Source of the DNA: Candidatus Sigynarchaeum calidifontis
Lineage (GTDB): Archaea; Asgardarchaeota; Lokiarchaeia; Sigyniarchaeales; Sigyniarchaeaceae
Assembly: GCA_030587475.2 (NCBI GenBank)
Contig: JAUQYZ020000089.1
Location: forward strand, 1 to 64,000
Reading direction: 5' to 3'
Length of the DNA stretch: 64,000 nucleotides
Shown here piece by piece: positions 1 through 64,000 of the stretch. A model generated the notes under the pieces. That model searched no databases. It was not told where the DNA came from and saw nothing but the letters and a program-made list of their open reading frames with translations. The stretch's first letter is position 1. Each line of letters opens with the position of its first letter. The translations under genes and the position numbers were made by a program.

Positions 1-4
1 AATA

Positions 5-30
5 GATGGATGGATGGATGGATGAATGAA
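5..30. repeat. (GATG)5 tetranucleotide microsatellite with degenerate AATG tail
   Basis: gatggatggatggatggatgaatgaa read directly at the window start. Confidence 0.85.
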
Positions 31-747
31 ACGCCGCACGTGCGACGATCTTGTGGAAGTCTACGAAGGAAAATGCTAAGAAAATATATAAGATCGAATG
101 AAATCCGTATTAAATGATAGATGCACGAGGTGAACTCGTGTGGGATGGATAAAGCAAGCAATGTCATCTCTTTTTCCATAATTTCTACATGTTCTATTGC
201 TGCAAGCGCGAGGTTCCTGATCGATAATAAGGGAACGCATATTGACGAGAGAGACCTACCACGATCCATTCCGTTTTCTTGTTCGTGCTCGGTACTTGTT
301 TCAGCCACCATCACATGCCAATAGCTGAAGCTGCAGGAATCATCTTCATCTCCCTTCAGGAGATGCCATCATCGCGATGGCCTTCAATTGTCTCTCCATC
401 GGGTTTCACTCGTTTTATATCGTCGCGGGCGTTTTCTTCATGATGTATGCTCTCTCGTGATAATGCCCTTGCTTTTTGGCTACCTCTGCCGGTGCCTTTC
501 CAGTGTGGGGAAAAAAAGGAAGTGTGAAACTTGGTTAGTCTTGTCATCCCGTGAACCGACCAGGATGGCTTCTTAAGCCGCTATCAAGAGCTCGATGTAA
601 TCTTTATATATGTAGGTTTTTCTACCATTCTCCAGACCCTCGGATTCTTGTTTCTTATCTACGCGAGCCTTTCGGTAATCGAGAAGTCAATTTCCAGCAA
701 TTCAAGAATATCCTAATGGTAATCAGAACAAGCCAAGGGGAAAACAC

Positions 748-1566
748 GTGAACAAGGAAAAAGAAAGGAACGGCAACATCATCACCGTCGATGGATTGAA
801 GAAACGATTTGGTAGCGTGAAGGCAGTTGACGGCATAACATTTCAAGTTCATCCCGGGGAGGTGTTCGGCCTCCTCGGGCCGAATGGCGCAGGAAAGACA
901 ACGACGATCAAGGTCTTGCTCGGCTTGCTAGAGCCCACGGAAGGCAACGTGCGGGTGCTCGGGCTCGATCCTCTCAAGGACGACGTGCAGATCAAGCAAC
1001 GGATAGGCTACGTCGCGGAGGAACCGCAGATCTACAAAGCTCTCACGCCCCTCGAGCTGTTCGAGTTCATTGCATCGGTGCGGAGGCTGGACGGGGCACA
1101 AGTGACCGCCAAGGCGAAAGAATATATGGAAAGCCTAGGAGCATCCGAATATTTCAACCGCAACATCGCGACGCTATCCCGCGGGAACAAGCAAAAAGTG
1201 CAGATCATCTCCGCCTTGCTGCACGATCCGCCCCTCCTGATCATGGACGACCCGCTGCTTGGCCTCGACGCGAAGACCGTGAAGGTCGTGAAAGAAATCA
1301 TCGATTTGCACACGAAACGCGGCGGTGCGGTCATTTTTTCCACACACGTCATGGAAGTCGCCCAGGAGCTATGCCACAGGATCGCCATCATCAACAAGGG
1401 AACGATCGTGGGCATGGGCACGTTTGAAGAGCTTCGCAAGCAGGCGAACAAGGCCGGAGCGAACCTCGAGGACGTGTTCTTGCGCCTCACCGAGCAAGAC
1501 GAGTCCGTGAATGCCATAATCGCCAAGTTGCGTGAATCATTCAATCACGAGGAAAAACGCTCTTGA
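748..1566 (+). CDS. ABC transporter ATP-binding protein (CcmA/DrrA-like exporter family)
   Basis: Walker A GPNGAGKTT, signature LSRGNKQKV, Walker B LLIMDDP (D in place of the usual E), H-loop STH. Confidence 0.95.
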   Translation: MNKEKERNGNIITVDGLKKRFGSVKAVDGITFQVHPGEVFGLLGPNGAGKTTTIKVLLGLLEPTEGNVRVLGLDPLKDDVQIKQRIGYVAEEPQIYKALTPLELFEFIASVRRLDGAQVTAKAKEYMESLGASEYFNRNIATLSRGNKQKVQIISALLHDPPLLIMDDPLLGLDAKTVKVVKEIIDLHTKRGGAVIFSTHVMEVAQELCHRIAIINKGTIVGMGTFEELRKQANKAGANLEDVFLRLTEQDESVNAIIAKLRESFNHEEKRS

Positions 1567-1576
1567 GGTGATGAAC

Positions 1577-3322
1577 ATGGGAGGGAAAAAAGCGAGCCTC
1601 TATAACATTGCCAGCAAGGTGCGGGACGAGGCATTTCTCGAAGGCCAACTCCAGTTCGCCGGCAGTAACCAAGCACGAGTCCTCGAGCGGCTCGAGAAGA
1701 ACAGGAACGATGCCAAGCGCCAGCAGCTGGCCTTGAAACTAGTGTATAGTGCCGTGCTTGGTTTTCTCCCGATCGTGCCCCTCTACGCTTATTTTCAAGT
1801 GACAGATATTCTCAAGGGAAGCATGATACCCGTGGACATCCTCGTGTTTATTTCCGTGATGCTCCTCGTGATCTATTTTGGCATGGTCGCGATGTACTTG
1901 TTCATCCTGGGCGTGCAATCCGTGAGCGGGTTCATGTCCGGGGAAGCATTCGAATGGCTCGAAGTGCTGCCGATCCCGAGGAAAGATCTCCAGAAAATCG
2001 CGTTTGTCGTGCTATGGCGCGCCTTCGACGTTCCCATCATAGTCGTCGTGTTGGCTTTCCCTACCATAATGGCCGTGGTAACAGGAAGTGTCATCGTGTT
2101 TTTCACGTGCTTGGTCGCTTCCATCTTGAATGGACTTTTCCTTTTCTGCATCGTCGTCCTGATCGCAGAAAAGTTCAACCGCGTTCTCAAGGGCGGCGAG
2201 ACGAATTCTCGCAAGGCGAGCGCTATTCGAGTCTTCGCCATGCTCGGCGCCGTCATTGCCATGAGCTCGACCGGCCTCGTCATCAACGTGGTGATGCGGT
2301 CTATGGAAACAATTATTTCGAGCTTCGCGGGCTTGCAAGATGCGAGCACGGTCAACGTGCTCATCAGCTTGATCCCGTTTCCATTCGCCGCAAGCTTTCT
2401 CGTTTCCTTCGCCATCTTGCCCACCATTGCGACATCGACGCCCTTGATCTTATCGAGCGTGCTTGGCATCTTGATCCTGGCCCTTCTTACATGGTTGTTG
2501 TATCGCCGCGTGCTGGGAAAGCTGCGGAGCATCACCTCGCATGCCGCACGAACGACACCTGATGCTGTCAAGGAATCCACGAAGATCCTCGTGGTGCGAG
2601 ACATCAAGCCGGTTACCCCCGTCAAGGCCTTCATGCGCAAGGATCTCGCTTCGATCACGAGGGATTTCCAGGGTGCAATATACCTGTTCATGCCCCTTGT
2701 GTATCCCTTTGTCATATTTCTCCCGTCAATGCAAGGCTTGCAGTCGATAACCGGCGTGGATCTCTTCATCTTCGCGATGCTGTTATTGGTCATTCTCGTC
2801 GTGATGAACGCGGGCATGCTAGTTACCGGTTTGCTCAGCATAGATGATTCGGGCGCATCGATCATCGCATCGCTGCCCGTGATACCGCGGGATCAAGCAA
2901 AAGCGAAATTGAAGATCATATGCACTGTGCAGCTCGCTTCATCGTTGCTCTCCATCATCTTCTCGGTAGGTGTCCCGGAAGCACTTCCTCTCATGGCATT
3001 TTTCCTTGGATACTGCCCCGTGAGCGTAACCGTCGCGATGGTGACGTTCGCAGCGAAAGTGCGACTTTTCGGAAAGATGCGATACAAGTACGTGCTCGAT
3101 GAGGTCAACGTGGAAAGGAAGGCACTCAAGTGGGTAGCCATTCTAGGCATAGACAGCGCATTACTGGGGGGGCTGTTCTTCTTGACAATTTTTGCAGGAC
3201 CAGTTGCCGGAACCTGGGGAATTGTCTTGATGATATCTGCCGCAGGTGGCATTGGATTCGTGCTGATCTTGAGCATCCTCAACGCGATGTTTCCCAAGAT
3301 GCAAGCCAAGAACGTCGGGTAG
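1577..3322 (+). CDS. Multi-pass membrane protein, putative ABC exporter permease
   Basis: About 14 hydrophobic segments in two halves; directly follows the ABC ATPase; GAGGTG RBS at 1565-1570 favours the ATG at 1577 or 1571. Confidence 0.8.
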   Translation: MGGKKASLYNIASKVRDEAFLEGQLQFAGSNQARVLERLEKNRNDAKRQQLALKLVYSAVLGFLPIVPLYAYFQVTDILKGSMIPVDILVFISVMLLVIYFGMVAMYLFILGVQSVSGFMSGEAFEWLEVLPIPRKDLQKIAFVVLWRAFDVPIIVVVLAFPTIMAVVTGSVIVFFTCLVASILNGLFLFCIVVLIAEKFNRVLKGGETNSRKASAIRVFAMLGAVIAMSSTGLVINVVMRSMETIISSFAGLQDASTVNVLISLIPFPFAASFLVSFAILPTIATSTPLILSSVLGILILALLTWLLYRRVLGKLRSITSHAARTTPDAVKESTKILVVRDIKPVTPVKAFMRKDLASITRDFQGAIYLFMPLVYPFVIFLPSMQGLQSITGVDLFIFAMLLLVILVVMNAGMLVTGLLSIDDSGASIIASLPVIPRDQAKAKLKIICTVQLASSLLSIIFSVGVPEALPLMAFFLGYCPVSVTVAMVTFAAKVRLFGKMRYKYVLDEVNVERKALKWVAILGIDSALLGGLFFLTIFAGPVAGTWGIVLMISAAGGIGFVLILSILNAMFPKMQAKNVG

Positions 3323-3737
3323 ATGCTTCAGCCTCGAAGTGGGCACGACGAGGAACGTGCAAAGAAGCTTTCGCTATCGGTCATTTGGTATGTCTTTTTT
3401 TTTCCATTCCAAATAACAAGCACGTGATGTTGCTTTTCACCAATAACCATCAATAATGATATCATTGCTTCCATCGCCAGCATCGTGAACGCGAGAGCGA
3501 CAAGATCGACCGGTTATGGCCTTTATACCCATTCACGTGGCTTTTTTCTTCCGGTGAATGTATCGATCTCTACCTCCTTCATTCTCTTCGTCCCTTCCAT
3601 CGTGATATTTATATGGGATTCAAGGATATAAACCATGAGGCATTGTAGCATCGCACCGCTGGAGTTCTCGATGGAAACGCACGTGCAAGCCATGTCCATG
3701 TTCATCAACCAGGATCGCGCTTAGAACGGGGAATGAA

Positions 3738-5009
3738 GTGAATATGGATCAAGCCAAGAAACAAATGGATTTCTTTTCGGTTACCGGCATAAATAACTAC
3801 GAATCCAGGAACCACCTTGCCACCATCGACACGCTGCGCGGGATTTCCGTTGTCTTGATGCTCCACATGCATTGCGCGCTTGCTTGGCACTCCAGTGAAT
3901 GGTCCGCACTTTCCCGATTAATGTTTTACACGACAGACTTCGTTGCACCCGCTTTGTACACGATCATGTCGATTCTTGCCAACATGATCAGCCTGGAATC
4001 TCGTCGTGGTCAAGGGGGCAAGTATTCGCTTTCTCGGGGTGCCGCGCTGCGAGCTTCTTTCTTGTTCATGTACGGGGAATCGTTGAACATCCTCACTTTT
4101 AACCGGCTCGGTTGGTACTCGTTAACAACGTGGAATGTCATCCTTGTAATCGCCGTGTTCACGTTAATCTTGCCGTCGTTACTCAAGATCAAGCCCGTCA
4201 TTCGCATCGCGATCGCCGCGTGCATTGCCATCGTGTATTTCTGGGTGGTCGACCTCGCCATGACCCACATGGCCGGAATTCCAATCGATATAAATAACGT
4301 TCAAGCCGCAAACCTTGTAAACCCGGCCACGTTGCCTTACTGGCTTCTCTTTTACCATGATATGATGACCCCCATCTTCTCGTGGATGATCATCCCGCTC
4401 GTGGTTCCCTTGGTCTTCAGCCGCTTTGTCAAGGTTCTCGTCGCTGGTGAACGACATCGATGGGTGCACGAGATCAAGCGGATTGCAGGGATAGGATCAT
4501 TGTTCGTCTTGATAGGCGTCGTTACAGGGCTATGGCGCATTCCCGACTACGTGATAAGGAATCATGTCCAGCTCACGACACCGGACGCGTATTTCACGTG
4601 GCCATTTCCGGATGGAGAGCCGCTATTCTTGATCCGCCACACGCCCCAGTACATGATTTACAACACGGGCATGGTATGCCTGCTCTTCTCGCTGGTCGCG
4701 TACATCCAGCTCCCGACGGGGAAAAGACTGCCTTTTCAAGGTATTTTGATTAGCCTCGGTAAAATGTCCCTCACGGGCTTCAACTTGAGTCTATATGCAT
4801 TCATAATTCCACTATCCTTCTCTCTGCCGGTCTTCTACATCATCGTAATCCCCGGTATCGTGCTCGTCACGTGGCTCTTTCACGCGTGGTACACGAAAGG
4901 GCGCGGGATCGGCAGCCTCGAATGGTTGATGCACATCCATGTCAATACCATTTCCTATTACCTCGATAGATATCGGAAATCGAGACGCACGTTGTCATTT
5001 TCATCATAA
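3738..5009 (+). CDS. DUF1624/HGSNAT-like membrane acyltransferase family protein (paralog 1)
   Basis: N-terminal IDTLRGISVVLMLHMH motif, about 10 TM segments, C-terminal GSLEWLM (DUF418-like). Confidence 0.7.
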   Translation: MNMDQAKKQMDFFSVTGINNYESRNHLATIDTLRGISVVLMLHMHCALAWHSSEWSALSRLMFYTTDFVAPALYTIMSILANMISLESRRGQGGKYSLSRGAALRASFLFMYGESLNILTFNRLGWYSLTTWNVILVIAVFTLILPSLLKIKPVIRIAIAACIAIVYFWVVDLAMTHMAGIPIDINNVQAANLVNPATLPYWLLFYHDMMTPIFSWMIIPLVVPLVFSRFVKVLVAGERHRWVHEIKRIAGIGSLFVLIGVVTGLWRIPDYVIRNHVQLTTPDAYFTWPFPDGEPLFLIRHTPQYMIYNTGMVCLLFSLVAYIQLPTGKRLPFQGILISLGKMSLTGFNLSLYAFIIPLSFSLPVFYIIVIPGIVLVTWLFHAWYTKGRGIGSLEWLMHIHVNTISYYLDRYRKSRRTLSFSS

Positions 5010-5155
5010 ACCAGAAAATCTAATGTAACAAGCCAGATCTCGTGATGTAGAATGCCGCGATCTTGTGCAAATTGGTATTGTTTAAGGATGATTTACCGCA
5101 CCACAACATTTTACCCGGCACGATTTGTAGATAGCGAGATTAAAGTGATGATATC

Positions 5156-6496
5156 TTGGCAGAAGACTTAAAACGGGTTGAAATGAATTCAACAAACAAG
5201 ATTCGCTCGGGGACATTCCCCAAAACTCTTGCCTGGGCAATCAATCGCGATGCCCGGCCCCGCGTGCCCACGATCGACACGCTGCGCGGCATCTCTATCA
5301 TCATGGTGCTCTACATACATCTCGCGGGCGCATGGAGGGCCCCGGATTGGTCGACCCTCTTGCGACTGCAATGGTACGCAACTGAGTTTTTCGGGCCAGC
5401 GATGTTCATCACGATCTCCCTTGTCGGTAACATGGTGAGCCACTTCGCGCGTAAAAATCGTGATAGCGGCGATCAATCGATGCCCATGAACCGGCGACCG
5501 CTCGCTTTACCACGCAAGTTGTTGCTGAGAAGCTCTTTCTTATTCATCGTTGGCGAGTGCATCAACGCCATTTTCACGGGACGATTGGGTTTGCTTCATC
5601 TCACGGGCTGGAACATGATAACCACTATTGCATTGTTTGGGCTCTTGATTCCGGTCATGTTGCGAATACCCAAGATAGCACGATTGCTATTAGCCGCGAG
5701 TATCTTGCTCGCATATTACCCGATAATGAACTGGTCCATCGCGCCACTCGATCCATTCGATATCGATTTGCTATGGATCTCTCCGGAAAAATTTGCGGAT
5801 CCACGCGTGCTCGTGTATTGGTTCCTTTTCTTCCACGACATGATGGCACCCGTGTTTTCCTGGCTCGCCGTTCCACTTATCGCCTCGGTGGTCTTTGAAA
5901 GTATGGTTTCTAAGCTAACAAATGGAGACAGCAAAAAAATTGGCCGCGAATCGGCACGCGTGGCACTCGTTGGTGTTGCAATGATCTTGATCGGAATCGT
6001 TTCCGGTTTCCAGATCGCTCCGGACTACGTCGGTAGATTGAACACGGAGATCGCCACGCCTGATGCGTACATCCAATGGCCATGGGCAGGTGTTTTCATT
6101 TTCTGGATCAAAAGCACGCCACAATACATCGTCTACAATTTGGGCATTGTTTTTCTCGCGTTCAGTGCATTCTCATACGTGCAAATAGGGAAAAAGAGAG
6201 TTCTACCCGGCGAGAATTTCGTGAACAGTTGCGGGCGTTTTTCGCTAACGATCTTCATCGCCAGCTATATCCTCTCGCAAATTCCTCTCGAGCTTCCCCT
6301 TCCCTTGTTTTACATCTTGGCAATACCCATCATCATCTCCATTACCTGGGTCACGAGAGCATGGGAAAAACATTTGAGTGGCGTCGGCTCGATCGAGTGG
6401 ATGATGAACGTACACGTCGTTACAATCTCCTTCCTTTTAGACAAAATGAAAGAGAGAAAGAAAGGGCAGAAGACCGATCCGAAGTTGGATTTATAA
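5156..6496 (+). CDS. DUF1624/HGSNAT-like membrane acyltransferase family protein (paralog 2)
   Basis: IDTLRGISIIMVLYIH, FHDMMAPVFSW, TPDAY, TPQY and GSIEWMM motifs shared with the upstream paralog. Confidence 0.7.
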   Translation: MAEDLKRVEMNSTNKIRSGTFPKTLAWAINRDARPRVPTIDTLRGISIIMVLYIHLAGAWRAPDWSTLLRLQWYATEFFGPAMFITISLVGNMVSHFARKNRDSGDQSMPMNRRPLALPRKLLLRSSFLFIVGECINAIFTGRLGLLHLTGWNMITTIALFGLLIPVMLRIPKIARLLLAASILLAYYPIMNWSIAPLDPFDIDLLWISPEKFADPRVLVYWFLFFHDMMAPVFSWLAVPLIASVVFESMVSKLTNGDSKKIGRESARVALVGVAMILIGIVSGFQIAPDYVGRLNTEIATPDAYIQWPWAGVFIFWIKSTPQYIVYNLGIVFLAFSAFSYVQIGKKRVLPGENFVNSCGRFSLTIFIASYILSQIPLELPLPLFYILAIPIIISITWVTRAWEKHLSGVGSIEWMMNVHVVTISFLLDKMKERKKGQKTDPKLDL

Positions 6497-7207
6497 CCAG
6501 ATCAAGTGGTCAAGCAAGCCTTTAACGCGGGCATGTTGATGGACGAGCGGTATCTTGCCCGCGTCCGTCGCCGCGTGTGCATCCGAGCCGAGGGTAAACC
6601 GTGGCATCGTGAGCCCTTGCTCGTGGACAGTAGCCAGCACGAGATCCAGGCCGTTCTTGTGCGCGGGCGAGAGCTTTGCCTCGTTCAGCTCCAGGCCAAT
6701 GTTGTGGCGGACGATCAAGTCGACCTTCTCGACCAGCATGCTGAATTCCGGGTGGGAGATCACGACCGGCATCCCCTTCATGCCGAGATCGTGAAGCACC
6801 TCGCGAATGGCGATCGCCACCTCGACCGGGCCCGCGTCGTCCCGGCCCTCGATGAGGACGATGTCGAGCTCGTCACAGAAGGGAGCGACGTGATCGCGGA
6901 ATGATGCCTTGTACTCGTGCGAAGTGGTACAAAACTCGATGCCTGCGTGCACGGAGACGCCGAGCTTGGTCAGGGCATGCTCGCTGATTCTTCCAATCGC
7001 ATCGATATACGATCGAAGGTTGTCACGGCCGCGGAACTCGGGCACGAAGGCAAAATTTCCATCCTGGTCGACGTGATCCGTAATAGCGACCTCTGCGCAA
7101 CCGGCAGCCGCGCATACCCTGGCAACAGACAGCGGCGTGCTCTCGCCATCGCTGAAGGTCGTGTGTACGTGATAATCTTGCGGCGCGGTCATGTCCACGA
7201 TGCTCAC
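6491..7207 (-). CDS. PHP-domain metallo-phosphoesterase (histidinol-phosphatase-like family)
   Basis: DYHVHT, ITDH, GIE and GSDAH metal-binding motifs. Confidence 0.9.
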   Translation of the reverse strand: MSIVDMTAPQDYHVHTTFSDGESTPLSVARVCAAAGCAEVAITDHVDQDGNFAFVPEFRGRDNLRSYIDAIGRISEHALTKLGVSVHAGIEFCTTSHEYKASFRDHVAPFCDELDIVLIEGRDDAGPVEVAIAIREVLHDLGMKGMPVVISHPEFSMLVEKVDLIVRHNIGLELNEAKLSPAHKNGLDLVLATVHEQGLTMPRFTLGSDAHAATDAGKIPLVHQHARVKGLLDHLIWL

Positions 7208-7234
7208 CAGGGATGCTCAAGAGCGCCATGCCGG

Positions 7235-8563
7235 TTATTTAATCACAGACCAACCGGCGATGCGAGTGAATATCTCGAACGGCCTCGAATAATCGCCGTA
7301 AACGACGGAAACGTGGTGGGCGATGCCGTTCATGACGATCTTGTCGAGCACGTCACGGACGCTGCCATCAAATTCGACCTTCGCATACGTGCCCTTGAGC
7401 TCCTTGGCCATGGGCACGGCCCTCGCGCTTTGCAAGAACACGCGATATGCGCCCTGGCAATAGTCGATCCGCGCGATCGAGATGGCACCAGGCTTCAAGA
7501 CAAAATCAGCGGTCACTCCCTTCCCGCCCGCATGGTATGTTTCGAGTGAACACTCGGACTTGCCATCCCACGTGTTGCACGGCGCGACGCCGCAATGCCA
7601 GAGCAGCGCAAAGTTTTTCACGATGTTCACTTGCGAGAAGTCGGCGAGGTATGGCGTTTCACCGCCGATCGCAGCATGCGCGATCATGGTAAGCGCCCCG
7701 AGCACGTCACCCTCGCATGCCATGATCTTACCTTCCGATTGCAGCAGCGACATGGCCGCGCACGGGGCGATGCCATACGTGGCTGCAAACTCCGGCCAGC
7801 AGCGGATCGCCAGGGCAGTCAAATTGTTTCGGGTCATAAACACGTCGATCTTTGCCGCGAGCGACGCTACCTTATCTAATTGCGTGCTGGAAAGCGAATC
7901 AACCTTGAACACGACCATGAGCCGTTTACGTTGCAGCGCAATTTGCTCCGGAGTAATATCGATATTAAAAATATCCGCGAGCTCATAGTGATCGATCAAC
8001 ACCCCTGTCATGCGGTAGAGATCGGGCTCGTCAACATCGAGATTGAAGAACCCGTGCGCCCGGTACCCAGCAATGCCAATCCGCGCACTCTTGAACGACG
8101 CCTTAATGCGGAGCGCGTCGATCCACGCGCTATCAATCGAATCCCCGATGACCACGTGGTAATCGCGCGTGCCAGCCTTGTAGAGATTGGAAGCGTCGAG
8201 GTTCACGCCACACACGGAATTGAGCCGGATCTTTCCGCCGTTGTAGGGCAGCTCGTCCAGGCCCCAAAGCAAGATGGGTACGCGCAAGGCCTTGTTGAAG
8301 ATCAACGCAAGGTGCCCGAGATGGAACGTGCCCGCGATGAGGACGAGCCCGTCGAGTTGTCTCGTTGCAAGCTCGTTGGCTGCCTTTTCCGCATCGGGGA
8401 TCTCGATTACCAAGGAATCGATGAAATGCCACGTGACGTTCTCGATGGCTTCCAAGTCCGCCTTTATCTTGGCATAGATCTCGCCTGCAGCTTCGAAATC
8501 GAACGTCTTCCGCGCGAGGCAAGCAACACCGATGCTGACAGGATATCTCGCCATGTTTTTCAC
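7235..8563 (-). CDS. L-fucose/L-arabinose isomerase-family protein, probable sulfoquinovose isomerase (SqvD/SftI-like)
   Basis: Fucose-isomerase family motifs IRCWPE, ACEGD, WHCG, GIAHH; ARKTFD and GGKIRLNS motifs recalled from SqvD; operon context. Confidence 0.7.
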   Translation of the reverse strand: MKNMARYPVSIGVACLARKTFDFEAAGEIYAKIKADLEAIENVTWHFIDSLVIEIPDAEKAANELATRQLDGLVLIAGTFHLGHLALIFNKALRVPILLWGLDELPYNGGKIRLNSVCGVNLDASNLYKAGTRDYHVVIGDSIDSAWIDALRIKASFKSARIGIAGYRAHGFFNLDVDEPDLYRMTGVLIDHYELADIFNIDITPEQIALQRKRLMVVFKVDSLSSTQLDKVASLAAKIDVFMTRNNLTALAIRCWPEFAATYGIAPCAAMSLLQSEGKIMACEGDVLGALTMIAHAAIGGETPYLADFSQVNIVKNFALLWHCGVAPCNTWDGKSECSLETYHAGGKGVTADFVLKPGAISIARIDYCQGAYRVFLQSARAVPMAKELKGTYAKVEFDGSVRDVLDKIVMNGIAHHVSVVYGDYSRPFEIFTRIAGWSVIK

Positions 8564-9444
8564 TTGCTCGCGCGCTGCCGCGCGCTTTTCTCGACGATCT
8601 TGATAGACGCGGAGAAATCTTCTTTCCCCAAGTTCTCGTCCATCCCCACGTTGTAAATCCCGCGAACATAGTTTGCGACTTCTAGACTCAAGCCCAGGCT
8701 TCTCGCGTAATCGATAATCAAGTTCATGTCTTTGGCCATGTGCTCGAAGGGAAACTTAGGAGTGAAGTCCCGCGCTTTGATCGTGGCGGCTTTCGAGTCC
8801 AGGTAGAAGTTCTGCCCCCCGCCATAGGATATTGCCTTGACTACCGCGTCCATGTCGAGCCCTGCAGCACTGGCCAGGACGAGCATCTCGTTCACGCCGT
8901 TTTGAATTTCGCCAACAAGCATATTGTGGCACAGTTTCATCGCGAGGCCCGATCCGTTCGGCCCCATGTGGATGATGTTCTTGCCCATGCATTGGAGAAG
9001 AGGAATGACCGCATCGAACGTGTTTTTATCACCGCCCACGAGGATCCCGAGGTCACCAGATATCGCGGCGGCCTTGCTCTTCACGACGGGCGCGTCGATC
9101 ATCGTGCCTCCCTTTTCCCGCACCTTGCTGGCGAGCTCCCTTGACACGACGGGGGAAATGGTGCTCATATCGATGACGACCGTTCCGGGCCGCATCACCG
9201 GGAGAATCTGGCCGATCACGTCGCGCACGTTCTTGTTGCTCGGCACCATTATGATGATATGCGTGGCTTTGCCGGCGAGTTCGGCGACGGAACCGCACGG
9301 TTTCCCGCCAATCTTGGCCATCTTTTCTACTTGCGCCTTGTCAATGTCATAAACGAACGTTTCGTGTCCTGCCTTGATGATCCGCTCCGACATTGACTCG
9401 CCCATGATGCCGAGCCCGATGAATCCTACCGTGAACTTGTCCAT
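8560..9444 (-). CDS. NAD(P)-dependent beta-hydroxyacid dehydrogenase, probable sulfolactaldehyde reductase (SftR/YihU-like)
   Basis: GFIGLGIMG Rossmann motif, catalytic K in MKLCHN; substrate loop DAPVVKS in place of DAPVSGG. Confidence 0.7.
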   Translation of the reverse strand: MDKFTVGFIGLGIMGESMSERIIKAGHETFVYDIDKAQVEKMAKIGGKPCGSVAELAGKATHIIIMVPSNKNVRDVIGQILPVMRPGTVVIDMSTISPVVSRELASKVREKGGTMIDAPVVKSKAAAISGDLGILVGGDKNTFDAVIPLLQCMGKNIIHMGPNGSGLAMKLCHNMLVGEIQNGVNEMLVLASAAGLDMDAVVKAISYGGGQNFYLDSKAATIKARDFTPKFPFEHMAKDMNLIIDYARSLGLSLEVANYVRGIYNVGMDENLGKEDFSASIKIVEKSARQRASK

Positions 9445-9457
9445 CGTCGATACACCA

Positions 9458-10126
9458 TCATTGCTTGCCTATTTCCGTCCCGTCCCACGCGTCCTGGAAA
9501 AGCTTCAGGCCCTTGTCGGTGAAAGGGTGCGAGAAGCTGTCCTTGTAAACATCCATCGATGCTGTCACGATGTCCGCGCCGGCGAGCGCTGCATCGACAA
9601 TTTGACGGCCAGAACGTACCGCTGCCACGATGATCTCGGTCTCGAATCCGTAATACTGGTAGATCTCTGCGATCTTGGAGATGAAATCCTCGGTTGGCGT
9701 GCCCGCTGCCTCGTGCCAGCCGACAAAGGGAGAGCAATACGTGCAGCCGATGCGAGCCGCTTGGATGGCCTGTGACGGGGAAAACACGAGCGTGAGGTTT
9801 ACCCGTATATCATCCTCGACGAGTTTCTTGGCCGCCACGAGACCTTGCTCCGTGCACGGGATCTTGATAACGAAGTTCTCCGACATCGGCGCGATCTTTT
9901 TTGCCTCGGCGATCATGTCGGCAGACTTGTCTAGATGCGGGTTGATCTCGACCGAGATCGGAAATTCCTTTCCATTGAATTCTTGGGCAATCTCCTTGAT
10001 GACGGTGAAGAAGGGCTTGCCAGATGCTCTGATATGACGTGGATTCGTGGTCACGCCATCGATGCCCCAATTCTCGTGGGCATATTTTATTTCATCGAGC
10101 TTTGCAGAGTCAAGAAAATATTTCAT
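9458..10126 (-). CDS. Transaldolase/FSA-family protein, probable 6-deoxy-6-sulfofructose transaldolase (SqvA/SftT-like)
   Basis: FLDSA, GVTTNPRH, Schiff-base K in VIKIP, SPFVGW, AAVRS; TNPR Arg and VGW Trp replace the canonical TNPS/T and VGR. Confidence 0.8.
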   Translation of the reverse strand: MKYFLDSAKLDEIKYAHENWGIDGVTTNPRHIRASGKPFFTVIKEIAQEFNGKEFPISVEINPHLDKSADMIAEAKKIAPMSENFVIKIPCTEQGLVAAKKLVEDDIRVNLTLVFSPSQAIQAARIGCTYCSPFVGWHEAAGTPTEDFISKIAEIYQYYGFETEIIVAAVRSGRQIVDAALAGADIVTASMDVYKDSFSHPFTDKGLKLFQDAWDGTEIGKQ

Positions 10127-10208
10127 CAGTCAACAGCTCCAGAACGGTTGCTTTTCGTGTTGGAAATTGATGCGATCAATTGATATTTTTCGATAAGCAA
10201 TACCTATT

Positions 10209-12824
10209 ATGGCTATAGAAAACGCACGGATTGCTCGATTCTGTGCAGCTGGAAAATCATGCCTCGCCGGCTTCTCCAGCTCGCCGATTTTATTATTTCT
10301 ATTCGTTATCGTTCCATGGACGGTAAATCAATTGTTCGAAACCAGCTTGAATGACGAGCCACTCGTCATCATCGCAAGCGCAATCCCGTTTTCCTTCTTT
10401 TCACTGTTCCTCGTTTTGTTACCGCGAAAGGCACGCGTGTTCGTGTTCATCGCGGCCAGCATCGCCGCGGGCTTTCTCTCAATACTAGTAGGGCTGCTTT
10501 TCTGGGTTGGCCTTGACGAAACCTCTATACCATCGGCGGTGGCCATTGCTGCTTATCTGGTGGCAGGTTTCATTTCCGTGTACCTCGATGTGCTCGGGAA
10601 AAACGTGCCACGGGCAAGCAACGTCGCCGAGGGGCAAATCCCGCGCTTCCTGGCACACGGAATTGGCCTTATGGCCCCCGCTTTGGTCGTGGGGATATTT
10701 ATGCAAGTTATGGGTATCGGAGCTACCTTGTTTATCGTCGCGGCTTTCGTGCACGTGGCTGCTATTCTCGGCCGTATCGTTGCCCGCGGCCAGCTCGATC
10801 AAGATCGGAGCTCTGTAGAAGAAAATGAATCGAAGGAAGAGAGAAGGAAAACGCGCCACCACGCTATCAATCTCGAGACGACGATGCTGATGTTGCTCGT
10901 GTTGCCGGTCATCTTCATCTTCTCCTCGCTCGTCAACGTGATGACCGTCGATCGAGTTTTGCTCGGCTATGGGTGCCTTGCTGCCGGGGTGTTCATTTCG
11001 TTCTTGATGTGGGACTGCATCTGGGTAGCGCGAATCGCCGTGCCGTGGACGCTTTTCGGGCTGTTTTGGTTTTTCATGATCCTCGCGCCATCGTCGGGGT
11101 TCGAATGGGGCATTCTCGCGGCCGGGCTTGCAGCGGGCATCGTGGCGGGCGAGATCGTGCTGAAGGTGACGACCTTACCCCGGTCTCCCCGGCATTCCGC
11201 CGAGGGCCTGGTGCTCTTTTTCATGCTCGTGCTCGTCGTGCTGGGCGCGGCGCTGGGAACCGAGTATCAATCCATCATCGAGGACGAGGAGTCGTATCAA
11301 TGGATCCCCGTGCTGTATATCGTCGTGGCAGGGGCGATCGTAGCCAACTTGACCCTCGTGGAACGCGTGGTTCTCAAGAAAAAGGCGCGCGGGGCACTGC
11401 TCCGCGAATTTCTCAAGTATCCTGTCCAGGAAAGCCGTCCCCTTGCATCAAGAAAAAAGCTCGTGGCGATATTGCTTGCAGCGCTCGTCGGTATGCCGTT
11501 ATTCGGCATCTCGATCGGTATGACCGCGACTCTTTATGTGCATGTGCATCTTGGCATGACCATGTACGACGTGCACGGGAACCCGGTCACCGAGGTCGAT
11601 CTGCGCCCGGGCACGGCCATGATACTTTTTTCGACTCCAAGCCCCGTGGGAACGCCGCACGGGGAACTCATCCGGCCAGGCAAGTCGGTGCGGCTCGGGG
11701 GGTATTATTACGGGTACCAGAACAGCACGGACAAGCCGTTCACGCGTGACCAGGTCATCGATTGGGTCGGCAATAACAACGACGTGTTCTCGTTCGGGTT
11801 CATGGGAACGGGTGGCGATTCGATGACCCCGGAAAACATATCCGCTATCAAGGCAATTAACGACCAGGCACGGTTCTACTACATGGCGTTTGCAACGACG
11901 CTATATGAAGATGCCGGGTCGCCTGGCGGCACGGGCCCGACGTGGGGAAATTCTCATTATCCATCCGTTCAGTTCAATGCCACGATCCATGGCATGACAT
12001 TGAAACTTGCAAACGGCAGCGAGGCGATCGGCGTCCGCAGGACCTCGAACAATGATTCTGCACATCTCATGGATCTCGGCAATGTTGCATGGGCGGATTA
12101 TTTCGCATGGATTTACGAGAACCGCAGCAAGCAGTTCCACGCGAACGGCGTCGCCATCGACGAGGTCATGTGGCAAGGATACTGGGACGTGGATAAAAAG
12201 AATGGTGGCGTGCCACTTCGCGATTACACGTCACCAGAACAGGTACGTGCCACATGCTATGCATGGCTCCAGCATATCGATGCAAAGATGAGCGTGGAGA
12301 TCATCACGCAGGCCTTCTGGCCGGAGGCACAAATATACCAGCAAGGCGTGTGGGGCGAGATTGCATTCCGCGCGGGAGGCCCGTATGGAAGGCGTGTCGA
12401 CGACCGGCCCGCATCTGTCTGGTACGACATCGCGCCCATGAACTGGATGGATATCGTCGCGAACATGTACGACATTGCTTCCAGGAACAAGAGCTATATC
12501 TGGGCCGCGTGGTACGAGCCGGGCGACATGAAGGGGTTAGAATACGCCATTGCCACGTACCTCATGGGCAAGCCCAACAACTGCACGTGCCTTGTTTTCC
12601 AGCCGCATCCTGGCTATTACCCAGAGCAGAATCTCGTCGGCTATGCCGTTCGCACGGTCAAGGACGAGGTGGAAGCCCATCCAGAGCTGTTCGACATCGA
12701 GCTCGGCGATGCACTGGGATACATGGAATTACGAGCCGGCATCGGCGGCCATTATTACCAGCGGACCTTCCAGAACGGTATCGTCATCGCGAACCCGTTC
12801 CACCCGCACGTTGCAGGTTTCTAA
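10209..12824 (+). CDS. Multi-TM membrane protein with C-terminal extracellular putative glycoside hydrolase (GHL15-like TIM barrel)
   Basis: About 13 TM segments in the N-half; C-half has MDLGNVAWADY, NGVAIDEV and YQRTFQNGIVIANP, typical of GHL15-like proteins. Confidence 0.6.
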   Translation: MAIENARIARFCAAGKSCLAGFSSSPILLFLFVIVPWTVNQLFETSLNDEPLVIIASAIPFSFFSLFLVLLPRKARVFVFIAASIAAGFLSILVGLLFWVGLDETSIPSAVAIAAYLVAGFISVYLDVLGKNVPRASNVAEGQIPRFLAHGIGLMAPALVVGIFMQVMGIGATLFIVAAFVHVAAILGRIVARGQLDQDRSSVEENESKEERRKTRHHAINLETTMLMLLVLPVIFIFSSLVNVMTVDRVLLGYGCLAAGVFISFLMWDCIWVARIAVPWTLFGLFWFFMILAPSSGFEWGILAAGLAAGIVAGEIVLKVTTLPRSPRHSAEGLVLFFMLVLVVLGAALGTEYQSIIEDEESYQWIPVLYIVVAGAIVANLTLVERVVLKKKARGALLREFLKYPVQESRPLASRKKLVAILLAALVGMPLFGISIGMTATLYVHVHLGMTMYDVHGNPVTEVDLRPGTAMILFSTPSPVGTPHGELIRPGKSVRLGGYYYGYQNSTDKPFTRDQVIDWVGNNNDVFSFGFMGTGGDSMTPENISAIKAINDQARFYYMAFATTLYEDAGSPGGTGPTWGNSHYPSVQFNATIHGMTLKLANGSEAIGVRRTSNNDSAHLMDLGNVAWADYFAWIYENRSKQFHANGVAIDEVMWQGYWDVDKKNGGVPLRDYTSPEQVRATCYAWLQHIDAKMSVEIITQAFWPEAQIYQQGVWGEIAFRAGGPYGRRVDDRPASVWYDIAPMNWMDIVANMYDIASRNKSYIWAAWYEPGDMKGLEYAIATYLMGKPNNCTCLVFQPHPGYYPEQNLVGYAVRTVKDEVEAHPELFDIELGDALGYMELRAGIGGHYYQRTFQNGIVIANPFHPHVAGF

Positions 12825-12951
12825 GTGATCTCACCAGGGATGGTCACGTGCATCGAATTGGTGAGATGTATAGTTTGCAGCGACGAGCCAGCTTCGATGA
12901 ATATGCGGACGACATGGCATTGCTTGCATCCAACGCGGGTCGCTGCGTTAT

Positions 12952-13542
12952 CTATGCGATGGTCGCGAGAAAATCCTTGAGCTTCTTGAGTGATTTCCCC
13001 CGGTGTGATACCCGGTTTTTTTCATCAAGGTCCATCTCCGCGAACGTTTTCACGTTGCCAGCGGGCTCGCTAGAAACGAATATCGGGTCGAAACCAAATC
13101 CCTTGTTTCCGCGTTCCTCGAACGCGAGCGTGCCATCAACCCGGCCCATGAACACCTTGATTTCACCTGATTGCTTCAAGTGCAAGCACGTGCAGACCTC
13201 GAAGTACGCGGCTCGCTGATCCGTGTTCTTGAATTCCTCCATGAGCTTCAAGATACCCTTGCAACCGAGCATCCGCTTGACCTCGGCGGAGAACACGCCG
13301 GGAAAGCCGTTGAGGGCCGGCACGAACAACCCGGCGTCCTCGACGAACACGTTTCCCTTGCAGATCCTGGACACGGCTTCCACCTTGTACCTGGCGACCT
13401 CGGCCAGGGAATCAGCCTGCAACTCGGGCAAGTCGACCTTGAGCTGCTTCAGCGTGAGGTTAGGAACGTTCCCTTCAAGGTAAGCCCGTGCCTCCTCGTA
13501 CTTGTTGCGATTGCCCGTCGCGAAGTACAGCATCATGACCAT
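12952..13542 (-). CDS. rdgB: Non-canonical purine NTP pyrophosphatase (RdgB/HAM1 family)
   Basis: FATGNRNK, VEDAGL, GFPGV, GFGFDPIF, KNRVSHRG; start uncertain (13533-13554). Confidence 0.95.
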   Translation of the reverse strand: MVMMLYFATGNRNKYEEARAYLEGNVPNLTLKQLKVDLPELQADSLAEVARYKVEAVSRICKGNVFVEDAGLFVPALNGFPGVFSAEVKRMLGCKGILKLMEEFKNTDQRAAYFEVCTCLHLKQSGEIKVFMGRVDGTLAFEERGNKGFGFDPIFVSSEPAGNVKTFAEMDLDEKNRVSHRGKSLKKLKDFLATIA

Positions 13543-13556
13543 TACAGACCACACGC

Positions 13557-14312
13557 TCAGAGTATCAAGATAGAGAGGGGGACATACTCCGTTTGCGGGA
13601 TGAATGCCTCGCCGAATTCACTGAAGATCTCGTCGCCGCGGAGCCTGGCCGTTTTCTCCGCCCAGGCCATGATGCGTTCGAGGACCTCGGCTTGCGAGTG
13701 GTATGCCTTGGTAAATGTCGCCACCTTTTCCTTCCAGAACGGCGAGATATCGACGATGCAGAACACGTTTGCTTCGACATAGGAAAACTTGCAAGACGGG
13801 GACTCGTACGTGTAATATCCCTTGGGCAGGACCTCCTTGTCATGGCCCCCATACGCCTTCCCGTGTACCGCGTGGTACACGGATTCCTTCACGAGCTCGG
13901 CTGTCTTCCTGTGTGACCTGTGCGCGTCGGTAACATGTGGTGAAAAAATGAGATCCGGTTGCCAATCGCGGATGAGCCCGGTAACTACTTTAACGCTCTC
14001 TCGATTGATATCAACCTCGTTCCAATTCAAGTTTACGAACTCGTTGACATGTAGACTCTTGATAGATTGCTTATATTCTTCTTGGCGCACCGAAGCGATG
14101 CGATCCTTGTCTTCATCCTTTGCATAACCACCAAGGCCAGATGTCATGAAGATCACGATGATCTCCGATCCGAGCGACGAGTATTTCAATATGGTCCCGC
14201 CACAGCTTATCAACTCGTCGTCAGGGTGGGGGGCAAAAATGAGAATGCGCTTCGGGATGACTACGGGCACTTTCTGCCCATCGATCTTGACCGTGTAAGG
14301 CTTGTCGCTCAT
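13557..14312 (-). CDS. PIG-L/LmbE family deacetylase
   Basis: APHPDDE, CGGT, DAHRSH, GEAF; the upstream part of the ORF-track call is unlikely to be coding. Confidence 0.9.
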   Translation of the reverse strand: MSDKPYTVKIDGQKVPVVIPKRILIFAPHPDDELISCGGTILKYSSLGSEIIVIFMTSGLGGYAKDEDKDRIASVRQEEYKQSIKSLHVNEFVNLNWNEVDINRESVKVVTGLIRDWQPDLIFSPHVTDAHRSHRKTAELVKESVYHAVHGKAYGGHDKEVLPKGYYTYESPSCKFSYVEANVFCIVDISPFWKEKVATFTKAYHSQAEVLERIMAWAEKTARLRGDEIFSEFGEAFIPQTEYVPLSILIL

Positions 14313-14500
14313 GAGACTCATCACGCGCTCGAAGATGTTGGTTGTATTCAAATCTTTGGTGGCGATATAGTTATATCGAATTTCTGCGATATTCAATCGT
14401 TGGTCACTGGTGAAAAAATACGAATCCAGAGAAAGCGGCCAAGCTGAAGCAAAAAGCCGAGGAGCTCTTCCAGCAAGAGAAATACGACAAGGCACTTGAA

Positions 14501-15490
14501 ATGATCGTGAAGGCGCTCGATGAGCATCCTGAAAACCCCCTTGCATGGCAATTACAAGGGCTTATTCAGGAAGCTTGCGGGTACAAGACCGAGGCCATCA
14601 CGAGTTTCAAGGAAGCCCTTGCCCGGGACGCGAACTGCGAGATGGCGTACGTCGGCATGGCCCGCGTGCACCGTGCCCGCAAAGACTTTTTCAAGGCCTT
14701 CCAGACCCTCGCAGAGGTCACGAGCCGCAATCCCGCGAGCGAGAACGTCCGGCAGATCATCCTCGACATATTGGAAAACGACAACAAGGCAGAATGGGAG
14801 GAGCTGTTCAAGACCCAACCCGAGATATTGGTCAAGCTCTTGCAAAACGCGGGGAACGATATCGATTTCAAGTACAAGCTCACGGGGGTCTTGAAAAACG
14901 TGGCGGTGGCAAAGCCCGAGCTTTTTCAAGGTAAAGCATTAGAGATCATCAATGAGCTCTCCAAGTCGAAGGATGACGAGATCCGAAGCACCGCGTACGT
15001 GTTACTCGTGGCCGCTTACGAAGCTAGCCCGATCATCATCGAAAATCACAAGTCGATTCTCTCGATGGGCGTCAAGGATCCCAATAACTACGTTCAAAAG
15101 GCGACAGGCGGCATCATCAAATCCATGCTCGAATATTTCCCGAATTTCCTGGCAGGCGAGGAAGAGTTACTCGTCCAGGCCCTCGAGAATCCCTTGATCG
15201 CGGACATCTTGCTCAAGACCCTGCCCGCGTGCCCGAATTGCCGCGACCAGGAGAACTTGTACCTGCAGAAGATCATCGAGGGCGAGAAGATGCTGCGCTT
15301 TTACTGCGAAAAGTGCGAAACGAAGTTTTACCGCCAGCCCGGTGCCAAGACCGTGCAAATCCTGGACAAAGCCGAGCAACGCATGAAAGGACCAATCGTT
15401 TGTCCTGAATGCAAGATGCAATATCTCACCTTCTCGGAAGCCGACAAGCTCTACTCTTGCTCGGTCTGCAGAAAGTGGTACACGCAATAG
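14501..15490 (+). CDS. TPR + HEAT-like helical protein with two C-terminal CxxC...CxxC zinc ribbons
   Basis: TPR units (ALDEHPENPLAW..., ALARDANCEMAY...); CPNC..CEKC and CPEC..CSVC; frame is open upstream to 14414 (see findings). Confidence 0.8.
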   Translation: MIVKALDEHPENPLAWQLQGLIQEACGYKTEAITSFKEALARDANCEMAYVGMARVHRARKDFFKAFQTLAEVTSRNPASENVRQIILDILENDNKAEWEELFKTQPEILVKLLQNAGNDIDFKYKLTGVLKNVAVAKPELFQGKALEIINELSKSKDDEIRSTAYVLLVAAYEASPIIIENHKSILSMGVKDPNNYVQKATGGIIKSMLEYFPNFLAGEEELLVQALENPLIADILLKTLPACPNCRDQENLYLQKIIEGEKMLRFYCEKCETKFYRQPGAKTVQILDKAEQRMKGPIVCPECKMQYLTFSEADKLYSCSVCRKWYTQ

Positions 15491-15554
15491 ATCCCGCGTG
15501 GACCCTTCATTTTTTATTCTACCGGCTCTCCTTGTTCATTCGCAAGCCTTGCCT

Positions 15555-17252
15555 TCAGCGACGGGGCTTCTCGGTGCAAGCCACGTGGTCACATCCAGCA
15601 CAAGAAGCGGGTGGGGCGCATCGGGGCGAAGGCTTCCGCTCCATCGCCATTAACCATTCTCGCTTCAAGAAGCCGAGCGGGATGGGCACGAATCGATCAA
15701 TGGGCTCGGGAAACTCGCGGGCATCGAGTAAAGCCTTGGTCTCGATCAAGACACGCTCGACCACGTCGTCAGGAATAGAAAGCGGGTGTTGTTGCACGTG
15801 CGCGGCGAGCTCGACTCCACCGAGCGACAGCACGGCCTGGATTTGCGCTTCCTTGACGGAGATCGTGTCAACGCGGGCATGGCATATTTTCTCGAGTCGC
15901 CTCGCGAAGGTCTCGTACCCGCGCTTGAACCGCTTGATGTTGCTAGGCATGTAATTGTCGACGTGGAACATGAAAGGGGTGCCCAACTTGGGAACGAACG
16001 GGTTGAGGCTGATGGTGAGCTGGGCACCATGTCTCGACACGATGTCTTGAATGTGCTCCACGAACGCGGTAGTTAAATCGATGTCCGCGGATGACTCGCT
16101 GGGCAAGCCGAACATCAAGTAAATCTTGACCGTCGAGATCCCGTGGTCGAGCAATGCTACGATGGCCGTTTCATATTCGGCGTTCGTGACCTTCTTGTTC
16201 ACCGCCATGCGTAATGGTTCCGAGCCGGTCTCCGGCGCTATCGCAACGGTCTTGATGTTAGAGTGCTGCATGGTGACGAGCAGCGAAACGTCGCAGAGCG
16301 GCTTCGTGGATGGTATGGAAACCTTGTAACCGGCGTCGACGATATACTTGCATAAGGCAGGGAGCGAGGGATGATCGGCAATATTCGTGGCGACAAGCGC
16401 TATTTTCTGGTGAGGCAACCCCGATGTCTTCAGCCCGTCGACGTGCCGTGTTATCTTGTCCAGGGTGGCGAATCTCGGCGGGCGAAGCCGGCTCCCGACA
16501 AGGCAGAACCGGCAGCCCTCCCCGCAACCCCGCCCGACCTCGAGTAGATATGACGTGCCCAGGGCGGCCGATGGATCGTCGGGATCAGTGAGTGCTTGCG
16601 CATGCGGAGCGACGAACTCATCGATGTCATATGTAACCGTTTTACACGACACGGGATTGAAAATCTCTCCCCAGGGAATGCCTTCACGATATTTAAAGGC
16701 CGGGATGATGCCATGTTTCGGGCCATCATAATCCTTCCACCAGGCCTCCAGCCCCTCGATACTATCAAGATCACCGCTTTCGAGGAGATGCACGAAATTG
16801 TCGAGGAATCGCGGGAACGTTGGTTCGGCGTCGAAAAGGAAAATGAAGTCGAAAAAGGCGAGGAGGGGCATAGGATTCGAGGATATGGCGATCCCGCCCG
16901 CGATGACGAGAGGCACGCGTTCCCCGGCCGCGCGTGCCCTCGCACGAGCTAGGGGGTAGAGAGGTATACCGGCGATCTGCAGCGTCCGCGGCACGTTTGG
17001 ATAATCGGGCTCGAACGCGCAGCTGAACCCGACGAGCGAAAATGACCTCAACGGTGCCTTGAACCGGGTGGTTAATACCCGCGTCTCGTTGGTCTTTCCA
17101 GGAAAAAAACACGCGTCAGCAACGAATCGCGGGTGCCCGCCCGCGATGCGCGTGATTACGTGCATGCCGAGCGATGCTAGCCCGGCCTTTGCTAGGTTCG
17201 GGTAGCACGCAACGAAGCCGATCTTATCGGGCGTCCATGCGTTGCCGCTCAT
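15555..17252 (-). CDS. Radical SAM protein (B12-binding-like N-terminus, YgiQ/UPF0313-like)
   Basis: EVGRGCGEGCRFC CxxxCxxC motif, APETGSE, YLMFGLP, NPFVPK; C-terminal Cys cluster; start set at MSGNAW. Confidence 0.85.
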   Translation of the reverse strand: MSGNAWTPDKIGFVACYPNLAKAGLASLGMHVITRIAGGHPRFVADACFFPGKTNETRVLTTRFKAPLRSFSLVGFSCAFEPDYPNVPRTLQIAGIPLYPLARARARAAGERVPLVIAGGIAISSNPMPLLAFFDFIFLFDAEPTFPRFLDNFVHLLESGDLDSIEGLEAWWKDYDGPKHGIIPAFKYREGIPWGEIFNPVSCKTVTYDIDEFVAPHAQALTDPDDPSAALGTSYLLEVGRGCGEGCRFCLVGSRLRPPRFATLDKITRHVDGLKTSGLPHQKIALVATNIADHPSLPALCKYIVDAGYKVSIPSTKPLCDVSLLVTMQHSNIKTVAIAPETGSEPLRMAVNKKVTNAEYETAIVALLDHGISTVKIYLMFGLPSESSADIDLTTAFVEHIQDIVSRHGAQLTISLNPFVPKLGTPFMFHVDNYMPSNIKRFKRGYETFARRLEKICHARVDTISVKEAQIQAVLSLGGVELAAHVQQHPLSIPDDVVERVLIETKALLDAREFPEPIDRFVPIPLGFLKREWLMAMERKPSPRCAPPASCAGCDHVACTEKPRR

Positions 17253-17430
17253 CAATGCACTACCTCGCGTCGTAGAAGTAAATGTTTTTCCTCCAACATT
17301 GTTGCATTGGAAGAGAATCGAGAGACGAGCGGATAGTGGAGAATTTATTGCGAAGCCGAACACAACTTTTAAAATCCACTTTTAATTCAAATTCAGTAGA
17401 TATCGATTCGTCCCACGTCGTGAAGATTTC

Positions 17431-17892
17431 ATGGCTCGGATTCATGCGTCGCGGAAGGGTTCCGCGGGATCCCATCGGCCCGCGATCAAGGCATCGCCAG
17501 AATGGCTCACGTATTCCCAAAGGGAGGTCGAGGATCTAGTTATCAGCCTCGGCCGTGAGGGGTACATGCCCGCGAACATCGGGCTCATCTTGCGGGACTC
17601 GTACGGGGTTCCTCTGGTCAAAACAATAACCGGAAAGAAGATCACGGCGATCCTCCGGGAGAACAACTTGCTCATCAACCCGCTACCCGAAGACCTGACA
17701 AACTTGATCCGCCGGGCACTACAGCTGCGTGCCCACATGGATCACAACAAGAAAGATGCGCATAATCGTCGAAATCTACAATGCCTGGAGTCGAAAGTTT
17801 ACCGGCTAGTAAAATACTACAAAAGAACGGGCGTGCTTGCCCAGACATTCAAGTACAAACCTGATGAAATGAAAGGGCTCGTGTCGCGGTAA
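17431..17892 (+). CDS. rps15: 30S ribosomal protein S15 (archaeal uS15/S13e type)
   Basis: MARIHASRKGSAGSHRP, IGLILRDSYGVP, LPEDL, ESKVYRLVKYYK. Confidence 0.97.
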   Translation: MARIHASRKGSAGSHRPAIKASPEWLTYSQREVEDLVISLGREGYMPANIGLILRDSYGVPLVKTITGKKITAILRENNLLINPLPEDLTNLIRRALQLRAHMDHNKKDAHNRRNLQCLESKVYRLVKYYKRTGVLAQTFKYKPDEMKGLVSR

Positions 17893-18063
17893 TTCCCGCC
17901 TTTTCTCGTTTTCTCTAGTGCACTATTATCCATTATCTCGATTTAGGTTGCCGAGGGATCAACACGAGCTACCGGCTGTATCAAGGGCGTCCCAGTTAAC
18001 TTCAATAACCCACGCGGTCATTTCTATGGTGTTTGATGCAAGACACCGAGGCACGAACCAACC

Positions 18064-19089
18064 ATGAACCGGCGACGTTTCTGGCAAATATCCGCCGTGC
18101 TGCTCGGATTGACCATCGCAATCTCGGCATTCTCGTCGCCGGCTGTTAGCGCCGCGATCCCGTGGGCATCGTGGGTGCCGACGACGTACACGTCCCTGGG
18201 CTGGGTGAACCCGGCAGGGGCTCGGATAACCGGGCGTATACCGAATTTCCTCTTCACGAGCGATAATGGCAATGCGAATGATACCATCTTGTACTCGGAA
18301 CTCCTCGTGGACTCGGTCAACAACACCATCCTTGCAAATTATATCGACCTCGAAGAGGCGACGGGCGCGACGTTCAAGAAGAACCCGTTTAATGCCCCCG
18401 TCCCGCAAGGAAATGATGCTGCCAGGGTGGCACTCGACGCGGCGATTGCCCAGTACACGATAGTAAAGTTCACGGGCAACACGCTCTGGGACCTCATCGA
18501 ATTTACCTTCGAGCACATCTGGAACGCGATGTTCCCGTACCCACTCTGGGTCGTTGAAAAAATCAATGTCAACGCAAAGGACGGCGGCTTCCACGAGGCA
18601 ATACTTCTGGATTATGAAGGGACATCGGGGCTCGGGCTCGTTCTTTTCGTGAACCTCGGCGTGAAAGCCGCGATCTTGTTCGACGTCGGCAAAAATTCGC
18701 CATGGGCGAATACCGTCACGTTCAACGCTTCGATCCATGCCTTTGTGACGGCTTTTCTCGAACCACTGGCAGAGATCTTGCATGCCGCGCGCGCTAATCA
18801 AGGGGAAGTGATTGCATCTGGCACGCCTTTACTCGATGGCCTTGATATCAAGCCATCCCAATCGACCACGTATCTCAATCGATCTGCGTTCCTCGCGCTT
18901 GCAAACATCTTGATGGCAGCATTTCCCGTGCCATCGTTTCCGTTCATACTGGAATGGAACCAGGTTGCCATCATCATCGTCATTATCGTGGCGATCGGGC
19001 TCGTCATCTATTACGGGCTTTCATCTTATTCCACGGAGAAGAAAAAGGTGCCGGAAAGCCAGCCACGCGAGCAGCCGTGGTACTCGTGA
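18064..19089 (+). CDS. Secreted, C-terminally membrane-anchored hypothetical protein
   Basis: MNRRRFWQ plus hydrophobic signal (possibly twin-arginine); single C-terminal TM and basic tail. Confidence 0.75.
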   Translation: MNRRRFWQISAVLLGLTIAISAFSSPAVSAAIPWASWVPTTYTSLGWVNPAGARITGRIPNFLFTSDNGNANDTILYSELLVDSVNNTILANYIDLEEATGATFKKNPFNAPVPQGNDAARVALDAAIAQYTIVKFTGNTLWDLIEFTFEHIWNAMFPYPLWVVEKINVNAKDGGFHEAILLDYEGTSGLGLVLFVNLGVKAAILFDVGKNSPWANTVTFNASIHAFVTAFLEPLAEILHAARANQGEVIASGTPLLDGLDIKPSQSTTYLNRSAFLALANILMAAFPVPSFPFILEWNQVAIIIVIIVAIGLVIYYGLSSYSTEKKKVPESQPREQPWYS

Positions 19090-19111
19090 ACAATATCGGT
19101 CGCTCTGCGGT

Positions 19112-20134
19112 TCACGCGAAGGGATCTACAGGAGCCGTGATACCTTCAAGATAAGTTATGCGATCGAGATCCTCCCTTGAATGCCCGAGTTCGAAGGCGC
19201 GTTTCAAGCAAAAGAGTTCCTTCTGGAAATCTCCAAGGATTGCATAGCTCAAGGACAGGTCATACCAGCCGAGTGCATTTTCATAGTTGAGCTGCAATAT
19301 TCGCTTGTAATAGTCCAGTGAACGTTGGACCAGCTCGAGCTCCCCTGAATCGCGCATTGCTTTCGCGCAGTAGAATAAAATTGCGAGGTTGGTAGGTTCT
19401 ACGGCGACCAGGCTCTCGAGGACACGTGCCGCCTCGGAATAATCCGCGTCCTCGTAATATCTCCTTCCTTGTTCGAACACCCAGAGCAAGCCCGTGCCCT
19501 TGTCCTCTTCGGTCAAGTTCTCGTAATTTTCTAGGATGTACTTCATCACGTCGTCAGTCTTGTTTCCCGATAGGCATGGGAGCGACAAGCGTGCATAGCA
19601 CATGCAGATATCGCCGACGAAGGTGTCGAGTTGTATCGTGTTAACGAGAGTCCTTGCACGCGTCTGGCCGGGTTTCCCTCGTGATTCAACCTTGGGATAG
19701 GGAAATGTGCTCATCGATGCGAGAATAGCATCGATGACGCTTCTTGCGATGGTAAAATTGATATAATTTGCAAGAAAATCCTTTGTTTTTAGAAAATGCC
19801 CTATCCAGGAGTATTTTTGCATGGTCTTGGCATCATAATGGCCTTCCTTGGTGACGGAATGGAGAAATGAAAGTAATTTCAAGGCATGCTTGTCGTGCGG
19901 ATCGATATCGAGACCCCTCTTGAGCACGTCGAGGGCGACCATGTTCTCGCCGAGTTTTGCGAGTGCAAGGGCGAGGTTGAAGTGCATCCGGGGTTCGGAT
20001 GGTGATGCTTCGACCGATTTAAGAAAGAGATCGATCGCTTCTCGATATTCACCGTGGTTGAAGCGCTCCATCGCATCTTCTACGAGATCCCACGCGTTAC
20101 CGGATTCCACATTGCCCGCCCCAAGGTTATGCAT
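19112..20134 (-). CDS. TPR-repeat protein
   Basis: N- and C-terminal TPR blocks (HFNLALAL, WYDLSLSY, CLKRAFELG). Confidence 0.85.
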   Translation of the reverse strand: MHNLGAGNVESGNAWDLVEDAMERFNHGEYREAIDLFLKSVEASPSEPRMHFNLALALAKLGENMVALDVLKRGLDIDPHDKHALKLLSFLHSVTKEGHYDAKTMQKYSWIGHFLKTKDFLANYINFTIARSVIDAILASMSTFPYPKVESRGKPGQTRARTLVNTIQLDTFVGDICMCYARLSLPCLSGNKTDDVMKYILENYENLTEEDKGTGLLWVFEQGRRYYEDADYSEAARVLESLVAVEPTNLAILFYCAKAMRDSGELELVQRSLDYYKRILQLNYENALGWYDLSLSYAILGDFQKELFCLKRAFELGHSREDLDRITYLEGITAPVDPFA

Positions 20135-22586
20135 CGAATGGATTCTTAGGTGTATATGCCACGAGTAGCCGGGAGAGTCGATTTAGATCGACAACATATC
20201 CGAACTCGCGAGCGCGCTGAAGACAATAGGCCTCCTTGTCACCCTCGGTCGTGAAGCTGTAGATGACGGATAAATTATACCATGCATACGCGTTGTCGTA
20301 AAATAACTCGATGATGCGCTTGAACATGTCCTCGCTATCCTTGTAATTGCCGAGCTCACGGTAGCAGAAACCAAGGTTGAAAAGTGCTTCGAAATCTTCC
20401 GGGAAGAAATCCAGGAAGGTTGAATAGATCTGGATGGCCTGTTCGTATTGCGTGTTGTTGTAGAGGGCGAGTGCCACACGTTTGATTTTCGCCATCGCTG
20501 CTTTGAGCGCTGCATCATCCCCGCTTGCCGCCATTATGGCTTGTCCATCGCCTACTTGCTTGATATAAGAAAGAAATTTGGCAAGCGCATCGTCCGACAT
20601 GTTATTTTGGTCGCCTGACAAGATCTGGCTAATTTGTTTCTCGAAATCCATAGATTGCTCCTTGGCGAATGTCTCGGGACGATAGCTCTTCACAGGTGTT
20701 GTACATGCCTCGATCTCACCGATCGATTGCTGCGCGGATGGTAATGTGGTCATATTGATTCTTGACGGTTTTACTTTCCCGATGGTCCTGTTTAACCGAA
20801 CCAAGGCGGAATATTTTTCCATATCGACGATCTGGGACAAGACTTCGCCGCGTACTTGCATTAACTTGCCCGATCTCGCTCTTGCCGTGACCGATGCGTT
20901 GAGGTGCTGCATGATGGCCATGTCGATGCGATAGGACTGGTTACCGCTCGCAGTAGAGAGCAATTCGACGAGTAATTGTTGGGTTCCCGCCACGTTTCCA
21001 AGCGCCTTGTTCGTGCTGGCCATCGCGAGCGTGGATGCGGGTGCACCGGGCTCTATTTGCTGGGTTTGCATTTCGCCCGGTTCTATTACGGTGTTCTCTT
21101 TTATCTCAGCCCCGGAAGCCCCTGGCTCTGGTATGAAATCCCCAGCCGATTCATTTTCGGTGATTTCGGCTATAATTGCCTTGCCAGCTGATGCGGCCTC
21201 GTGTGGGGAGAGATCGGCCTCGCTGAAGGTGGCATTTTCCACGGGAGGGGATGGCTCTTTAGCAATGACAATGGGTGTCGATTCGTCATCGTCCGTGTCA
21301 AGGATCTCCCGATCCAGCTTGTGGTGCAGATATTTCTCCACGAGGGCTTGGATCGAATATTTATAGCTCTCCAGTTCCTTGATTGACGCGAATGAGACTA
21401 GCGTGTTCTCATCAGTCCCGGTGCGAATCCCAAGCTTTCTTGACAGAGCGCGAGGCTCGAGTTCGACCGTGTCCGCGAGCACGGCACCGGTATTCGTCCC
21501 GGTGTCTTTGGATGGTTCGATCCCCGCGCGAGAGCCTTTAAAGAAGTCCTTGAGATTCGTTAACCGCGGGCTTGGTTTAACCTCGTCTATTATTGGGACG
21601 GTTAGCTCTTTCTTCTCCGGTTTTGGAAGTGCCAGTTCTTGAGATCCCGGGGGTGACCCGGATAGTGTTGGAGTTTTGCTTTCTATGGCACTGACCGTTA
21701 TCTCGGCGGCTTTTTCGTGAATCGTTATGCGGGGTTCGATTTCGATTGTTTCGTCTGCATCGAGTGTTTTCCCAGTGGTGACCGATGTCGCAATGACCAA
21801 CGGCCCTGGAATCGATGAAACGAGCGTTGGTCCGGAATGCACTTCAGCGGGTGAAGGTCCGGAATTGCCGATAACAACAGGCTCTGATGGTAGTATTTCA
21901 CGTGTTGGTTTCTCCGATTCGCCTTGAGCTTGATCCACGTCCATCGGCTTCGGCTCTGCTTTCGGCGGTGCTGGATCTGCCGGGGCCGCCACTGGTTCTG
22001 GGTTTGGCTCTGCTTTCGACGGTGCTGGCTCCGCCGGGGCCGCTGCCGGTTCTGGCTCCGGCTCCGGCTTCGGCAGCTCTGGTTCCACTTGGGTCGCTGC
22101 TGGTTCTGGGTTTGGCTCTGCTTTCGACGGTGCTGGCTCCATCGGGGCCGCTACTGGTTCTGGCTTCGGTTCTGCTTTCGGCGGTGCTGGTTTCACCGGG
22201 GCCGCTACTGGTTCTGGGTTCGGCTCTGCTTTCGACGGTGCCGGCTCCACCGGAGCCGCTACAGACATGGCTTGGTGCAATATTTGCCCCTTATCGCTCG
22301 TAATAATTCTAGAACGCGATTCAATGATTTCTTTCTTGAATCTTAAGGCCTTCAGATCATCTGGTTTGAGCCATAGTCCCTCGTTGATCTCATCGAGTGC
22401 CTCGTCATATCGCTTGAGTTTATACAAGACGAGTGCGAAATTAAAATGAAATTTAGGGACGTTAGGATATTTCTTGGCGAGCATGGCAATTTTAGATCTT
22501 GCTAATTCAAGATGGCCCTGTTTTATCAGCGAAATAAAAGCGGATTCCTCTTCTGAGGCTTCCGAAGGAACGTCCCCGGTCGTCAT
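20127..22586 (-). CDS. TPR-repeat protein with long Pro/Glu-rich repetitive linker
   Basis: Terminal TPR blocks homologous to the adjacent gene; 18-aa PEP repeats; 8-nt overlap with the downstream gene. Confidence 0.85.
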   Translation of the reverse strand: MTTGDVPSEASEEESAFISLIKQGHLELARSKIAMLAKKYPNVPKFHFNFALVLYKLKRYDEALDEINEGLWLKPDDLKALRFKKEIIESRSRIITSDKGQILHQAMSVAAPVEPAPSKAEPNPEPVAAPVKPAPPKAEPKPEPVAAPMEPAPSKAEPNPEPAATQVEPELPKPEPEPEPAAAPAEPAPSKAEPNPEPVAAPADPAPPKAEPKPMDVDQAQGESEKPTREILPSEPVVIGNSGPSPAEVHSGPTLVSSIPGPLVIATSVTTGKTLDADETIEIEPRITIHEKAAEITVSAIESKTPTLSGSPPGSQELALPKPEKKELTVPIIDEVKPSPRLTNLKDFFKGSRAGIEPSKDTGTNTGAVLADTVELEPRALSRKLGIRTGTDENTLVSFASIKELESYKYSIQALVEKYLHHKLDREILDTDDDESTPIVIAKEPSPPVENATFSEADLSPHEAASAGKAIIAEITENESAGDFIPEPGASGAEIKENTVIEPGEMQTQQIEPGAPASTLAMASTNKALGNVAGTQQLLVELLSTASGNQSYRIDMAIMQHLNASVTARARSGKLMQVRGEVLSQIVDMEKYSALVRLNRTIGKVKPSRINMTTLPSAQQSIGEIEACTTPVKSYRPETFAKEQSMDFEKQISQILSGDQNNMSDDALAKFLSYIKQVGDGQAIMAASGDDAALKAAMAKIKRVALALYNNTQYEQAIQIYSTFLDFFPEDFEALFNLGFCYRELGNYKDSEDMFKRIIELFYDNAYAWYNLSVIYSFTTEGDKEAYCLQRAREFGYVVDLNRLSRLLVAYTPKNPFDA
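21945..22262 (-). repeat. About six 54-nt coding tandem repeats (unit VAAPVEPAPSKAEPNPEP)
   Basis: Repeated ggttctgggtttggctctgctttcgacggtgctggctcc-like units. Confidence 0.9.
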
Positions 22587-22740
22587 TCCAACATCGCTTC
22601 GATCCTAGCGTAGCAACTCTAAATAAAAGAGCCTTTCATAGAGCATTTTTTTAGTAATTAGATGAAGGAATTATTAGCAAGTCTTATCGACATATCACTA
22701 AACAAAATGGTTTTTTAGATCGAGACGCTACCTAATTACT

Positions 22741-23088
22741 ATGGTAAAGATAGCGGTCATCATCGGGCAAGCCCCTTATACAGCAGAACGGCCTTACACT
22801 GCCTTGCGATTCGTTAACACAGCACTTTTGGATGGGCACTCGGTCAAGTTATTCTTGATCGAGGATGGTATCTTCGCCGCGTTGAAAAAACAGAACCCGA
22901 CAGAATACCCGAACGTGATAAAATGGATCGAGCAAGGCATAGAAGCGGGCCTCGAGGTGAAGGCTTGCGCGGTCTGCATGAAGGCGCGGGGCGTTGAAGA
23001 GTCGGACATGGTCAATGGCGTCAAGGCAGCGACCATGCACGATCTTGTCGCTTGGGTCGCAGAATGCGACAAATCGATATTTTTCTAA
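22741..23088 (+). CDS. DsrE/DsrF-like sulfur relay protein
   Basis: APY..ERPYTALR, FLIEDGI, ACAVCMKARG. Confidence 0.9.
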   Translation: MVKIAVIIGQAPYTAERPYTALRFVNTALLDGHSVKLFLIEDGIFAALKKQNPTEYPNVIKWIEQGIEAGLEVKACAVCMKARGVEESDMVNGVKAATMHDLVAWVAECDKSIFF

Positions 23089-23116
23089 CTTGTTTTTTTT
23101 TCATTCGGTGGATGCG

Positions 23117-23341
23117 ATGGTCGAACATATCCTTGACACGAGCGGCACTGTATGTCCGATGCCGGCTTTCAATACACGCAAGGCACTAAAACTCCTCCGT
23201 GCCAATGATGTTCTGGTGGTAAAGGGCGATTTTTTACCCGCTGTCGAAAATATCGAGCGTGTTGTAACGCAAGACGGGGGAAAAATAGTATCTCGCAAAG
23301 TGTCCAGCGACCGATTCGAGCTTATAATAAAGAAATCTTGA
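23117..23341 (+). CDS. TusA/SirA-like sulfurtransferase
   Basis: LDTSGTVCPMP (CPxP) motif; start taken as the ATG at 23117. Confidence 0.9.
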   Translation: MVEHILDTSGTVCPMPAFNTRKALKLLRANDVLVVKGDFLPAVENIERVVTQDGGKIVSRKVSSDRFELIIKKS

Positions 23342-23525
23342 TCCAGAGATTACTAAGTAACCGTTATTGATACGGACAAGAGAGGACAAGATTTGGATAG
23401 GACCCGGCTTCAATTGCCGTGATTGATCGAGATTCTGTTTAATTGGATAATTTCCAAAGTAATGGCTGCCAGGAATTATTGCGATGGACATATATCGTTT
23501 TTTATTAGGAAGGAGATAGCGGATT

Positions 23526-23948
23526 ATGTATTCGACGACAAATCACCTTTTAGACGCAATTCCTGAAACCGGAACATATCATGCCGGCATCGCTAGCAGC
23601 GTCGAGAAAATTTGCGCCAACCGTACCCGCCTTCCGAGCCTTGCATTAGAAATTTTCCCATCGGCGCCGTACAAGCGCACGGGTCCTATCACGTTACCAC
23701 CTTGGAACAATCGCCAGCTGGTTTATCTTTTCTTCAAGGCAAAATTCCACGGATACGAGGGGGTCTTAGTCCTCATCATCCAAGAAGGCGCGATGGATGC
23801 CCTCTCCATCCAGCTCAAGCGTGGCGCCAGAGAAGTTAAGATCATCGAGGGGGAAGCCTTCGTCGTGCGTGACAACCAGGGGTTCGATCTTGGTTCGTTC
23901 GAGAGCATTCCATCGGTCGTGGCCATGCTTGACCGCACGTTGAAATAG
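23526..23948 (+). CDS. Hypothetical protein
   Basis: 140-aa ORF with GGAG upstream and coding-like composition; no motif recognised. Confidence 0.6.
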   Translation: MYSTTNHLLDAIPETGTYHAGIASSVEKICANRTRLPSLALEIFPSAPYKRTGPITLPPWNNRQLVYLFFKAKFHGYEGVLVLIIQEGAMDALSIQLKRGAREVKIIEGEAFVVRDNQGFDLGSFESIPSVVAMLDRTLK

Positions 23949-24100
23949 CGCCTCAGCAATCAAAACACAATTGATTGATGAATCAATCTCGCACGAGATT
24001 CGCGAGACAAGGGATCGCAATGGATAAAATATCAGCATTGAGGGAAAACCAAAGATAATTACTCTAATCTTTTCAATCATGCTGGAGAGATGAACCACGC

Positions 24101-25180
24101 TCAATCAAACACGGGGACGAAACCAAAGCACGTTGCGACGAGTTTTTTCGCATCGTTGAATAATTCGGTATCCGTATAGTTATCCACGTATTGACCGAAC
24201 TCGTTGATGAATTGACGGTTGAACGCAGCAAGGCCTTCCCTAAGAACACTGGATGATTTGGAAGCAACCAGCACGCTCGCTACAGGATACTTGTAATCCC
24301 GGCTTATTAAAAGTACGCCTTTTTCCATTTTTATCTCTTGAATGTCGCCTTTATCGACGGATTCGTTGACGAGCAAGCTTATCCCATGCAGCATGCTGGA
24401 AAATAGATCCTCGTCTATGGGGCGATCGAGCTCGTGCCATGTGTAGGTGAATAATGACATGCCAGTCCTCGTGTTAATAACAACGAGGCGCTGGGTCTTG
24501 AATGGCAACGTAAAGCAAAGCTGATCATGCTTCATAAGAACAACGGCATGCATTAACGCACCGACGGCTTGGAATATCCGGTCGATCGATGGGATTACTT
24601 TCGAAAAGCCCCCAATGTACTTGTTTGTCAGTATGTACATAATGGAAACAAGGAATGCGCCGATGATATTGATCAATGCGGGGCGTTTCAGTGATCTTGG
24701 CACGTTCCGGTATATCTTGATGCAGAAATAGAACCATGCGACCCCGACTAGCAAACCAAAGCTCACCACGATGAGGATCGGTACCACGACGAGTTCCGGG
24801 GAGTTGAAAGTAATGACGAAGAGCGTGGCATCGGCTCCGAGTACCAGCATCGCGATGGAAAACTTGCGGGGATCGATCGTGTCACGGGAGACAGAGTCAA
24901 TGAGCGCAAGCATGGCGAGGAACCCAGGGATAAGACTCAAGTTCTCGAGCAAATTAAAGAATGAATGTATGTCGCTTGTTTTTTCAAAGAAATACTTGGC
25001 GCTATAGAAAGCTGCCTCGAGCATAAAGCAGAACCATGCAATGGCTATGTATTTGCTCGATCGATATCTCTTTTTCATGAAATTACGGAAGATGAATACG
25101 AATCCAGCGAGTTGAAGCGCAGCGGATAGGCTTCCGAAAATAACTCGCATGGGATCTATTTCAAGTGCCATGTCTTTCAC
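24101..25180 (-). CDS. 7TM membrane protein with C-terminal longin/roadblock-like domain
   Basis: Seven hydrophobic helices, then GMSLFTYTW...DEDLFSSMLHGI...GDIQEIKM...F..F pattern. Confidence 0.75.
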   Translation of the reverse strand: MKDMALEIDPMRVIFGSLSAALQLAGFVFIFRNFMKKRYRSSKYIAIAWFCFMLEAAFYSAKYFFEKTSDIHSFFNLLENLSLIPGFLAMLALIDSVSRDTIDPRKFSIAMLVLGADATLFVITFNSPELVVVPILIVVSFGLLVGVAWFYFCIKIYRNVPRSLKRPALINIIGAFLVSIMYILTNKYIGGFSKVIPSIDRIFQAVGALMHAVVLMKHDQLCFTLPFKTQRLVVINTRTGMSLFTYTWHELDRPIDEDLFSSMLHGISLLVNESVDKGDIQEIKMEKGVLLISRDYKYPVASVLVASKSSSVLREGLAAFNRQFINEFGQYVDNYTDTELFNDAKKLVATCFGFVPVFD

Positions 25181-25410
25181 CTGCTAAAAATCTAACATTT
25201 GCAATGTTAGCGATTATTGCATCGCTAACGGGCATGTGCACGACCGGGCACGAGAGAAAGCTAATGCCACATCGAGTACATTGATTAGCCTTGAACGGTC
25301 CATGCTCGTATCGCTTGAATCCCAATTGATCCTTCGCCATCTACACTCCACTTCTCTTGCTTGAAGACATCTCGAATGTTAAAGATATAGCGGTGTTCAC
25401 GTAAAGGCAT

Positions 25411-26616
25411 TTAATACCTTCCCCATTTGTAGACGGCATCGCGCATGGCGATGGCATTCTTGAGGGGCACTTTCAAGTAATCGTGAGCGGGCCCGCTGAT
25501 GTACCCGCCACCTTGTCCCATTGCCTTGATTTGCGCTCGCACGTGCTGTTCGATGGACGCGGGCGTACCGAACGTCAATTCCCGGCTCGAATCGATGCCC
25601 CCGACGAGAATTAACTTGTCCCCGAACTGTTTCTTGACCGCCGCGTGGTCGATCTCGGCAGGCACCTCCATCGATTGCCAGCCGTCCAGGCCCGCGTCGA
25701 TGAGCAAAGGTAAAAGCTCGACGATATTCCCGCAAGAGTGCATGATGACCTTCGCACCGATGTCGTGGATGGCACCGAAAAGTTCTTTGTAAGGCTCGAA
25801 AAAAAAACGCTTGAAGGTGCGGGGCGAGATGAGGGGACGACCTTTTTGTCCAAGATCATCGCTCAAGTAAATGCACGAGAAATGTAACGGTTTGAGTGTT
25901 TCGAGCGCGTTGAGGTCTTGTTGCAAGATCGAATCGATGATCTTGTCGATGAACGGGGCGTCCCTGGCACAGAGATAACCAAAGGAATCCATGCCCATCA
26001 TGAACCACGTTTCCTCGAACAAACCCGCACGGTTGACATGGCCGCACAAGAACATTCGATCCCCGAAGTTTTCCTGGAACTCGTGAACCGCCTCGAGATC
26101 GACGGGCGCTGCCGGGTGCTCGTGAGGCCAGCCATGCTCGGCATACCAGGCCTCGATTTGCTCCTTTTTCTTGAGAAATCCGTCTATGAACCACGTGTAA
26201 CGATGCCCTGTCTCGAGCTTTCTCCACCCGTTTCGCCTGCCCTTGTAATTCACGAACTGGCCCTCGTCTTTTGCCTTGTATTTCGCGGCCTCAGCCACAT
26301 CCGTGATGATGCAGCCTCGTTCGTCGAGTATCTTCTCGAAATCGAAAAATAACCCGGCGGAATACATGCAGTCCTCTCCACCGAAGAAATAATCGAGCGT
26401 CTTGTCGCCGAGCGGCGTGAACAAGATATTGCGCTCATCGGCGAAAAACGGGTCCTCGTCCGAGAGCTCGCTCTCTTGCTGGTTGAACTCTAGCCGGGTG
26501 ATGCTGTACTCGGGCACGCCCATTAAATGAATCGGGATGCGATCGGGCAGCTCGGACCTGTTCAAGATTGCCTCGAACCGTTCCGTCGCTGTCATGGTAT
26601 CGGTCGGTAGGATCAT
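25411..26616 (-). CDS. Uroporphyrinogen decarboxylase/MtaA-CmuA family protein
   Basis: SDDLG, ISPRTFKRFF, MHSCG, GGID, GGGYISGPAH. Confidence 0.85.
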   Translation of the reverse strand: MILPTDTMTATERFEAILNRSELPDRIPIHLMGVPEYSITRLEFNQQESELSDEDPFFADERNILFTPLGDKTLDYFFGGEDCMYSAGLFFDFEKILDERGCIITDVAEAAKYKAKDEGQFVNYKGRRNGWRKLETGHRYTWFIDGFLKKKEQIEAWYAEHGWPHEHPAAPVDLEAVHEFQENFGDRMFLCGHVNRAGLFEETWFMMGMDSFGYLCARDAPFIDKIIDSILQQDLNALETLKPLHFSCIYLSDDLGQKGRPLISPRTFKRFFFEPYKELFGAIHDIGAKVIMHSCGNIVELLPLLIDAGLDGWQSMEVPAEIDHAAVKKQFGDKLILVGGIDSSRELTFGTPASIEQHVRAQIKAMGQGGGYISGPAHDYLKVPLKNAIAMRDAVYKWGRY

Positions 26617-26703
26617 GGATAAAACTTCGCCGGTAGGATATTTAACGGCGATGCATGGGCTACCCCCATCCAGCACCTAGACGGGCGCGAGAAAATCGGA
26701 CAT

Positions 26704-26937
26704 TTAGCGCTTGTATGTCTCGAGGTGACCCTGATCGCCGCCTTTCCGAGAAGCATCTAGCATGCTGCGGTATTTCGCCTTCGCTTCGTCGAGCTTTGCC
26801 AGCGCCATCTCATGACTCCGCTTCAAGGAATTGATATCGAAGGCCCTGGGATTCTTTTCAGCAATCCGCATGATGTTCTCGATGGATTCAACCACGTGCA
26901 AGATGCTGGCAATATTGTTAGGATCGGATTCCGTCAT
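26704..26937 (-). CDS. Small helical hypothetical protein (paralog A)
   Basis: Similar to 27050-27304 (ES.E.I, K.P..DI..L, KGGD.G). Confidence 0.7.
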   Translation of the reverse strand: MTESDPNNIASILHVVESIENIMRIAEKNPRAFDINSLKRSHEMALAKLDEAKAKYRSMLDASRKGGDQGHLETYKR

Positions 26938-27049
26938 TGCGATGCTCCCTTGTCCTCAACGATACTTTAGCCAGTTTGTGTTTCCGTCTATCATGTTCCG
27001 TGAATTAGACCTATTTATTTAAGCATCTCGCTTCTCGCTCAAAGGGGCC

Positions 27050-27304
27050 TCAAGCCAACGGCTTGAATTTTAGCTCGAGCGGCACGGGACAGCATTCGGT
27101 CGCAGTGTATTGCCCGCGATCGCCACCTTTCTTGTAGACCCTGATCTCCTCGGCGAGTGATCGTCGGGCAGCATTCCTTGCCTTTTCGAGGGCGACGATA
27201 TCGAGCCCGGGGTGCTTCCCGGCACTTTCCAATATCGCCTCGACGGATTGGATGAATACCAGCTTGTTTGTAATGCTCGCGCCACTTTCGTCAAGCCGCA
27301 TCAT
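27050..27304 (-). CDS. Small helical hypothetical protein (paralog B)
   Basis: Similarity to the neighbour defines the start near MMRLDE; C-terminal CCP. Confidence 0.65.
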   Translation of the reverse strand: MMRLDESGASITNKLVFIQSVEAILESAGKHPGLDIVALEKARNAARRSLAEEIRVYKKGGDRGQYTATECCPVPLELKFKPLA

Positions 27305-27610
27305 TGCTGCGTTGGCCTTCCTTTTAGTCGATTCGCAAGGCTTAAACTTGTCCTGGTTGAATGAACATCGGTACAAGTCTTATTTAAACGCTACGTGGCA
27401 ATTGATTTCGTGGCGGTGCCACGTTTTTCCATCTGACGAAAAAAAGGAGATGGTTTCAATAAATACTTGGACAAGTGAATCAACGAAGCAGATTGTTTCC
27501 GGCCACCAGTTTCCCGCGTGGTTTGAAGCATTCGCACGCATCATGGGACCTGTTGTAGTCCTTGTCTTGTGGTGGAACCACGACCACCACTTGTTCATCT
27601 TTTTCTTTCA

Positions 27611-29233
27611 TTATGTTCTAGGTTTAATTTTGATCATAATGGGTTTGTCTGTCAAATGAGTTTTTAATAGGATAGTGTTTTCTCCTCCAATTTGATTTGG
27701 GACATGATCTGAGAACCACGATAATCGCAAGTTCTCAATCGGGCCTTCAATTATGAACATTTCTTGAATTAAAGTTGGATGTTCATTGATGGAAGGCCGG
27801 GAATTCACATTGTCAAGTTTCCTGGTCATTTCTTTCCATTTGTAATAATTTATTCCATCAAAAAGACGATCAGGGTTCCAAAGAACAATGCCGTAGGGAA
27901 ATTCTTCTGTTTTTGGTGGTTTCGGATCAATCTTGATCTGTATCTCACGATCTGACGGCATGGTCCAAATTGGAAGGGGGAATTTTACTTCTTTAAAAAT
28001 ATCTGAATTGCGAGTTAGATTTTTTATCGTTTGGACCTCTTTCCGCTGATAATTTCGGATTTCCACGGGCCAGGATTGTGGTTTATGAAAAAAGAGTTGA
28101 CAATCGAGATCATAATAGACCAATGTGGGTGGAAACGGGCCCCCAATCAACCCTCGCGTACGATTTGCCCCTCGTGCTTTGTTAATTTTCCGTTCATCCC
28201 ATTTATGCTTGTTTAATTCCAGCAGGCGCTTATTTTGGAACCTTTCAGTAGCAATTTCTACATCGTCAAAAACGCATAACATTGCAGGAGTTGTCGGAAA
28301 CATGTGCCGATATTTTCGCATGGCTGCAGGAATGGTGGTGAATTCCACATCGAAATGATGGTCGGGATTTTTCACAAACGCCAAAAAATCTTCCATGATG
28401 GCCGCAGTTTCATCTATCTTATTTTGGGGATAGATCTGAAATGCAGGAGTATTGAGCATTTCATGGGATTCTTGATGAAAAATGAATGGATAAAACGCAT
28501 TATAAGTACTATTACGATAATGTTGGAGAAAGAATTGGTACCAGTAGTGATTCTCCCCTGGATAACAAATTCCGTTATTATTCACGTCATTTGGATCTGT
28601 AGAGAAGATGCTCGCCGTTTTTTTGTAATTTGACACCTTATTTATGTCATGAGTGAGCCATTCGTTGGAAATCAATGGTGCATTCAAGCCATTAAAATCA
28701 GATGAGCAAGGAATTCGGGCGGGACGCTTGAAATTAGAAGGATCCATGTAATAACATCCATAAGGAATTCCGACATCATCGACCGAATCCGTATTAAATT
28801 GGTACCAGCACGCTCCATAGACCGCAATAAAACCGAATTCAGCTAAAACTTGAATAACATCATTGTTACGGAAAAAAAAGCCACAAGTGTCCCATTTCGC
28901 CCATGGTAACGCTGCTTTTGCCCGATCCAATTCATTTCTAACAAACGCACGAATCTGATCTTTTTTCCAGCCCATCACGATTTTGTATTGATCCTTCTTA
29001 TATTGGGCATAGGGCATGAGCCAAAGCGAGACATCATCCCCATAGCGATCATGAAATTCAGTAAACTTATCAGCCCCACTTTCCGCCCCTTGGGCATTCG
29101 TTAACCATGAAACAGGGATGTTGTGCTTATGGGCGATCGCTGCTATCCGTTCCATTCCCTCAAGGGGAAAGCCGATCCCGTGCTTGAATCCAGCAAAAAA
29201 GGCCTGACTTTCATAAATGAATTGCATTTTCAT
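27611..29233 (-). CDS. Hypothetical protein, possible polysaccharide deacetylase/glycoside hydrolase-like fold; low GC
   Basis: Long ORF with IPVSWL, GDDVSLW, GIPYGCYY; visibly more AT-rich than its flanks; start set at MKMQFIY. Confidence 0.65.
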   Translation of the reverse strand: MKMQFIYESQAFFAGFKHGIGFPLEGMERIAAIAHKHNIPVSWLTNAQGAESGADKFTEFHDRYGDDVSLWLMPYAQYKKDQYKIVMGWKKDQIRAFVRNELDRAKAALPWAKWDTCGFFFRNNDVIQVLAEFGFIAVYGACWYQFNTDSVDDVGIPYGCYYMDPSNFKRPARIPCSSDFNGLNAPLISNEWLTHDINKVSNYKKTASIFSTDPNDVNNNGICYPGENHYWYQFFLQHYRNSTYNAFYPFIFHQESHEMLNTPAFQIYPQNKIDETAAIMEDFLAFVKNPDHHFDVEFTTIPAAMRKYRHMFPTTPAMLCVFDDVEIATERFQNKRLLELNKHKWDERKINKARGANRTRGLIGGPFPPTLVYYDLDCQLFFHKPQSWPVEIRNYQRKEVQTIKNLTRNSDIFKEVKFPLPIWTMPSDREIQIKIDPKPPKTEEFPYGIVLWNPDRLFDGINYYKWKEMTRKLDNVNSRPSINEHPTLIQEMFIIEGPIENLRLSWFSDHVPNQIGGENTILLKTHLTDKPIMIKIKPRT

Positions 29234-29505
29234 GAGAAATCCACTTTCATAAATACGATACAAATTGTGAGAATTATTCCGAGAATTGTCATGCTTGCCA
29301 GATTTGAACTCGATTTCTATATGAAGATGAGATGCAATTATATTTCCCTTCTTTTCTCTTTTCAGGCCAGTTAAACCCACTATCTTATTTCATGGATGTG
29401 CAGTGAAGATGGTTGATAATTGCATCACTCGAGAGACCGGCGGTTCGCTCGTCTTCTATGCGACATGATTGGAAATTTTTAAGCGATGACGGTTTTTTCC
29501 AACCC

Positions 29506-30957
29506 ATGAAAAAATCGAAGAGCAACATGGGATTGGTGAAAAGTCACATCGTACCCCGGTGGTATCATGATGCAAAGTTTGGCATCTTTATCCACTGGGG
29601 CTTGTATTCCGTCCCCGCGTACGCGCCGGTGGAGGGAAATTATCCCCAGTTATTGAAAAAAGGGTTCAAATACTTCTACAAGCATACACCCTATGCGGAG
29701 TGGTATCAGAATTCGCTGCGCATCGATGGCAGCCCTGTCCAGAAGTATCACGTGCAAACATACGGGAATCGGCCTTATGAGAGCTTCGCCGATGAATTCA
29801 ACTTGTTACTGCCCAAGTGGCGTCCCGGGGACTGGGCAGAGTTGTTCCAGCAAGCCGGGGCCAAGTACACGGTTCTCGTTACAAAGCACCATGATGGCTT
29901 CGTCATGTGGCCGACCGAGCACCCGAACCCGCTCAAGCCAGATTATCACGCGACCAGGGACATACCTGGCGAGCTTGCTCGCGAGGTGCGCGCCCGTGGC
30001 ATCCGATTTGGTGCATACTATAGCGGCACGCTCGACTGGTCGTTCCAGCCCGAACCCATCGTCGATTTCGCCACCATGGTCACCAACGGGCCGACGAGCA
30101 AGCAATACGTCGACTACGCGAACGCGCACTGGCGCGAGCTCATCGACAAATACAGCCCCTCGATCCTTTGGAACGACATCGGCTATCCCCCGGGCACCGA
30201 TGTCAACGAGATCTTCGCGTACTACTATAACAAGCATCCAGATGGATTGGTCAACGACCGCTGGGTTCAAGTCTCCTTGAGGGCACGTAATGCCTTGAAA
30301 ACGAGGTTTGTCAAGTGGCTTGCCAACGGGATAGCCGCCGCGGCGATTAGAAGCGGGAAGACCGAGCCCAACTTCGGTTATCACCACGACTACATCACTC
30401 CCGAGTATAAAATCTATCCCGCGATAAAGAAAGAGAAATGGGAATGCACGCGCGGCATCGGGTTCTCGTTCGGCTATAACCGGGTCGAGGATGAGCATCA
30501 CTATCTCACGGTCGATGCATTGGTGCATATGCTCGTCGACATCGTGTCAAAAAATGGCAATCTGCTCCTCAACATCGGCCCGATGGCGGACGGGACGATC
30601 CCGCCCGTCCAGCGTGATCGCGTCCTGGCACTGGGCCGCTGGCTCGCCACGAACGGGGAAGCCATCTACGGCACGCGGCCGTGGACGCGCCCGTCGGCCA
30701 TCACGGCAGATAACAATGCCGTGCGTTTCACGAGGAAGGGAAACGATCTCTTCGCGATCATCCTTGGTACGCCATCACGGCCACGCGTGGAGGTTTTATC
30801 GCTCCAGATTCCGGCAAGCAGCAAGTTACAGCTGCTTGGAAAGGAAGGCGAACTCGAATGGAAGCAAGAGGGTTCGAGCCTCGTCATGATAATACCGGAC
30901 TTCCCAACTGACGTGCCCGCCCACGCGATCAAGATAATCGGGGGATGTGCGGCTTGA
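29506..30957 (+). CDS. Alpha-L-fucosidase (GH29)
   Basis: WYHDAKFGIFIHWGLYSVP, AEWY, TKHHDGF, LWND nucleophile, VSKNGNLLLNIGP, GEAIYGTRPW. Confidence 0.95.
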   Translation: MKKSKSNMGLVKSHIVPRWYHDAKFGIFIHWGLYSVPAYAPVEGNYPQLLKKGFKYFYKHTPYAEWYQNSLRIDGSPVQKYHVQTYGNRPYESFADEFNLLLPKWRPGDWAELFQQAGAKYTVLVTKHHDGFVMWPTEHPNPLKPDYHATRDIPGELAREVRARGIRFGAYYSGTLDWSFQPEPIVDFATMVTNGPTSKQYVDYANAHWRELIDKYSPSILWNDIGYPPGTDVNEIFAYYYNKHPDGLVNDRWVQVSLRARNALKTRFVKWLANGIAAAAIRSGKTEPNFGYHHDYITPEYKIYPAIKKEKWECTRGIGFSFGYNRVEDEHHYLTVDALVHMLVDIVSKNGNLLLNIGPMADGTIPPVQRDRVLALGRWLATNGEAIYGTRPWTRPSAITADNNAVRFTRKGNDLFAIILGTPSRPRVEVLSLQIPASSKLQLLGKEGELEWKQEGSSLVMIIPDFPTDVPAHAIKIIGGCAA

Positions 30958-31068
30958 TAGCAAGGTTCGATTTCATTTACGGACATAATCGCAACCCCTA
31001 CATTGCGGGTTTCCTATAACCGGCAGATTCATTGTCTTTGAATGGAGATCAACACCTGATGATGCACC

Positions 31069-31638
31069 ATGTCGATCGAGAAAAAACGACTGCCGCCGGG
31101 GCAACACAAGACGGAACGGTTCCCGGTTTTGCAGTATGGCCGGGTCATGCATATCGACCGTGACACGTATGCATTGAAAGTCGATGGCCTCGTTGAAAAT
31201 CCGCTTGTTCTCACGCTGGAACAGCTCGCAAAGCTACCCAAGCTCGACGAGATCGTTGATATACATTGCGTTACATCGTGGAGCAAGTTTGACACGAGAT
31301 GGGCTGGCGTGCCGTTCAAGGAAATAATCAAGCTGGTAAAACCCAAACCAGAAGCGAGATTCGTGGTCATGCATTGCGCTGATGGTGGCTTCACGACAAG
31401 CCTTCCCATCGAGGTGATGAGCGAGGACGACGTGTTGGTCGCGTATGAATATGAAGGCAGGCCCATCACTGACGACCACGGCGGGCCTGTTCGCACGGTC
31501 GTGCCAAAAAAATACTTTTACAAGTCGGCAAAATGGCTCGTGCGCCTGGAATTCGTCGCAGAAGACCAGCTCGGGTACTGGGAGCGCGGCGGGTACAGCA
31601 ATACTGCCGATCCATGGAAGGAGGAACGCTACGCGTAG
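31069..31638 (+). CDS. Sulfite oxidase-like molybdopterin oxidoreductase (YuiH/MsrP-like)
   Basis: RLPPGQ, DIHCVTSWS, HGGPVR, YKSAKW, GYWERGGY. Confidence 0.92.
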   Translation: MSIEKKRLPPGQHKTERFPVLQYGRVMHIDRDTYALKVDGLVENPLVLTLEQLAKLPKLDEIVDIHCVTSWSKFDTRWAGVPFKEIIKLVKPKPEARFVVMHCADGGFTTSLPIEVMSEDDVLVAYEYEGRPITDDHGGPVRTVVPKKYFYKSAKWLVRLEFVAEDQLGYWERGGYSNTADPWKEERYA

Positions 31639-31734
31639 ACCTTCTTGGTAAGCATCACTCCACGATGCTCTTTTTCTTTTAACCGTCCTTGATCGTCGCG
31701 TTTACATATATCACATGGCGTGCTACGGGAGAGT

Positions 31735-33717
31735 ATGAACAAAACGAATGAACCCGTCACCACGAGACACGAGCTTTCGGGGCGGGCTGCCACGATTGCC
31801 AACGTGTTCAAGCTGGTACGGGGCGTGCTACTCGTCAACGCGGCTTCTTTCCTCACCATTGCCCTCGAATATTCGCTGGTGCCACTATTCGCCGGCTTGA
31901 TCGTGCTGCAGCAAGGTTTCTTCACGTTCCTCCTCGTTATCTTCGGGTTGCTCTCGCTACTCGGCGCTTACTATTATAACAAGATAGAAATCACCGGGTG
32001 GAACATCGCCCTTCTCTCGTTCACCGGGTTCCTTTTCTTTGCCCTTTTCATCTTTCTCAACGGGCCATTCAGCCTTCTTGCAAGTTTTTTTTTCATGTTG
32101 ATGCTTTGCTTGAACGTGATGGCGATAGGACTCACGATCATCGCGCGGATCTCGGAATGTATTCACATCAAGCGCGATGGAATGCCCCGGTTGCTCGGGC
32201 ACGTCGATTGGCGTAGAAAATACCCGATAGCCAAGCAAGCTGCCTTCATCCTCACGCTCGTTACGATGGCATCGTTCGGCGTGGGAACATATTTCAACTG
32301 GGGGATCGTGATCACGGTCAAGGCCCCGGACGGCTTCAAGACCATCAGCAGTTACTGGGGGCCGCCGTCCTTGAGCCTCGCTGATGCCACCGTTTCAACT
32401 GCGCCGCTCGATAACAACACGCTGCTCGTGACCCCGGCCAGGATTAACATGACCTTGCCTAACTTCGTTAACGGATCACTCGCGTACATCACGAGCGTGA
32501 ACCAGGCGAGCGCCGTTAATTATTGCAACTATTCGATGGGGGCGCGTTCCTATCCAAACGGCACCGTCCACTTGTCGCAATCGCTGCCGATACTAGGCAA
32601 CGTGACCGTGAAATTCAAGTACGTTTTCAACAACAAGGTACTGCAATATCTGGGGCTCGGTAACAGCACGCTCATCATGAACCACCATTCCTCGTCCCAC
32701 CCGCTGTATCCAAATGGTTACTGGTATTACAACCCCAATTTCTTCGCGTCAATAGAAAAAACGTACTTGTTCCAGCTTCTCGATTACTGGGGGGTTCATT
32801 ACTACTTGAACGTCCACAACGGGATCGACTTCCCCCACGTGTTCAACTACCGCCAGACCGTGCCGTTATGTTATACCATGATCGACTGGTTCGTTGCACA
32901 GCGAGCTCAAGGGTTGTGTTCGGGTTTCCTGGGGATATCCCCGGATTTCGAGGGCGGGGACTACGAGAAACTCTGGTACAACGGCAGCAGCGCGGTACCC
33001 CTGTCTCCGGGCAGCTTGCTACCCGACATCATACCGCAAGCAGAATGGTACTGGCTGAACTGCCAGAACCAGACCTTGTTCGCCGAGGCCGCCACGTCAT
33101 GGGAGGCCGTTTATGATTATGCGAGCGAACGCGGCTTCGGAACCTATATCGTGTTTCAAGGGGATGCAATGCGTGATGTGATCGACGGGGACATCGACAC
33201 GACGCACCTGCCAACCTTCCCGGTCACGGACAACCCGACAGTCCGCTTCGGCATCATGTCCTACCAAGACGGCCAGAGCGATGTTCAAGGCGGCCGATTC
33301 AATCAATTTCGGGATTGCATCGATCAAATCGCCATCTTTGGCGACCGAGGGCGCTCTATCTTGACCGGGTGGATCGCGGCAAACACGCGCTGGTACACGG
33401 ATGACGCGCTCGGCCTCGGCCGGTATATAGAGGATATCTTGATCGCCCAAGCAGCTGGAATGACCGAGATCTTCACCGCGCCGATCTACCGGTTGCAGGG
33501 AAAGTGGGGCGACGACGCGGTGCTCCTCCTCCATCAGGCACTGAACGAATGGCCGAAGTACGAGCACAAGATCGTCGTTCCTGCGTGGGATTACAGCGCT
33601 GATTATATGGACGCGGTCAAGAACTTCAATCACGAATATCAATTTTTCCCCATGATTGCGCTGATAGCCCTTGCCTTGGTATTTCCTTTTATCAAGCGCA
33701 AACAGGCCGCGTCATGA
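31735..33717 (+). CDS. Membrane protein with large extracellular domain (possible TIM-barrel glycoside hydrolase-like)
   Basis: About 5 N-terminal TMs, many NxS/T sequons, GISPDFE, C-terminal TM. Confidence 0.6.
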   Translation: MNKTNEPVTTRHELSGRAATIANVFKLVRGVLLVNAASFLTIALEYSLVPLFAGLIVLQQGFFTFLLVIFGLLSLLGAYYYNKIEITGWNIALLSFTGFLFFALFIFLNGPFSLLASFFFMLMLCLNVMAIGLTIIARISECIHIKRDGMPRLLGHVDWRRKYPIAKQAAFILTLVTMASFGVGTYFNWGIVITVKAPDGFKTISSYWGPPSLSLADATVSTAPLDNNTLLVTPARINMTLPNFVNGSLAYITSVNQASAVNYCNYSMGARSYPNGTVHLSQSLPILGNVTVKFKYVFNNKVLQYLGLGNSTLIMNHHSSSHPLYPNGYWYYNPNFFASIEKTYLFQLLDYWGVHYYLNVHNGIDFPHVFNYRQTVPLCYTMIDWFVAQRAQGLCSGFLGISPDFEGGDYEKLWYNGSSAVPLSPGSLLPDIIPQAEWYWLNCQNQTLFAEAATSWEAVYDYASERGFGTYIVFQGDAMRDVIDGDIDTTHLPTFPVTDNPTVRFGIMSYQDGQSDVQGGRFNQFRDCIDQIAIFGDRGRSILTGWIAANTRWYTDDALGLGRYIEDILIAQAAGMTEIFTAPIYRLQGKWGDDAVLLLHQALNEWPKYEHKIVVPAWDYSADYMDAVKNFNHEYQFFPMIALIALALVFPFIKRKQAAS

Positions 33718-33801
33718 ACCACGAGTAGCCATACACTTGGCTCCCTCGAACCTTTATTATTGTCCAGGCAGAGGTCAATTCACATTTTATAGTGATAGTT
33801 C

Positions 33802-35544
33802 ATGGCAGAACAAAAAAAAGAGGAGCAAGCACCGCAAAGTTTCCACGGCGGCGATGCCCTGGTACAAGCCCTCCATGCTGAAGGAGTTGATTACGTGTTC
33901 GGCATTCCCGGCGGCGAGTTCTTGCCGTTCCTCGAGGCACTCGACCGCTGGGGGACGAAAAACGGCATGCATTACGTCAACGTGCGTCACGAGGCAGCTG
34001 CATCGCACATGGCCGATGCTTACGCGCGCGTGAGCGGCAAGCCAGCGGTCTGCTGCGGAACGGTCGGCCCAGGTTTCTTGAACATGATCCCCGGCATCGT
34101 CACCGCTGCTTGGGACAACGTCCCGATGGTCGTCATACACCCGCAGCAAGGCCCCAAGTTCGAAGATCAGCACCGGTTCCAAGGCGGACTCGACCAGCTC
34201 GGCATGCTGCGGCAAATCGTGAAATACCAAAAGCACGAGGCGAACCCCAACCGGGTCGTCACTGCCGTTCAGAAAGCATTCAAGGAACTCATGGCAGGCA
34301 GGCCGGGCCCTGTCCAGCTCGAGTTCCGCGAGGATGCGCTCAGTGAACAAGTCGAAGATTATGGCCGCGTTATCCTCAAGCCAGAGCAATATCGCTGCAT
34401 CGCGCCGCCCGCGGGAAATCCCGCGCTCATCGGGAAGGCATGCGATCTTCTCGTCGCCGCCAAGCGTCCGCTCATCGTATCAGGGGGTGGCGTCACTGCT
34501 TCGTCGTCGTGGGACAAGCTCCGCAAGCTGTCGCTCGAGCACGGCATACCTTGCATCACGACCGAGATGGGCATCGGAACGATGTCGTCGAACCATGCCA
34601 CCTACATCGGCGCGACCTTGAGCACGGGAGGCGCTCAACGCGCGGCGAGGGAATGCGACTTTATCTTGCTGCTCGGTACCAAGTTTGCCTTCGGCCTGGG
34701 GTACGGGAAAGCACCGCTCTGGAATGCTGGTGCCAAGATCGTGCAAATCGACATCGATCCGTTCATGATCGGCAAGAACCGCGCAGTCGATCTCGGGATC
34801 CTTGGTGATGTGGGCGTGGTGCTCGACCAGCTCAATGCCGAGCTCGACCGGCGGGGAATCAAGACCATTCCCGCGCCCGACTGGTTGCCGGCGCTCAAGA
34901 AGGAACGGGAACTCGCCATTGACTCGGTCAAGCCCAAGCTCACCTCGGCAAAGGTGCCTATCGAGCCGCACAGGCTGGTCGCCGATCTCACTGCATTCAT
35001 GAACCCCGACGACATCTTGTGCGTCGACGGCGGCGACATCGCCGTGATCGCGATCAATGACATCGATTTTATGAAACACCGTGAACCACGCACGGTCCTG
35101 CGCTCCGCGGGCCTGGGGCAGCTCGGCACGTGTATCCCGTACGCGATCGGTGCCAAGCTCGCGAGGCCCGAGAAACGGGTGTTCGCCATCACGGGTGACG
35201 GCTCTTTCCTTTTCAACGTGCAAGAGCTGGACACGGCCATCAAATATTGCACGCCATTCGTCGTCGTGATCGCCGATAATTGCAAATGGGGCATGATCGA
35301 GAATGCGGAGAAGGGCAGGTGGCGAAAGCGCGAACCGTTCTGCGTCGAGCTCTGCAGCAATTACGTGAACATTGCCAAGGGTTTCGGTTGCTATGCCGAG
35401 CGGGTCGAGGACCCGGCGCAGATCAAGCCGGCCTTGCAACGTGCGGTCGATTCCGAGCTACCCGCAGTCTTGCAAGTGCCGATCAAGTTCGTGACGCCGC
35501 CCGGTACCACGCTTCTGCAGGCTTTCAAGGATCTTAAATTTTAA
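33802..35544 (+). CDS. Thiamine diphosphate-dependent enzyme (acetolactate synthase/2-hydroxyacyl-CoA lyase-like)
   Basis: VFGIPG, RHEAAASHMADAYAR, GRPGPV, GDGSF...N ThDP motif. Confidence 0.92.
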   Translation: MAEQKKEEQAPQSFHGGDALVQALHAEGVDYVFGIPGGEFLPFLEALDRWGTKNGMHYVNVRHEAAASHMADAYARVSGKPAVCCGTVGPGFLNMIPGIVTAAWDNVPMVVIHPQQGPKFEDQHRFQGGLDQLGMLRQIVKYQKHEANPNRVVTAVQKAFKELMAGRPGPVQLEFREDALSEQVEDYGRVILKPEQYRCIAPPAGNPALIGKACDLLVAAKRPLIVSGGGVTASSSWDKLRKLSLEHGIPCITTEMGIGTMSSNHATYIGATLSTGGAQRAARECDFILLLGTKFAFGLGYGKAPLWNAGAKIVQIDIDPFMIGKNRAVDLGILGDVGVVLDQLNAELDRRGIKTIPAPDWLPALKKERELAIDSVKPKLTSAKVPIEPHRLVADLTAFMNPDDILCVDGGDIAVIAINDIDFMKHREPRTVLRSAGLGQLGTCIPYAIGAKLARPEKRVFAITGDGSFLFNVQELDTAIKYCTPFVVVIADNCKWGMIENAEKGRWRKREPFCVELCSNYVNIAKGFGCYAERVEDPAQIKPALQRAVDSELPAVLQVPIKFVTPPGTTLLQAFKDLKF

Positions 35545-35607
35545 TCCCCCTTTTTTTAACCTGGAAGCTGGAGAAATCTATTTTTCCCGCCTATTTGATG
35601 CTTATCT

Positions 35608-37098
35608 ATGATCGAACCAGCAACCAAGCATTTTCGGAAATCTCCTCTGACTATTTTTTTGCGGATCTACGGCATCATCTTGCTCGTTATCGGCGCTGCA
35701 TTCATCATCGTTTTCTATATCTTCTTTGCCGCCAGCAACGGCGTGTATTTCGCGGCCGACGTGAAAATTACTTTCGAGAACAACAAGCTCGATGCTGAAA
35801 CAAGCTATCCCTACCCGCAAATCGGTCCGACGTTTGTCCAGGCTATTTTTCCTTTCGCGCTAGGCATCGTCATGTTCGCAGTGCTACTCTTTGGTTACGT
35901 GGCCATATCAAACTTCAAGCGCCCGAAACCCAACAAACCTGCAAACATCACGGCACTGGCCTTTGCTATCCTCGCAGTGGGTGCCGGCGGCGTGATGGAC
36001 TATTTCGCGTCGTCGAACATCCCGTTCTGGTACTACGACGCGGGGCCATACCTCACGTGGTCGAACGGGCAAGATCCCGCGACCAGCATCACCGTGAGCT
36101 GGCACAGCGCCATGTCGACGGGCTCCTCGGTCCGGTACGGGACGTCGCCGGGCAACCTGGATCATGCCGTCTCGAAATACGAGCTAACACAGTTCCACCA
36201 CGTGCCGATCACGGGCTTGCAGCCCAACACCACGTACTATTACCGCGTTGATGCATCGCCGTTCAGCATGAAGCAATTCACCACCGCTCCCCGCGGCAAT
36301 GCATCCTTCTCGTTCGTCGTCTGGTCAGACCCGCGGGAGAATAATGGCTATGAAACGGCGCTCAAGCGTCCAAATTTGCCTCCAATAATGCTGCAGCAAT
36401 CGACCATTGCAGGAAAGCCTCCAGCGTTTTCCATCTGCTGCGGTGACATCACGTCGCGCGGCCAGGATTTTAATACATGGAAGCTTTGGCTCCAGGACAT
36501 CACGACCAACGACTTCGCATCGAACACGTCGCAATTACTCGCGACAGGTAACCACGAGAAACATGACGATATCGGTCAGGTCAATTTGCACAAGTTTTAC
36601 CCGTACACGAACACGACTTTTTCATTCGATTACGGCCAGCTGCACGTCGTGATCCTCGACATCTTCACCCAGGCGTCGAACGCGGATCGATGGTGGACGA
36701 AGGTGCCTTCCCACTTGCTCTCGTGGATGTACCAGGACTTCCAGGCATCGCACGCCACGTTCAAGATTCTGGCGCTACATCCGACCCCGATCAACGCGGA
36801 CGGTACCGCCGCCAACGACACGCACAACGGCGACATCGGCGCGGATCTCTTCAAGCTCGCGAGCGATTGCGGCCTGGACGCGATCTTCTCGGGCCACTCG
36901 CACCGGTACACGCACGCGTTGAATGGACTCACGCACATGTTCACGCTCGGTATAGGCGGAAACGACAATAACAATTTCGGCACCCTTGGTCTCCGTGCCG
37001 GCTATTGCCGTGTCGATATCACGAGTACCACGATGATCATGACGGTCATAAACGCCACGAGTGGCTCATCGTTAGGTACTTTCACGATCACGAAGTAA
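35608..37098 (+). CDS. Membrane-anchored purple acid phosphatase-like metallophosphoesterase with FN3 domain
   Basis: 3 TMs, FN3 (GLQPNTTYYYRV), SD, GD, GNHE, GHSH motifs. Confidence 0.88.
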   Translation: MIEPATKHFRKSPLTIFLRIYGIILLVIGAAFIIVFYIFFAASNGVYFAADVKITFENNKLDAETSYPYPQIGPTFVQAIFPFALGIVMFAVLLFGYVAISNFKRPKPNKPANITALAFAILAVGAGGVMDYFASSNIPFWYYDAGPYLTWSNGQDPATSITVSWHSAMSTGSSVRYGTSPGNLDHAVSKYELTQFHHVPITGLQPNTTYYYRVDASPFSMKQFTTAPRGNASFSFVVWSDPRENNGYETALKRPNLPPIMLQQSTIAGKPPAFSICCGDITSRGQDFNTWKLWLQDITTNDFASNTSQLLATGNHEKHDDIGQVNLHKFYPYTNTTFSFDYGQLHVVILDIFTQASNADRWWTKVPSHLLSWMYQDFQASHATFKILALHPTPINADGTAANDTHNGDIGADLFKLASDCGLDAIFSGHSHRYTHALNGLTHMFTLGIGGNDNNNFGTLGLRAGYCRVDITSTTMIMTVINATSGSSLGTFTITK

Positions 37099-37133
37099 TT
37101 ATTATCCACGGGCACTTTTTCCTATCATTTTTT

Positions 37134-39128
37134 TCAGTGGCACGTTTTCAACCAGACTTGCATGGGGCATTTCTCACGGTTCCCCCATGTGAAATACGGG
37201 ATCGCCGTGATTGCCTGCTTTTTTTTCGATGTCTGGGTGCTAACCAGGCATTCTATGATGCCGATCCCGCCAAATAAACCCGGGTCAATCGTCCAGTGAA
37301 GCGAAGACGTGATGTCTATCGCGACCTGGTCGAAAAGGAAAGAGAAATTCCTAGTGTATTCTATGCAATAAATGATCGGGCCGTTCCTCAAGGCAACACG
37401 ACCTCGATTGGCCTTGACTCTCGGGTCGGGGAAAATGAAGCTTGGCGACGTCTGGAATTTGACGTGCATCGCATCACCTGCCTTCCATACCCTTTTCACG
37501 TGGTGAAAACAGCCCCAGTCGTTGAGCGATACCGGCGCATCATCGTTGATCGAAACACTTGTCCCACCAGACCACGACGGCACCCGCAAGCGAATAACTA
37601 TCGGCCGTTCAGGTGCATCCTTGATGGTGATCGTCGACTGTGTGTCCCACGGGAAGCCGCTCGTCATCTCGAAAGTGAAGCGGGCCCCGTCTGCAAGTGG
37701 CAAGTCGACCTGGCATCCGATATATTGGCCGATGGTGATCGTTGCCACGCCGTCCGTCGTCGCGATGTATTGCCCGAGGGCTCCCACGATGCGACCGATA
37801 TTTGGCGGGCAGCACGCGCAATCGAACCATTCCTTGTGGGAAAAGCCGTTGCGTGAAGCAAGGGGGTTCGTGTAACGATATCGCAAGCCGTCGATCGACC
37901 AGCCGGGGAGGATCGCGTTGTACAACACTAGCTCCATCAAGTCGGCGTATTCCGCCCTCCCCGTCAAGAGTAGCATGCGCCAGTTCCACAAGAAATTTCC
38001 GATCGCGGCGCATGTCTCGCAATACGCGTGTTCGTTTTCAAGCTCGTGATCTCTGCCGAAACCCTCGATGAGTGGCAACGCGCCGATTCCACCGTTGACG
38101 TACATTCGTGACCGGGTCATTCGCAGCCAGATGTCCTTCAATGCTTCCGATAAACCAGCATCACCACGCTCGGCAACCAAATCCGCCATCGCCGAGTACA
38201 TGTACATCGCCCGGACGGCGTGGCCAACGGGCTCGTGCTGGTCCCTCACCGGTGCATGCTGCTGCAAGTATTTCCCGCTTAAATAATTAGATGCAAATCG
38301 TAACTTGTGCAAGAACGATGCAGGTGCCGTGTCGAGCACGATTTTCGTCGCCGGGCGGGGAATATCGCCGTGCTGGCGTTCCCATTCTTTTAATGCTTTT
38401 GATTGCCGGTTCAACAGTGCAGCGATTGCCTTTGCGTTTGCTAGAGCCGTGCGCCATCGGCTCGGATCGTGGCCGCGCGCATCGAGCAAACGCGCTGCGA
38501 GATCTAAATACTTCTGCTCGCCTGTGCAGCGATAGAGCCGCACGAGGGCAAGCTCGATTTCCTGGTGGCCGGGCATAAACTGCTTGTTGACACCCGCCGG
38601 GTCGAAATTTAGCAGAAAATTAGCGAATTTAATTGCGCAATCAAGCAAGTCCCGCTTCCCGAAGAGCTCGTACCTCGCCACTGCAGCCTCTATCAGGTGC
38701 CCCCCACAGTAGAGCTCGTGCATGACGTAAAAATGTCGCATTTTCTCTTCCGGGCACAGGATCGTGAAGAACGTGTTGATGTAACCATCCGGTTGCTGGG
38801 ATCGCACGACGAGGGAAACGATCTCTTCCACCCGTGCCGCGAGTGCCTCGTTCTTGAACCGATACAGCGCGTAGGTCGCCGCCTCGATCCACTTGTACAA
38901 GTCGCTGTCGTAATAGAACATGCCGACGAACATCGATCTCTTCTCCCCGGTGGCGATGCGGAAGTTATCGACGTGGTGGTACTCTTCCAGCTTCGCGTGC
39001 TGCTGCAACAAACTGGACATGGCCATCATCCGCTGCCGGGGCGACCAGAAAGGGTCGTTTATCACCACGTGATCCATCGGAATCGCCCGGGCCGCTGCAA
39101 ACGGCGCTTTTTCTTGCTTGGATGCCAT
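37134..39128 (-). CDS. Glycoside hydrolase family 127 (beta-L-arabinofuranosidase-like)
   Basis: DSDLYKWIEA, HELYCGGH, GHQEIELAL, GHAVRAMY, CETCA and CACCPPN Zn/Cys-nucleophile motifs. Confidence 0.95.
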   Translation of the reverse strand: MASKQEKAPFAAARAIPMDHVVINDPFWSPRQRMMAMSSLLQQHAKLEEYHHVDNFRIATGEKRSMFVGMFYYDSDLYKWIEAATYALYRFKNEALAARVEEIVSLVVRSQQPDGYINTFFTILCPEEKMRHFYVMHELYCGGHLIEAAVARYELFGKRDLLDCAIKFANFLLNFDPAGVNKQFMPGHQEIELALVRLYRCTGEQKYLDLAARLLDARGHDPSRWRTALANAKAIAALLNRQSKALKEWERQHGDIPRPATKIVLDTAPASFLHKLRFASNYLSGKYLQQHAPVRDQHEPVGHAVRAMYMYSAMADLVAERGDAGLSEALKDIWLRMTRSRMYVNGGIGALPLIEGFGRDHELENEHAYCETCAAIGNFLWNWRMLLLTGRAEYADLMELVLYNAILPGWSIDGLRYRYTNPLASRNGFSHKEWFDCACCPPNIGRIVGALGQYIATTDGVATITIGQYIGCQVDLPLADGARFTFEMTSGFPWDTQSTITIKDAPERPIVIRLRVPSWSGGTSVSINDDAPVSLNDWGCFHHVKRVWKAGDAMHVKFQTSPSFIFPDPRVKANRGRVALRNGPIIYCIEYTRNFSFLFDQVAIDITSSLHWTIDPGLFGGIGIIECLVSTQTSKKKQAITAIPYFTWGNREKCPMQVWLKTCH

Positions 39129-39129
39129 T

Positions 39130-39996
39130 TCAAGCCTTCCCTTTCTTGTATTTCTTCACGTGCGCCGCGATGTCGATGCCATCCACGTGGATGCGGGTCA
39201 GGTCCGATTCGCCATGGCCCCGCGCCGTTCCGATTGCCAGATACTTGCACGAGGCCAGGTCTTGCCCCATCAGGTACGAACAGACCGTGTCCAAAGCCAC
39301 GAAATCCGTGCTCGCAAGGAGCAAGCCGTGGTGCATCGGGTTCGCGGCGCATTCATAGCCTTCATTGCCGATGAACCCGTCCACGACGGCGAACGGGGCC
39401 TTTGGGCGGAAATACGAGTATAAATCGTTGATCTTTTCGTGCAATCGCGAATGCATTATCGACTTGTTCGACATGGTGCCCATGAAATTCTTCATCGATA
39501 ACGTGGTGACGGCCATCGAGTGCGTCTTGAGTGCGGGCAGCGATATGATGCAGTCGCATTCCACGGCCACGCGTGACAAGTAGATAGTGCCTTTCAAGGC
39601 CTTAGCACCCGGGATCTCGACCGCCACGCGTTCGTCCGCGTTGAAGTCGACAACGTCGATGCCGAGGGGCTTGCATGCTTGAAAAATGCCATTCCGCTCG
39701 AATGCCTCCGTCGTCTGCGTGGTAAAGCCGCCCTCGCCGACCGTTATCCGCGCCGCCGGGTTAACGGCGCGAATGTACGAGGCGGCCGCTAGGATGACCG
39801 GCGTGGAAGTCACCGTGCCGTTGTGCCAGTCTTCAGCCACCACGAAGTTCGGTTTCAGGACAACGTGGCGAGCGGCTTTCAAGGTGCCGTCGACATGTAA
39901 TGATTTAACGATGGAAAGGAAGCCATCATGGATGGCAGATTCACTTGGCACCCTCGCTGCATAGACGCGGGCATTGACTTTTTGTGTCTGGCTCAT
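39130..39996 (-). CDS. DUF362 family protein
   Basis: VVLKPN, VGEG, LKTH, TLSMKNFMG, DFVALD. Confidence 0.88.
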   Translation of the reverse strand: MSQTQKVNARVYAARVPSESAIHDGFLSIVKSLHVDGTLKAARHVVLKPNFVVAEDWHNGTVTSTPVILAAASYIRAVNPAARITVGEGGFTTQTTEAFERNGIFQACKPLGIDVVDFNADERVAVEIPGAKALKGTIYLSRVAVECDCIISLPALKTHSMAVTTLSMKNFMGTMSNKSIMHSRLHEKINDLYSYFRPKAPFAVVDGFIGNEGYECAANPMHHGLLLASTDFVALDTVCSYLMGQDLASCKYLAIGTARGHGESDLTRIHVDGIDIAAHVKKYKKGKA

Positions 39997-40025
39997 GGGG
40001 CTTCACATTCGCTCCTTAACAGGGA

Positions 40026-41834
40026 TCAGATCTCCTCGTTATCGAGATCGAAAAGGGCTTCGGTCTCGTCGAGCATCTCGATCGCGCGCTTGATATAATC
40101 CTTGATCATCCGGATCCTGCTCGATTCGACCCCCTCGATACCGCTGTATCTCTTCAAGGCCTCTTTTGCTTGAAAGACTAACACTTTCAATTCATCGAGA
40201 ACATAAACCTCGTCGTGTACCTCGGCCGGTTTTTCTTGCGGGGTTTCCTTCGATACTTTCAAGGAACTCAAGGAATTGAGCAGTAACCTGCTGATGTTGG
40301 TTAACTTCTCCGCACCGGCTCCACTCTCACGTGGAGCCTTCATGTTAACCGTGGTGCCGTCTTTCTTGATGTTTTTCAACCATTCCTTGATCGTTTTGGA
40401 TAGCGCGGGGAGTGGATTATCGTAGATATTCAAATGCTTGAGCCAGACGAGCTTGATCATGGATTCAGGGAGCGTGAGCAATTGATTTTTCTCCACGTTG
40501 AGTATTTCCAGCACTCGCAGAGATCCTATGGAATCTGGCAATGACCGCAGCTGGTTATTCTGCACGTCGAGGCGCTTCATCTTGGATAACTCCCCGATCG
40601 AATCCGGGAGCCTATTTATCATGTTGTTATCGAGGATCAGGCTTTCTAGATTAACCAGGTTGTTTATTTCCTCGGGTACAGCGATGATGCGGTTTTTCCC
40701 GAGGTCCAAAATGACAAGGAATTTAGCATGGACGAGCCCCTCAGGGAAGAAATTGAGCTCGTTCTGGCGCAAGTAGAGGTGCTTCAAGCTCGCGAGTTTT
40801 TGAAAATCGACGTGCATCTCGGCGATCTGGTTGTTCATCAAGCTAAGCTCTTCCAGGTTCGTCAAGGCTGCGATCGTGTCAGGGATGTCGGAGATCTCGT
40901 TATCATCCATGATGATGGATCGTAATTTCTTGTTTTTGCCGATGGCGCGGGGCACAGATGTCAGCTCGTTGTTGCTCGCGTTGATTGTTACGAGATTGTC
41001 GAGTGTGCTTATCGTGTCTGGCAATTTCTGGATCTTGTTGTTCTGGAGCTGGAGCGTCTCGATGTTGGTGAGATTGCCGATGGTTTCCGGGATGTTGACC
41101 AGATGGTTGTCGTTCACGTGAAGGGCCTTGAGTTTCACGAGCTCCCCGATGAAACTTGGCAGCGTGCCGAGGTCGTTGGAGAATATGTCGAGCTTCTCGA
41201 GCTCCTTCAGATTTCCGATGGTGTTGGGCAAGTGCCGGAGCTTGTTGTTATCCACCTTGAGAACCTTCAAGCCAGGCGGCAGTTTATCGGGTAACGTGAC
41301 GAGGTAATTGTTGTTGACAACGAGTTCCTCGAGCTTTTTCAACCGATCTAAGACATTGGGCAAAGATGTTAGTCGGTTGAAGCTGGCGTGGAGAATTTTC
41401 AAGCTTTTCAAGTTGCCGAAAGACTCTGGCAGCAAGTCGATCTGGTTCCCTTCGAGGTATAATTGCTCGAGCTGGGGCAAGTTGCCGAGTGGAAGGGGTA
41501 GGGAAACGATCTGGTTGAATTTCAAAGACAAGATCTTCAGCAACTCGAAATTTCCGATAGTCTCCGGGATCGTGATGAGCTGATTATCGTTCAAGTATAA
41601 TGCTTGCAGCGTTGCAAGATCTCCGAAATTCTCGGGAAGCATTGAAAGCCGTTTCTGGTTGATGGCCAATTTCTGAACGCGTGCATCATCTGCAACGAAT
41701 CCGAAGCTCGATTCATCGACGTCCTTGACTGGAGGTATGGGCTCGCCAAGTATCTCCTCCAACGCCTTCAAGACCTCGTATTGTATCGAAAAGAGGGGGA
41801 CGCCTTCGTAATATGCGACGATTTCGCGGCTCAT
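40026..41834 (-). CDS. Leucine-rich repeat protein (about 19 x 23-aa LRRs)
   Basis: Repeating LPxxIGxLxxLxxLxLxxNxL; N-cap EVLKALEEILGEPIP. Confidence 0.95.
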   Translation of the reverse strand: MSREIVAYYEGVPLFSIQYEVLKALEEILGEPIPPVKDVDESSFGFVADDARVQKLAINQKRLSMLPENFGDLATLQALYLNDNQLITIPETIGNFELLKILSLKFNQIVSLPLPLGNLPQLEQLYLEGNQIDLLPESFGNLKSLKILHASFNRLTSLPNVLDRLKKLEELVVNNNYLVTLPDKLPPGLKVLKVDNNKLRHLPNTIGNLKELEKLDIFSNDLGTLPSFIGELVKLKALHVNDNHLVNIPETIGNLTNIETLQLQNNKIQKLPDTISTLDNLVTINASNNELTSVPRAIGKNKKLRSIIMDDNEISDIPDTIAALTNLEELSLMNNQIAEMHVDFQKLASLKHLYLRQNELNFFPEGLVHAKFLVILDLGKNRIIAVPEEINNLVNLESLILDNNMINRLPDSIGELSKMKRLDVQNNQLRSLPDSIGSLRVLEILNVEKNQLLTLPESMIKLVWLKHLNIYDNPLPALSKTIKEWLKNIKKDGTTVNMKAPRESGAGAEKLTNISRLLLNSLSSLKVSKETPQEKPAEVHDEVYVLDELKVLVFQAKEALKRYSGIEGVESSRIRMIKDYIKRAIEMLDETEALFDLDNEEI

Positions 41835-42027
41835 GGTTCCAGCGCTTCGTGGATGTTCCTTTTCCCGCGGATGCCTTCTAACCAGGTATAAACGAGCATG
41901 CTCACCAAAACTATAGTTTCTTTCGATTTAATTTTGAGACCAAGGATCGCATGGTTCGATTCCAATGCACAAAAATGATGGTGCATTAGACTATCATGCA
42001 AAGACATGTCAAGCGACGGGAGAAGGA

Positions 42028-42888
42028 ATGCTGGAAAAAAAGCAGCGCATCCTAGCCATCGAGGCACATCCCGATGATCTTGCCTATTTCTATGGAGGAT
42101 ACATTGCCAAGATGGCTGCCGAAGGACATGATATCCGTGTGCTCACGGTCACGAACGGGGATCAGTCAACATGTGACCCGGCACTATCGGGCAATGATAT
42201 CGTGGCTATTCTCAAGAGCGAGCATGCCAGGGCAATGGAAGTTCTCGGGGTCAAGGACCAGCGGTTCCTCGAAGGCTTCACGAACCATTTCATGTTCTCG
42301 AGCGAGATCCAGCTCAAGCTACGCGAGGTGCTGATTCGAGAGATCCGGGAATACAAGCCAGATACGGTCATCACGTTCGACATCGCCGACGTGTTCGAGG
42401 AGAATCCCGACCACAGACTGCTCTCGCGGGTCGGGCTACAAGCGGCGTCATTCGCAGCCTATCCGCTCGTCCATCCAGAGCACCTGAAACAAGGGCTCCA
42501 GCCCCATTTTACAGGCCGCATGTTGCTCGCGCCGACGAGGCAACCCAACGTGTTCGTCGAGATTTCCGAAGAGCCGCTGGAGAAGAAAAAGGCAGCGGGA
42601 GCAGCATACAAATCGCAGCTCGATCTCATGTTTGCAGAGCTCAAGTACCGGGCGGAGACCATGGGGCTCAAGCCCGATCTTGACGATCTCGCGCCACAAG
42701 ACCTCTGGGAAAGTGTTTGCGAGTCTATGGCCGAGGAAATGGCGAAAGTAGGGAACGCGTTCTATGCCTTGCACAAGGACATCGCACCACGCATCAAGCT
42801 CATGAAAGCAGAAGCGTTCCGAATGCAATACCTGGGCGCCATGGAGAAGATCCACGAGTACCTGCCGAAGGAATATCGAATCTTGTGA
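42028..42888 (+). CDS. PIG-L/LmbE family deacetylase
   Basis: AHPDD, VTNGD, NPDHR, AEAF; AGAAGGA RBS before the ATG at 42028. Confidence 0.88.
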   Translation: MLEKKQRILAIEAHPDDLAYFYGGYIAKMAAEGHDIRVLTVTNGDQSTCDPALSGNDIVAILKSEHARAMEVLGVKDQRFLEGFTNHFMFSSEIQLKLREVLIREIREYKPDTVITFDIADVFEENPDHRLLSRVGLQAASFAAYPLVHPEHLKQGLQPHFTGRMLLAPTRQPNVFVEISEEPLEKKKAAGAAYKSQLDLMFAELKYRAETMGLKPDLDDLAPQDLWESVCESMAEEMAKVGNAFYALHKDIAPRIKLMKAEAFRMQYLGAMEKIHEYLPKEYRIL

Positions 42889-42898
42889 GGGAGCAGTC

Positions 42899-44629
42899 GT
42901 GAGAGAAAAGGAAAAGGACGAGATGTGCAAGGCACTCTACGCGGAGATGCTTCCCCGGTTAACCGATTACGTGGATTTTCACGCTTCACGGCGGCCGGAT
43001 GACGTTGCAATCATCGAATACAACACGGAAACCAAGGTCACCTGGAAAGATTTTTACATGTCCATTAAGGCATTCGCCGCGAAATTGCTCGATATGGGGA
43101 TCAAAAAGGGAGACGTGGTCGCGACCAAGCTCGTTTTACTAAAGGAAAACGTGTACCTAATGTACGCGTGTTATCGCATCGGCGCGATCATCGCCCCGCT
43201 CGACCCGCGTCTCAAGGAGAAAGAGATCGATTATTGTTTCGAGAAAATGAAGCCAAAGGCCTACTTCTTCCTGGGCCGCGTCGAGGTTAAGAAAGAGGGA
43301 AAGGTGGAGGTGAATGACTTCCGCCCCATGGTCGCATCGCTCATGGAGAAATACGGCGACACGTGCAAGCACTGGATCCAATTCGATGTCGTGCCGTATC
43401 TCATCATCGATGGTGCCATCAGCATCCGAGACTTCGCGATGGACATGAAGCGGTGCTTTTTACGGTCGATCATGACCGGCAGCGTGCGGGACGCGGCGAA
43501 TGCCGTCGGCAAACGAGACCCTTGCTTGCTCGTTTTCACGACGGGATCAACGGGGAGGCCAAAGCCTGCGCTGCTCTGCCACGAGAACATCATTATCCAG
43601 AATATTGGACTCAAGGTTGCATTTGATATAACGGAAAAAGATATCATGTGCGTGAATCTCCCGCCGAGCCACGTCGGTTGCGTCACGGAACAGCTCGCAA
43701 CGACTATATACGCCGGCGGGACTTGCGTGATATTGCATATATTCGATGCGGAGAAGACGCTGGAAGCGATCGAAAAGTACAAGATAACGGCATTCGGCCA
43801 GATTCCGTCGCTGTTCGCGATGCAATGGCGCTTGCCAAATTACACGCGGTACGATCTCTCCAGCTTGCGTTTCGCGTTGTATGGCGGGCAAGCTGTCTCC
43901 AGGGAATTTCTTGAAAAGCTCGCCAAGATGGCACCCAGGTTTGGCAGCGGCCTCGGCCTCACGGAGACCGCGGGATTCGTGACTTACACCCCGTTGGATG
44001 GCACCGTGGATGACCTCGTTTCGAGCATCGGGTACGACTCGCCGTTGTGCCCGATCTCCATCCGTGAGCAAATGAGGCCCGACGGAATGGCAGGCGATCC
44101 AAAGCCGAAAGGAGAAATAGGCGAAATAACGTTTTCAGGCCCTCAAATCTTTCTCGGCTATCTTAACGACGAGGAAAACACGAGAAAGACCGTTTCAAGG
44201 GATGGTTTCTGCTACACGGGGGATCTCGGTTTCTATGACGAGAAGGGATTGCATTTTGCCGGTCGGAGCAAGTTCGTTATCAAGCCCAAGGGATATCAGG
44301 TCTACCCGGGCGAGATCGAGGATTTTATCGCCGAGAAGCTCGCCGACAAGGTCGCGCTCGTGGCGGTGGTAGGCGTTCCACACGAGGTGTTCACGGAAGG
44401 CATAATGGCATTTGTAGAAAAGAAAGCTGGTGTGAGCCTTACTTTAAAAGATATCGACAAGGTTTGCAAGGAGATGGCAGCATACAAGCGACCGAGTCAT
44501 GTCATCATCATGAATGAGGGCGAGATCCCCTTGAACCGCGTCAACAAGACCGATTACATGGCTTTAAAGAAGCAAGCACGGGAGATTGCCGAGCAGCTTC
44601 GAAAGGAAGGCAAATGGGACGCAAAATAA
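42899..44629 (+). CDS. AMP-binding acyl-CoA synthetase
   Basis: FTTGSTGRPK, GLTET, YTGDLG, GRSK, catalytic K in NRVNK. Confidence 0.92.
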   Translation: MREKEKDEMCKALYAEMLPRLTDYVDFHASRRPDDVAIIEYNTETKVTWKDFYMSIKAFAAKLLDMGIKKGDVVATKLVLLKENVYLMYACYRIGAIIAPLDPRLKEKEIDYCFEKMKPKAYFFLGRVEVKKEGKVEVNDFRPMVASLMEKYGDTCKHWIQFDVVPYLIIDGAISIRDFAMDMKRCFLRSIMTGSVRDAANAVGKRDPCLLVFTTGSTGRPKPALLCHENIIIQNIGLKVAFDITEKDIMCVNLPPSHVGCVTEQLATTIYAGGTCVILHIFDAEKTLEAIEKYKITAFGQIPSLFAMQWRLPNYTRYDLSSLRFALYGGQAVSREFLEKLAKMAPRFGSGLGLTETAGFVTYTPLDGTVDDLVSSIGYDSPLCPISIREQMRPDGMAGDPKPKGEIGEITFSGPQIFLGYLNDEENTRKTVSRDGFCYTGDLGFYDEKGLHFAGRSKFVIKPKGYQVYPGEIEDFIAEKLADKVALVAVVGVPHEVFTEGIMAFVEKKAGVSLTLKDIDKVCKEMAAYKRPSHVIIMNEGEIPLNRVNKTDYMALKKQAREIAEQLRKEGKWDAK

Positions 44630-44769
44630 CATTATTGGTATAGTCCGGCAAATTCCATCGCCTTTTTTTCTTACCGGCTTTAAGTGCCCTTTTTATATTT
44701 TTTTTTGAAATGACTGGATGATGATTGTCACAAAAAAAGCGCTCTCGTTTTTCCTGGAATGGAGGCGAT

Positions 44770-46761
44770 GTGTCGCAGATGATACTCCATAAAATCGAGA
44801 TGAAGAGAAAAGACATTGTCCTGTGCGCCTTGGCATTGCTCTGTACGCTTACTTTAATCACGTGTTTTTCTAGCGCGATGAGTCCGTGCAAGCGAATCGG
44901 CAACGTGTCGATAGACTCAACGAGGGTCGTGGCATCAAGACAGTTCAACGCGACGGCGTTCTGGGACACGGAAAAAGCACGTGTTGATGGCACGCCGCTG
45001 AACATCGGCATCTTGAACCAGAACACCACGTTGTATCAAGGGGTAGCCTTCAACCGGACCGATTTAGCATTTGACACGCCAAATTGGGTTGGTGTATCCC
45101 CGGCGACATTACGTGTACATGCGACGCTCTTCACCCCGACCAACGCATCAGGCACGCTTCCGCTAATTCCTGGCGTGGTCGTCATTCACGGGACAAGACA
45201 GCGGCGCCAAACATTTTTTTCGGCGGGCTTATCTTTTGCTGCGATGAATTGTGCCGTCCTCGTGATCGACCTCGTCGGCCATGGAGAGAGCGAGGGGCCG
45301 AAACCGACGGCTGAATACACGATCTACCGAGGTGATTTCAATAAGACCTCGTATCATTATCTTGCTTTCTGCAACGGGCTCCAGGCCGTTAACGTGCTCT
45401 TGTCATTCACGGGCTTGGTCGATCCATCAAGAATCGCTGTTACGGGATTATCACTCGGGGGCATGACGACTGAAATCGTGAGTGCCATCTATCATGACAA
45501 GATATCCCTCGCGATGCCTGCCGGGATGATAAATATCACTTGCGTGTTCCCGGAAACATCGATACTGAACATCGCGGGCATGACCTACGATGAATTGCTC
45601 GCGGTACCTGAATCGATCTGGCAATATATGAATCCAGTGAATTACATCAGCATGGCACAATATCCGGATACATGCTCCTTTGTAGGCACGACTGACGAAT
45701 ATTTCTCCTACAAGGGCATTCCCGACGTCGTTCATGCCTTGGAAACCTCGACGAACAATAAATGGCTCCAAATCATGCCAAACGGGCATCATGTATATCC
45801 AAGCGACCGCACAATGCACTATATACTGAGACATAAATTTTTCAACGGGACTGCCCCGCCGGCAATCAACATAACCCGCGTCGTGAAGACGAACGGGGCA
45901 ATGGAGCGCCTCCAGATCGACGCGTCGATAATTTCTGATATAACAATACGAAGCGTCGAGATTTGCTACAGATATACGGACATTCTCGGCGAACCGTGGC
46001 GGATGGTCGCCATGAACCCGCGCGGTGGAAACCAGTGGACCGGATATGTACCCTCGCCATGGATTACTTCTCAAATGGATTGCTTTATCAAGATTACCCT
46101 GGACACGGAAGAAGACGTGTTTTTCACGAGCAATCTACTGGAGGCGGGCGTGCTTACGAATTATATGTCTTTTCTTCCTATTACCGCCATCATCGCCGCC
46201 ATCGCCATTCCCATCTTGATCTCGCTTAAGTATAGGTACAAGATTGAAGTGACGGGGATAGCCGGTAAACTGCGTGAAACAGCGAGAAAACACTTTCTTG
46301 TTGAAAATATACTCCTGGCCGGCACCGAAACCGTGAAGTTTGGTTCGATGGGCATACCATGGATGGTCTATGGCACGGTTCCATGGTCATTATTTTACAT
46401 AATGCAAGCTTATTTCACTTACGACAAAGCGCTGGGCAATCTTGCCCTTTTTTTCAACGCATCCTTGTTCGTGGCATTCATTGCGATCGCCATCATCAGC
46501 ACGGTGAATCCCTTGCTATCTGGTATCTTGAATGCATCATGGGCCGTTTTCTTTTACATTCTCGTCCGCACGTTGTATGAGGCGTTCGGAATGACCATGC
46601 CTGGAAACGTTTTCAGCACGGGATTTTACCTTTACCTTTCAATGGCGATTGCTCAAATCGGGATTTGGATATGGAAGCGGATCTACCACAAGCGGCTCGG
46701 AATCCCCACCTGTAACCTCTTGACGATCATCACGGGCGCACGTAAGGCCAGGTCCACGTAG
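44770..46761 (+). CDS. Secreted/membrane alpha/beta hydrolase (acetylxylan-esterase-like)
   Basis: VIHG oxyanion, GLSLGG nucleophile, TTDE, NGHH; C-terminal TMs; GGAGG before the GTG at 44770. Confidence 0.8.
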   Translation: MSQMILHKIEMKRKDIVLCALALLCTLTLITCFSSAMSPCKRIGNVSIDSTRVVASRQFNATAFWDTEKARVDGTPLNIGILNQNTTLYQGVAFNRTDLAFDTPNWVGVSPATLRVHATLFTPTNASGTLPLIPGVVVIHGTRQRRQTFFSAGLSFAAMNCAVLVIDLVGHGESEGPKPTAEYTIYRGDFNKTSYHYLAFCNGLQAVNVLLSFTGLVDPSRIAVTGLSLGGMTTEIVSAIYHDKISLAMPAGMINITCVFPETSILNIAGMTYDELLAVPESIWQYMNPVNYISMAQYPDTCSFVGTTDEYFSYKGIPDVVHALETSTNNKWLQIMPNGHHVYPSDRTMHYILRHKFFNGTAPPAINITRVVKTNGAMERLQIDASIISDITIRSVEICYRYTDILGEPWRMVAMNPRGGNQWTGYVPSPWITSQMDCFIKITLDTEEDVFFTSNLLEAGVLTNYMSFLPITAIIAAIAIPILISLKYRYKIEVTGIAGKLRETARKHFLVENILLAGTETVKFGSMGIPWMVYGTVPWSLFYIMQAYFTYDKALGNLALFFNASLFVAFIAIAIISTVNPLLSGILNASWAVFFYILVRTLYEAFGMTMPGNVFSTGFYLYLSMAIAQIGIWIWKRIYHKRLGIPTCNLLTIITGARKARST

Positions 46762-46802
46762 AAATGAGCGAGCTCGAGAGCTTCTAGCTTTTTTCCATTC
46801 GT

Positions 46803-47825
46803 TTAAAACGAGACCACCCAGTCCAGGATCCCTTCAATGGAGCAAGGGCCTCTATCATCGTATATCTTGGGAAGCGACCAGAGCCCGTTGGGGAGCTTTT
46901 CTTGTTTCACGTACGTTTGGACCGACTCCAGGGCCTTCTTATAATCGCCACGCGTGATGCCGTTCTTCGCTGGTGCATAATCGAGGCCAATCTCGTCAAA
47001 AAAATTTTTGAGCTTGCCGACATCGAACACAGCCTTGTCTCGCTGGAGCTTCAACACGACGAGGATGTTGAGTCCTATCAAGTTTCCGTGCAAGTAATGC
47101 CCGCGCGTGATGTCCTCCAGACAGTACGCAAGGAAATGCTCGCCACCTTCCTCGGGCCTCGCGTTGCCCCATAGCTCGCAAATACGAACCTCATCAACAA
47201 AGCCCTTCACGAGCGCATCGATGCCCTTGTTGTTCACGACCTTGATGTCGCTGGCGGATTTCATAAGTGTTTCAGCGATGTCTTTCGCCTCGTTGAACAC
47301 CTTCAGATCGAACTTATCGCCGAAGGTGTCCCGGGCTATGAGCCAGTCACCGAGAGCGGTCACGATCGAGATCGTGTCTGAGACCCCGGCACGGTTCAGG
47401 GCTTTCGGGGCCTGTTTCACGATGGAATAATCCACGAGCACGCGGGATGGTTGCACGTCGCCGATATACTTAACCTTGTGGTCGACCCGGACGGCGATGG
47501 ACGTGCATAGCCACGCATCGACCGAGATGATGGATGGTGCGACGATAAGGGGAATATTCCACTTCCAACACAAATATTTCGCCGTGTCGCACGCGGTGCC
47601 GCCCCCGAAGCCGACGATCCACTTTGCTTTGCGTGTCTGCTTCTCGATCTTCTGGAGCGTCTCCATTTGCATGTCCCGGTTGAATATGATTTCTCTCGGT
47701 TTCGTTTTCAACTTGGATTTGAGCAGGCTCCATGGTTCTTCCATCGTTACGATGATGTAATCGTCAAGCGAATTTAGCACGTCGGAAAGAATCGTCTCGC
47801 CGAACTCCGGTCTGGCTTTTACCAT
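46803..47825 (-). CDS. Glycerol-1-phosphate dehydrogenase/glycerol dehydrogenase-like (DHQS/Fe-ADH superfamily)
   Basis: GFGGGTACDTAK, SVDA, RAGVSD, GGEH, LHG. Confidence 0.8.
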   Translation of the reverse strand: MVKARPEFGETILSDVLNSLDDYIIVTMEEPWSLLKSKLKTKPREIIFNRDMQMETLQKIEKQTRKAKWIVGFGGGTACDTAKYLCWKWNIPLIVAPSIISVDAWLCTSIAVRVDHKVKYIGDVQPSRVLVDYSIVKQAPKALNRAGVSDTISIVTALGDWLIARDTFGDKFDLKVFNEAKDIAETLMKSASDIKVVNNKGIDALVKGFVDEVRICELWGNARPEEGGEHFLAYCLEDITRGHYLHGNLIGLNILVVLKLQRDKAVFDVGKLKNFFDEIGLDYAPAKNGITRGDYKKALESVQTYVKQEKLPNGLWSLPKIYDDRGPCSIEGILDWVVSF

Positions 47826-47862
47826 GCGAATAACCTTGGATGCGGTATTGAACGGGAATTAA

Positions 47863-49125
47863 TCAACCCTTATTGCGTTTCCAAAAGGATGTGGGATTGT
47901 TCATCGGCAGCTCTTCCACGATGACAATTCCATCGCCACTCGCCTTACCTTCCTCAGCACCCACCTTGAGGCATTCTTCCGAGCCGATGACCTTTATATC
48001 ATCCATACAAGCGGGCATTGAATCTTGCGGAGCCCGGTTTTCCAGGGCTAGCTTCGCGGGATGAGGGGGTTTCATCGATAGCGCGCGTGGCTTTTCCATC
48101 GCTGGCTTTGGTTGTTCCTTCGTGGGCATAGCCTTGACCGTGAAAGCGATGCCGGTTGCCTGCGTGGGCATTGGCACGGATTCCTCGTCAGAAAAGCCCG
48201 GTGCCTTGATGACAAGGCGAACCGGCTCGGCCTTTACCTGCGTCGCGGGCTTGCTCGCGGGCCGTGCGGCAGGGACGACGATCCTCTTGCTCTCGGTGTT
48301 GAGCAAGCAGTCGCATTTCTTGCACCTGAAGATGCCCGGGAACGCCTCGAATTCCCGCAGGGCAATTTCAGTCGCGCAGTGGCCATGATAAGGTGCGCCG
48401 CAGTTCTCGCACTGGAGCAGCGCTCCGGATTGCTCGCCCTTGCCACAGGCGAGGCAAAACGCGCCCGGAATGCCGGTTTCGAGCATGCTCCAGCACAAAC
48501 CCTCGAAATAGACGCGCTTGTCTATCGGGGGAGCCACTTTGATGAATACATCGTGGGAACCGCGTTGCAGGGTGTCCATGATGTCCTTGAACGCCTCATC
48601 CGTTGCCGCGTAATAGACCTTGCCGTTGGCCATTTCCGCGATCGTCCGAAGCTTGATGTCGTCCGGATAGGTGCGCTCGTCACCGACCCGGATGATGTCG
48701 ACGAAAACCGGAAAGTACTTGATCGTGTCGAGGAGATCCATCAGCGCCGCCACGAGACCGACATTGCTCCCTTCGGTCGGACCATCCGAGATGACGATCA
48801 TGCGAAGGACATGATTGCGCGTGGTGCGATAAGCATCGACTAGATAAGTAGAGGCGAGCATCAAGCCTTGTTCCAGCGGGTGCGCTTTCGTCACGAACTT
48901 CAAGTTGTCCTTTAAGAATGGCTCGAGTGCATCCTCGTCCTTGGCAAGCCCCTCGTGAAACTGGGGATTATCCTCGTCTTGCTTGAATGCCACGATCCCC
49001 CAGTTCGACCCTGGATGCCCTTTCTCCTTTTCCTTGATGAAACGCTGAACGTGTTTCACGATGGCCTTCTTAGAAACGATCCCGCGCACCCCAAGATCGA
49101 AGTAAAAGATTATGTCTTCTATCAC
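47863..49125 (-). CDS. vWA-domain protein with C4HC3 PHD-type zinc finger and disordered C-terminus
   Basis: vWA strands (WGIVAF, VISDG, VDIIRVG); CxxC-x11-CxxC-x4-HxxC-x17-CxxC. Confidence 0.75.
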   Translation of the reverse strand: MIEDIIFYFDLGVRGIVSKKAIVKHVQRFIKEKEKGHPGSNWGIVAFKQDEDNPQFHEGLAKDEDALEPFLKDNLKFVTKAHPLEQGLMLASTYLVDAYRTTRNHVLRMIVISDGPTEGSNVGLVAALMDLLDTIKYFPVFVDIIRVGDERTYPDDIKLRTIAEMANGKVYYAATDEAFKDIMDTLQRGSHDVFIKVAPPIDKRVYFEGLCWSMLETGIPGAFCLACGKGEQSGALLQCENCGAPYHGHCATEIALREFEAFPGIFRCKKCDCLLNTESKRIVVPAARPASKPATQVKAEPVRLVIKAPGFSDEESVPMPTQATGIAFTVKAMPTKEQPKPAMEKPRALSMKPPHPAKLALENRAPQDSMPACMDDIKVIGSEECLKVGAEEGKASGDGIVIVEELPMNNPTSFWKRNKG

Positions 49126-49197
49126 ACGAAAATCTCCGTTCTTTTTCTTGATTGGTCATCAATTAACTTAATATCAAAGGAAATTTCAGAGGAAATT

Positions 49198-49593
49198 TTA
49201 TTCCTTGTTTATATCCGATTCCACCTTCGCATCTTGCTTAAACTTCTTCAAGAGATTAATCCGCGTCGAATATATCGTGTACCGGCCCTTTTTTTGACCG
49301 ATTATTAGCCCGGCTTGTTCCAATTTCTTCAAGTGATGGCTCACGCTTCCCTCGGTCATTTCGAATATCTGGGCCAGCGCGCACGTGCAAAGGGATTCTT
49401 TAGCGAGCAATCTATAGATGAGCAGACGAATATCATTCGATGATGCTGCGTGATAAGACAGATCATTCTTGAACTCCTTGTCATTCCTGATCGAATTCAG
49501 CAGCGCTTTTTTCTTATCGATATATGAGAAGCTGGAGCATCCAGGGTCGAACTCATCGAGGAATTCTTGAACCCGATCCTTTTGCCCATTCAT
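49198..49593 (-). CDS. ArsR/SmtB family transcriptional regulator
   Basis: IRLLIYRLL, SLCTCAL (ELCVCDL-like box), VSHHLKKL, GRYTIY. Confidence 0.92.
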   Translation of the reverse strand: MNGQKDRVQEFLDEFDPGCSSFSYIDKKKALLNSIRNDKEFKNDLSYHAASSNDIRLLIYRLLAKESLCTCALAQIFEMTEGSVSHHLKKLEQAGLIIGQKKGRYTIYSTRINLLKKFKQDAKVESDINKE

Positions 49594-49946
49594 AGGTTAA
49601 ACCAATTCCTTGATCGAATAATTAGTTGCATGATGTGATTTTGACTTGTGTAAACATGGTTTGATCATCCTTAAATTGATCGACATTCCTTCAATAACAG
49701 CGTCATCAAGAAAAACAGACCCGCCTTTCGTCCATTATTGTCAAGCCACGTTTGTATCCTTATTACACGAGATCCGAGTGGAATACAGCTCGTGTCCCGT
49801 CGCTAGATGGATTGATTTTCACGTCTTCGCTAATCCCGGTTAATTCATATAATCTTGATGCATGATGATAAAAATGGAGATACTTTGAAAAACTCGAGTA
49901 CGTTATACCTCGTGTTGATAACGAACCGCTATGCCACGGTGGACAA

Positions 49947-50996
49947 ATGGTGGCTCCATTTCGTGCCGATAGAGTTACCACGTGTGTAATCTTGATAGGT
50001 ACCTTGGTTCTTATTTCTACATTTCACGTATTTCTTGTCGCATCCACCAGTTATCATTTGCAATATTTCGGAGATGCAAATTGTCCAATCTGCTTGGAAA
50101 AGAAAAATATAATCGAGGACTTCGCGGTAATTCACCCAGAAGTCTACGTGGACATATACATGCTCGATTTCACGAACTCGACCCAGCAAGCCTTCCACCA
50201 AGCAGTATTTGAATCGCTGGGCTTAACACCAGGCCTTGGCGCGATCCTCAATCGTTCAGGAGAAATCTGCGTGCTCTACCTCGAATCGGTGACGACTTCG
50301 AATTTGGAACGTTGGTTAGCAGGCGATGATGTTTGCCAGCCGACATCGCTCATGCCGTGGGTCGCGTTCCTCGCGGGACTCGCGATCGGCGCATCCGCAT
50401 GCGTGCTACTCTTGTTAGGGACTATCGGAACCGCCGTCACGTCGGCCACGACCCGACGACACTACACCATCATCAGCACGGGATTGGTCCTTGGCGTGCT
50501 TGCCGGATACGTTGTCATCGGTGCCTTTTTCACATGGTTCGTTATATCTCTCGATTTCTTGAACGCGCTCAAGTACATCTTCGCGGTAGCGTTGTTGATC
50601 ATCGGCATTTGGCAGATCCTCGATTTCAAGCGGGAGAAAAGCATCATTTTCGGGACGCCGGGGAAGGTGAAGGACGCTATGAAACGCCTCATCTCCGGGA
50701 AGACCGGGACGGGTGCCTTCGTCGTTGGCTTGATGTTCGCGCTGATCAAGATTCCATGCTTCGGTGGCCCATTCTTGGCAATCGTATACGGGGCGCGCGA
50801 TGACCCGACCTTGTTTTTGACCATGATCGTCTATTTCGCAGGAATGTTTATCCCCTACATCGTTATCCTCGTTGCCATCGGGATGGGCCTGAGTTCAGAG
50901 CGAATTAACAACGCAAGGCTTAAGTATCGTCCTCACCTTCGCTTGTTGAGCGGTGCAGTGCTAATCATGCTCGTGGTCTACTTGATTATTTTTTAA
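49947..50996 (+). CDS. Glutaredoxin-like CxxC domain fused to CcdA/DsbD-type transmembrane domain
   Basis: Signal/TM, CPIC, then ASAC... and IPCFGGPF redox cysteines within 6 TMs. Confidence 0.85.
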   Translation: MVAPFRADRVTTCVILIGTLVLISTFHVFLVASTSYHLQYFGDANCPICLEKKNIIEDFAVIHPEVYVDIYMLDFTNSTQQAFHQAVFESLGLTPGLGAILNRSGEICVLYLESVTTSNLERWLAGDDVCQPTSLMPWVAFLAGLAIGASACVLLLLGTIGTAVTSATTRRHYTIISTGLVLGVLAGYVVIGAFFTWFVISLDFLNALKYIFAVALLIIGIWQILDFKREKSIIFGTPGKVKDAMKRLISGKTGTGAFVVGLMFALIKIPCFGGPFLAIVYGARDDPTLFLTMIVYFAGMFIPYIVILVAIGMGLSSERINNARLKYRPHLRLLSGAVLIMLVVYLIIF

Positions 50997-51030
50997 AATT
51001 AAACGTGGCGCGGCAATTATCCAATCGATA

Positions 51031-51294
51031 TTGCAATTCGTGTGGAACCAGCACGCCAACGAAATATTCGAGAATATAGGCACAGAGGCACGTGACAGCT
51101 CGCAAGCTTGGTTACCCTTGAGAACCGACCCGCAATTGACAATGCCCAACAATTCTTCGATTCTCATCACGCCTGATCCGGGTTGTTGATGACAAAAGGT
51201 GGAAGAACGCATAAACGACACGGATTACTACAAAGCTTTGAAATCCCGGTTCAAGAACACGAGAGCGTGGATCGAGAATTATCGAAAGATATAA
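51031..51294 (+). CDS. Candidate small selenoprotein with Cys-Sec-Sec motif (in-frame TGA TGA at 51187-51192)
   Basis: Frame open from 50986 to TAA 51292-94 except for TGA-TGA after TGT; reads MQFVWNQHANEIFENIG...PDPGC-U-U-QKVEERINDTDYYKALKSRFKNTRAWIENYRKI; SECIS-like hairpin downstream; alternative starts GTG 51040 and ATG 51142. Confidence 0.65.
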
Positions 51295-51317
51295 GCTATA
51301 CAGCGAGCATATCCAAA

Positions 51318-51360
51318 CCGGATGACATCGCTGCCGAAAGAAAAGCGCATCGGTGGACGG
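51318..51360 (+). promoter_or_regulatory. Eukaryote/Lokiarchaeota-type SECIS-like element
   Basis: ccg-gATGA-catcgctgc-cgAAAgaaaagc-gcatcggtg-GA-cgg: C-stem, 3-nt bulge, tandem GA/GA, 9-position stem with 1 mismatch, apical AAA 11 nt after ATGA. Confidence 0.7.
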
Positions 51361-51437
51361 CCAGCACGCGGCTGAGTAAAAAAAAAATAAAGAAAGAAGA
51401 AAACCTTGTCAAACTATCAATTTACTCAAAGTAGAAG

Positions 51438-52142
51438 ATGAACAAACACGTGAGAGTCGGAATCATCTCAGACGGCCAATCTGGTGAACGTGCCTTCCAA
51501 GCGATCAAGCAAGTGTTCGACACGACGTGGATACTCGTGCCCGATATACCCGCGACGACGATGATCGATGATGACTTGAAACTTGACATCCCGGACTGCA
51601 ACCTGTATCTCTCCTACGTGCGCCATCCGGACATCATCTTGATGCTCGCGGAGCTAAACAAGCCACTCATCATCGGCGTGCTGCCGGGCACGGGTTTACT
51701 CCGGCAAGCACAGTTGACCAATCCCCTTGTTGTAGGACCGCGCACCATGTGCTCGCTCGAACCGGGCAGTGGAATCCCGGAGATCGAAGAATTCTCGCGG
51801 CATTTCGGTCGCCCAATTTTTGAAATACAGGTGCAAGATGCTGATATTGTAATCAAGGACGTGACGGTGAAACGGAGATCTCCATGTGGTTCGTCGGTCG
51901 CAGGAGCTGACTCCATCAAGGGAAAACGGGTCGAAACGAAGAATCTCCAAGATTTCGCACTTGCAATATGTCACGAGTGCAGGGCACCGCGGTTTGGACA
52001 CACGTGCGACAAGGAGGTATCGGGCATGATCCACGTGCTCGCGTTCATCAAGGCTTTGCCCGAAGATGTCAAGGCCCGGCTAGACGAAGGCACGAAGGAA
52101 TTCATCAATGGGATCGATGCTGAATACCGGAGACGTCTTTGA
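51438..52142 (+). CDS. DUF166 family protein
   Basis: HPDI, PRTMCSL, FSRHFGRPIFEI, RRSPCGS, CRAPR, IH. Confidence 0.8.
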   Translation: MNKHVRVGIISDGQSGERAFQAIKQVFDTTWILVPDIPATTMIDDDLKLDIPDCNLYLSYVRHPDIILMLAELNKPLIIGVLPGTGLLRQAQLTNPLVVGPRTMCSLEPGSGIPEIEEFSRHFGRPIFEIQVQDADIVIKDVTVKRRSPCGSSVAGADSIKGKRVETKNLQDFALAICHECRAPRFGHTCDKEVSGMIHVLAFIKALPEDVKARLDEGTKEFINGIDAEYRRRL

Positions 52143-52145
52143 GAC

Positions 52146-52166
52146 GAGAGTCTCAAAGAGACTCTC
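52146..52166. other. Perfect 9-bp hairpin GAGAGTCTC-aaa-GAGACTCTC between DUF166 and the next gene
   Basis: Inverted repeat read directly. Confidence 0.6.
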
Positions 52167-52173
52167 ACCCAAA

Positions 52174-52422
52174 GTGAGGGTCGACATCTACGTGCCCACG
52201 AGCCGGTGCACGTGTGATTGGCAAGGTTTTATGAACATGGTGTTTGAAGTGCTGATGCCTTATCTCAAGGAGATCGACTTCGACACGAGGAATTCAGAAT
52301 CGGAAGAAGCCAAGGCAAGAAAATTGCCGGTTCATTGCATCGTCGTGGGTGAAGAGGTGTTCATCTCGGCTGCCGCATTAAAGATCCGGCTTCCAGCATT
52401 GATTCAGCAAAATAAAATTTAA
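52174..52422 (+). CDS. Small thioredoxin-like/ArsD-like protein with CxC motif
   Basis: VRVDIYVPTSRCTC beta-loop-Cys arrangement, LP.HCIVVG; GTG 52174 preferred over the overlapping ATG 52108. Confidence 0.65.
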   Translation: MRVDIYVPTSRCTCDWQGFMNMVFEVLMPYLKEIDFDTRNSESEEAKARKLPVHCIVVGEEVFISAAALKIRLPALIQQNKI

Positions 52423-52490
52423 TGCGTGCTTCGTCCAGTTCATTTATCATCTGCGTCTAATACCAATGATGAAAGGGATTGATTTGCTAG

Positions 52491-52745
52491 GTTCCATCAG
52501 CAAAGAACTCGTTAGCAAACTTCCTCACGCTGTTCATCACGGGCGATTATCTCGGCTGGGATCTCGTCGTGTTGCGGTACGTGTTCTCGTTCATTGCGGC
52601 GATATGCTGCGGAATGCTGTTTGCGAGAACGAAGACGGCAAAGGATGCCGTCGGGGATGTCCTTCGGGGATGTTCTCTGGCATTTTTTATAAAAGTCATG
52701 GCCGATTCTAAACAAGCATTCTGGTCGAGAGTGATGCCACGATGA
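52491..52745 (+). pseudogene. Start-less fragment of an ArsP/DUF318-like permease
   Basis: Frame after TAG 52488-90 reads ...NSLANFLTLFITGDYLGWDLVVLRYVFSFIAAICCGMLF..., resembling the LGW...R segment of ArsP permeases. Confidence 0.5.
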
Positions 52746-53089
52746 GCATTGTATTGAAACGGGAAGCCCGACAGTTCCTGGAAGCGATCAAGGAAGATGT
52801 GGACTTTTTACTCATCGACGGCACGCTGCAAGTCCCAGACGAAAAAGTTTGCGGGTGCTGCGGGCCACCACCATCGCCGGATTACAAGGTGCAGATATTC
52901 ACCAAGAAGGATAGCCCACAACACGTGATCAAGGAAAAAACAATTGAAATCGAGAAGATCGTGAAGTTCAAGTTCAGCAAGCAGCTTTACGATGCAATCG
53001 TCGCGGCGCGGCTCAACATCGTCGTTTTTTACCTGGAATCGACCGACGAAACACGGATCCCATCGACCCTCGTCGCGAAATTCATTTGA
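52742..53089 (+). CDS. Small protein with CGCC motif (HesB-like/CC-motif family-like)
   Basis: MSIVLKREARQFL...VCGCCGPPP. Confidence 0.65.
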   Translation: MSIVLKREARQFLEAIKEDVDFLLIDGTLQVPDEKVCGCCGPPPSPDYKVQIFTKKDSPQHVIKEKTIEIEKIVKFKFSKQLYDAIVAARLNIVVFYLESTDETRIPSTLVAKFI

Positions 53090-53105
53090 AACGAGGCAGG
53101 CATTC

Positions 53106-53267
53106 CTATTTTGATTCGTATTTTTCGCAGCCAGGCTCGTTCTTTCCAAGTATCTTGGCGAATTCACAGCGCATTGCATCGTCATCCATACTTATATTGA
53201 ACTTGCAAGATTCACACTCCGCCTTTTTTACGTCCGATGGTTTACCCGATGGATTCTTCGCACCCAT
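53106..53267 (-). CDS. 53-aa four-cysteine protein (CxxC-x12-C-x12-C), below the ORF-track cutoff
   Basis: MGAKNPSGKPSDVKKAECESCKFNISMDDDAMRCEFAKILGKNEPGCEKYESK; AGGTGA RBS-like motif upstream. Confidence 0.6.
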   Translation of the reverse strand: MGAKNPSGKPSDVKKAECESCKFNISMDDDAMRCEFAKILGKNEPGCEKYESK

Positions 53268-53436
53268 GAGGATTCACCTGAGTATTGGCCTTTTACTTAA
53301 TATTTAACTAGAGAATAGAAAAAAAAGGCTTCTGTTTTTCTGGAAAAAAGGAAAATCGGCTTTTTCAAATATAGCAATAGGATTCAAATCAGAGAAGGCG
53401 CTCAATCATCTCGTAATCCAACTGGTGTAGAATCAC

Positions 53437-53889
53437 ATGAGCGAATACAAAGTCGAACTAGAATGGCTCAATGATACCGCGAATCCATACAAGCGGATGG
53501 CGAGGATGGGTTCTACTGCTGACAAGCTCCCCGAGATCATTTGCGTCACGCCACCCGAATTCAAGAAGGGCATAGCGAATCACTGGAGTCCAGAGCACTT
53601 GTTCGTCTCCAGTTGCGTCGCGTGTTTTTTCACGACATTCATGAGCATCTCTGAATCGAGCAACCTTCCCGTGAAGTCATTCAAGGTTGGCGGAATGGGC
53701 ATCCTCGCCAAGGACAAGGATGGCAAGTCCGCGATGACCAAACTGGACTTATACCCAGAAATAGTGTTGGAAAAGGACGGGGACATCGAAAAGGCAAAGA
53801 AAGTTGCAGAAAAGGCTGAGGCCAATTGTTTAATTGCCAATTCCATGAAAACAGAAGTCATCGTTCACTCGTTAGTGCGAAAAGAATAA
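53437..53889 (+). CDS. OsmC/Ohr family protein
   Basis: PPEF.G, WSPEHLFVSSCVAC, AEANCLIANS. Confidence 0.92.
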   Translation: MSEYKVELEWLNDTANPYKRMARMGSTADKLPEIICVTPPEFKKGIANHWSPEHLFVSSCVACFFTTFMSISESSNLPVKSFKVGGMGILAKDKDGKSAMTKLDLYPEIVLEKDGDIEKAKKVAEKAEANCLIANSMKTEVIVHSLVRKE

Positions 53890-54182
53890 ATTGCGCGCGA
53901 TAACTTGCGTGCCGCTTTGCAAATTGACAAAAGTGAATTTTCAACCTTGTTTTTTCTCGTTCCCTTCAGAATAAAAGATCCCATAGCATCACGATATTCC
54001 CACCGGTTCTAAAAATGCAACAAGGCATATTACCTTCGCATCACGGCTCATTCCAGAAATGGAATTGCCCGTATTTCCACGATGATACTTCATTATTCTA
54101 ATCAGTTACAAAACGGCACTTTTTTATCCCGCTTCTGCGTCCGTGTAACCAATCAATTGCAGAGTGTCCCAGGTCGAAGAGC

Positions 54183-55286
54183 ATGATCATCGGAGTACCC
54201 AAGGAAATTAAGGATAACGAGTACCGGGTTGGCGTCACGCCTGGCGGCGTGGCGGCACTCGTTCGGGCTGGCCATGGCGTCATAATTCAGAGCGGAGCTG
54301 GTGTCGAAAGCGGTTTCTCGGACAAGGAATACCTGGACGCGGGTGCAAAAGTCGTTCAGGATGCAGCCGATGTTTGGAACACGGTGCAAATGGTCTGGAA
54401 AGTGAAGGAGCCGCAACAAGAAGAGTTCAAGTTCTTGCGAGAAGGCTTGATCTTGTATACTTACTTACATCTCGCCGCCGAACCCGATGTGACGAGGCAA
54501 TTGCTTGATCACAAGGTCCTCGCCATCGCATACGAGACGGTGCAGCTTGATAATGGTACACTTCCTCTGTTGACCCCGATGTCGGAGGTCGCTGGCAGGA
54601 TGGCGATCCAGATAGCGGCGCGGTATCTCGAACGCGAGAACGGCGGTCGTGGCAAGTTGCTCGGCGGTGTCCCGGGAGTGCGGCCCGCAGACGTCGTCGT
54701 CGTGGGCGGGGGTATCGTAGGCACAAACGCGGCCCGCGTCGCGCTAGGCATGGGTGCGCACGTGACGATCATCGATCTCAACATTGATCGATTGCGCTAT
54801 CTCGATGAAGTACTCTCCGGCAATTTCACGACGCTAGCGTCGAATCCCGTGAACATCACCGATGCGGTGGAGCACGCGGACGTGGTCATTGGTGCCGTCT
54901 TGAACGCCGGGGCCAAGGCACCCAAGCTCGTTACCCGGGAGATGGTGAACAAGATGAAACCTGGAAGCGTCATCGTCGACGTCGCAATAGACCAGGGTGG
55001 GTGCATCGAAACTGCCAAACCCACGAAACATAGCGATCCAACTTTCAAGGTAAACGACGTCATCCACTATTGCGTAACGAACATGCCTGGTGCGGTTCCC
55101 CGGACATCCACGTATGCCTTGAATAACGCCACGCTGCCGTATGCGATGAAGATTGCAAACCTTGGCGTTATGCAAGCGATTAAGGTAGACCCCGCCCTTG
55201 CGAGAGGCGTGAACACGTTCGGTGGAAACATCACGTGCAAGGCCGTTGCCGAGGCGCTCGGTTACAAGCATGTTCCATTGCCCTGA
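54183..55286 (+). CDS. ald: Alanine dehydrogenase (bacterial AlaDH/PNT type)
   Basis: GVPKEIKDNEYRV, KVKEP, YLHLAA, PMSEVAGR, DVAIDQGG, NMPGAVPRTST. Confidence 0.96.
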   Translation: MIIGVPKEIKDNEYRVGVTPGGVAALVRAGHGVIIQSGAGVESGFSDKEYLDAGAKVVQDAADVWNTVQMVWKVKEPQQEEFKFLREGLILYTYLHLAAEPDVTRQLLDHKVLAIAYETVQLDNGTLPLLTPMSEVAGRMAIQIAARYLERENGGRGKLLGGVPGVRPADVVVVGGGIVGTNAARVALGMGAHVTIIDLNIDRLRYLDEVLSGNFTTLASNPVNITDAVEHADVVIGAVLNAGAKAPKLVTREMVNKMKPGSVIVDVAIDQGGCIETAKPTKHSDPTFKVNDVIHYCVTNMPGAVPRTSTYALNNATLPYAMKIANLGVMQAIKVDPALARGVNTFGGNITCKAVAEALGYKHVPLP

Positions 55287-55303
55287 ATAGGATTTCGTAG
55301 TGT

Positions 55304-56032
55304 TCAAGTCCGTGAAAAGCCAGGTAACAAGGCCTGCCGCAACAACGACGAATGCTTGAGCAAGATATTCCGAAACACTCGGAAGGCATCGATGGCACAT
55401 TTCGGGAGAAGCGAGGTCGCTTCGATGCGGACTTTGCTATCGTTCTTCATTTTCCCGAGCATTTCATCTATCTCGTTGAGGATTACCTCGATCGCTGCTT
55501 TTTCCTTCGTGTCCTTCTTGTGCGCGAGAATTGTCACCCCAGCGTCGGGAGCCAGCTGGGCCCTTGCTTTCAACAAGGTCGCGATTTCCGTCGCTATCAA
55601 TGTTTTTTGCGATGTCCACGTGCCAACATCAATGACGTAAATTATCTCGTTCGCATTGGAAAGGAAAAGAGGTTGCTTGCCCGCGGTCACTTGCTCATAG
55701 TCATCGTGCCCGACGTCGACGACGGTTACCTTGAGGTCGAGCCAATCGTATGTGATTTCTTCGGTATCCTTCGTCGGGAGCAAGAAATCCGACAATATGA
55801 GCCGTGGATCCTTGTTCTCGAAGAAGGATTTCACGAGCATGCTTTTCCCGGATGCTGGTGGCCCCAGAACGACGATCTTGCAAGGCACGTGCCATTTAGC
55901 ATTCCCAGCATCGTGCGAGCTTGCTTCGACGAGCCTCGCCACGACCGCCTCGATCGTCTCGCCGCTCATCTTGAGCGCAAGCAATTTCTGGTACACCTTC
56001 GGGTCGATCTCGATGGTCTTCTTGCGCTCCAT
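55304..56032 (-). CDS. Ribbon-helix-helix (antitoxin-like) domain fused to Ras-superfamily small GTPase (Rag/Arf-like)
   Basis: KTIEIDPKVYQKLLALKMSGETIEAVVARLV; G1 GPPASGKS, G2 PT, degenerate G3 DVGH, G4 HKKD, G5 TSL. Confidence 0.8.
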   Translation of the reverse strand: MERKKTIEIDPKVYQKLLALKMSGETIEAVVARLVEASSHDAGNAKWHVPCKIVVLGPPASGKSMLVKSFFENKDPRLILSDFLLPTKDTEEITYDWLDLKVTVVDVGHDDYEQVTAGKQPLFLSNANEIIYVIDVGTWTSQKTLIATEIATLLKARAQLAPDAGVTILAHKKDTKEKAAIEVILNEIDEMLGKMKNDSKVRIEATSLLPKCAIDAFRVFRNILLKHSSLLRQALLPGFSRT

Positions 56033-56107
56033 GGCATTCACGTGATGCTTGCTTGAACCTAGCCTCGAGCGCCGGGAAAAAAAGGTTCGGAGCAAGACGA
56101 GAATGCA

Positions 56108-57049
56108 TTATTCCCTGGCGAGGGGGTGCATGCGCTTGTAAGAAGCGTTCAAGCTCTCGATATCATTCTTTGCATAGATGCGCGTGGTGTTTGGACTGGC
56201 ATGACCAAGCAAGTCCTGGAGCTCGCTGATATCCATCCCGTTCCGGCGCAGCATCGTTGCACCCGTGTGTCGAAACACGTGAGGGGTCATCTTCTTGTCT
56301 ACTGGAAAACCGAGTGCCTTTTTCAACCGCTGGAACAAGGTCTCCACGACGCGAGGCTTGATCGGCATGCCTTTCTTATTCGTGAAAAGCGGATCGTCCG
56401 GGTCGTGGCGATATGGAAGGATAAGCTTCTGGATCAAGGCGACGGTCTTTTGATCGACCGGTACCCACCTTTCCTTGTTACCCTTGCCGTGCAATCGCAC
56501 GGATCCCCTTTCCAGGTCCAGGTCCTTGATGCGCACCCCGCAGACCTCGGAAACCCGGCACATGGTCGCGTACATGAACCTGAGCAAGATGTATTCCTGG
56601 ATCCACTTGTGCTCGCGGGTGAACGTCAAGACCTTGTCGATCTCCTCTTTCGTGAGGAACTTGGGTAGATGTTCCGCGCTCGAGATGCGCGGGCTCTTCA
56701 CTTGATCGAGGGGATTCACTTGAATGCGTCCCATGAAGCGGCAATACCCGAAAAACGATTTCAGCGTGGCGATCTTCCGGGCGATCCCTTGCTTCGTGTA
56801 ATGCCTCTCATCTAGGGATAGCAGAAATTGTTTCACGTGGGCAACCTTGATGCCGGAGATAGTAGTAACGCGAGCGTGGTTCCCACTTGAAATCTTTTCA
56901 ACGAAATTAAAAAACATGTGGAGATCGTGCTTGTAGGCATGAATCGTGTTTTCCGATCGGCCCTCCTCCAGGCGTTTCGTGATCGCGAATTCCTCTATCG
57001 CATCCGCGATCTCGGCCGGGATGCCCTTTATTTCCTGGGTCGGCATCAT
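56108..57049 (-). CDS. xerA: XerA/XerC-like tyrosine recombinase
   Basis: RSENTIHAY N-domain; catalytic R (CRVSE), K (GKGNKER), HVFRH, LGH, Y (TRIY). Confidence 0.85.
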   Translation of the reverse strand: MMPTQEIKGIPAEIADAIEEFAITKRLEEGRSENTIHAYKHDLHMFFNFVEKISSGNHARVTTISGIKVAHVKQFLLSLDERHYTKQGIARKIATLKSFFGYCRFMGRIQVNPLDQVKSPRISSAEHLPKFLTKEEIDKVLTFTREHKWIQEYILLRFMYATMCRVSEVCGVRIKDLDLERGSVRLHGKGNKERWVPVDQKTVALIQKLILPYRHDPDDPLFTNKKGMPIKPRVVETLFQRLKKALGFPVDKKMTPHVFRHTGATMLRRNGMDISELQDLLGHASPNTTRIYAKNDIESLNASYKRMHPLARE

Positions 57050-57128
57050 GATTCATTCTCGATGCTCGATATGAAACCACGTTTTAAGAAAGAGCGAATG
57101 ACCGGAGTAATACCTGATGAATCATGCT

Positions 57129-57878
57129 TCAATGACGACGTGTAGAAAGGACTGTCGTGTTTTGGTCATGAATTGCCTTCCATCGCGGTGAATCGACCAC
57201 CATGACCTTGCCCTTCTTGAGCGATTCAAGATAGGCGAGGTTTTGCGAGATCAAGTCCTTGGATGCAACGATGGTGCCATGGCCAGGTACCACGTGTTCG
57301 ATATCAAGGCCGATGTAGTCATTCAAGGTTTCAATGTAGGAATCGAGGTCCGGCGTCGTGAGATACGGGATGGGAACCTCAAGATTATCCCCCGCATAGA
57401 GAACTTTATCAACGAGATCGATACATGATGATGAATCCATCGTATGACCTGGTGTATGCACGAACTCGATACCCTCGTTTGGAAACCGCAACCGGCCAAG
57501 AAAAACCTCGTTCGGTGGCGTGATCACGACATTTCCACGCGCAAACGCCTTGAAAGTTGCGAGTTCTTGCTTGCCGGTGGCTTTGATGATGTCCCGCGTG
57601 GACTCTTGACTCACGATGGCAGCGTTCTTGAAGTAACAGTTGCCCCAATGGTGATCCCAATCCGCGTGCGAGTTGAAAACGATCCACGGGTTATTTGAAT
57701 GGTTTTTGCGTATCTCGTCGGCGACGATCGCCATTACTTCAGGGCCGAGAAACGTATCACACACGAAAACATGCCGGTTGCCGAGTATCACGAGCATGTT
57801 GGTCGGCGAGGCATCGCCGAGATCATCGAACGAGAACACGATGCACCGGTTACCGACGCGGGTTGTTTTCACGGCCAT
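57129..57878 (-). CDS. MBL-fold metallo-hydrolase
   Basis: SHADWDHHWGN, GHT, AGD, PGHG. Confidence 0.9.
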   Translation of the reverse strand: MAVKTTRVGNRCIVFSFDDLGDASPTNMLVILGNRHVFVCDTFLGPEVMAIVADEIRKNHSNNPWIVFNSHADWDHHWGNCYFKNAAIVSQESTRDIIKATGKQELATFKAFARGNVVITPPNEVFLGRLRFPNEGIEFVHTPGHTMDSSSCIDLVDKVLYAGDNLEVPIPYLTTPDLDSYIETLNDYIGLDIEHVVPGHGTIVASKDLISQNLAYLESLKKGKVMVVDSPRWKAIHDQNTTVLSTRRH

Positions 57879-58394
57879 ATCAATGCATCTTCTTGCCTCG
57901 TGGCAATAAGCTTTCATTTACGAGCAAGTGAAGATTTACGCGAATAGCATTATATCGAATGCCCGAAGGCTATAACTACCTAGCACTATATATGTCTGGG
58001 CGAAAAAAGCTATTGGAGGAAAACGAGGTGAGCGAGCGTTGCCCTTTTCTGGCATATCGGATTTCGATGATGATGATCTGGTGATCGAATCGGTCATCTT
58101 TATAGCCGCTTTCCTTCTCGTGGCGATCGTCACGGCCAATACCATTGATGAATTTAAGACCCGTGAACGGGTGTTGGGTTATCCAGCAAGTTGCTGACAT
58201 CTTGGTTAAGAATCTAAAAAAATGACATCGAAAAGGTGAACGAGCAGGTCTTAGCATTGGTGAAAGATCGGATGTTAAGTAACAACATGATCGCTTGAAT
58301 GCTTTTTATCAAGGCATTCCAGAACACGATGTACGTGTTCTCTTTTGGGTATATCGGGATTTCTTTATTCCATGGCGTTCTGGATGATGGAGCT

Positions 58395-60281
58395 ATGATC
58401 GATGATGATATCACTCGCGGGTTGAAGAATAAGGACGTGGCCGAGCGACGACGAATGGCAGCACTGCTCTGGGATCAGACAGCATTCGATTGGGCGAGTG
58501 AAAGGTCCGACCGCGATATCTCAAGGTACATTCCAGCCCTTGCTGAAGTTCTATACGATGAAGACGAGGAAATAAGGAAAATTGCGATGTCAGCGATATT
58601 TGCAGCGCAGCACGATGGTCAAGATGTCAAAGCTGCTATCCCGGCGATGCTTGCGGCCCTCGAAACAGGTGTGGAAAGTGGTCTCAAGAAAAACGCAGTG
58701 ATATTTCTCCGCAACGAGGTGGAAAAGGGCTTTGACCTTTCACCATACATCTCATTTTTCAAGCATTTGCTCGCCCCGTCTGGCCAAGATGACATCACCC
58801 TCGGCGCGGCGGATACCCTTGCCTTGTACTACATCAAGAATAAGGACTGGAAGAGCGTGGACGCGCTGCTCAGCCACGAGAACGTGGAGGTTCGCCAGGA
58901 GACCGTCGGCACCATCGATCATTACTACGCGAAGGGCATCCCGCAATCTACGATAGAGATAATCGTCGGCCTCTTATCGGATCCTGATGACGAGCTCCCC
59001 TTGGTCGCCGCCATGGCACTCGCGCCTCTCGCGCGCGGGATGAAGGACATCGAGCGGGTGGGAAACGTCTTTCTAGTCCATGCTCGCAGCACGGACGCGA
59101 AGCACTCGAAAACGGCGATCTCGGGCATCTCGAGGTTAGTCGAACGAGCCGTCTCGTGCAAAGATGGGCTCCCGCGGGCAGAATGGAAACCCCTTGCGCC
59201 GCTTCTCGATTTCTTGAAGGATCTATTGCAACACGCAGATAAGAAGTTGAACGAGATCGCTGCCAAGGTCTTGACCAAATACTATACGCACGCGGGCGAT
59301 TGGGAGGAGGTGAACAGGCTCTTGCACGATGCAAACCCCGAAATCCGGGCGGCAAGCCTTGATCACTTGTGTCGATGTAGCATCAGGGGCTGCAACATCG
59401 ATGCATCGCCCGCCATCCCCGCGATCGTCGATTTGCTGCCTGGCGACCAGGACACGTTGCGGATCGTCTCGAACCTCGTCCGAAACAAGAATTTACAGGT
59501 CTCGGTTCTAGATGCCGCGATAAGATCCGCCAAGCTGAGCGTGGACGAGGCATGGCCATATCTCGAGATCACGAGCCGCGCCTTGGGAAACATTGATTGG
59601 AACCAACATAATGCAAAGAAGGAACTTGATTCGCTAAGCAAGGGGAAGAAACTCTCGTATATCTTGAACATCGCCCGAACCCGGCAAGGCGAGGCGCGGC
59701 GCTGGGCGATCCACGAGATATATAATTTGCACACGTTCGACCACGTTTCCATTAGGAGGGCCATGCCGGATCTCGTGCACTTCTTGTCGGACGAGGACCC
59801 GTTCATCCGTGCAGAAGCTGCCACGGCGATCGGCCACATGACATCGCACTACGATACCAGCGCTGCGCTTCCACATCTGGCCCGGCTTCTCGCAGACCCC
59901 GCGAGCAAGATCCAGGAATGCGCGGCGATGGCCCTCGCAGCAATGGCAAACAAGGGGATCGATATCTCGGAAACGCTCGACGCGTTGGCATCCATGTTGC
60001 TTCGTTCCGCGAAGCAAGAGACAAGGGGACAAGCCGCGATCGCCTTCTACAACCTGGCGGAGAAAGGAAAGGACTTGACGAAATACCATGCAGCGATCGT
60101 GCAAGCCTTGAACGACACGTACCAGCCAGCCCGTGATCTCTGCACCTGGGCGATCACGCAATACATGATGAACGCACGCAATGCCCCGCACTTCCTCGAC
60201 TTGCTCGGCTCGGCCGGCATCAAGACATCGAGCGATGCTGCCCGCCAGGTACGCGAGAAGGCGAAATCCTTGTTGAAATGA
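58395..60281 (+). CDS. HEAT-repeat protein
   Basis: Repeated LL.D.D..VR..AA..L units. Confidence 0.85.
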   Translation: MIDDDITRGLKNKDVAERRRMAALLWDQTAFDWASERSDRDISRYIPALAEVLYDEDEEIRKIAMSAIFAAQHDGQDVKAAIPAMLAALETGVESGLKKNAVIFLRNEVEKGFDLSPYISFFKHLLAPSGQDDITLGAADTLALYYIKNKDWKSVDALLSHENVEVRQETVGTIDHYYAKGIPQSTIEIIVGLLSDPDDELPLVAAMALAPLARGMKDIERVGNVFLVHARSTDAKHSKTAISGISRLVERAVSCKDGLPRAEWKPLAPLLDFLKDLLQHADKKLNEIAAKVLTKYYTHAGDWEEVNRLLHDANPEIRAASLDHLCRCSIRGCNIDASPAIPAIVDLLPGDQDTLRIVSNLVRNKNLQVSVLDAAIRSAKLSVDEAWPYLEITSRALGNIDWNQHNAKKELDSLSKGKKLSYILNIARTRQGEARRWAIHEIYNLHTFDHVSIRRAMPDLVHFLSDEDPFIRAEAATAIGHMTSHYDTSAALPHLARLLADPASKIQECAAMALAAMANKGIDISETLDALASMLLRSAKQETRGQAAIAFYNLAEKGKDLTKYHAAIVQALNDTYQPARDLCTWAITQYMMNARNAPHFLDLLGSAGIKTSSDAARQVREKAKSLLK

Positions 60282-60322
60282 TTTTAGTCATATTCCTGGG
60301 CGCTTCAATCACGTGGGACGCA

Positions 60323-61345
60323 ATGAAGAGCACGACCAAGCCTGCCGTCACGACTGCCCAGATCCAGGCGCTCGTGAAGAAGCACTTCGGGAACGATGCC
60401 GTGGTCGCTGGCCAACGGGAGCTCACGGGCGGGTGGTTCAATGCCGCGTTCCGCGTCGAGATCCCCGCAAAAGGGCTCGACCTGGTCTTGAAAGTCGCGC
60501 CGGGTCCCGGTGCCAAGACATTCACGTACGAACAGAAGGCGATGGATACCGAGGTCGCCATGCTCCGCATGCTCGCGGGATATCCGGATATCCCGGTCCC
60601 GAAACTGCACGCCGTGGACTTTGACGGGGACATCGTGCCCAGCAAGTGCTTCTTCATGGACTTCCTCACCGGGGCGCCGTGGAACAAGATCAAGGGGCAA
60701 GTGAGCCGGGCCAACCACGCCACGCTTGAGAAGGAATTCGCGGCCATCCAGATGGCGATCAACGCGATCAAGGGGAACCATTTCGGCTTTATGGTACCGA
60801 ACGACGACGGCCGCATCAAGAAGGAGACGTGGTACGAGGCATTCTCCGAGCTCGTCGCCATCATCCTCGAGGACTACGCGAGGTACGGCGTCAAGGTGCC
60901 CGCCTTCGCCACGACGGCAGCCAGGCGGCTGCCCGAGTTCGAGCCGTCGTTCCGCGAGGTGAAGCAGCCGTCGCTTGTCCACTGGGATCTCTGGGAAGGA
61001 AACATCTTCCTGGAAAAACGTGGGGATGGGTACCACATACAAGGCATCACGGACTTCGAGCGGGCATTGTGGGCCGATCCCTACATCGAGGTCTCGTTCT
61101 GGACGCCGAAGCGGCACGCCGTTTTGGTCGACTGCTACGGGCGCGAGGCGTTCGAGGCACGCGACGTCCAGGTCCGCCGCGCGTTCTACGACTTGTACCT
61201 TTCCATGATTATGTATCTCGAGACGTGCACGCGGGGATATTCATGGCTGTTCAGCAAATCTATCGGGATTTACTCGATATTGCGGGCGCGGCAAGCCTGG
61301 CGGCAACTGGAACGAAAAAGCTTCGTTATGCTGGAACGGGAATGA
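60323..61345 (+). CDS. Aminoglycoside phosphotransferase/choline kinase family protein
   Basis: GGWFN, VLK, E, HWDLWEGN, TDFER, ADP. Confidence 0.9.
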   Translation: MKSTTKPAVTTAQIQALVKKHFGNDAVVAGQRELTGGWFNAAFRVEIPAKGLDLVLKVAPGPGAKTFTYEQKAMDTEVAMLRMLAGYPDIPVPKLHAVDFDGDIVPSKCFFMDFLTGAPWNKIKGQVSRANHATLEKEFAAIQMAINAIKGNHFGFMVPNDDGRIKKETWYEAFSELVAIILEDYARYGVKVPAFATTAARRLPEFEPSFREVKQPSLVHWDLWEGNIFLEKRGDGYHIQGITDFERALWADPYIEVSFWTPKRHAVLVDCYGREAFEARDVQVRRAFYDLYLSMIMYLETCTRGYSWLFSKSIGIYSILRARQAWRQLERKSFVMLERE

Positions 61346-61500
61346 TTCGTACCCTCTTGTTGCTATCTCCTTTGTTTTTTTGGATAAGCGCGTTAGCTCG
61401 AGCATGATCCCCCCCGAGCGGTGGCACGGACAGATATTTATTGGTTTATGCGATTATACATCTTGTAATTTGAAATTCGGAATGGAGCGCGAGACAAAAC

Positions 61501-63102
61501 ATGAAAAAAGACAAGAACCGCACATATTACTTCGTAATAGGTATTTTAGGGGTTATCATCTGCTTACCGGTATTGTGTTGTTTTTCGATGTCCTTGATTG
61601 GCAATTTAACCGCCAGCAGAGATATAGCGCATCAGATTCCACGGCCTTCCGGGGTCAATGATTATAAATTCGATTTCAACAAAACTTGGATATATCCGGG
61701 GGCTAGCGCAAATAAGCCATTTGCGATGGCAAGTGGCAGTGACGGACATGTTTATACGGTCGGTCATTTGGCGACCCCTGCATCGAGCTTCATTATTAAC
61801 GTTGCGAAATGGGACAAATTCGCAAATCTCGTGTGGAACAAGTCATGGAACATCGGATTCTACAACAGACCCTGGGACATCTTGTATTTAGAGCGCCCAA
61901 CATCGATAGGAGACGAGGTCTGGATTGTCGGGGAATTCTATCCATCGGGAAATGCAGACATCTTTTGGGCGAAATATGGCATAAATGGAACGTTTATGGG
62001 CAATTGGAGCTGGGGTGGACCAGGCGATGACGTTGGCGTTTGCCTAGATACCAATGGTGCCATCGATAGCTTCACGCTATGGGGTTATACCAACTCGTGG
62101 AAGGCGAAGATTCACATCCTCCAGATGACCATCCTGGCAAATGGCGCGGTCCATTTAAATCAAACGAAGGGGGACAACCTTTATGATTACACGTTGTGTG
62201 ATGCGACGTCGGTATTTTTCGCGGGTAGGAACGGCACTGATAATATCCTCGTCGGAAGATGGGATGGAACCCCATGGATGAAATCCATCACCTTCGGAAC
62301 AGGTATCTATGGGACGTGGATCGTGGCTGATTATCCGTCCTATGTTTACGTGTATGCATCGACATCGGATGCAAAGCCAAAGCTTGTCTGTTACAACGGA
62401 ACTGGTGTTTTCCAGTGGAGTAGGAGCTTCGAGACGACCTGGCTCTATACAAAGGCAATAGGAATAAAAATGGTAGGAAGCACGATATGGACACTCACGT
62501 CTGACGAAAAGAACATGGCAATTACCGCGTGGAGCACCTCCGGAACGAGTTTACGAAACATCACGAGGCTAGATACAGCCTACCACGAATCCTTTTGCTG
62601 GGCTTGGAGAAATAACGACATTTACGTGGGTTCTGCCTTGCGGACGAATGGACAAGAATTAGCAATCTATGCGGAGGACATCGATGGTGATGGGTTGGGC
62701 AAGGTAACAGAGGATCTTCTCGGTACCAGTGACACCAATCTTGACTCCGACGATGACACGATGCCCGATGCTTTCGAGGTGGCCAATCACCTCGATCCCG
62801 CGGATCCAACTGACAAGAAAGGTGACGCGGATGGAGATGGCTTGGCAAATTTCTTGGAATACGTGATCGGCACGAATGTTCTCGAAAAGGACACGGACTC
62901 TGACGGTTGGAGTGATAGGGACGAGCTCCTCGCTAACACGTCGCCTTTAGATCCCCTCGACCACCCGACAAGTACGGGGCCCGCTATCGACATGAACACC
63001 ATATACATCGCGGTTGGTTGTATCGCAGCGGGATTCGTGATCGGTATTATCATGGGCATTGCTGCCAAGAAAAAGAAGCAAGCCGGGAAGGAAAGGGAAT
63101 GA
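61501..63102 (+). CDS. Cell-surface protein: beta-propeller, DxDxDG Ca-binding (TSP3-like) repeats and C-terminal TM anchor
   Basis: WNKSW/WSWGG blades; DIDGDGL, DSDDDTM, DADGDGL, DTDSDGW; TM followed by KKKK. Confidence 0.8.
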   Translation: MKKDKNRTYYFVIGILGVIICLPVLCCFSMSLIGNLTASRDIAHQIPRPSGVNDYKFDFNKTWIYPGASANKPFAMASGSDGHVYTVGHLATPASSFIINVAKWDKFANLVWNKSWNIGFYNRPWDILYLERPTSIGDEVWIVGEFYPSGNADIFWAKYGINGTFMGNWSWGGPGDDVGVCLDTNGAIDSFTLWGYTNSWKAKIHILQMTILANGAVHLNQTKGDNLYDYTLCDATSVFFAGRNGTDNILVGRWDGTPWMKSITFGTGIYGTWIVADYPSYVYVYASTSDAKPKLVCYNGTGVFQWSRSFETTWLYTKAIGIKMVGSTIWTLTSDEKNMAITAWSTSGTSLRNITRLDTAYHESFCWAWRNNDIYVGSALRTNGQELAIYAEDIDGDGLGKVTEDLLGTSDTNLDSDDDTMPDAFEVANHLDPADPTDKKGDADGDGLANFLEYVIGTNVLEKDTDSDGWSDRDELLANTSPLDPLDHPTSTGPAIDMNTIYIAVGCIAAGFVIGIIMGIAAKKKKQAGKERE

Positions 63103-63341
63103 GCTTGTTTTCATCCTTTATTTTTTTGGTTCCATGGTTCGCCCAGCATTGAACGGGGCTCCTACACGATCGTGAAATAGCAATTTCTCGATTAACCTAT
63201 ATATCGAGATATGCGTGGCATTGCTTTATTGAGCTGCGTTGAAGTGCCATCACCAAGGTTTCTGTTGATCTTGCCATCCCCGAAACCTTATATCGCCTAC
63301 TTGCATGATGAAGACTTGATTGGAAAGGAAGTGAAAACATC

Positions 63342-63449
63342 ATGCCCTTCAGGCCCGTCAAAAATCCCAAGAGAAAAGCGAAGATGAAGCGCGCCAGGAG
63401 AGAGATCATCAAGCGCCACGATTTCGTGATGAAGAGCCAGGCGAAGTAA
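63342..63449 (+). CDS. 35-aa highly basic small protein, below the ORF-track cutoff
   Basis: MPFRPVKNPKRKAKMKRARREIIKRHDFVMKSQAK; GGAAGTGA RBS-like motif upstream, T-rich tract downstream. Confidence 0.55.
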   Translation: MPFRPVKNPKRKAKMKRARREIIKRHDFVMKSQAK

Positions 63450-63630
63450 CACGGCACGATTTCCACGATCCAGTCATCATCGTTTTTATTTCGGCCATTA
63501 TCTCTATATTAATAGCCCTTTGTTTCTTTCTTTCGTTTTCCCACGTAACTGCGCTTTCAATTTCCTCGCCTGTTCGCTACACGCGAACGGCTGACAACGG
63601 AAGCAAAAAAGAAAAAAAGTCGATGAACCT

Positions 63631-64000
63631 TCAATCCTTGTATTTCAGAGCGGAGATCGTCCACAAGAATAAATCCAAGCCAGCAATGGCCAGCGCTACG
63701 GGGTATACGTATTGGATACTCTCGGGATCCACGGGGCTGATGGCGAAGGCCACCGACACGCCAAGCAGCATCACGAGGAGGGCCGTGACGAGCTTTGCCG
63801 TCGCGTCCTGGCCGATGCCGCGACGTGGTATGTCCGGAAATCCCTTCGGATATTGAATACCCTCCCCCACGTGCACGACTCGCGTCCAGAAATAACCGAG
63901 GGCAAAGCCGGTTATGAATTCGGGCAATCCAGAGATGAATTGCGCCGTCATCCCGTATTGATACAAGTAAATCATCGTCCAGAAAGCAAAGATGAATATT
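63631..64000 (-). CDS. Membrane protein, C-terminal part (5' end outside the window)
   Basis: Frame is open to the window edge; 3-4 TM segments. Confidence 0.65.
   Translation of the reverse strand, partial: IFIFAFWTMIYLYQYGMTAQFISGLPEFITGFALGYFWTRVVHVGEGIQYPKGFPDIPRRGIGQDATAKLVTALLVMLLGVSVAFAISPVDPESIQYVYPVALAIAGLDLFLWTISALKYKD

Follow-up and report, generated by a model that had tools for sequence, protein, structure and literature searches.

A probable sulfoquinovose operon of the sulfofructose transaldolase type in an Asgard archaeon

Sulfoquinovose, an abundant sulfur-containing sugar found in the membranes of plants and algae, is produced at a rate of about ten billion tonnes per year. 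The gene set known for the sulfofructose transaldolase pathway of its degradation (sulfo-TAL, or sulfo-SFT) comprises SftT/SqvA, SftI/SqvD, SftR or SftD, SftG and SftX/SqvB, and in the literature searched this pathway has not been described outside bacteria. Our analysis of a window of 64,000 nucleotides from the MAG of Candidatus Sigynarchaeum calidifontis revealed an operon that quite probably encodes the cytoplasmic core of the pathway, leading from sulfoquinovose via sulfofructose to fructose-6-phosphate and sulfolactaldehyde, and from the latter to 2,3-dihydroxypropanesulfonate (DHPS). A first-pass annotation had read the locus as a sulfoquinovose operon of this type in an Asgard archaeon, and every test run supported this core reading, namely the best match and clade of the transaldolase, the homology and fold of the isomerase, the linkage of the three genes and of GH31 genes, and the archaeal identity of the host.

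The operon and its surroundings are laid out as follows:

10127-10208, minus strand: intergenic region 5' of the transaldolase gene, common to a divergent gene; likely promoter, from a reading of the sequence
9458-10126, minus strand: transaldolase, gene 1 of the operon, 222 aa
8560-9444, minus strand: beta-hydroxyacid dehydrogenase (the reductase), gene 2, 294 aa
7235-8563, minus strand: protein of the arabinose/fucose-isomerase fold (the isomerase), gene 3, 442 aa
6491-7207, minus strand: PHP-family (histidinol-phosphatase-like) phosphoesterase, Pfam PHP 33.8 bits

Read directly from the DNA, the TGA stop of the transaldolase gene is followed after 13 nt by the ATG of the reductase gene, whose TGA stop in turn overlaps the GTG start of the isomerase gene by 4 nt; the tight coupling of the three genes described earlier is thus confirmed with the GTG start. 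An alternative in-frame ATG located 9 nt downstream of the GTG would leave a 5-nt gap and a protein of 439 aa. The public database record of the isomerase also has a length of 439 aa. A fourth co-directional gene, missed by the first-pass annotation, begins 27 nt past the isomerase stop and codes for the PHP phosphoesterase; it is probably co-transcribed with the operon, and a T-rich tract lies 3' of its stop. Because homologues of this phosphoesterase were absent from all 90 related loci, it is not a conserved component of the system. The intergenic region upstream of the transaldolase gene, which likely holds the operon promoter, contains an A/T-rich box GAAAAATATCA at about 10172-10182, some 45-55 nt upstream of the transaldolase ATG, and a GGAG motif 12 nt upstream of the same codon.

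The transaldolase (Pfam TAL_FSA, PF00923, 159.9 bits) shows about 65% identity to the sulfofructose transaldolase of Priestia megaterium, whose structure has been solved (BmSF-TAL, PDB 8BC2-4). It matched this enzyme with 307 bits (E 6e-91), and no ordinary transaldolase scored above 170 bits. Both TTNPRH and SPFVGW, reported earlier to replace the canonical transaldolase motifs, are present and recur identically in BmSF-TAL, whereas the ordinary short transaldolases of related archaea carry NP[ST]L and GR instead. K88, located in FVIKIPC, aligns with Lys89 of BmSF-TAL, the Schiff-base residue of that enzyme (PMC12890257). Judged by its sequence, the protein is an orthologue of the sulfofructose (6-deoxy-6-sulfofructose) transaldolases of the SftT/SqvA type, and its motif identity with the solved enzyme suggests which residues would contact the sulfonate.

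The sole NCBIfam match of the isomerase was the SftI model NF048012 (201.4 bits, E 2e-59, positions 9-427 of 443), a score below the equivalog cut-off of 700, which by the NCBI rule makes the protein a homologue and not an equivalog. Its nearest homologue is that of Ca. Sigynarchaeum springense (87% identical); identity to the gene of the Caloramator cluster is 57%, and to SqvD of P. megaterium 27%. The AlphaFold model (pLDDT 89.7) resembles L-arabinose isomerase with TM 0.83-0.85 and L-fucose isomerase with TM 0.76-0.79. In an alignment including P. megaterium SqvD, residues E284, D286, D308, H323 and H417 are invariant in both isomerase subtypes and form a putative metal-binding or catalytic set of acidic and histidine residues. 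The archaeal protein belongs to a second subtype, whose genes adjoin those of sulfofructose transaldolases in Clostridia, spirochaetes and Asgard archaea. A clostridial type of sulfoquinovose isomerase with no more than 32% identity to that of Bacillus has already been recorded (PMC11659671). The initial assignment to fucose-isomerase-like SqvD/SftI proteins held for fold and SftI homology, with the correction that the identity to SqvD is low and the subtype a second one, and we consider the protein a candidate sulfoquinovose isomerase (type 2 SftI/SqvD) of the L-arabinose/L-fucose-isomerase fold.

The reductase consists of the Pfam domains NAD_binding_2 and NAD_binding_11, and its VYDI motif, with an Asp ending beta-2, is compatible with NAD(H). 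All its NCBIfam equivalog scores fell below cut-off; the best were those of tartronate-semialdehyde reductase (218.1 bits, cut-off 340.75) and HIBADH, and the protein is closer to the former than to YihU (model NF012005, 163.9 bits, cut-off 348). The proposal that DAPVVKS places a basic residue at the sulfonate-binding Arg of YihU was correct in so far as K122 aligns with YihU R123, but a YihU-like pocket is not preserved, His173 and Val177 occupying the positions of Asn174 and Ser178 in the alignment. Because these pocket residues differ and the family scores lie below cut-off, the assignment of the reductase rests on gene context. It is 47-84% identical to the reductases encoded directly after sulfofructose transaldolase genes in Asgard, Caloramator, clostridial and spirochaete loci. 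An alignment of 14 archaeal and bacterial members of this SftR-like family, which is defined by gene context, revealed the common motifs APVVKS, MK(L/I)CHNMLV and GGGQNFY(L/I)D, all differing from YihU. The protein is a candidate NAD-dependent sulfolactaldehyde reductase, SftR-like by context and not of the YihU type. It is conceivable, though unlikely, that the transaldolase-linked reductases form a new family of sulfolactaldehyde reductases with a predicted sulfonate pocket of their own (Lys122/Lys124/His173).

The search for a sulfoquinovosidase gene yielded one candidate in the genome, a YihQ-type GH31 enzyme encoded on another contig (C205) between two sulfatase genes and having a divergent sulfonate pocket. 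It exceeds the cut-off of the YihQ equivalog NF007746 (715.8 versus 553 bits). Its identity to YihQ is 39%, and the catalytic pair D405 and D472 as well as R301 and W304 are conserved, whereas its pocket reads V-E-R-W-E against the canonical Q-Q-R-W-Y (Q262 to V, Q288 to E, Tyr508 to Glu). This enzyme is a candidate for the release step, and an AEC-family transporter encoded on contig C145 is a candidate for transport. No importer, exporter or DUF4867 gene occurs in cis with the operon. DUF4867 (SqvB), likewise sought, was absent from this genome (89% complete), from two further genomes (G001 and G009) and from the closed Lokiarchaeum ossiferum genome, whereas the same search was positive in P. 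megaterium and Caloramator. A TPP enzyme at 33802-35544 was considered as sulfoacetaldehyde acetyltransferase (Xsc) and rejected, as it scored 362 bits to acetolactate synthase versus 275 bits, all below cut-off. The genome encodes five glycyl radical enzymes, which were considered for a DHPS- or isethionate-cleaving role; DHPS cleavage finds no support because the two examined score no better to IslA, isethionate sulfite-lyase or 6LON (229-281 bits) than to choline lyase or glycerol dehydratase (299-318 bits).

Among the 400 Asgard genomes sampled, 38 encode a transaldolase of the sulfofructose type; they belong mostly to one order and include the cultured L. ossiferum. The isomerase is present in 35 of these 38, and in 32 of the 35 genomes having both, its gene and that of the transaldolase are neighbours on one contig. 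A YihQ-type GH31 occurs in 33 of the 38 and all three proteins together in 32. In related Asgard loci, the transaldolase and isomerase pair is flanked by genes for GH31 enzymes and AEC transporters, and these GH31 enzymes score 625-655 bits to solved sulfoquinovosidases versus 142 to YicI. An isomerase gene adjacent to a YihQ-type GH31 gene was found in many loci. When ordinary archaeal enzymes serve as the root of the transaldolase tree, most archaeal sequences fall outside a mainly bacterial clade; in the isomerase tree, for which the Bacillus type supplies the root, it is the Clostridia that stand outside a clade of archaea and spirochaetes. The relatives of the sulfofructose transaldolase number roughly 550 or more, and both trees are restricted to the 80 loci that resemble the archaeal query most closely and have long outgroup branches. 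Because of this limitation we name no donor of a gene transfer.

In the proposed pathway, the isomerase would convert sulfoquinovose to 6-deoxy-6-sulfofructose, from which the transaldolase, forming a Schiff base on Lys88, would transfer the non-sulfonated C3 unit to glyceraldehyde-3-phosphate. The fructose-6-phosphate thus formed would enter glycolysis, and the released 3-sulfolactaldehyde would be reduced by the NADH-dependent reductase to DHPS with regeneration of NAD+, and the DHPS would be excreted from the cell. The analysis shows the homology, signature motifs, fold, clade membership and conserved gene linkage of the operon and the archaeal identity of its host; these substrates and products, the role of the reductase, the export of DHPS and the entry of sulfoquinovose into the cell are inferred. 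Cross-feeding of DHPS to sulfur-reducing partners, as suggested at the outset, is speculation. Unlikely, in our estimation, is the further-reaching reading in which sulfoglycolysis is firmly settled in one Asgard order and maintained there by vertical inheritance, not imported sporadically and recently, with the excreted DHPS feeding sulfite- or sulfate-reducing partners. The idea of a new reductase family is a sub-case of this reading.

The same enzymes might also act on a different sulfonated or 6-modified sugar, such as sulfofucose or sulforhamnose, or on sulfoquinovose derived from archaeal N-glycans and not from the sulfolipid of phototrophs. The change of three out of five pocket positions in the C205 GH31 and the two sulfatases alongside it point in this direction, as do the variable pockets of cluster-linked archaeal GH31 enzymes (QQRWF or QQQWY), the separate subtype of the isomerase, and the occurrence of sulfoquinovose in the glycans of some archaea (PMC7491151, PMC12890257). 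We nevertheless regard it as quite unlikely, since the transaldolase keeps the motifs of its close bacterial counterpart, which was solved with sulfofructose bound, and since the same isomerase subtype lies beside canonical QQRWY sulfoquinovosidases in bacterial clusters, e.g., in Caloramator. Such a sugar would mean sulfo-TAL-like chemistry on another ecological substrate.

Very improbable is an ordinary pentose-phosphate transaldolase that by chance neighbours an unrelated sugar isomerase and a reductase of the tartronate-semialdehyde or hydroxyisobutyrate type, with no link to sulfonates. The best family scores of the reductase agree with it, and none of the 41 related genomes carried both a transaldolase of the sulfofructose type and an ordinary short one (E<=1e-20), which could mean functional replacement. 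Against this, the archaeal enzyme grouped with the sulfofructose transaldolases and not with ordinary fructose-6-phosphate transaldolases in the phylogeny, as had been predicted, falling within a clade of 80 sequences with 100% SH-aLRT that a long, fully supported branch sets apart from ordinary archaeal TalC-type enzymes. All 80 members carry H31 and GW, with Trp in place of the phosphate-binding Arg of SPFxGR, and have NP[RKN]H where ordinary transaldolases have NP[ST]L. Linkage to the SftI homologue and to YihQ-type GH31 genes recurs in archaea and bacteria. In addition, a second transaldolase-family gene, of the long type, is present in the same genome, and therefore the transaldolase of the operon is not necessarily the housekeeping enzyme.

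The host belongs to the Asgard archaea (Promethearchaeota), as the first-pass annotation had considered probable: its genome carries Ribosomal_S8e (101.9 bits) and a eukaryote-like Actin (435.7 bits), the same-order genomes are those of Promethearchaeota, L. ossiferum, Hermod- and Hodarchaeota, and the nearest isomerase homologue comes from a Sigynarchaeum. Mis-binning of bacterial DNA into the archaeal MAG, to which the 269 contigs of the latter (89% complete, 5.18% estimated contamination) and the bacterial origin of the closest characterised homologues might point, is refuted for practical purposes, since the operon contig also holds Asgard-typical genes (Gtr1/RagA-like GTPase; PHD-finger, LRR and HEAT proteins), contig and operon have a tetranucleotide composition typical for the genome, the gene order around the operon (PIG-L, Ham1, an 871-aa gene, transaldolase, reductase, isomerase) is conserved in G001, a genome of the same genus, and contamination is excluded by the presence of the cluster at 1.78 Mb of the closed 6.04-Mb L. 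ossiferum chromosome. The GH31 gene of L. ossiferum lies at 2.99 Mb.

Catabolic operons common to bacteria and Asgard archaea are frequent. Because of this, and because the chemistry of the pathway is known, the advance lies in host range and ecology and not in mechanism. A sulfo-TAL core in about one tenth of the sampled Asgard genomes would add sugar fermentation with excretion of a sulfonate to the known lifestyles of the archaea most closely related to eukaryotes and would let archaea join the organosulfur cycle of anoxic sediments. Sulfoquinovose thus becomes a concrete candidate substrate for boosting the very slow Asgard cultures, and since cultured L. ossiferum has the same genes, the idea is testable there. 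If sulfoglycolysis were indeed a vertical trait whose DHPS feeds partner organisms, a hand-off of organosulfonates would be part of the syntrophy of Loki-type archaea.

Compared with the sulfo-EMP pathway of E. coli, the Asgard system operates without kinase or aldolase, cleavage being assigned to the transaldolase, and the fold of its isomerase is unrelated to that of the sulfoquinovose isomerase YihS. The Asgard reductase is, like YihU, a beta-hydroxyacid dehydrogenase with the catalytic Lys in common (30% identical), whereas His and Val occupy the places of Asn174 and Ser178, which bind the sulfonate in YihU; similarly, V, E and E stand for Q262, Q288 and Y508 of YihQ in the C205 GH31.

The bacterial sulfo-TAL/sulfo-SFT systems of Priestia (Bacillus) aryabhattai SOS1, P. 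megaterium DSM 1804 and Eubacterium rectale have much in common with the Asgard operon: the transaldolase motifs and the Schiff-base lysine are the same, the isomerases are homologous and share one fold superfamily, the next gene codes for a reductase, a feature of the anaerobic variant that forms DHPS, and a YihQ-family GH31 is found in the Asgard genome as well, there unlinked and divergent. Unlike these systems, the Asgard operon has an archaeal host and an isomerase of the second subtype, whose identity to the Bacillus/Priestia type is 25-28%, DUF4867 was not found in its genome or in L. ossiferum, and neither an MFS importer nor a TauE exporter is encoded in cis, relatives having an AEC-family transporter.

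The uncharacterised locus of Caloramator proteoclasticus DSM 10124 (L048) differs in what comes next, DUF4867 and a canonical QQRWY GH31 in place of the PHP phosphoesterase. It nonetheless shares the identical order of transaldolase, reductase and isomerase genes with the Asgard operon (69%, 51% and 57% identity, respectively); the two isomerases are of one subtype, the reductase motifs agree, and similar clusters occur in Clostridia and spirochaete MAGs.

ORF calling in the window revealed four genes in one direction on the minus strand at 6491-10126:

9458-10126 (-): transaldolase, 222 aa (P0001)
8560-9444 (-): beta-hydroxyacid dehydrogenase, 294 aa (P0002)
7235-8563 (-): isomerase-like protein, 442 aa (P0003)
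6491-7207 (-): PHP-family phosphoesterase, 238 aa

The first-pass annotation had described the first three genes as a tightly coupled operon for sulfoquinovose (SQ) degradation, and the junction DNA does carry the 13-nt gap between the transaldolase and reductase genes and the 4-nt overlap of the reductase and isomerase genes, in which the reductase TGA overlaps the isomerase GTG. Starting instead at the ATG three codons past this GTG, the isomerase would have the 439 aa of its public database entries. Between the isomerase stop and the PHP gene lie 27 nt, a T-rich tract comes after the latter, and the 82-nt spacer 5' of the transaldolase gene contains an A/T-rich TATA-like box and a GGAG ahead of the ATG.

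Comparison of P0001 with all PDB sequences returned as top matches three entries of BmSF-TAL, the sulfofructose transaldolase (SF-TAL) of Priestia megaterium (302-307 bits, E about 1e-90), whereas no ordinary transaldolase scored above 170 bits; P0001 and the P. megaterium gene share 65% identity. The TTNPRH and SPFVGW motifs singled out earlier are present and identical in BmSF-TAL, as is the lysine of FVIKIPC; Lys89 is the Schiff-base residue with sulfofructose in BmSF-TAL according to a review (PMC12890257). When 80 relatives of P0001 (31 archaeal, 49 bacterial) were aligned with six ordinary short transaldolases of related archaea, GW and His31 occurred in 80/80 relatives, with mostly Arg or Lys at position 30, whereas all six ordinary enzymes carried GR and NP[ST]L at those sites. 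Clustering with ordinary transaldolases had been named as the outcome that would count against the assignment; in the tree, the SF-TAL relatives including P0001 are split from ordinary archaeal transaldolases by a long branch with full support. The genome encodes a second transaldolase-family gene of the long type on contig C242, and therefore P0001 need not serve the pentose-phosphate pathway. Among 41 related genomes searched at E<=1e-20, the SF-TAL type was present in 12, the ordinary short (TalC) type in 11 and both in none, which could reflect chance and phylogeny or hint at functional overlap.

The proposal of a fucose-isomerase-like enzyme agrees with our data on P0003. Its only Pfam hit is a sub-threshold Fucose_iso_C, and its sole NCBIfam match is the SftI sulfoquinovose isomerase (201 bits, E 2e-59, cut-off 700 bits). 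The AlphaFold model (pLDDT 89.7) resembles L-arabinose isomerases (TM 0.83-0.85) and L-fucose isomerases (TM 0.76-0.79). Comparison of P0003 with 79 loci encoding SF-TAL relatives revealed two deep isomerase subtypes: the characterised Bacillus/Priestia one is 25-28% identical to P0003, whereas the second (type 2), 55-65% identical, occurs in Asgard archaea, Caloramator, other Clostridia, and spirochaete and Leptospirales MAGs. In the alignment, both subtypes share five invariant acidic or His positions. SQ isomerases of a clostridial type with just 32% identity to that of Bacillus have been reported (PMC11659671). Public annotations of the P0003 type read 'fucose isomerase' or 'hypothetical protein'.

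P0002 is a standard two-domain beta-hydroxyacid dehydrogenase by Pfam; all its NCBIfam equivalog scores lie below cut-off, tartronate-semialdehyde reductase (218 bits) ranking above the E. coli sulfolactaldehyde reductase YihU (164 bits). The suggested basic residue at the YihU arginine site stands, K122 aligning with Arg123, but the argument from YihU pocket residues fails because the sulfonate-binding Asn174 and Ser178 are replaced by His173 and Val177. Reductases 47-84% identical to P0002 directly follow SF-TAL genes in Asgard, Caloramator, Tepidibacillus, Clostridia and spirochaete loci, and these share APVVKS, MK(L/I)CHNMLV and GGGQNFY(L/I)D, motifs which YihU does not possess. From this gene context we infer that P0002 reduces sulfolactaldehyde and represents a family separate from that of YihU.

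At the level of sequence, the three proteins can be assigned to a pathway in which the isomerase would convert SQ to sulfofructose, the transaldolase would pass carbons C1-C3 on to GAP, so that F6P is formed and sulfolactaldehyde set free, and the reductase would use NADH to form 2,3-dihydroxypropanesulfonate (DHPS), which would leave the cell. No evidence of further DHPS breakdown was found in the genome among glycyl radical enzymes, two of five being compared; these two resemble choline lyase or glycerol dehydratase at least as closely as they do known sulfonate-cleaving enzymes. The five genes lie on contigs C182, C265, C266, C226 and C205 (1402-4767), two having ORFs of ~1120 aa; next to the C205 gene, the contig ends in a TauE-family fragment.

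In 11 related loci, transaldolase and isomerase genes occur together in 10, with the reductase in six, a GH31 gene after the isomerase in four and an AEC-family (Mem_trans) transporter in three. Against solved sulfoquinovosidases, one of these GH31s reaches 655 and 625 bits, versus 142 bits against YicI, and the cluster-linked archaeal GH31s have QQRWF or QQQWY pockets. Across 400 genomes of the phylum, the SF-TAL type was detected in 38 (35 within the window's order), the type 2 isomerase in 47 and a GH31 of the type of the sulfoquinovosidase YihQ in 53. The 38 SF-TAL genomes encode the isomerase in 35 cases (same contig in 32), the GH31 in 33 and all three in 32; the counted genomes are kin, and these figures describe linkage, not a statistical test. 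Twelve Asgard genomes (G200, G207, G222, G232, G253, G278, G279 and G038 among them), several 97-100% complete, carry the type 2 isomerase without the SF-TAL type, in many cases directly adjoining a YihQ-type GH31, and may use another sulfoglycolytic branch, e.g., transketolase or kinase/aldolase. One relative has a sulfite-oxidase-family molybdoenzyme (L022:7095-8147 (+), G018:C32; SorA 106 bits, MsrP 71 bits) with a fused cytochrome b561/DUF4079-like membrane domain between transaldolase and isomerase. In the Candidatus Lokiarchaeum ossiferum cluster, the reductase and AEC transporter genes are separated by a BioF/Kbl-family acyltransferase gene (L024:13459-14706 (+); 461 bits with a serine palmitoyltransferase model, under its cut-off).

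For the anticipated GH31 sulfoquinovosidase, the genome has a candidate. A YihQ-family GH31 (715.8 bits on the equivalog, cut-off 553) is encoded on contig C205 at 36874-38886 with sulfatase genes (Sulfatase and SGSH_C domains; L032) on either side. Arg301, Trp304 and the pair of catalytic Asp are conserved in it, whereas Val, Glu and Glu take the place of YihQ Gln262, Gln288 and Tyr508 (V-E-R-W-E versus Q-Q-R-W-Y); its specificity is uncertain because Glu replaces Tyr508, which helps hold the sulfonate. Contig C145 encodes the orthologue of the AEC transporter. The expected DUF4867 (SftX/SqvB) was not found in this genome, its congener G001, genome G009 or L. ossiferum by a search positive in P. 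megaterium and Caloramator. Hence, this archaeon may depend either on free SQ that other organisms release or on its own divergent GH31.

The host proposed earlier, an Asgard archaeon, is confirmed by ribosomal protein S8e, full-length actin (436 bits) and named relatives: same-order genomes are called Promethearchaeota, Hermodarchaeota, Hodarchaeota and L. ossiferum, and the nearest P0003 homologue (87% identical) belongs to Candidatus Sigynarchaeum springense. The assembly comprises 4.99 Mb in 269 contigs (89% complete, 5.2% contamination). The window itself carries eukaryote-signature-like genes, the first four listed here; the recombinase gene adjoins the GTPase gene:

55304-56095 (-): Gtr1/RagA-like small GTPase
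47863-49125 (-): PHD-finger protein
40026-41834 (-): leucine-rich-repeat protein
58299-60281 (+): HEAT/armadillo-repeat protein
56108-57049 (-): tyrosine recombinase

The tetranucleotide composition of the window's contig and the operon is typical for the genome, the flanks are conserved in G001 (PIG-L, Ham1, an 871-aa protein gene, then the three operon genes), and the closed L. ossiferum chromosome (6.04 Mb) has transaldolase, reductase, AEC transporter and isomerase together at 1.78 Mb, with a YihQ-type GH31 at 2.99 Mb. Together with the archaeal markers, these data exclude mis-binned bacterial DNA. On the direction of transfer between bacteria and archaea, the transaldolase and isomerase gene trees, built on only the 80 loci most similar to the archaeal query, disagree. 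Genome G002 (WJJB01000116.1, locus L095), deposited as 'Candidatus Bathyarchaeota archaeon Bin_245', carries a transaldolase-reductase-AEC-isomerase cluster and is placed in the family of the present genome; its public label is probably wrong.

Divergent from the operon lies the 871-aa protein gene (10209-12824 (+)), 71% identical and in the same position in G001. An N-terminal multi-pass membrane domain of ~450 aa precedes a C-terminal domain of ~420 aa that has no Pfam match and resembles GHL15 'hypothetical glycosyl hydrolase' clusters by language-model features (score 0.96, a lead only). Its role could be that of a membrane-anchored enzyme of glycan processing linked to the operon. Glycan-degrading genes of the window are:

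29413-30957: GH29 alpha-L-fucosidase
37134-39128: GH127 beta-L-arabinofuranosidase
44725-46761: acetyl-xylan-esterase-like hydrolase
13557-14546 and 41965-42888: two PIG-L deacetylases

This wealth of glycan-degrading genes fits a carbohydrate-scavenging lifestyle. A full-text literature search for sulfoquinovose with Asgard or Lokiarchaea returned N-glycan papers only, and a 2026 review describes archaea as having no characterised SQ pathway. The proposed route matches the anaerobic variant known from E. rectale and Clostridium symbiosum; the kind of pathway is already known, and its host domain is new.
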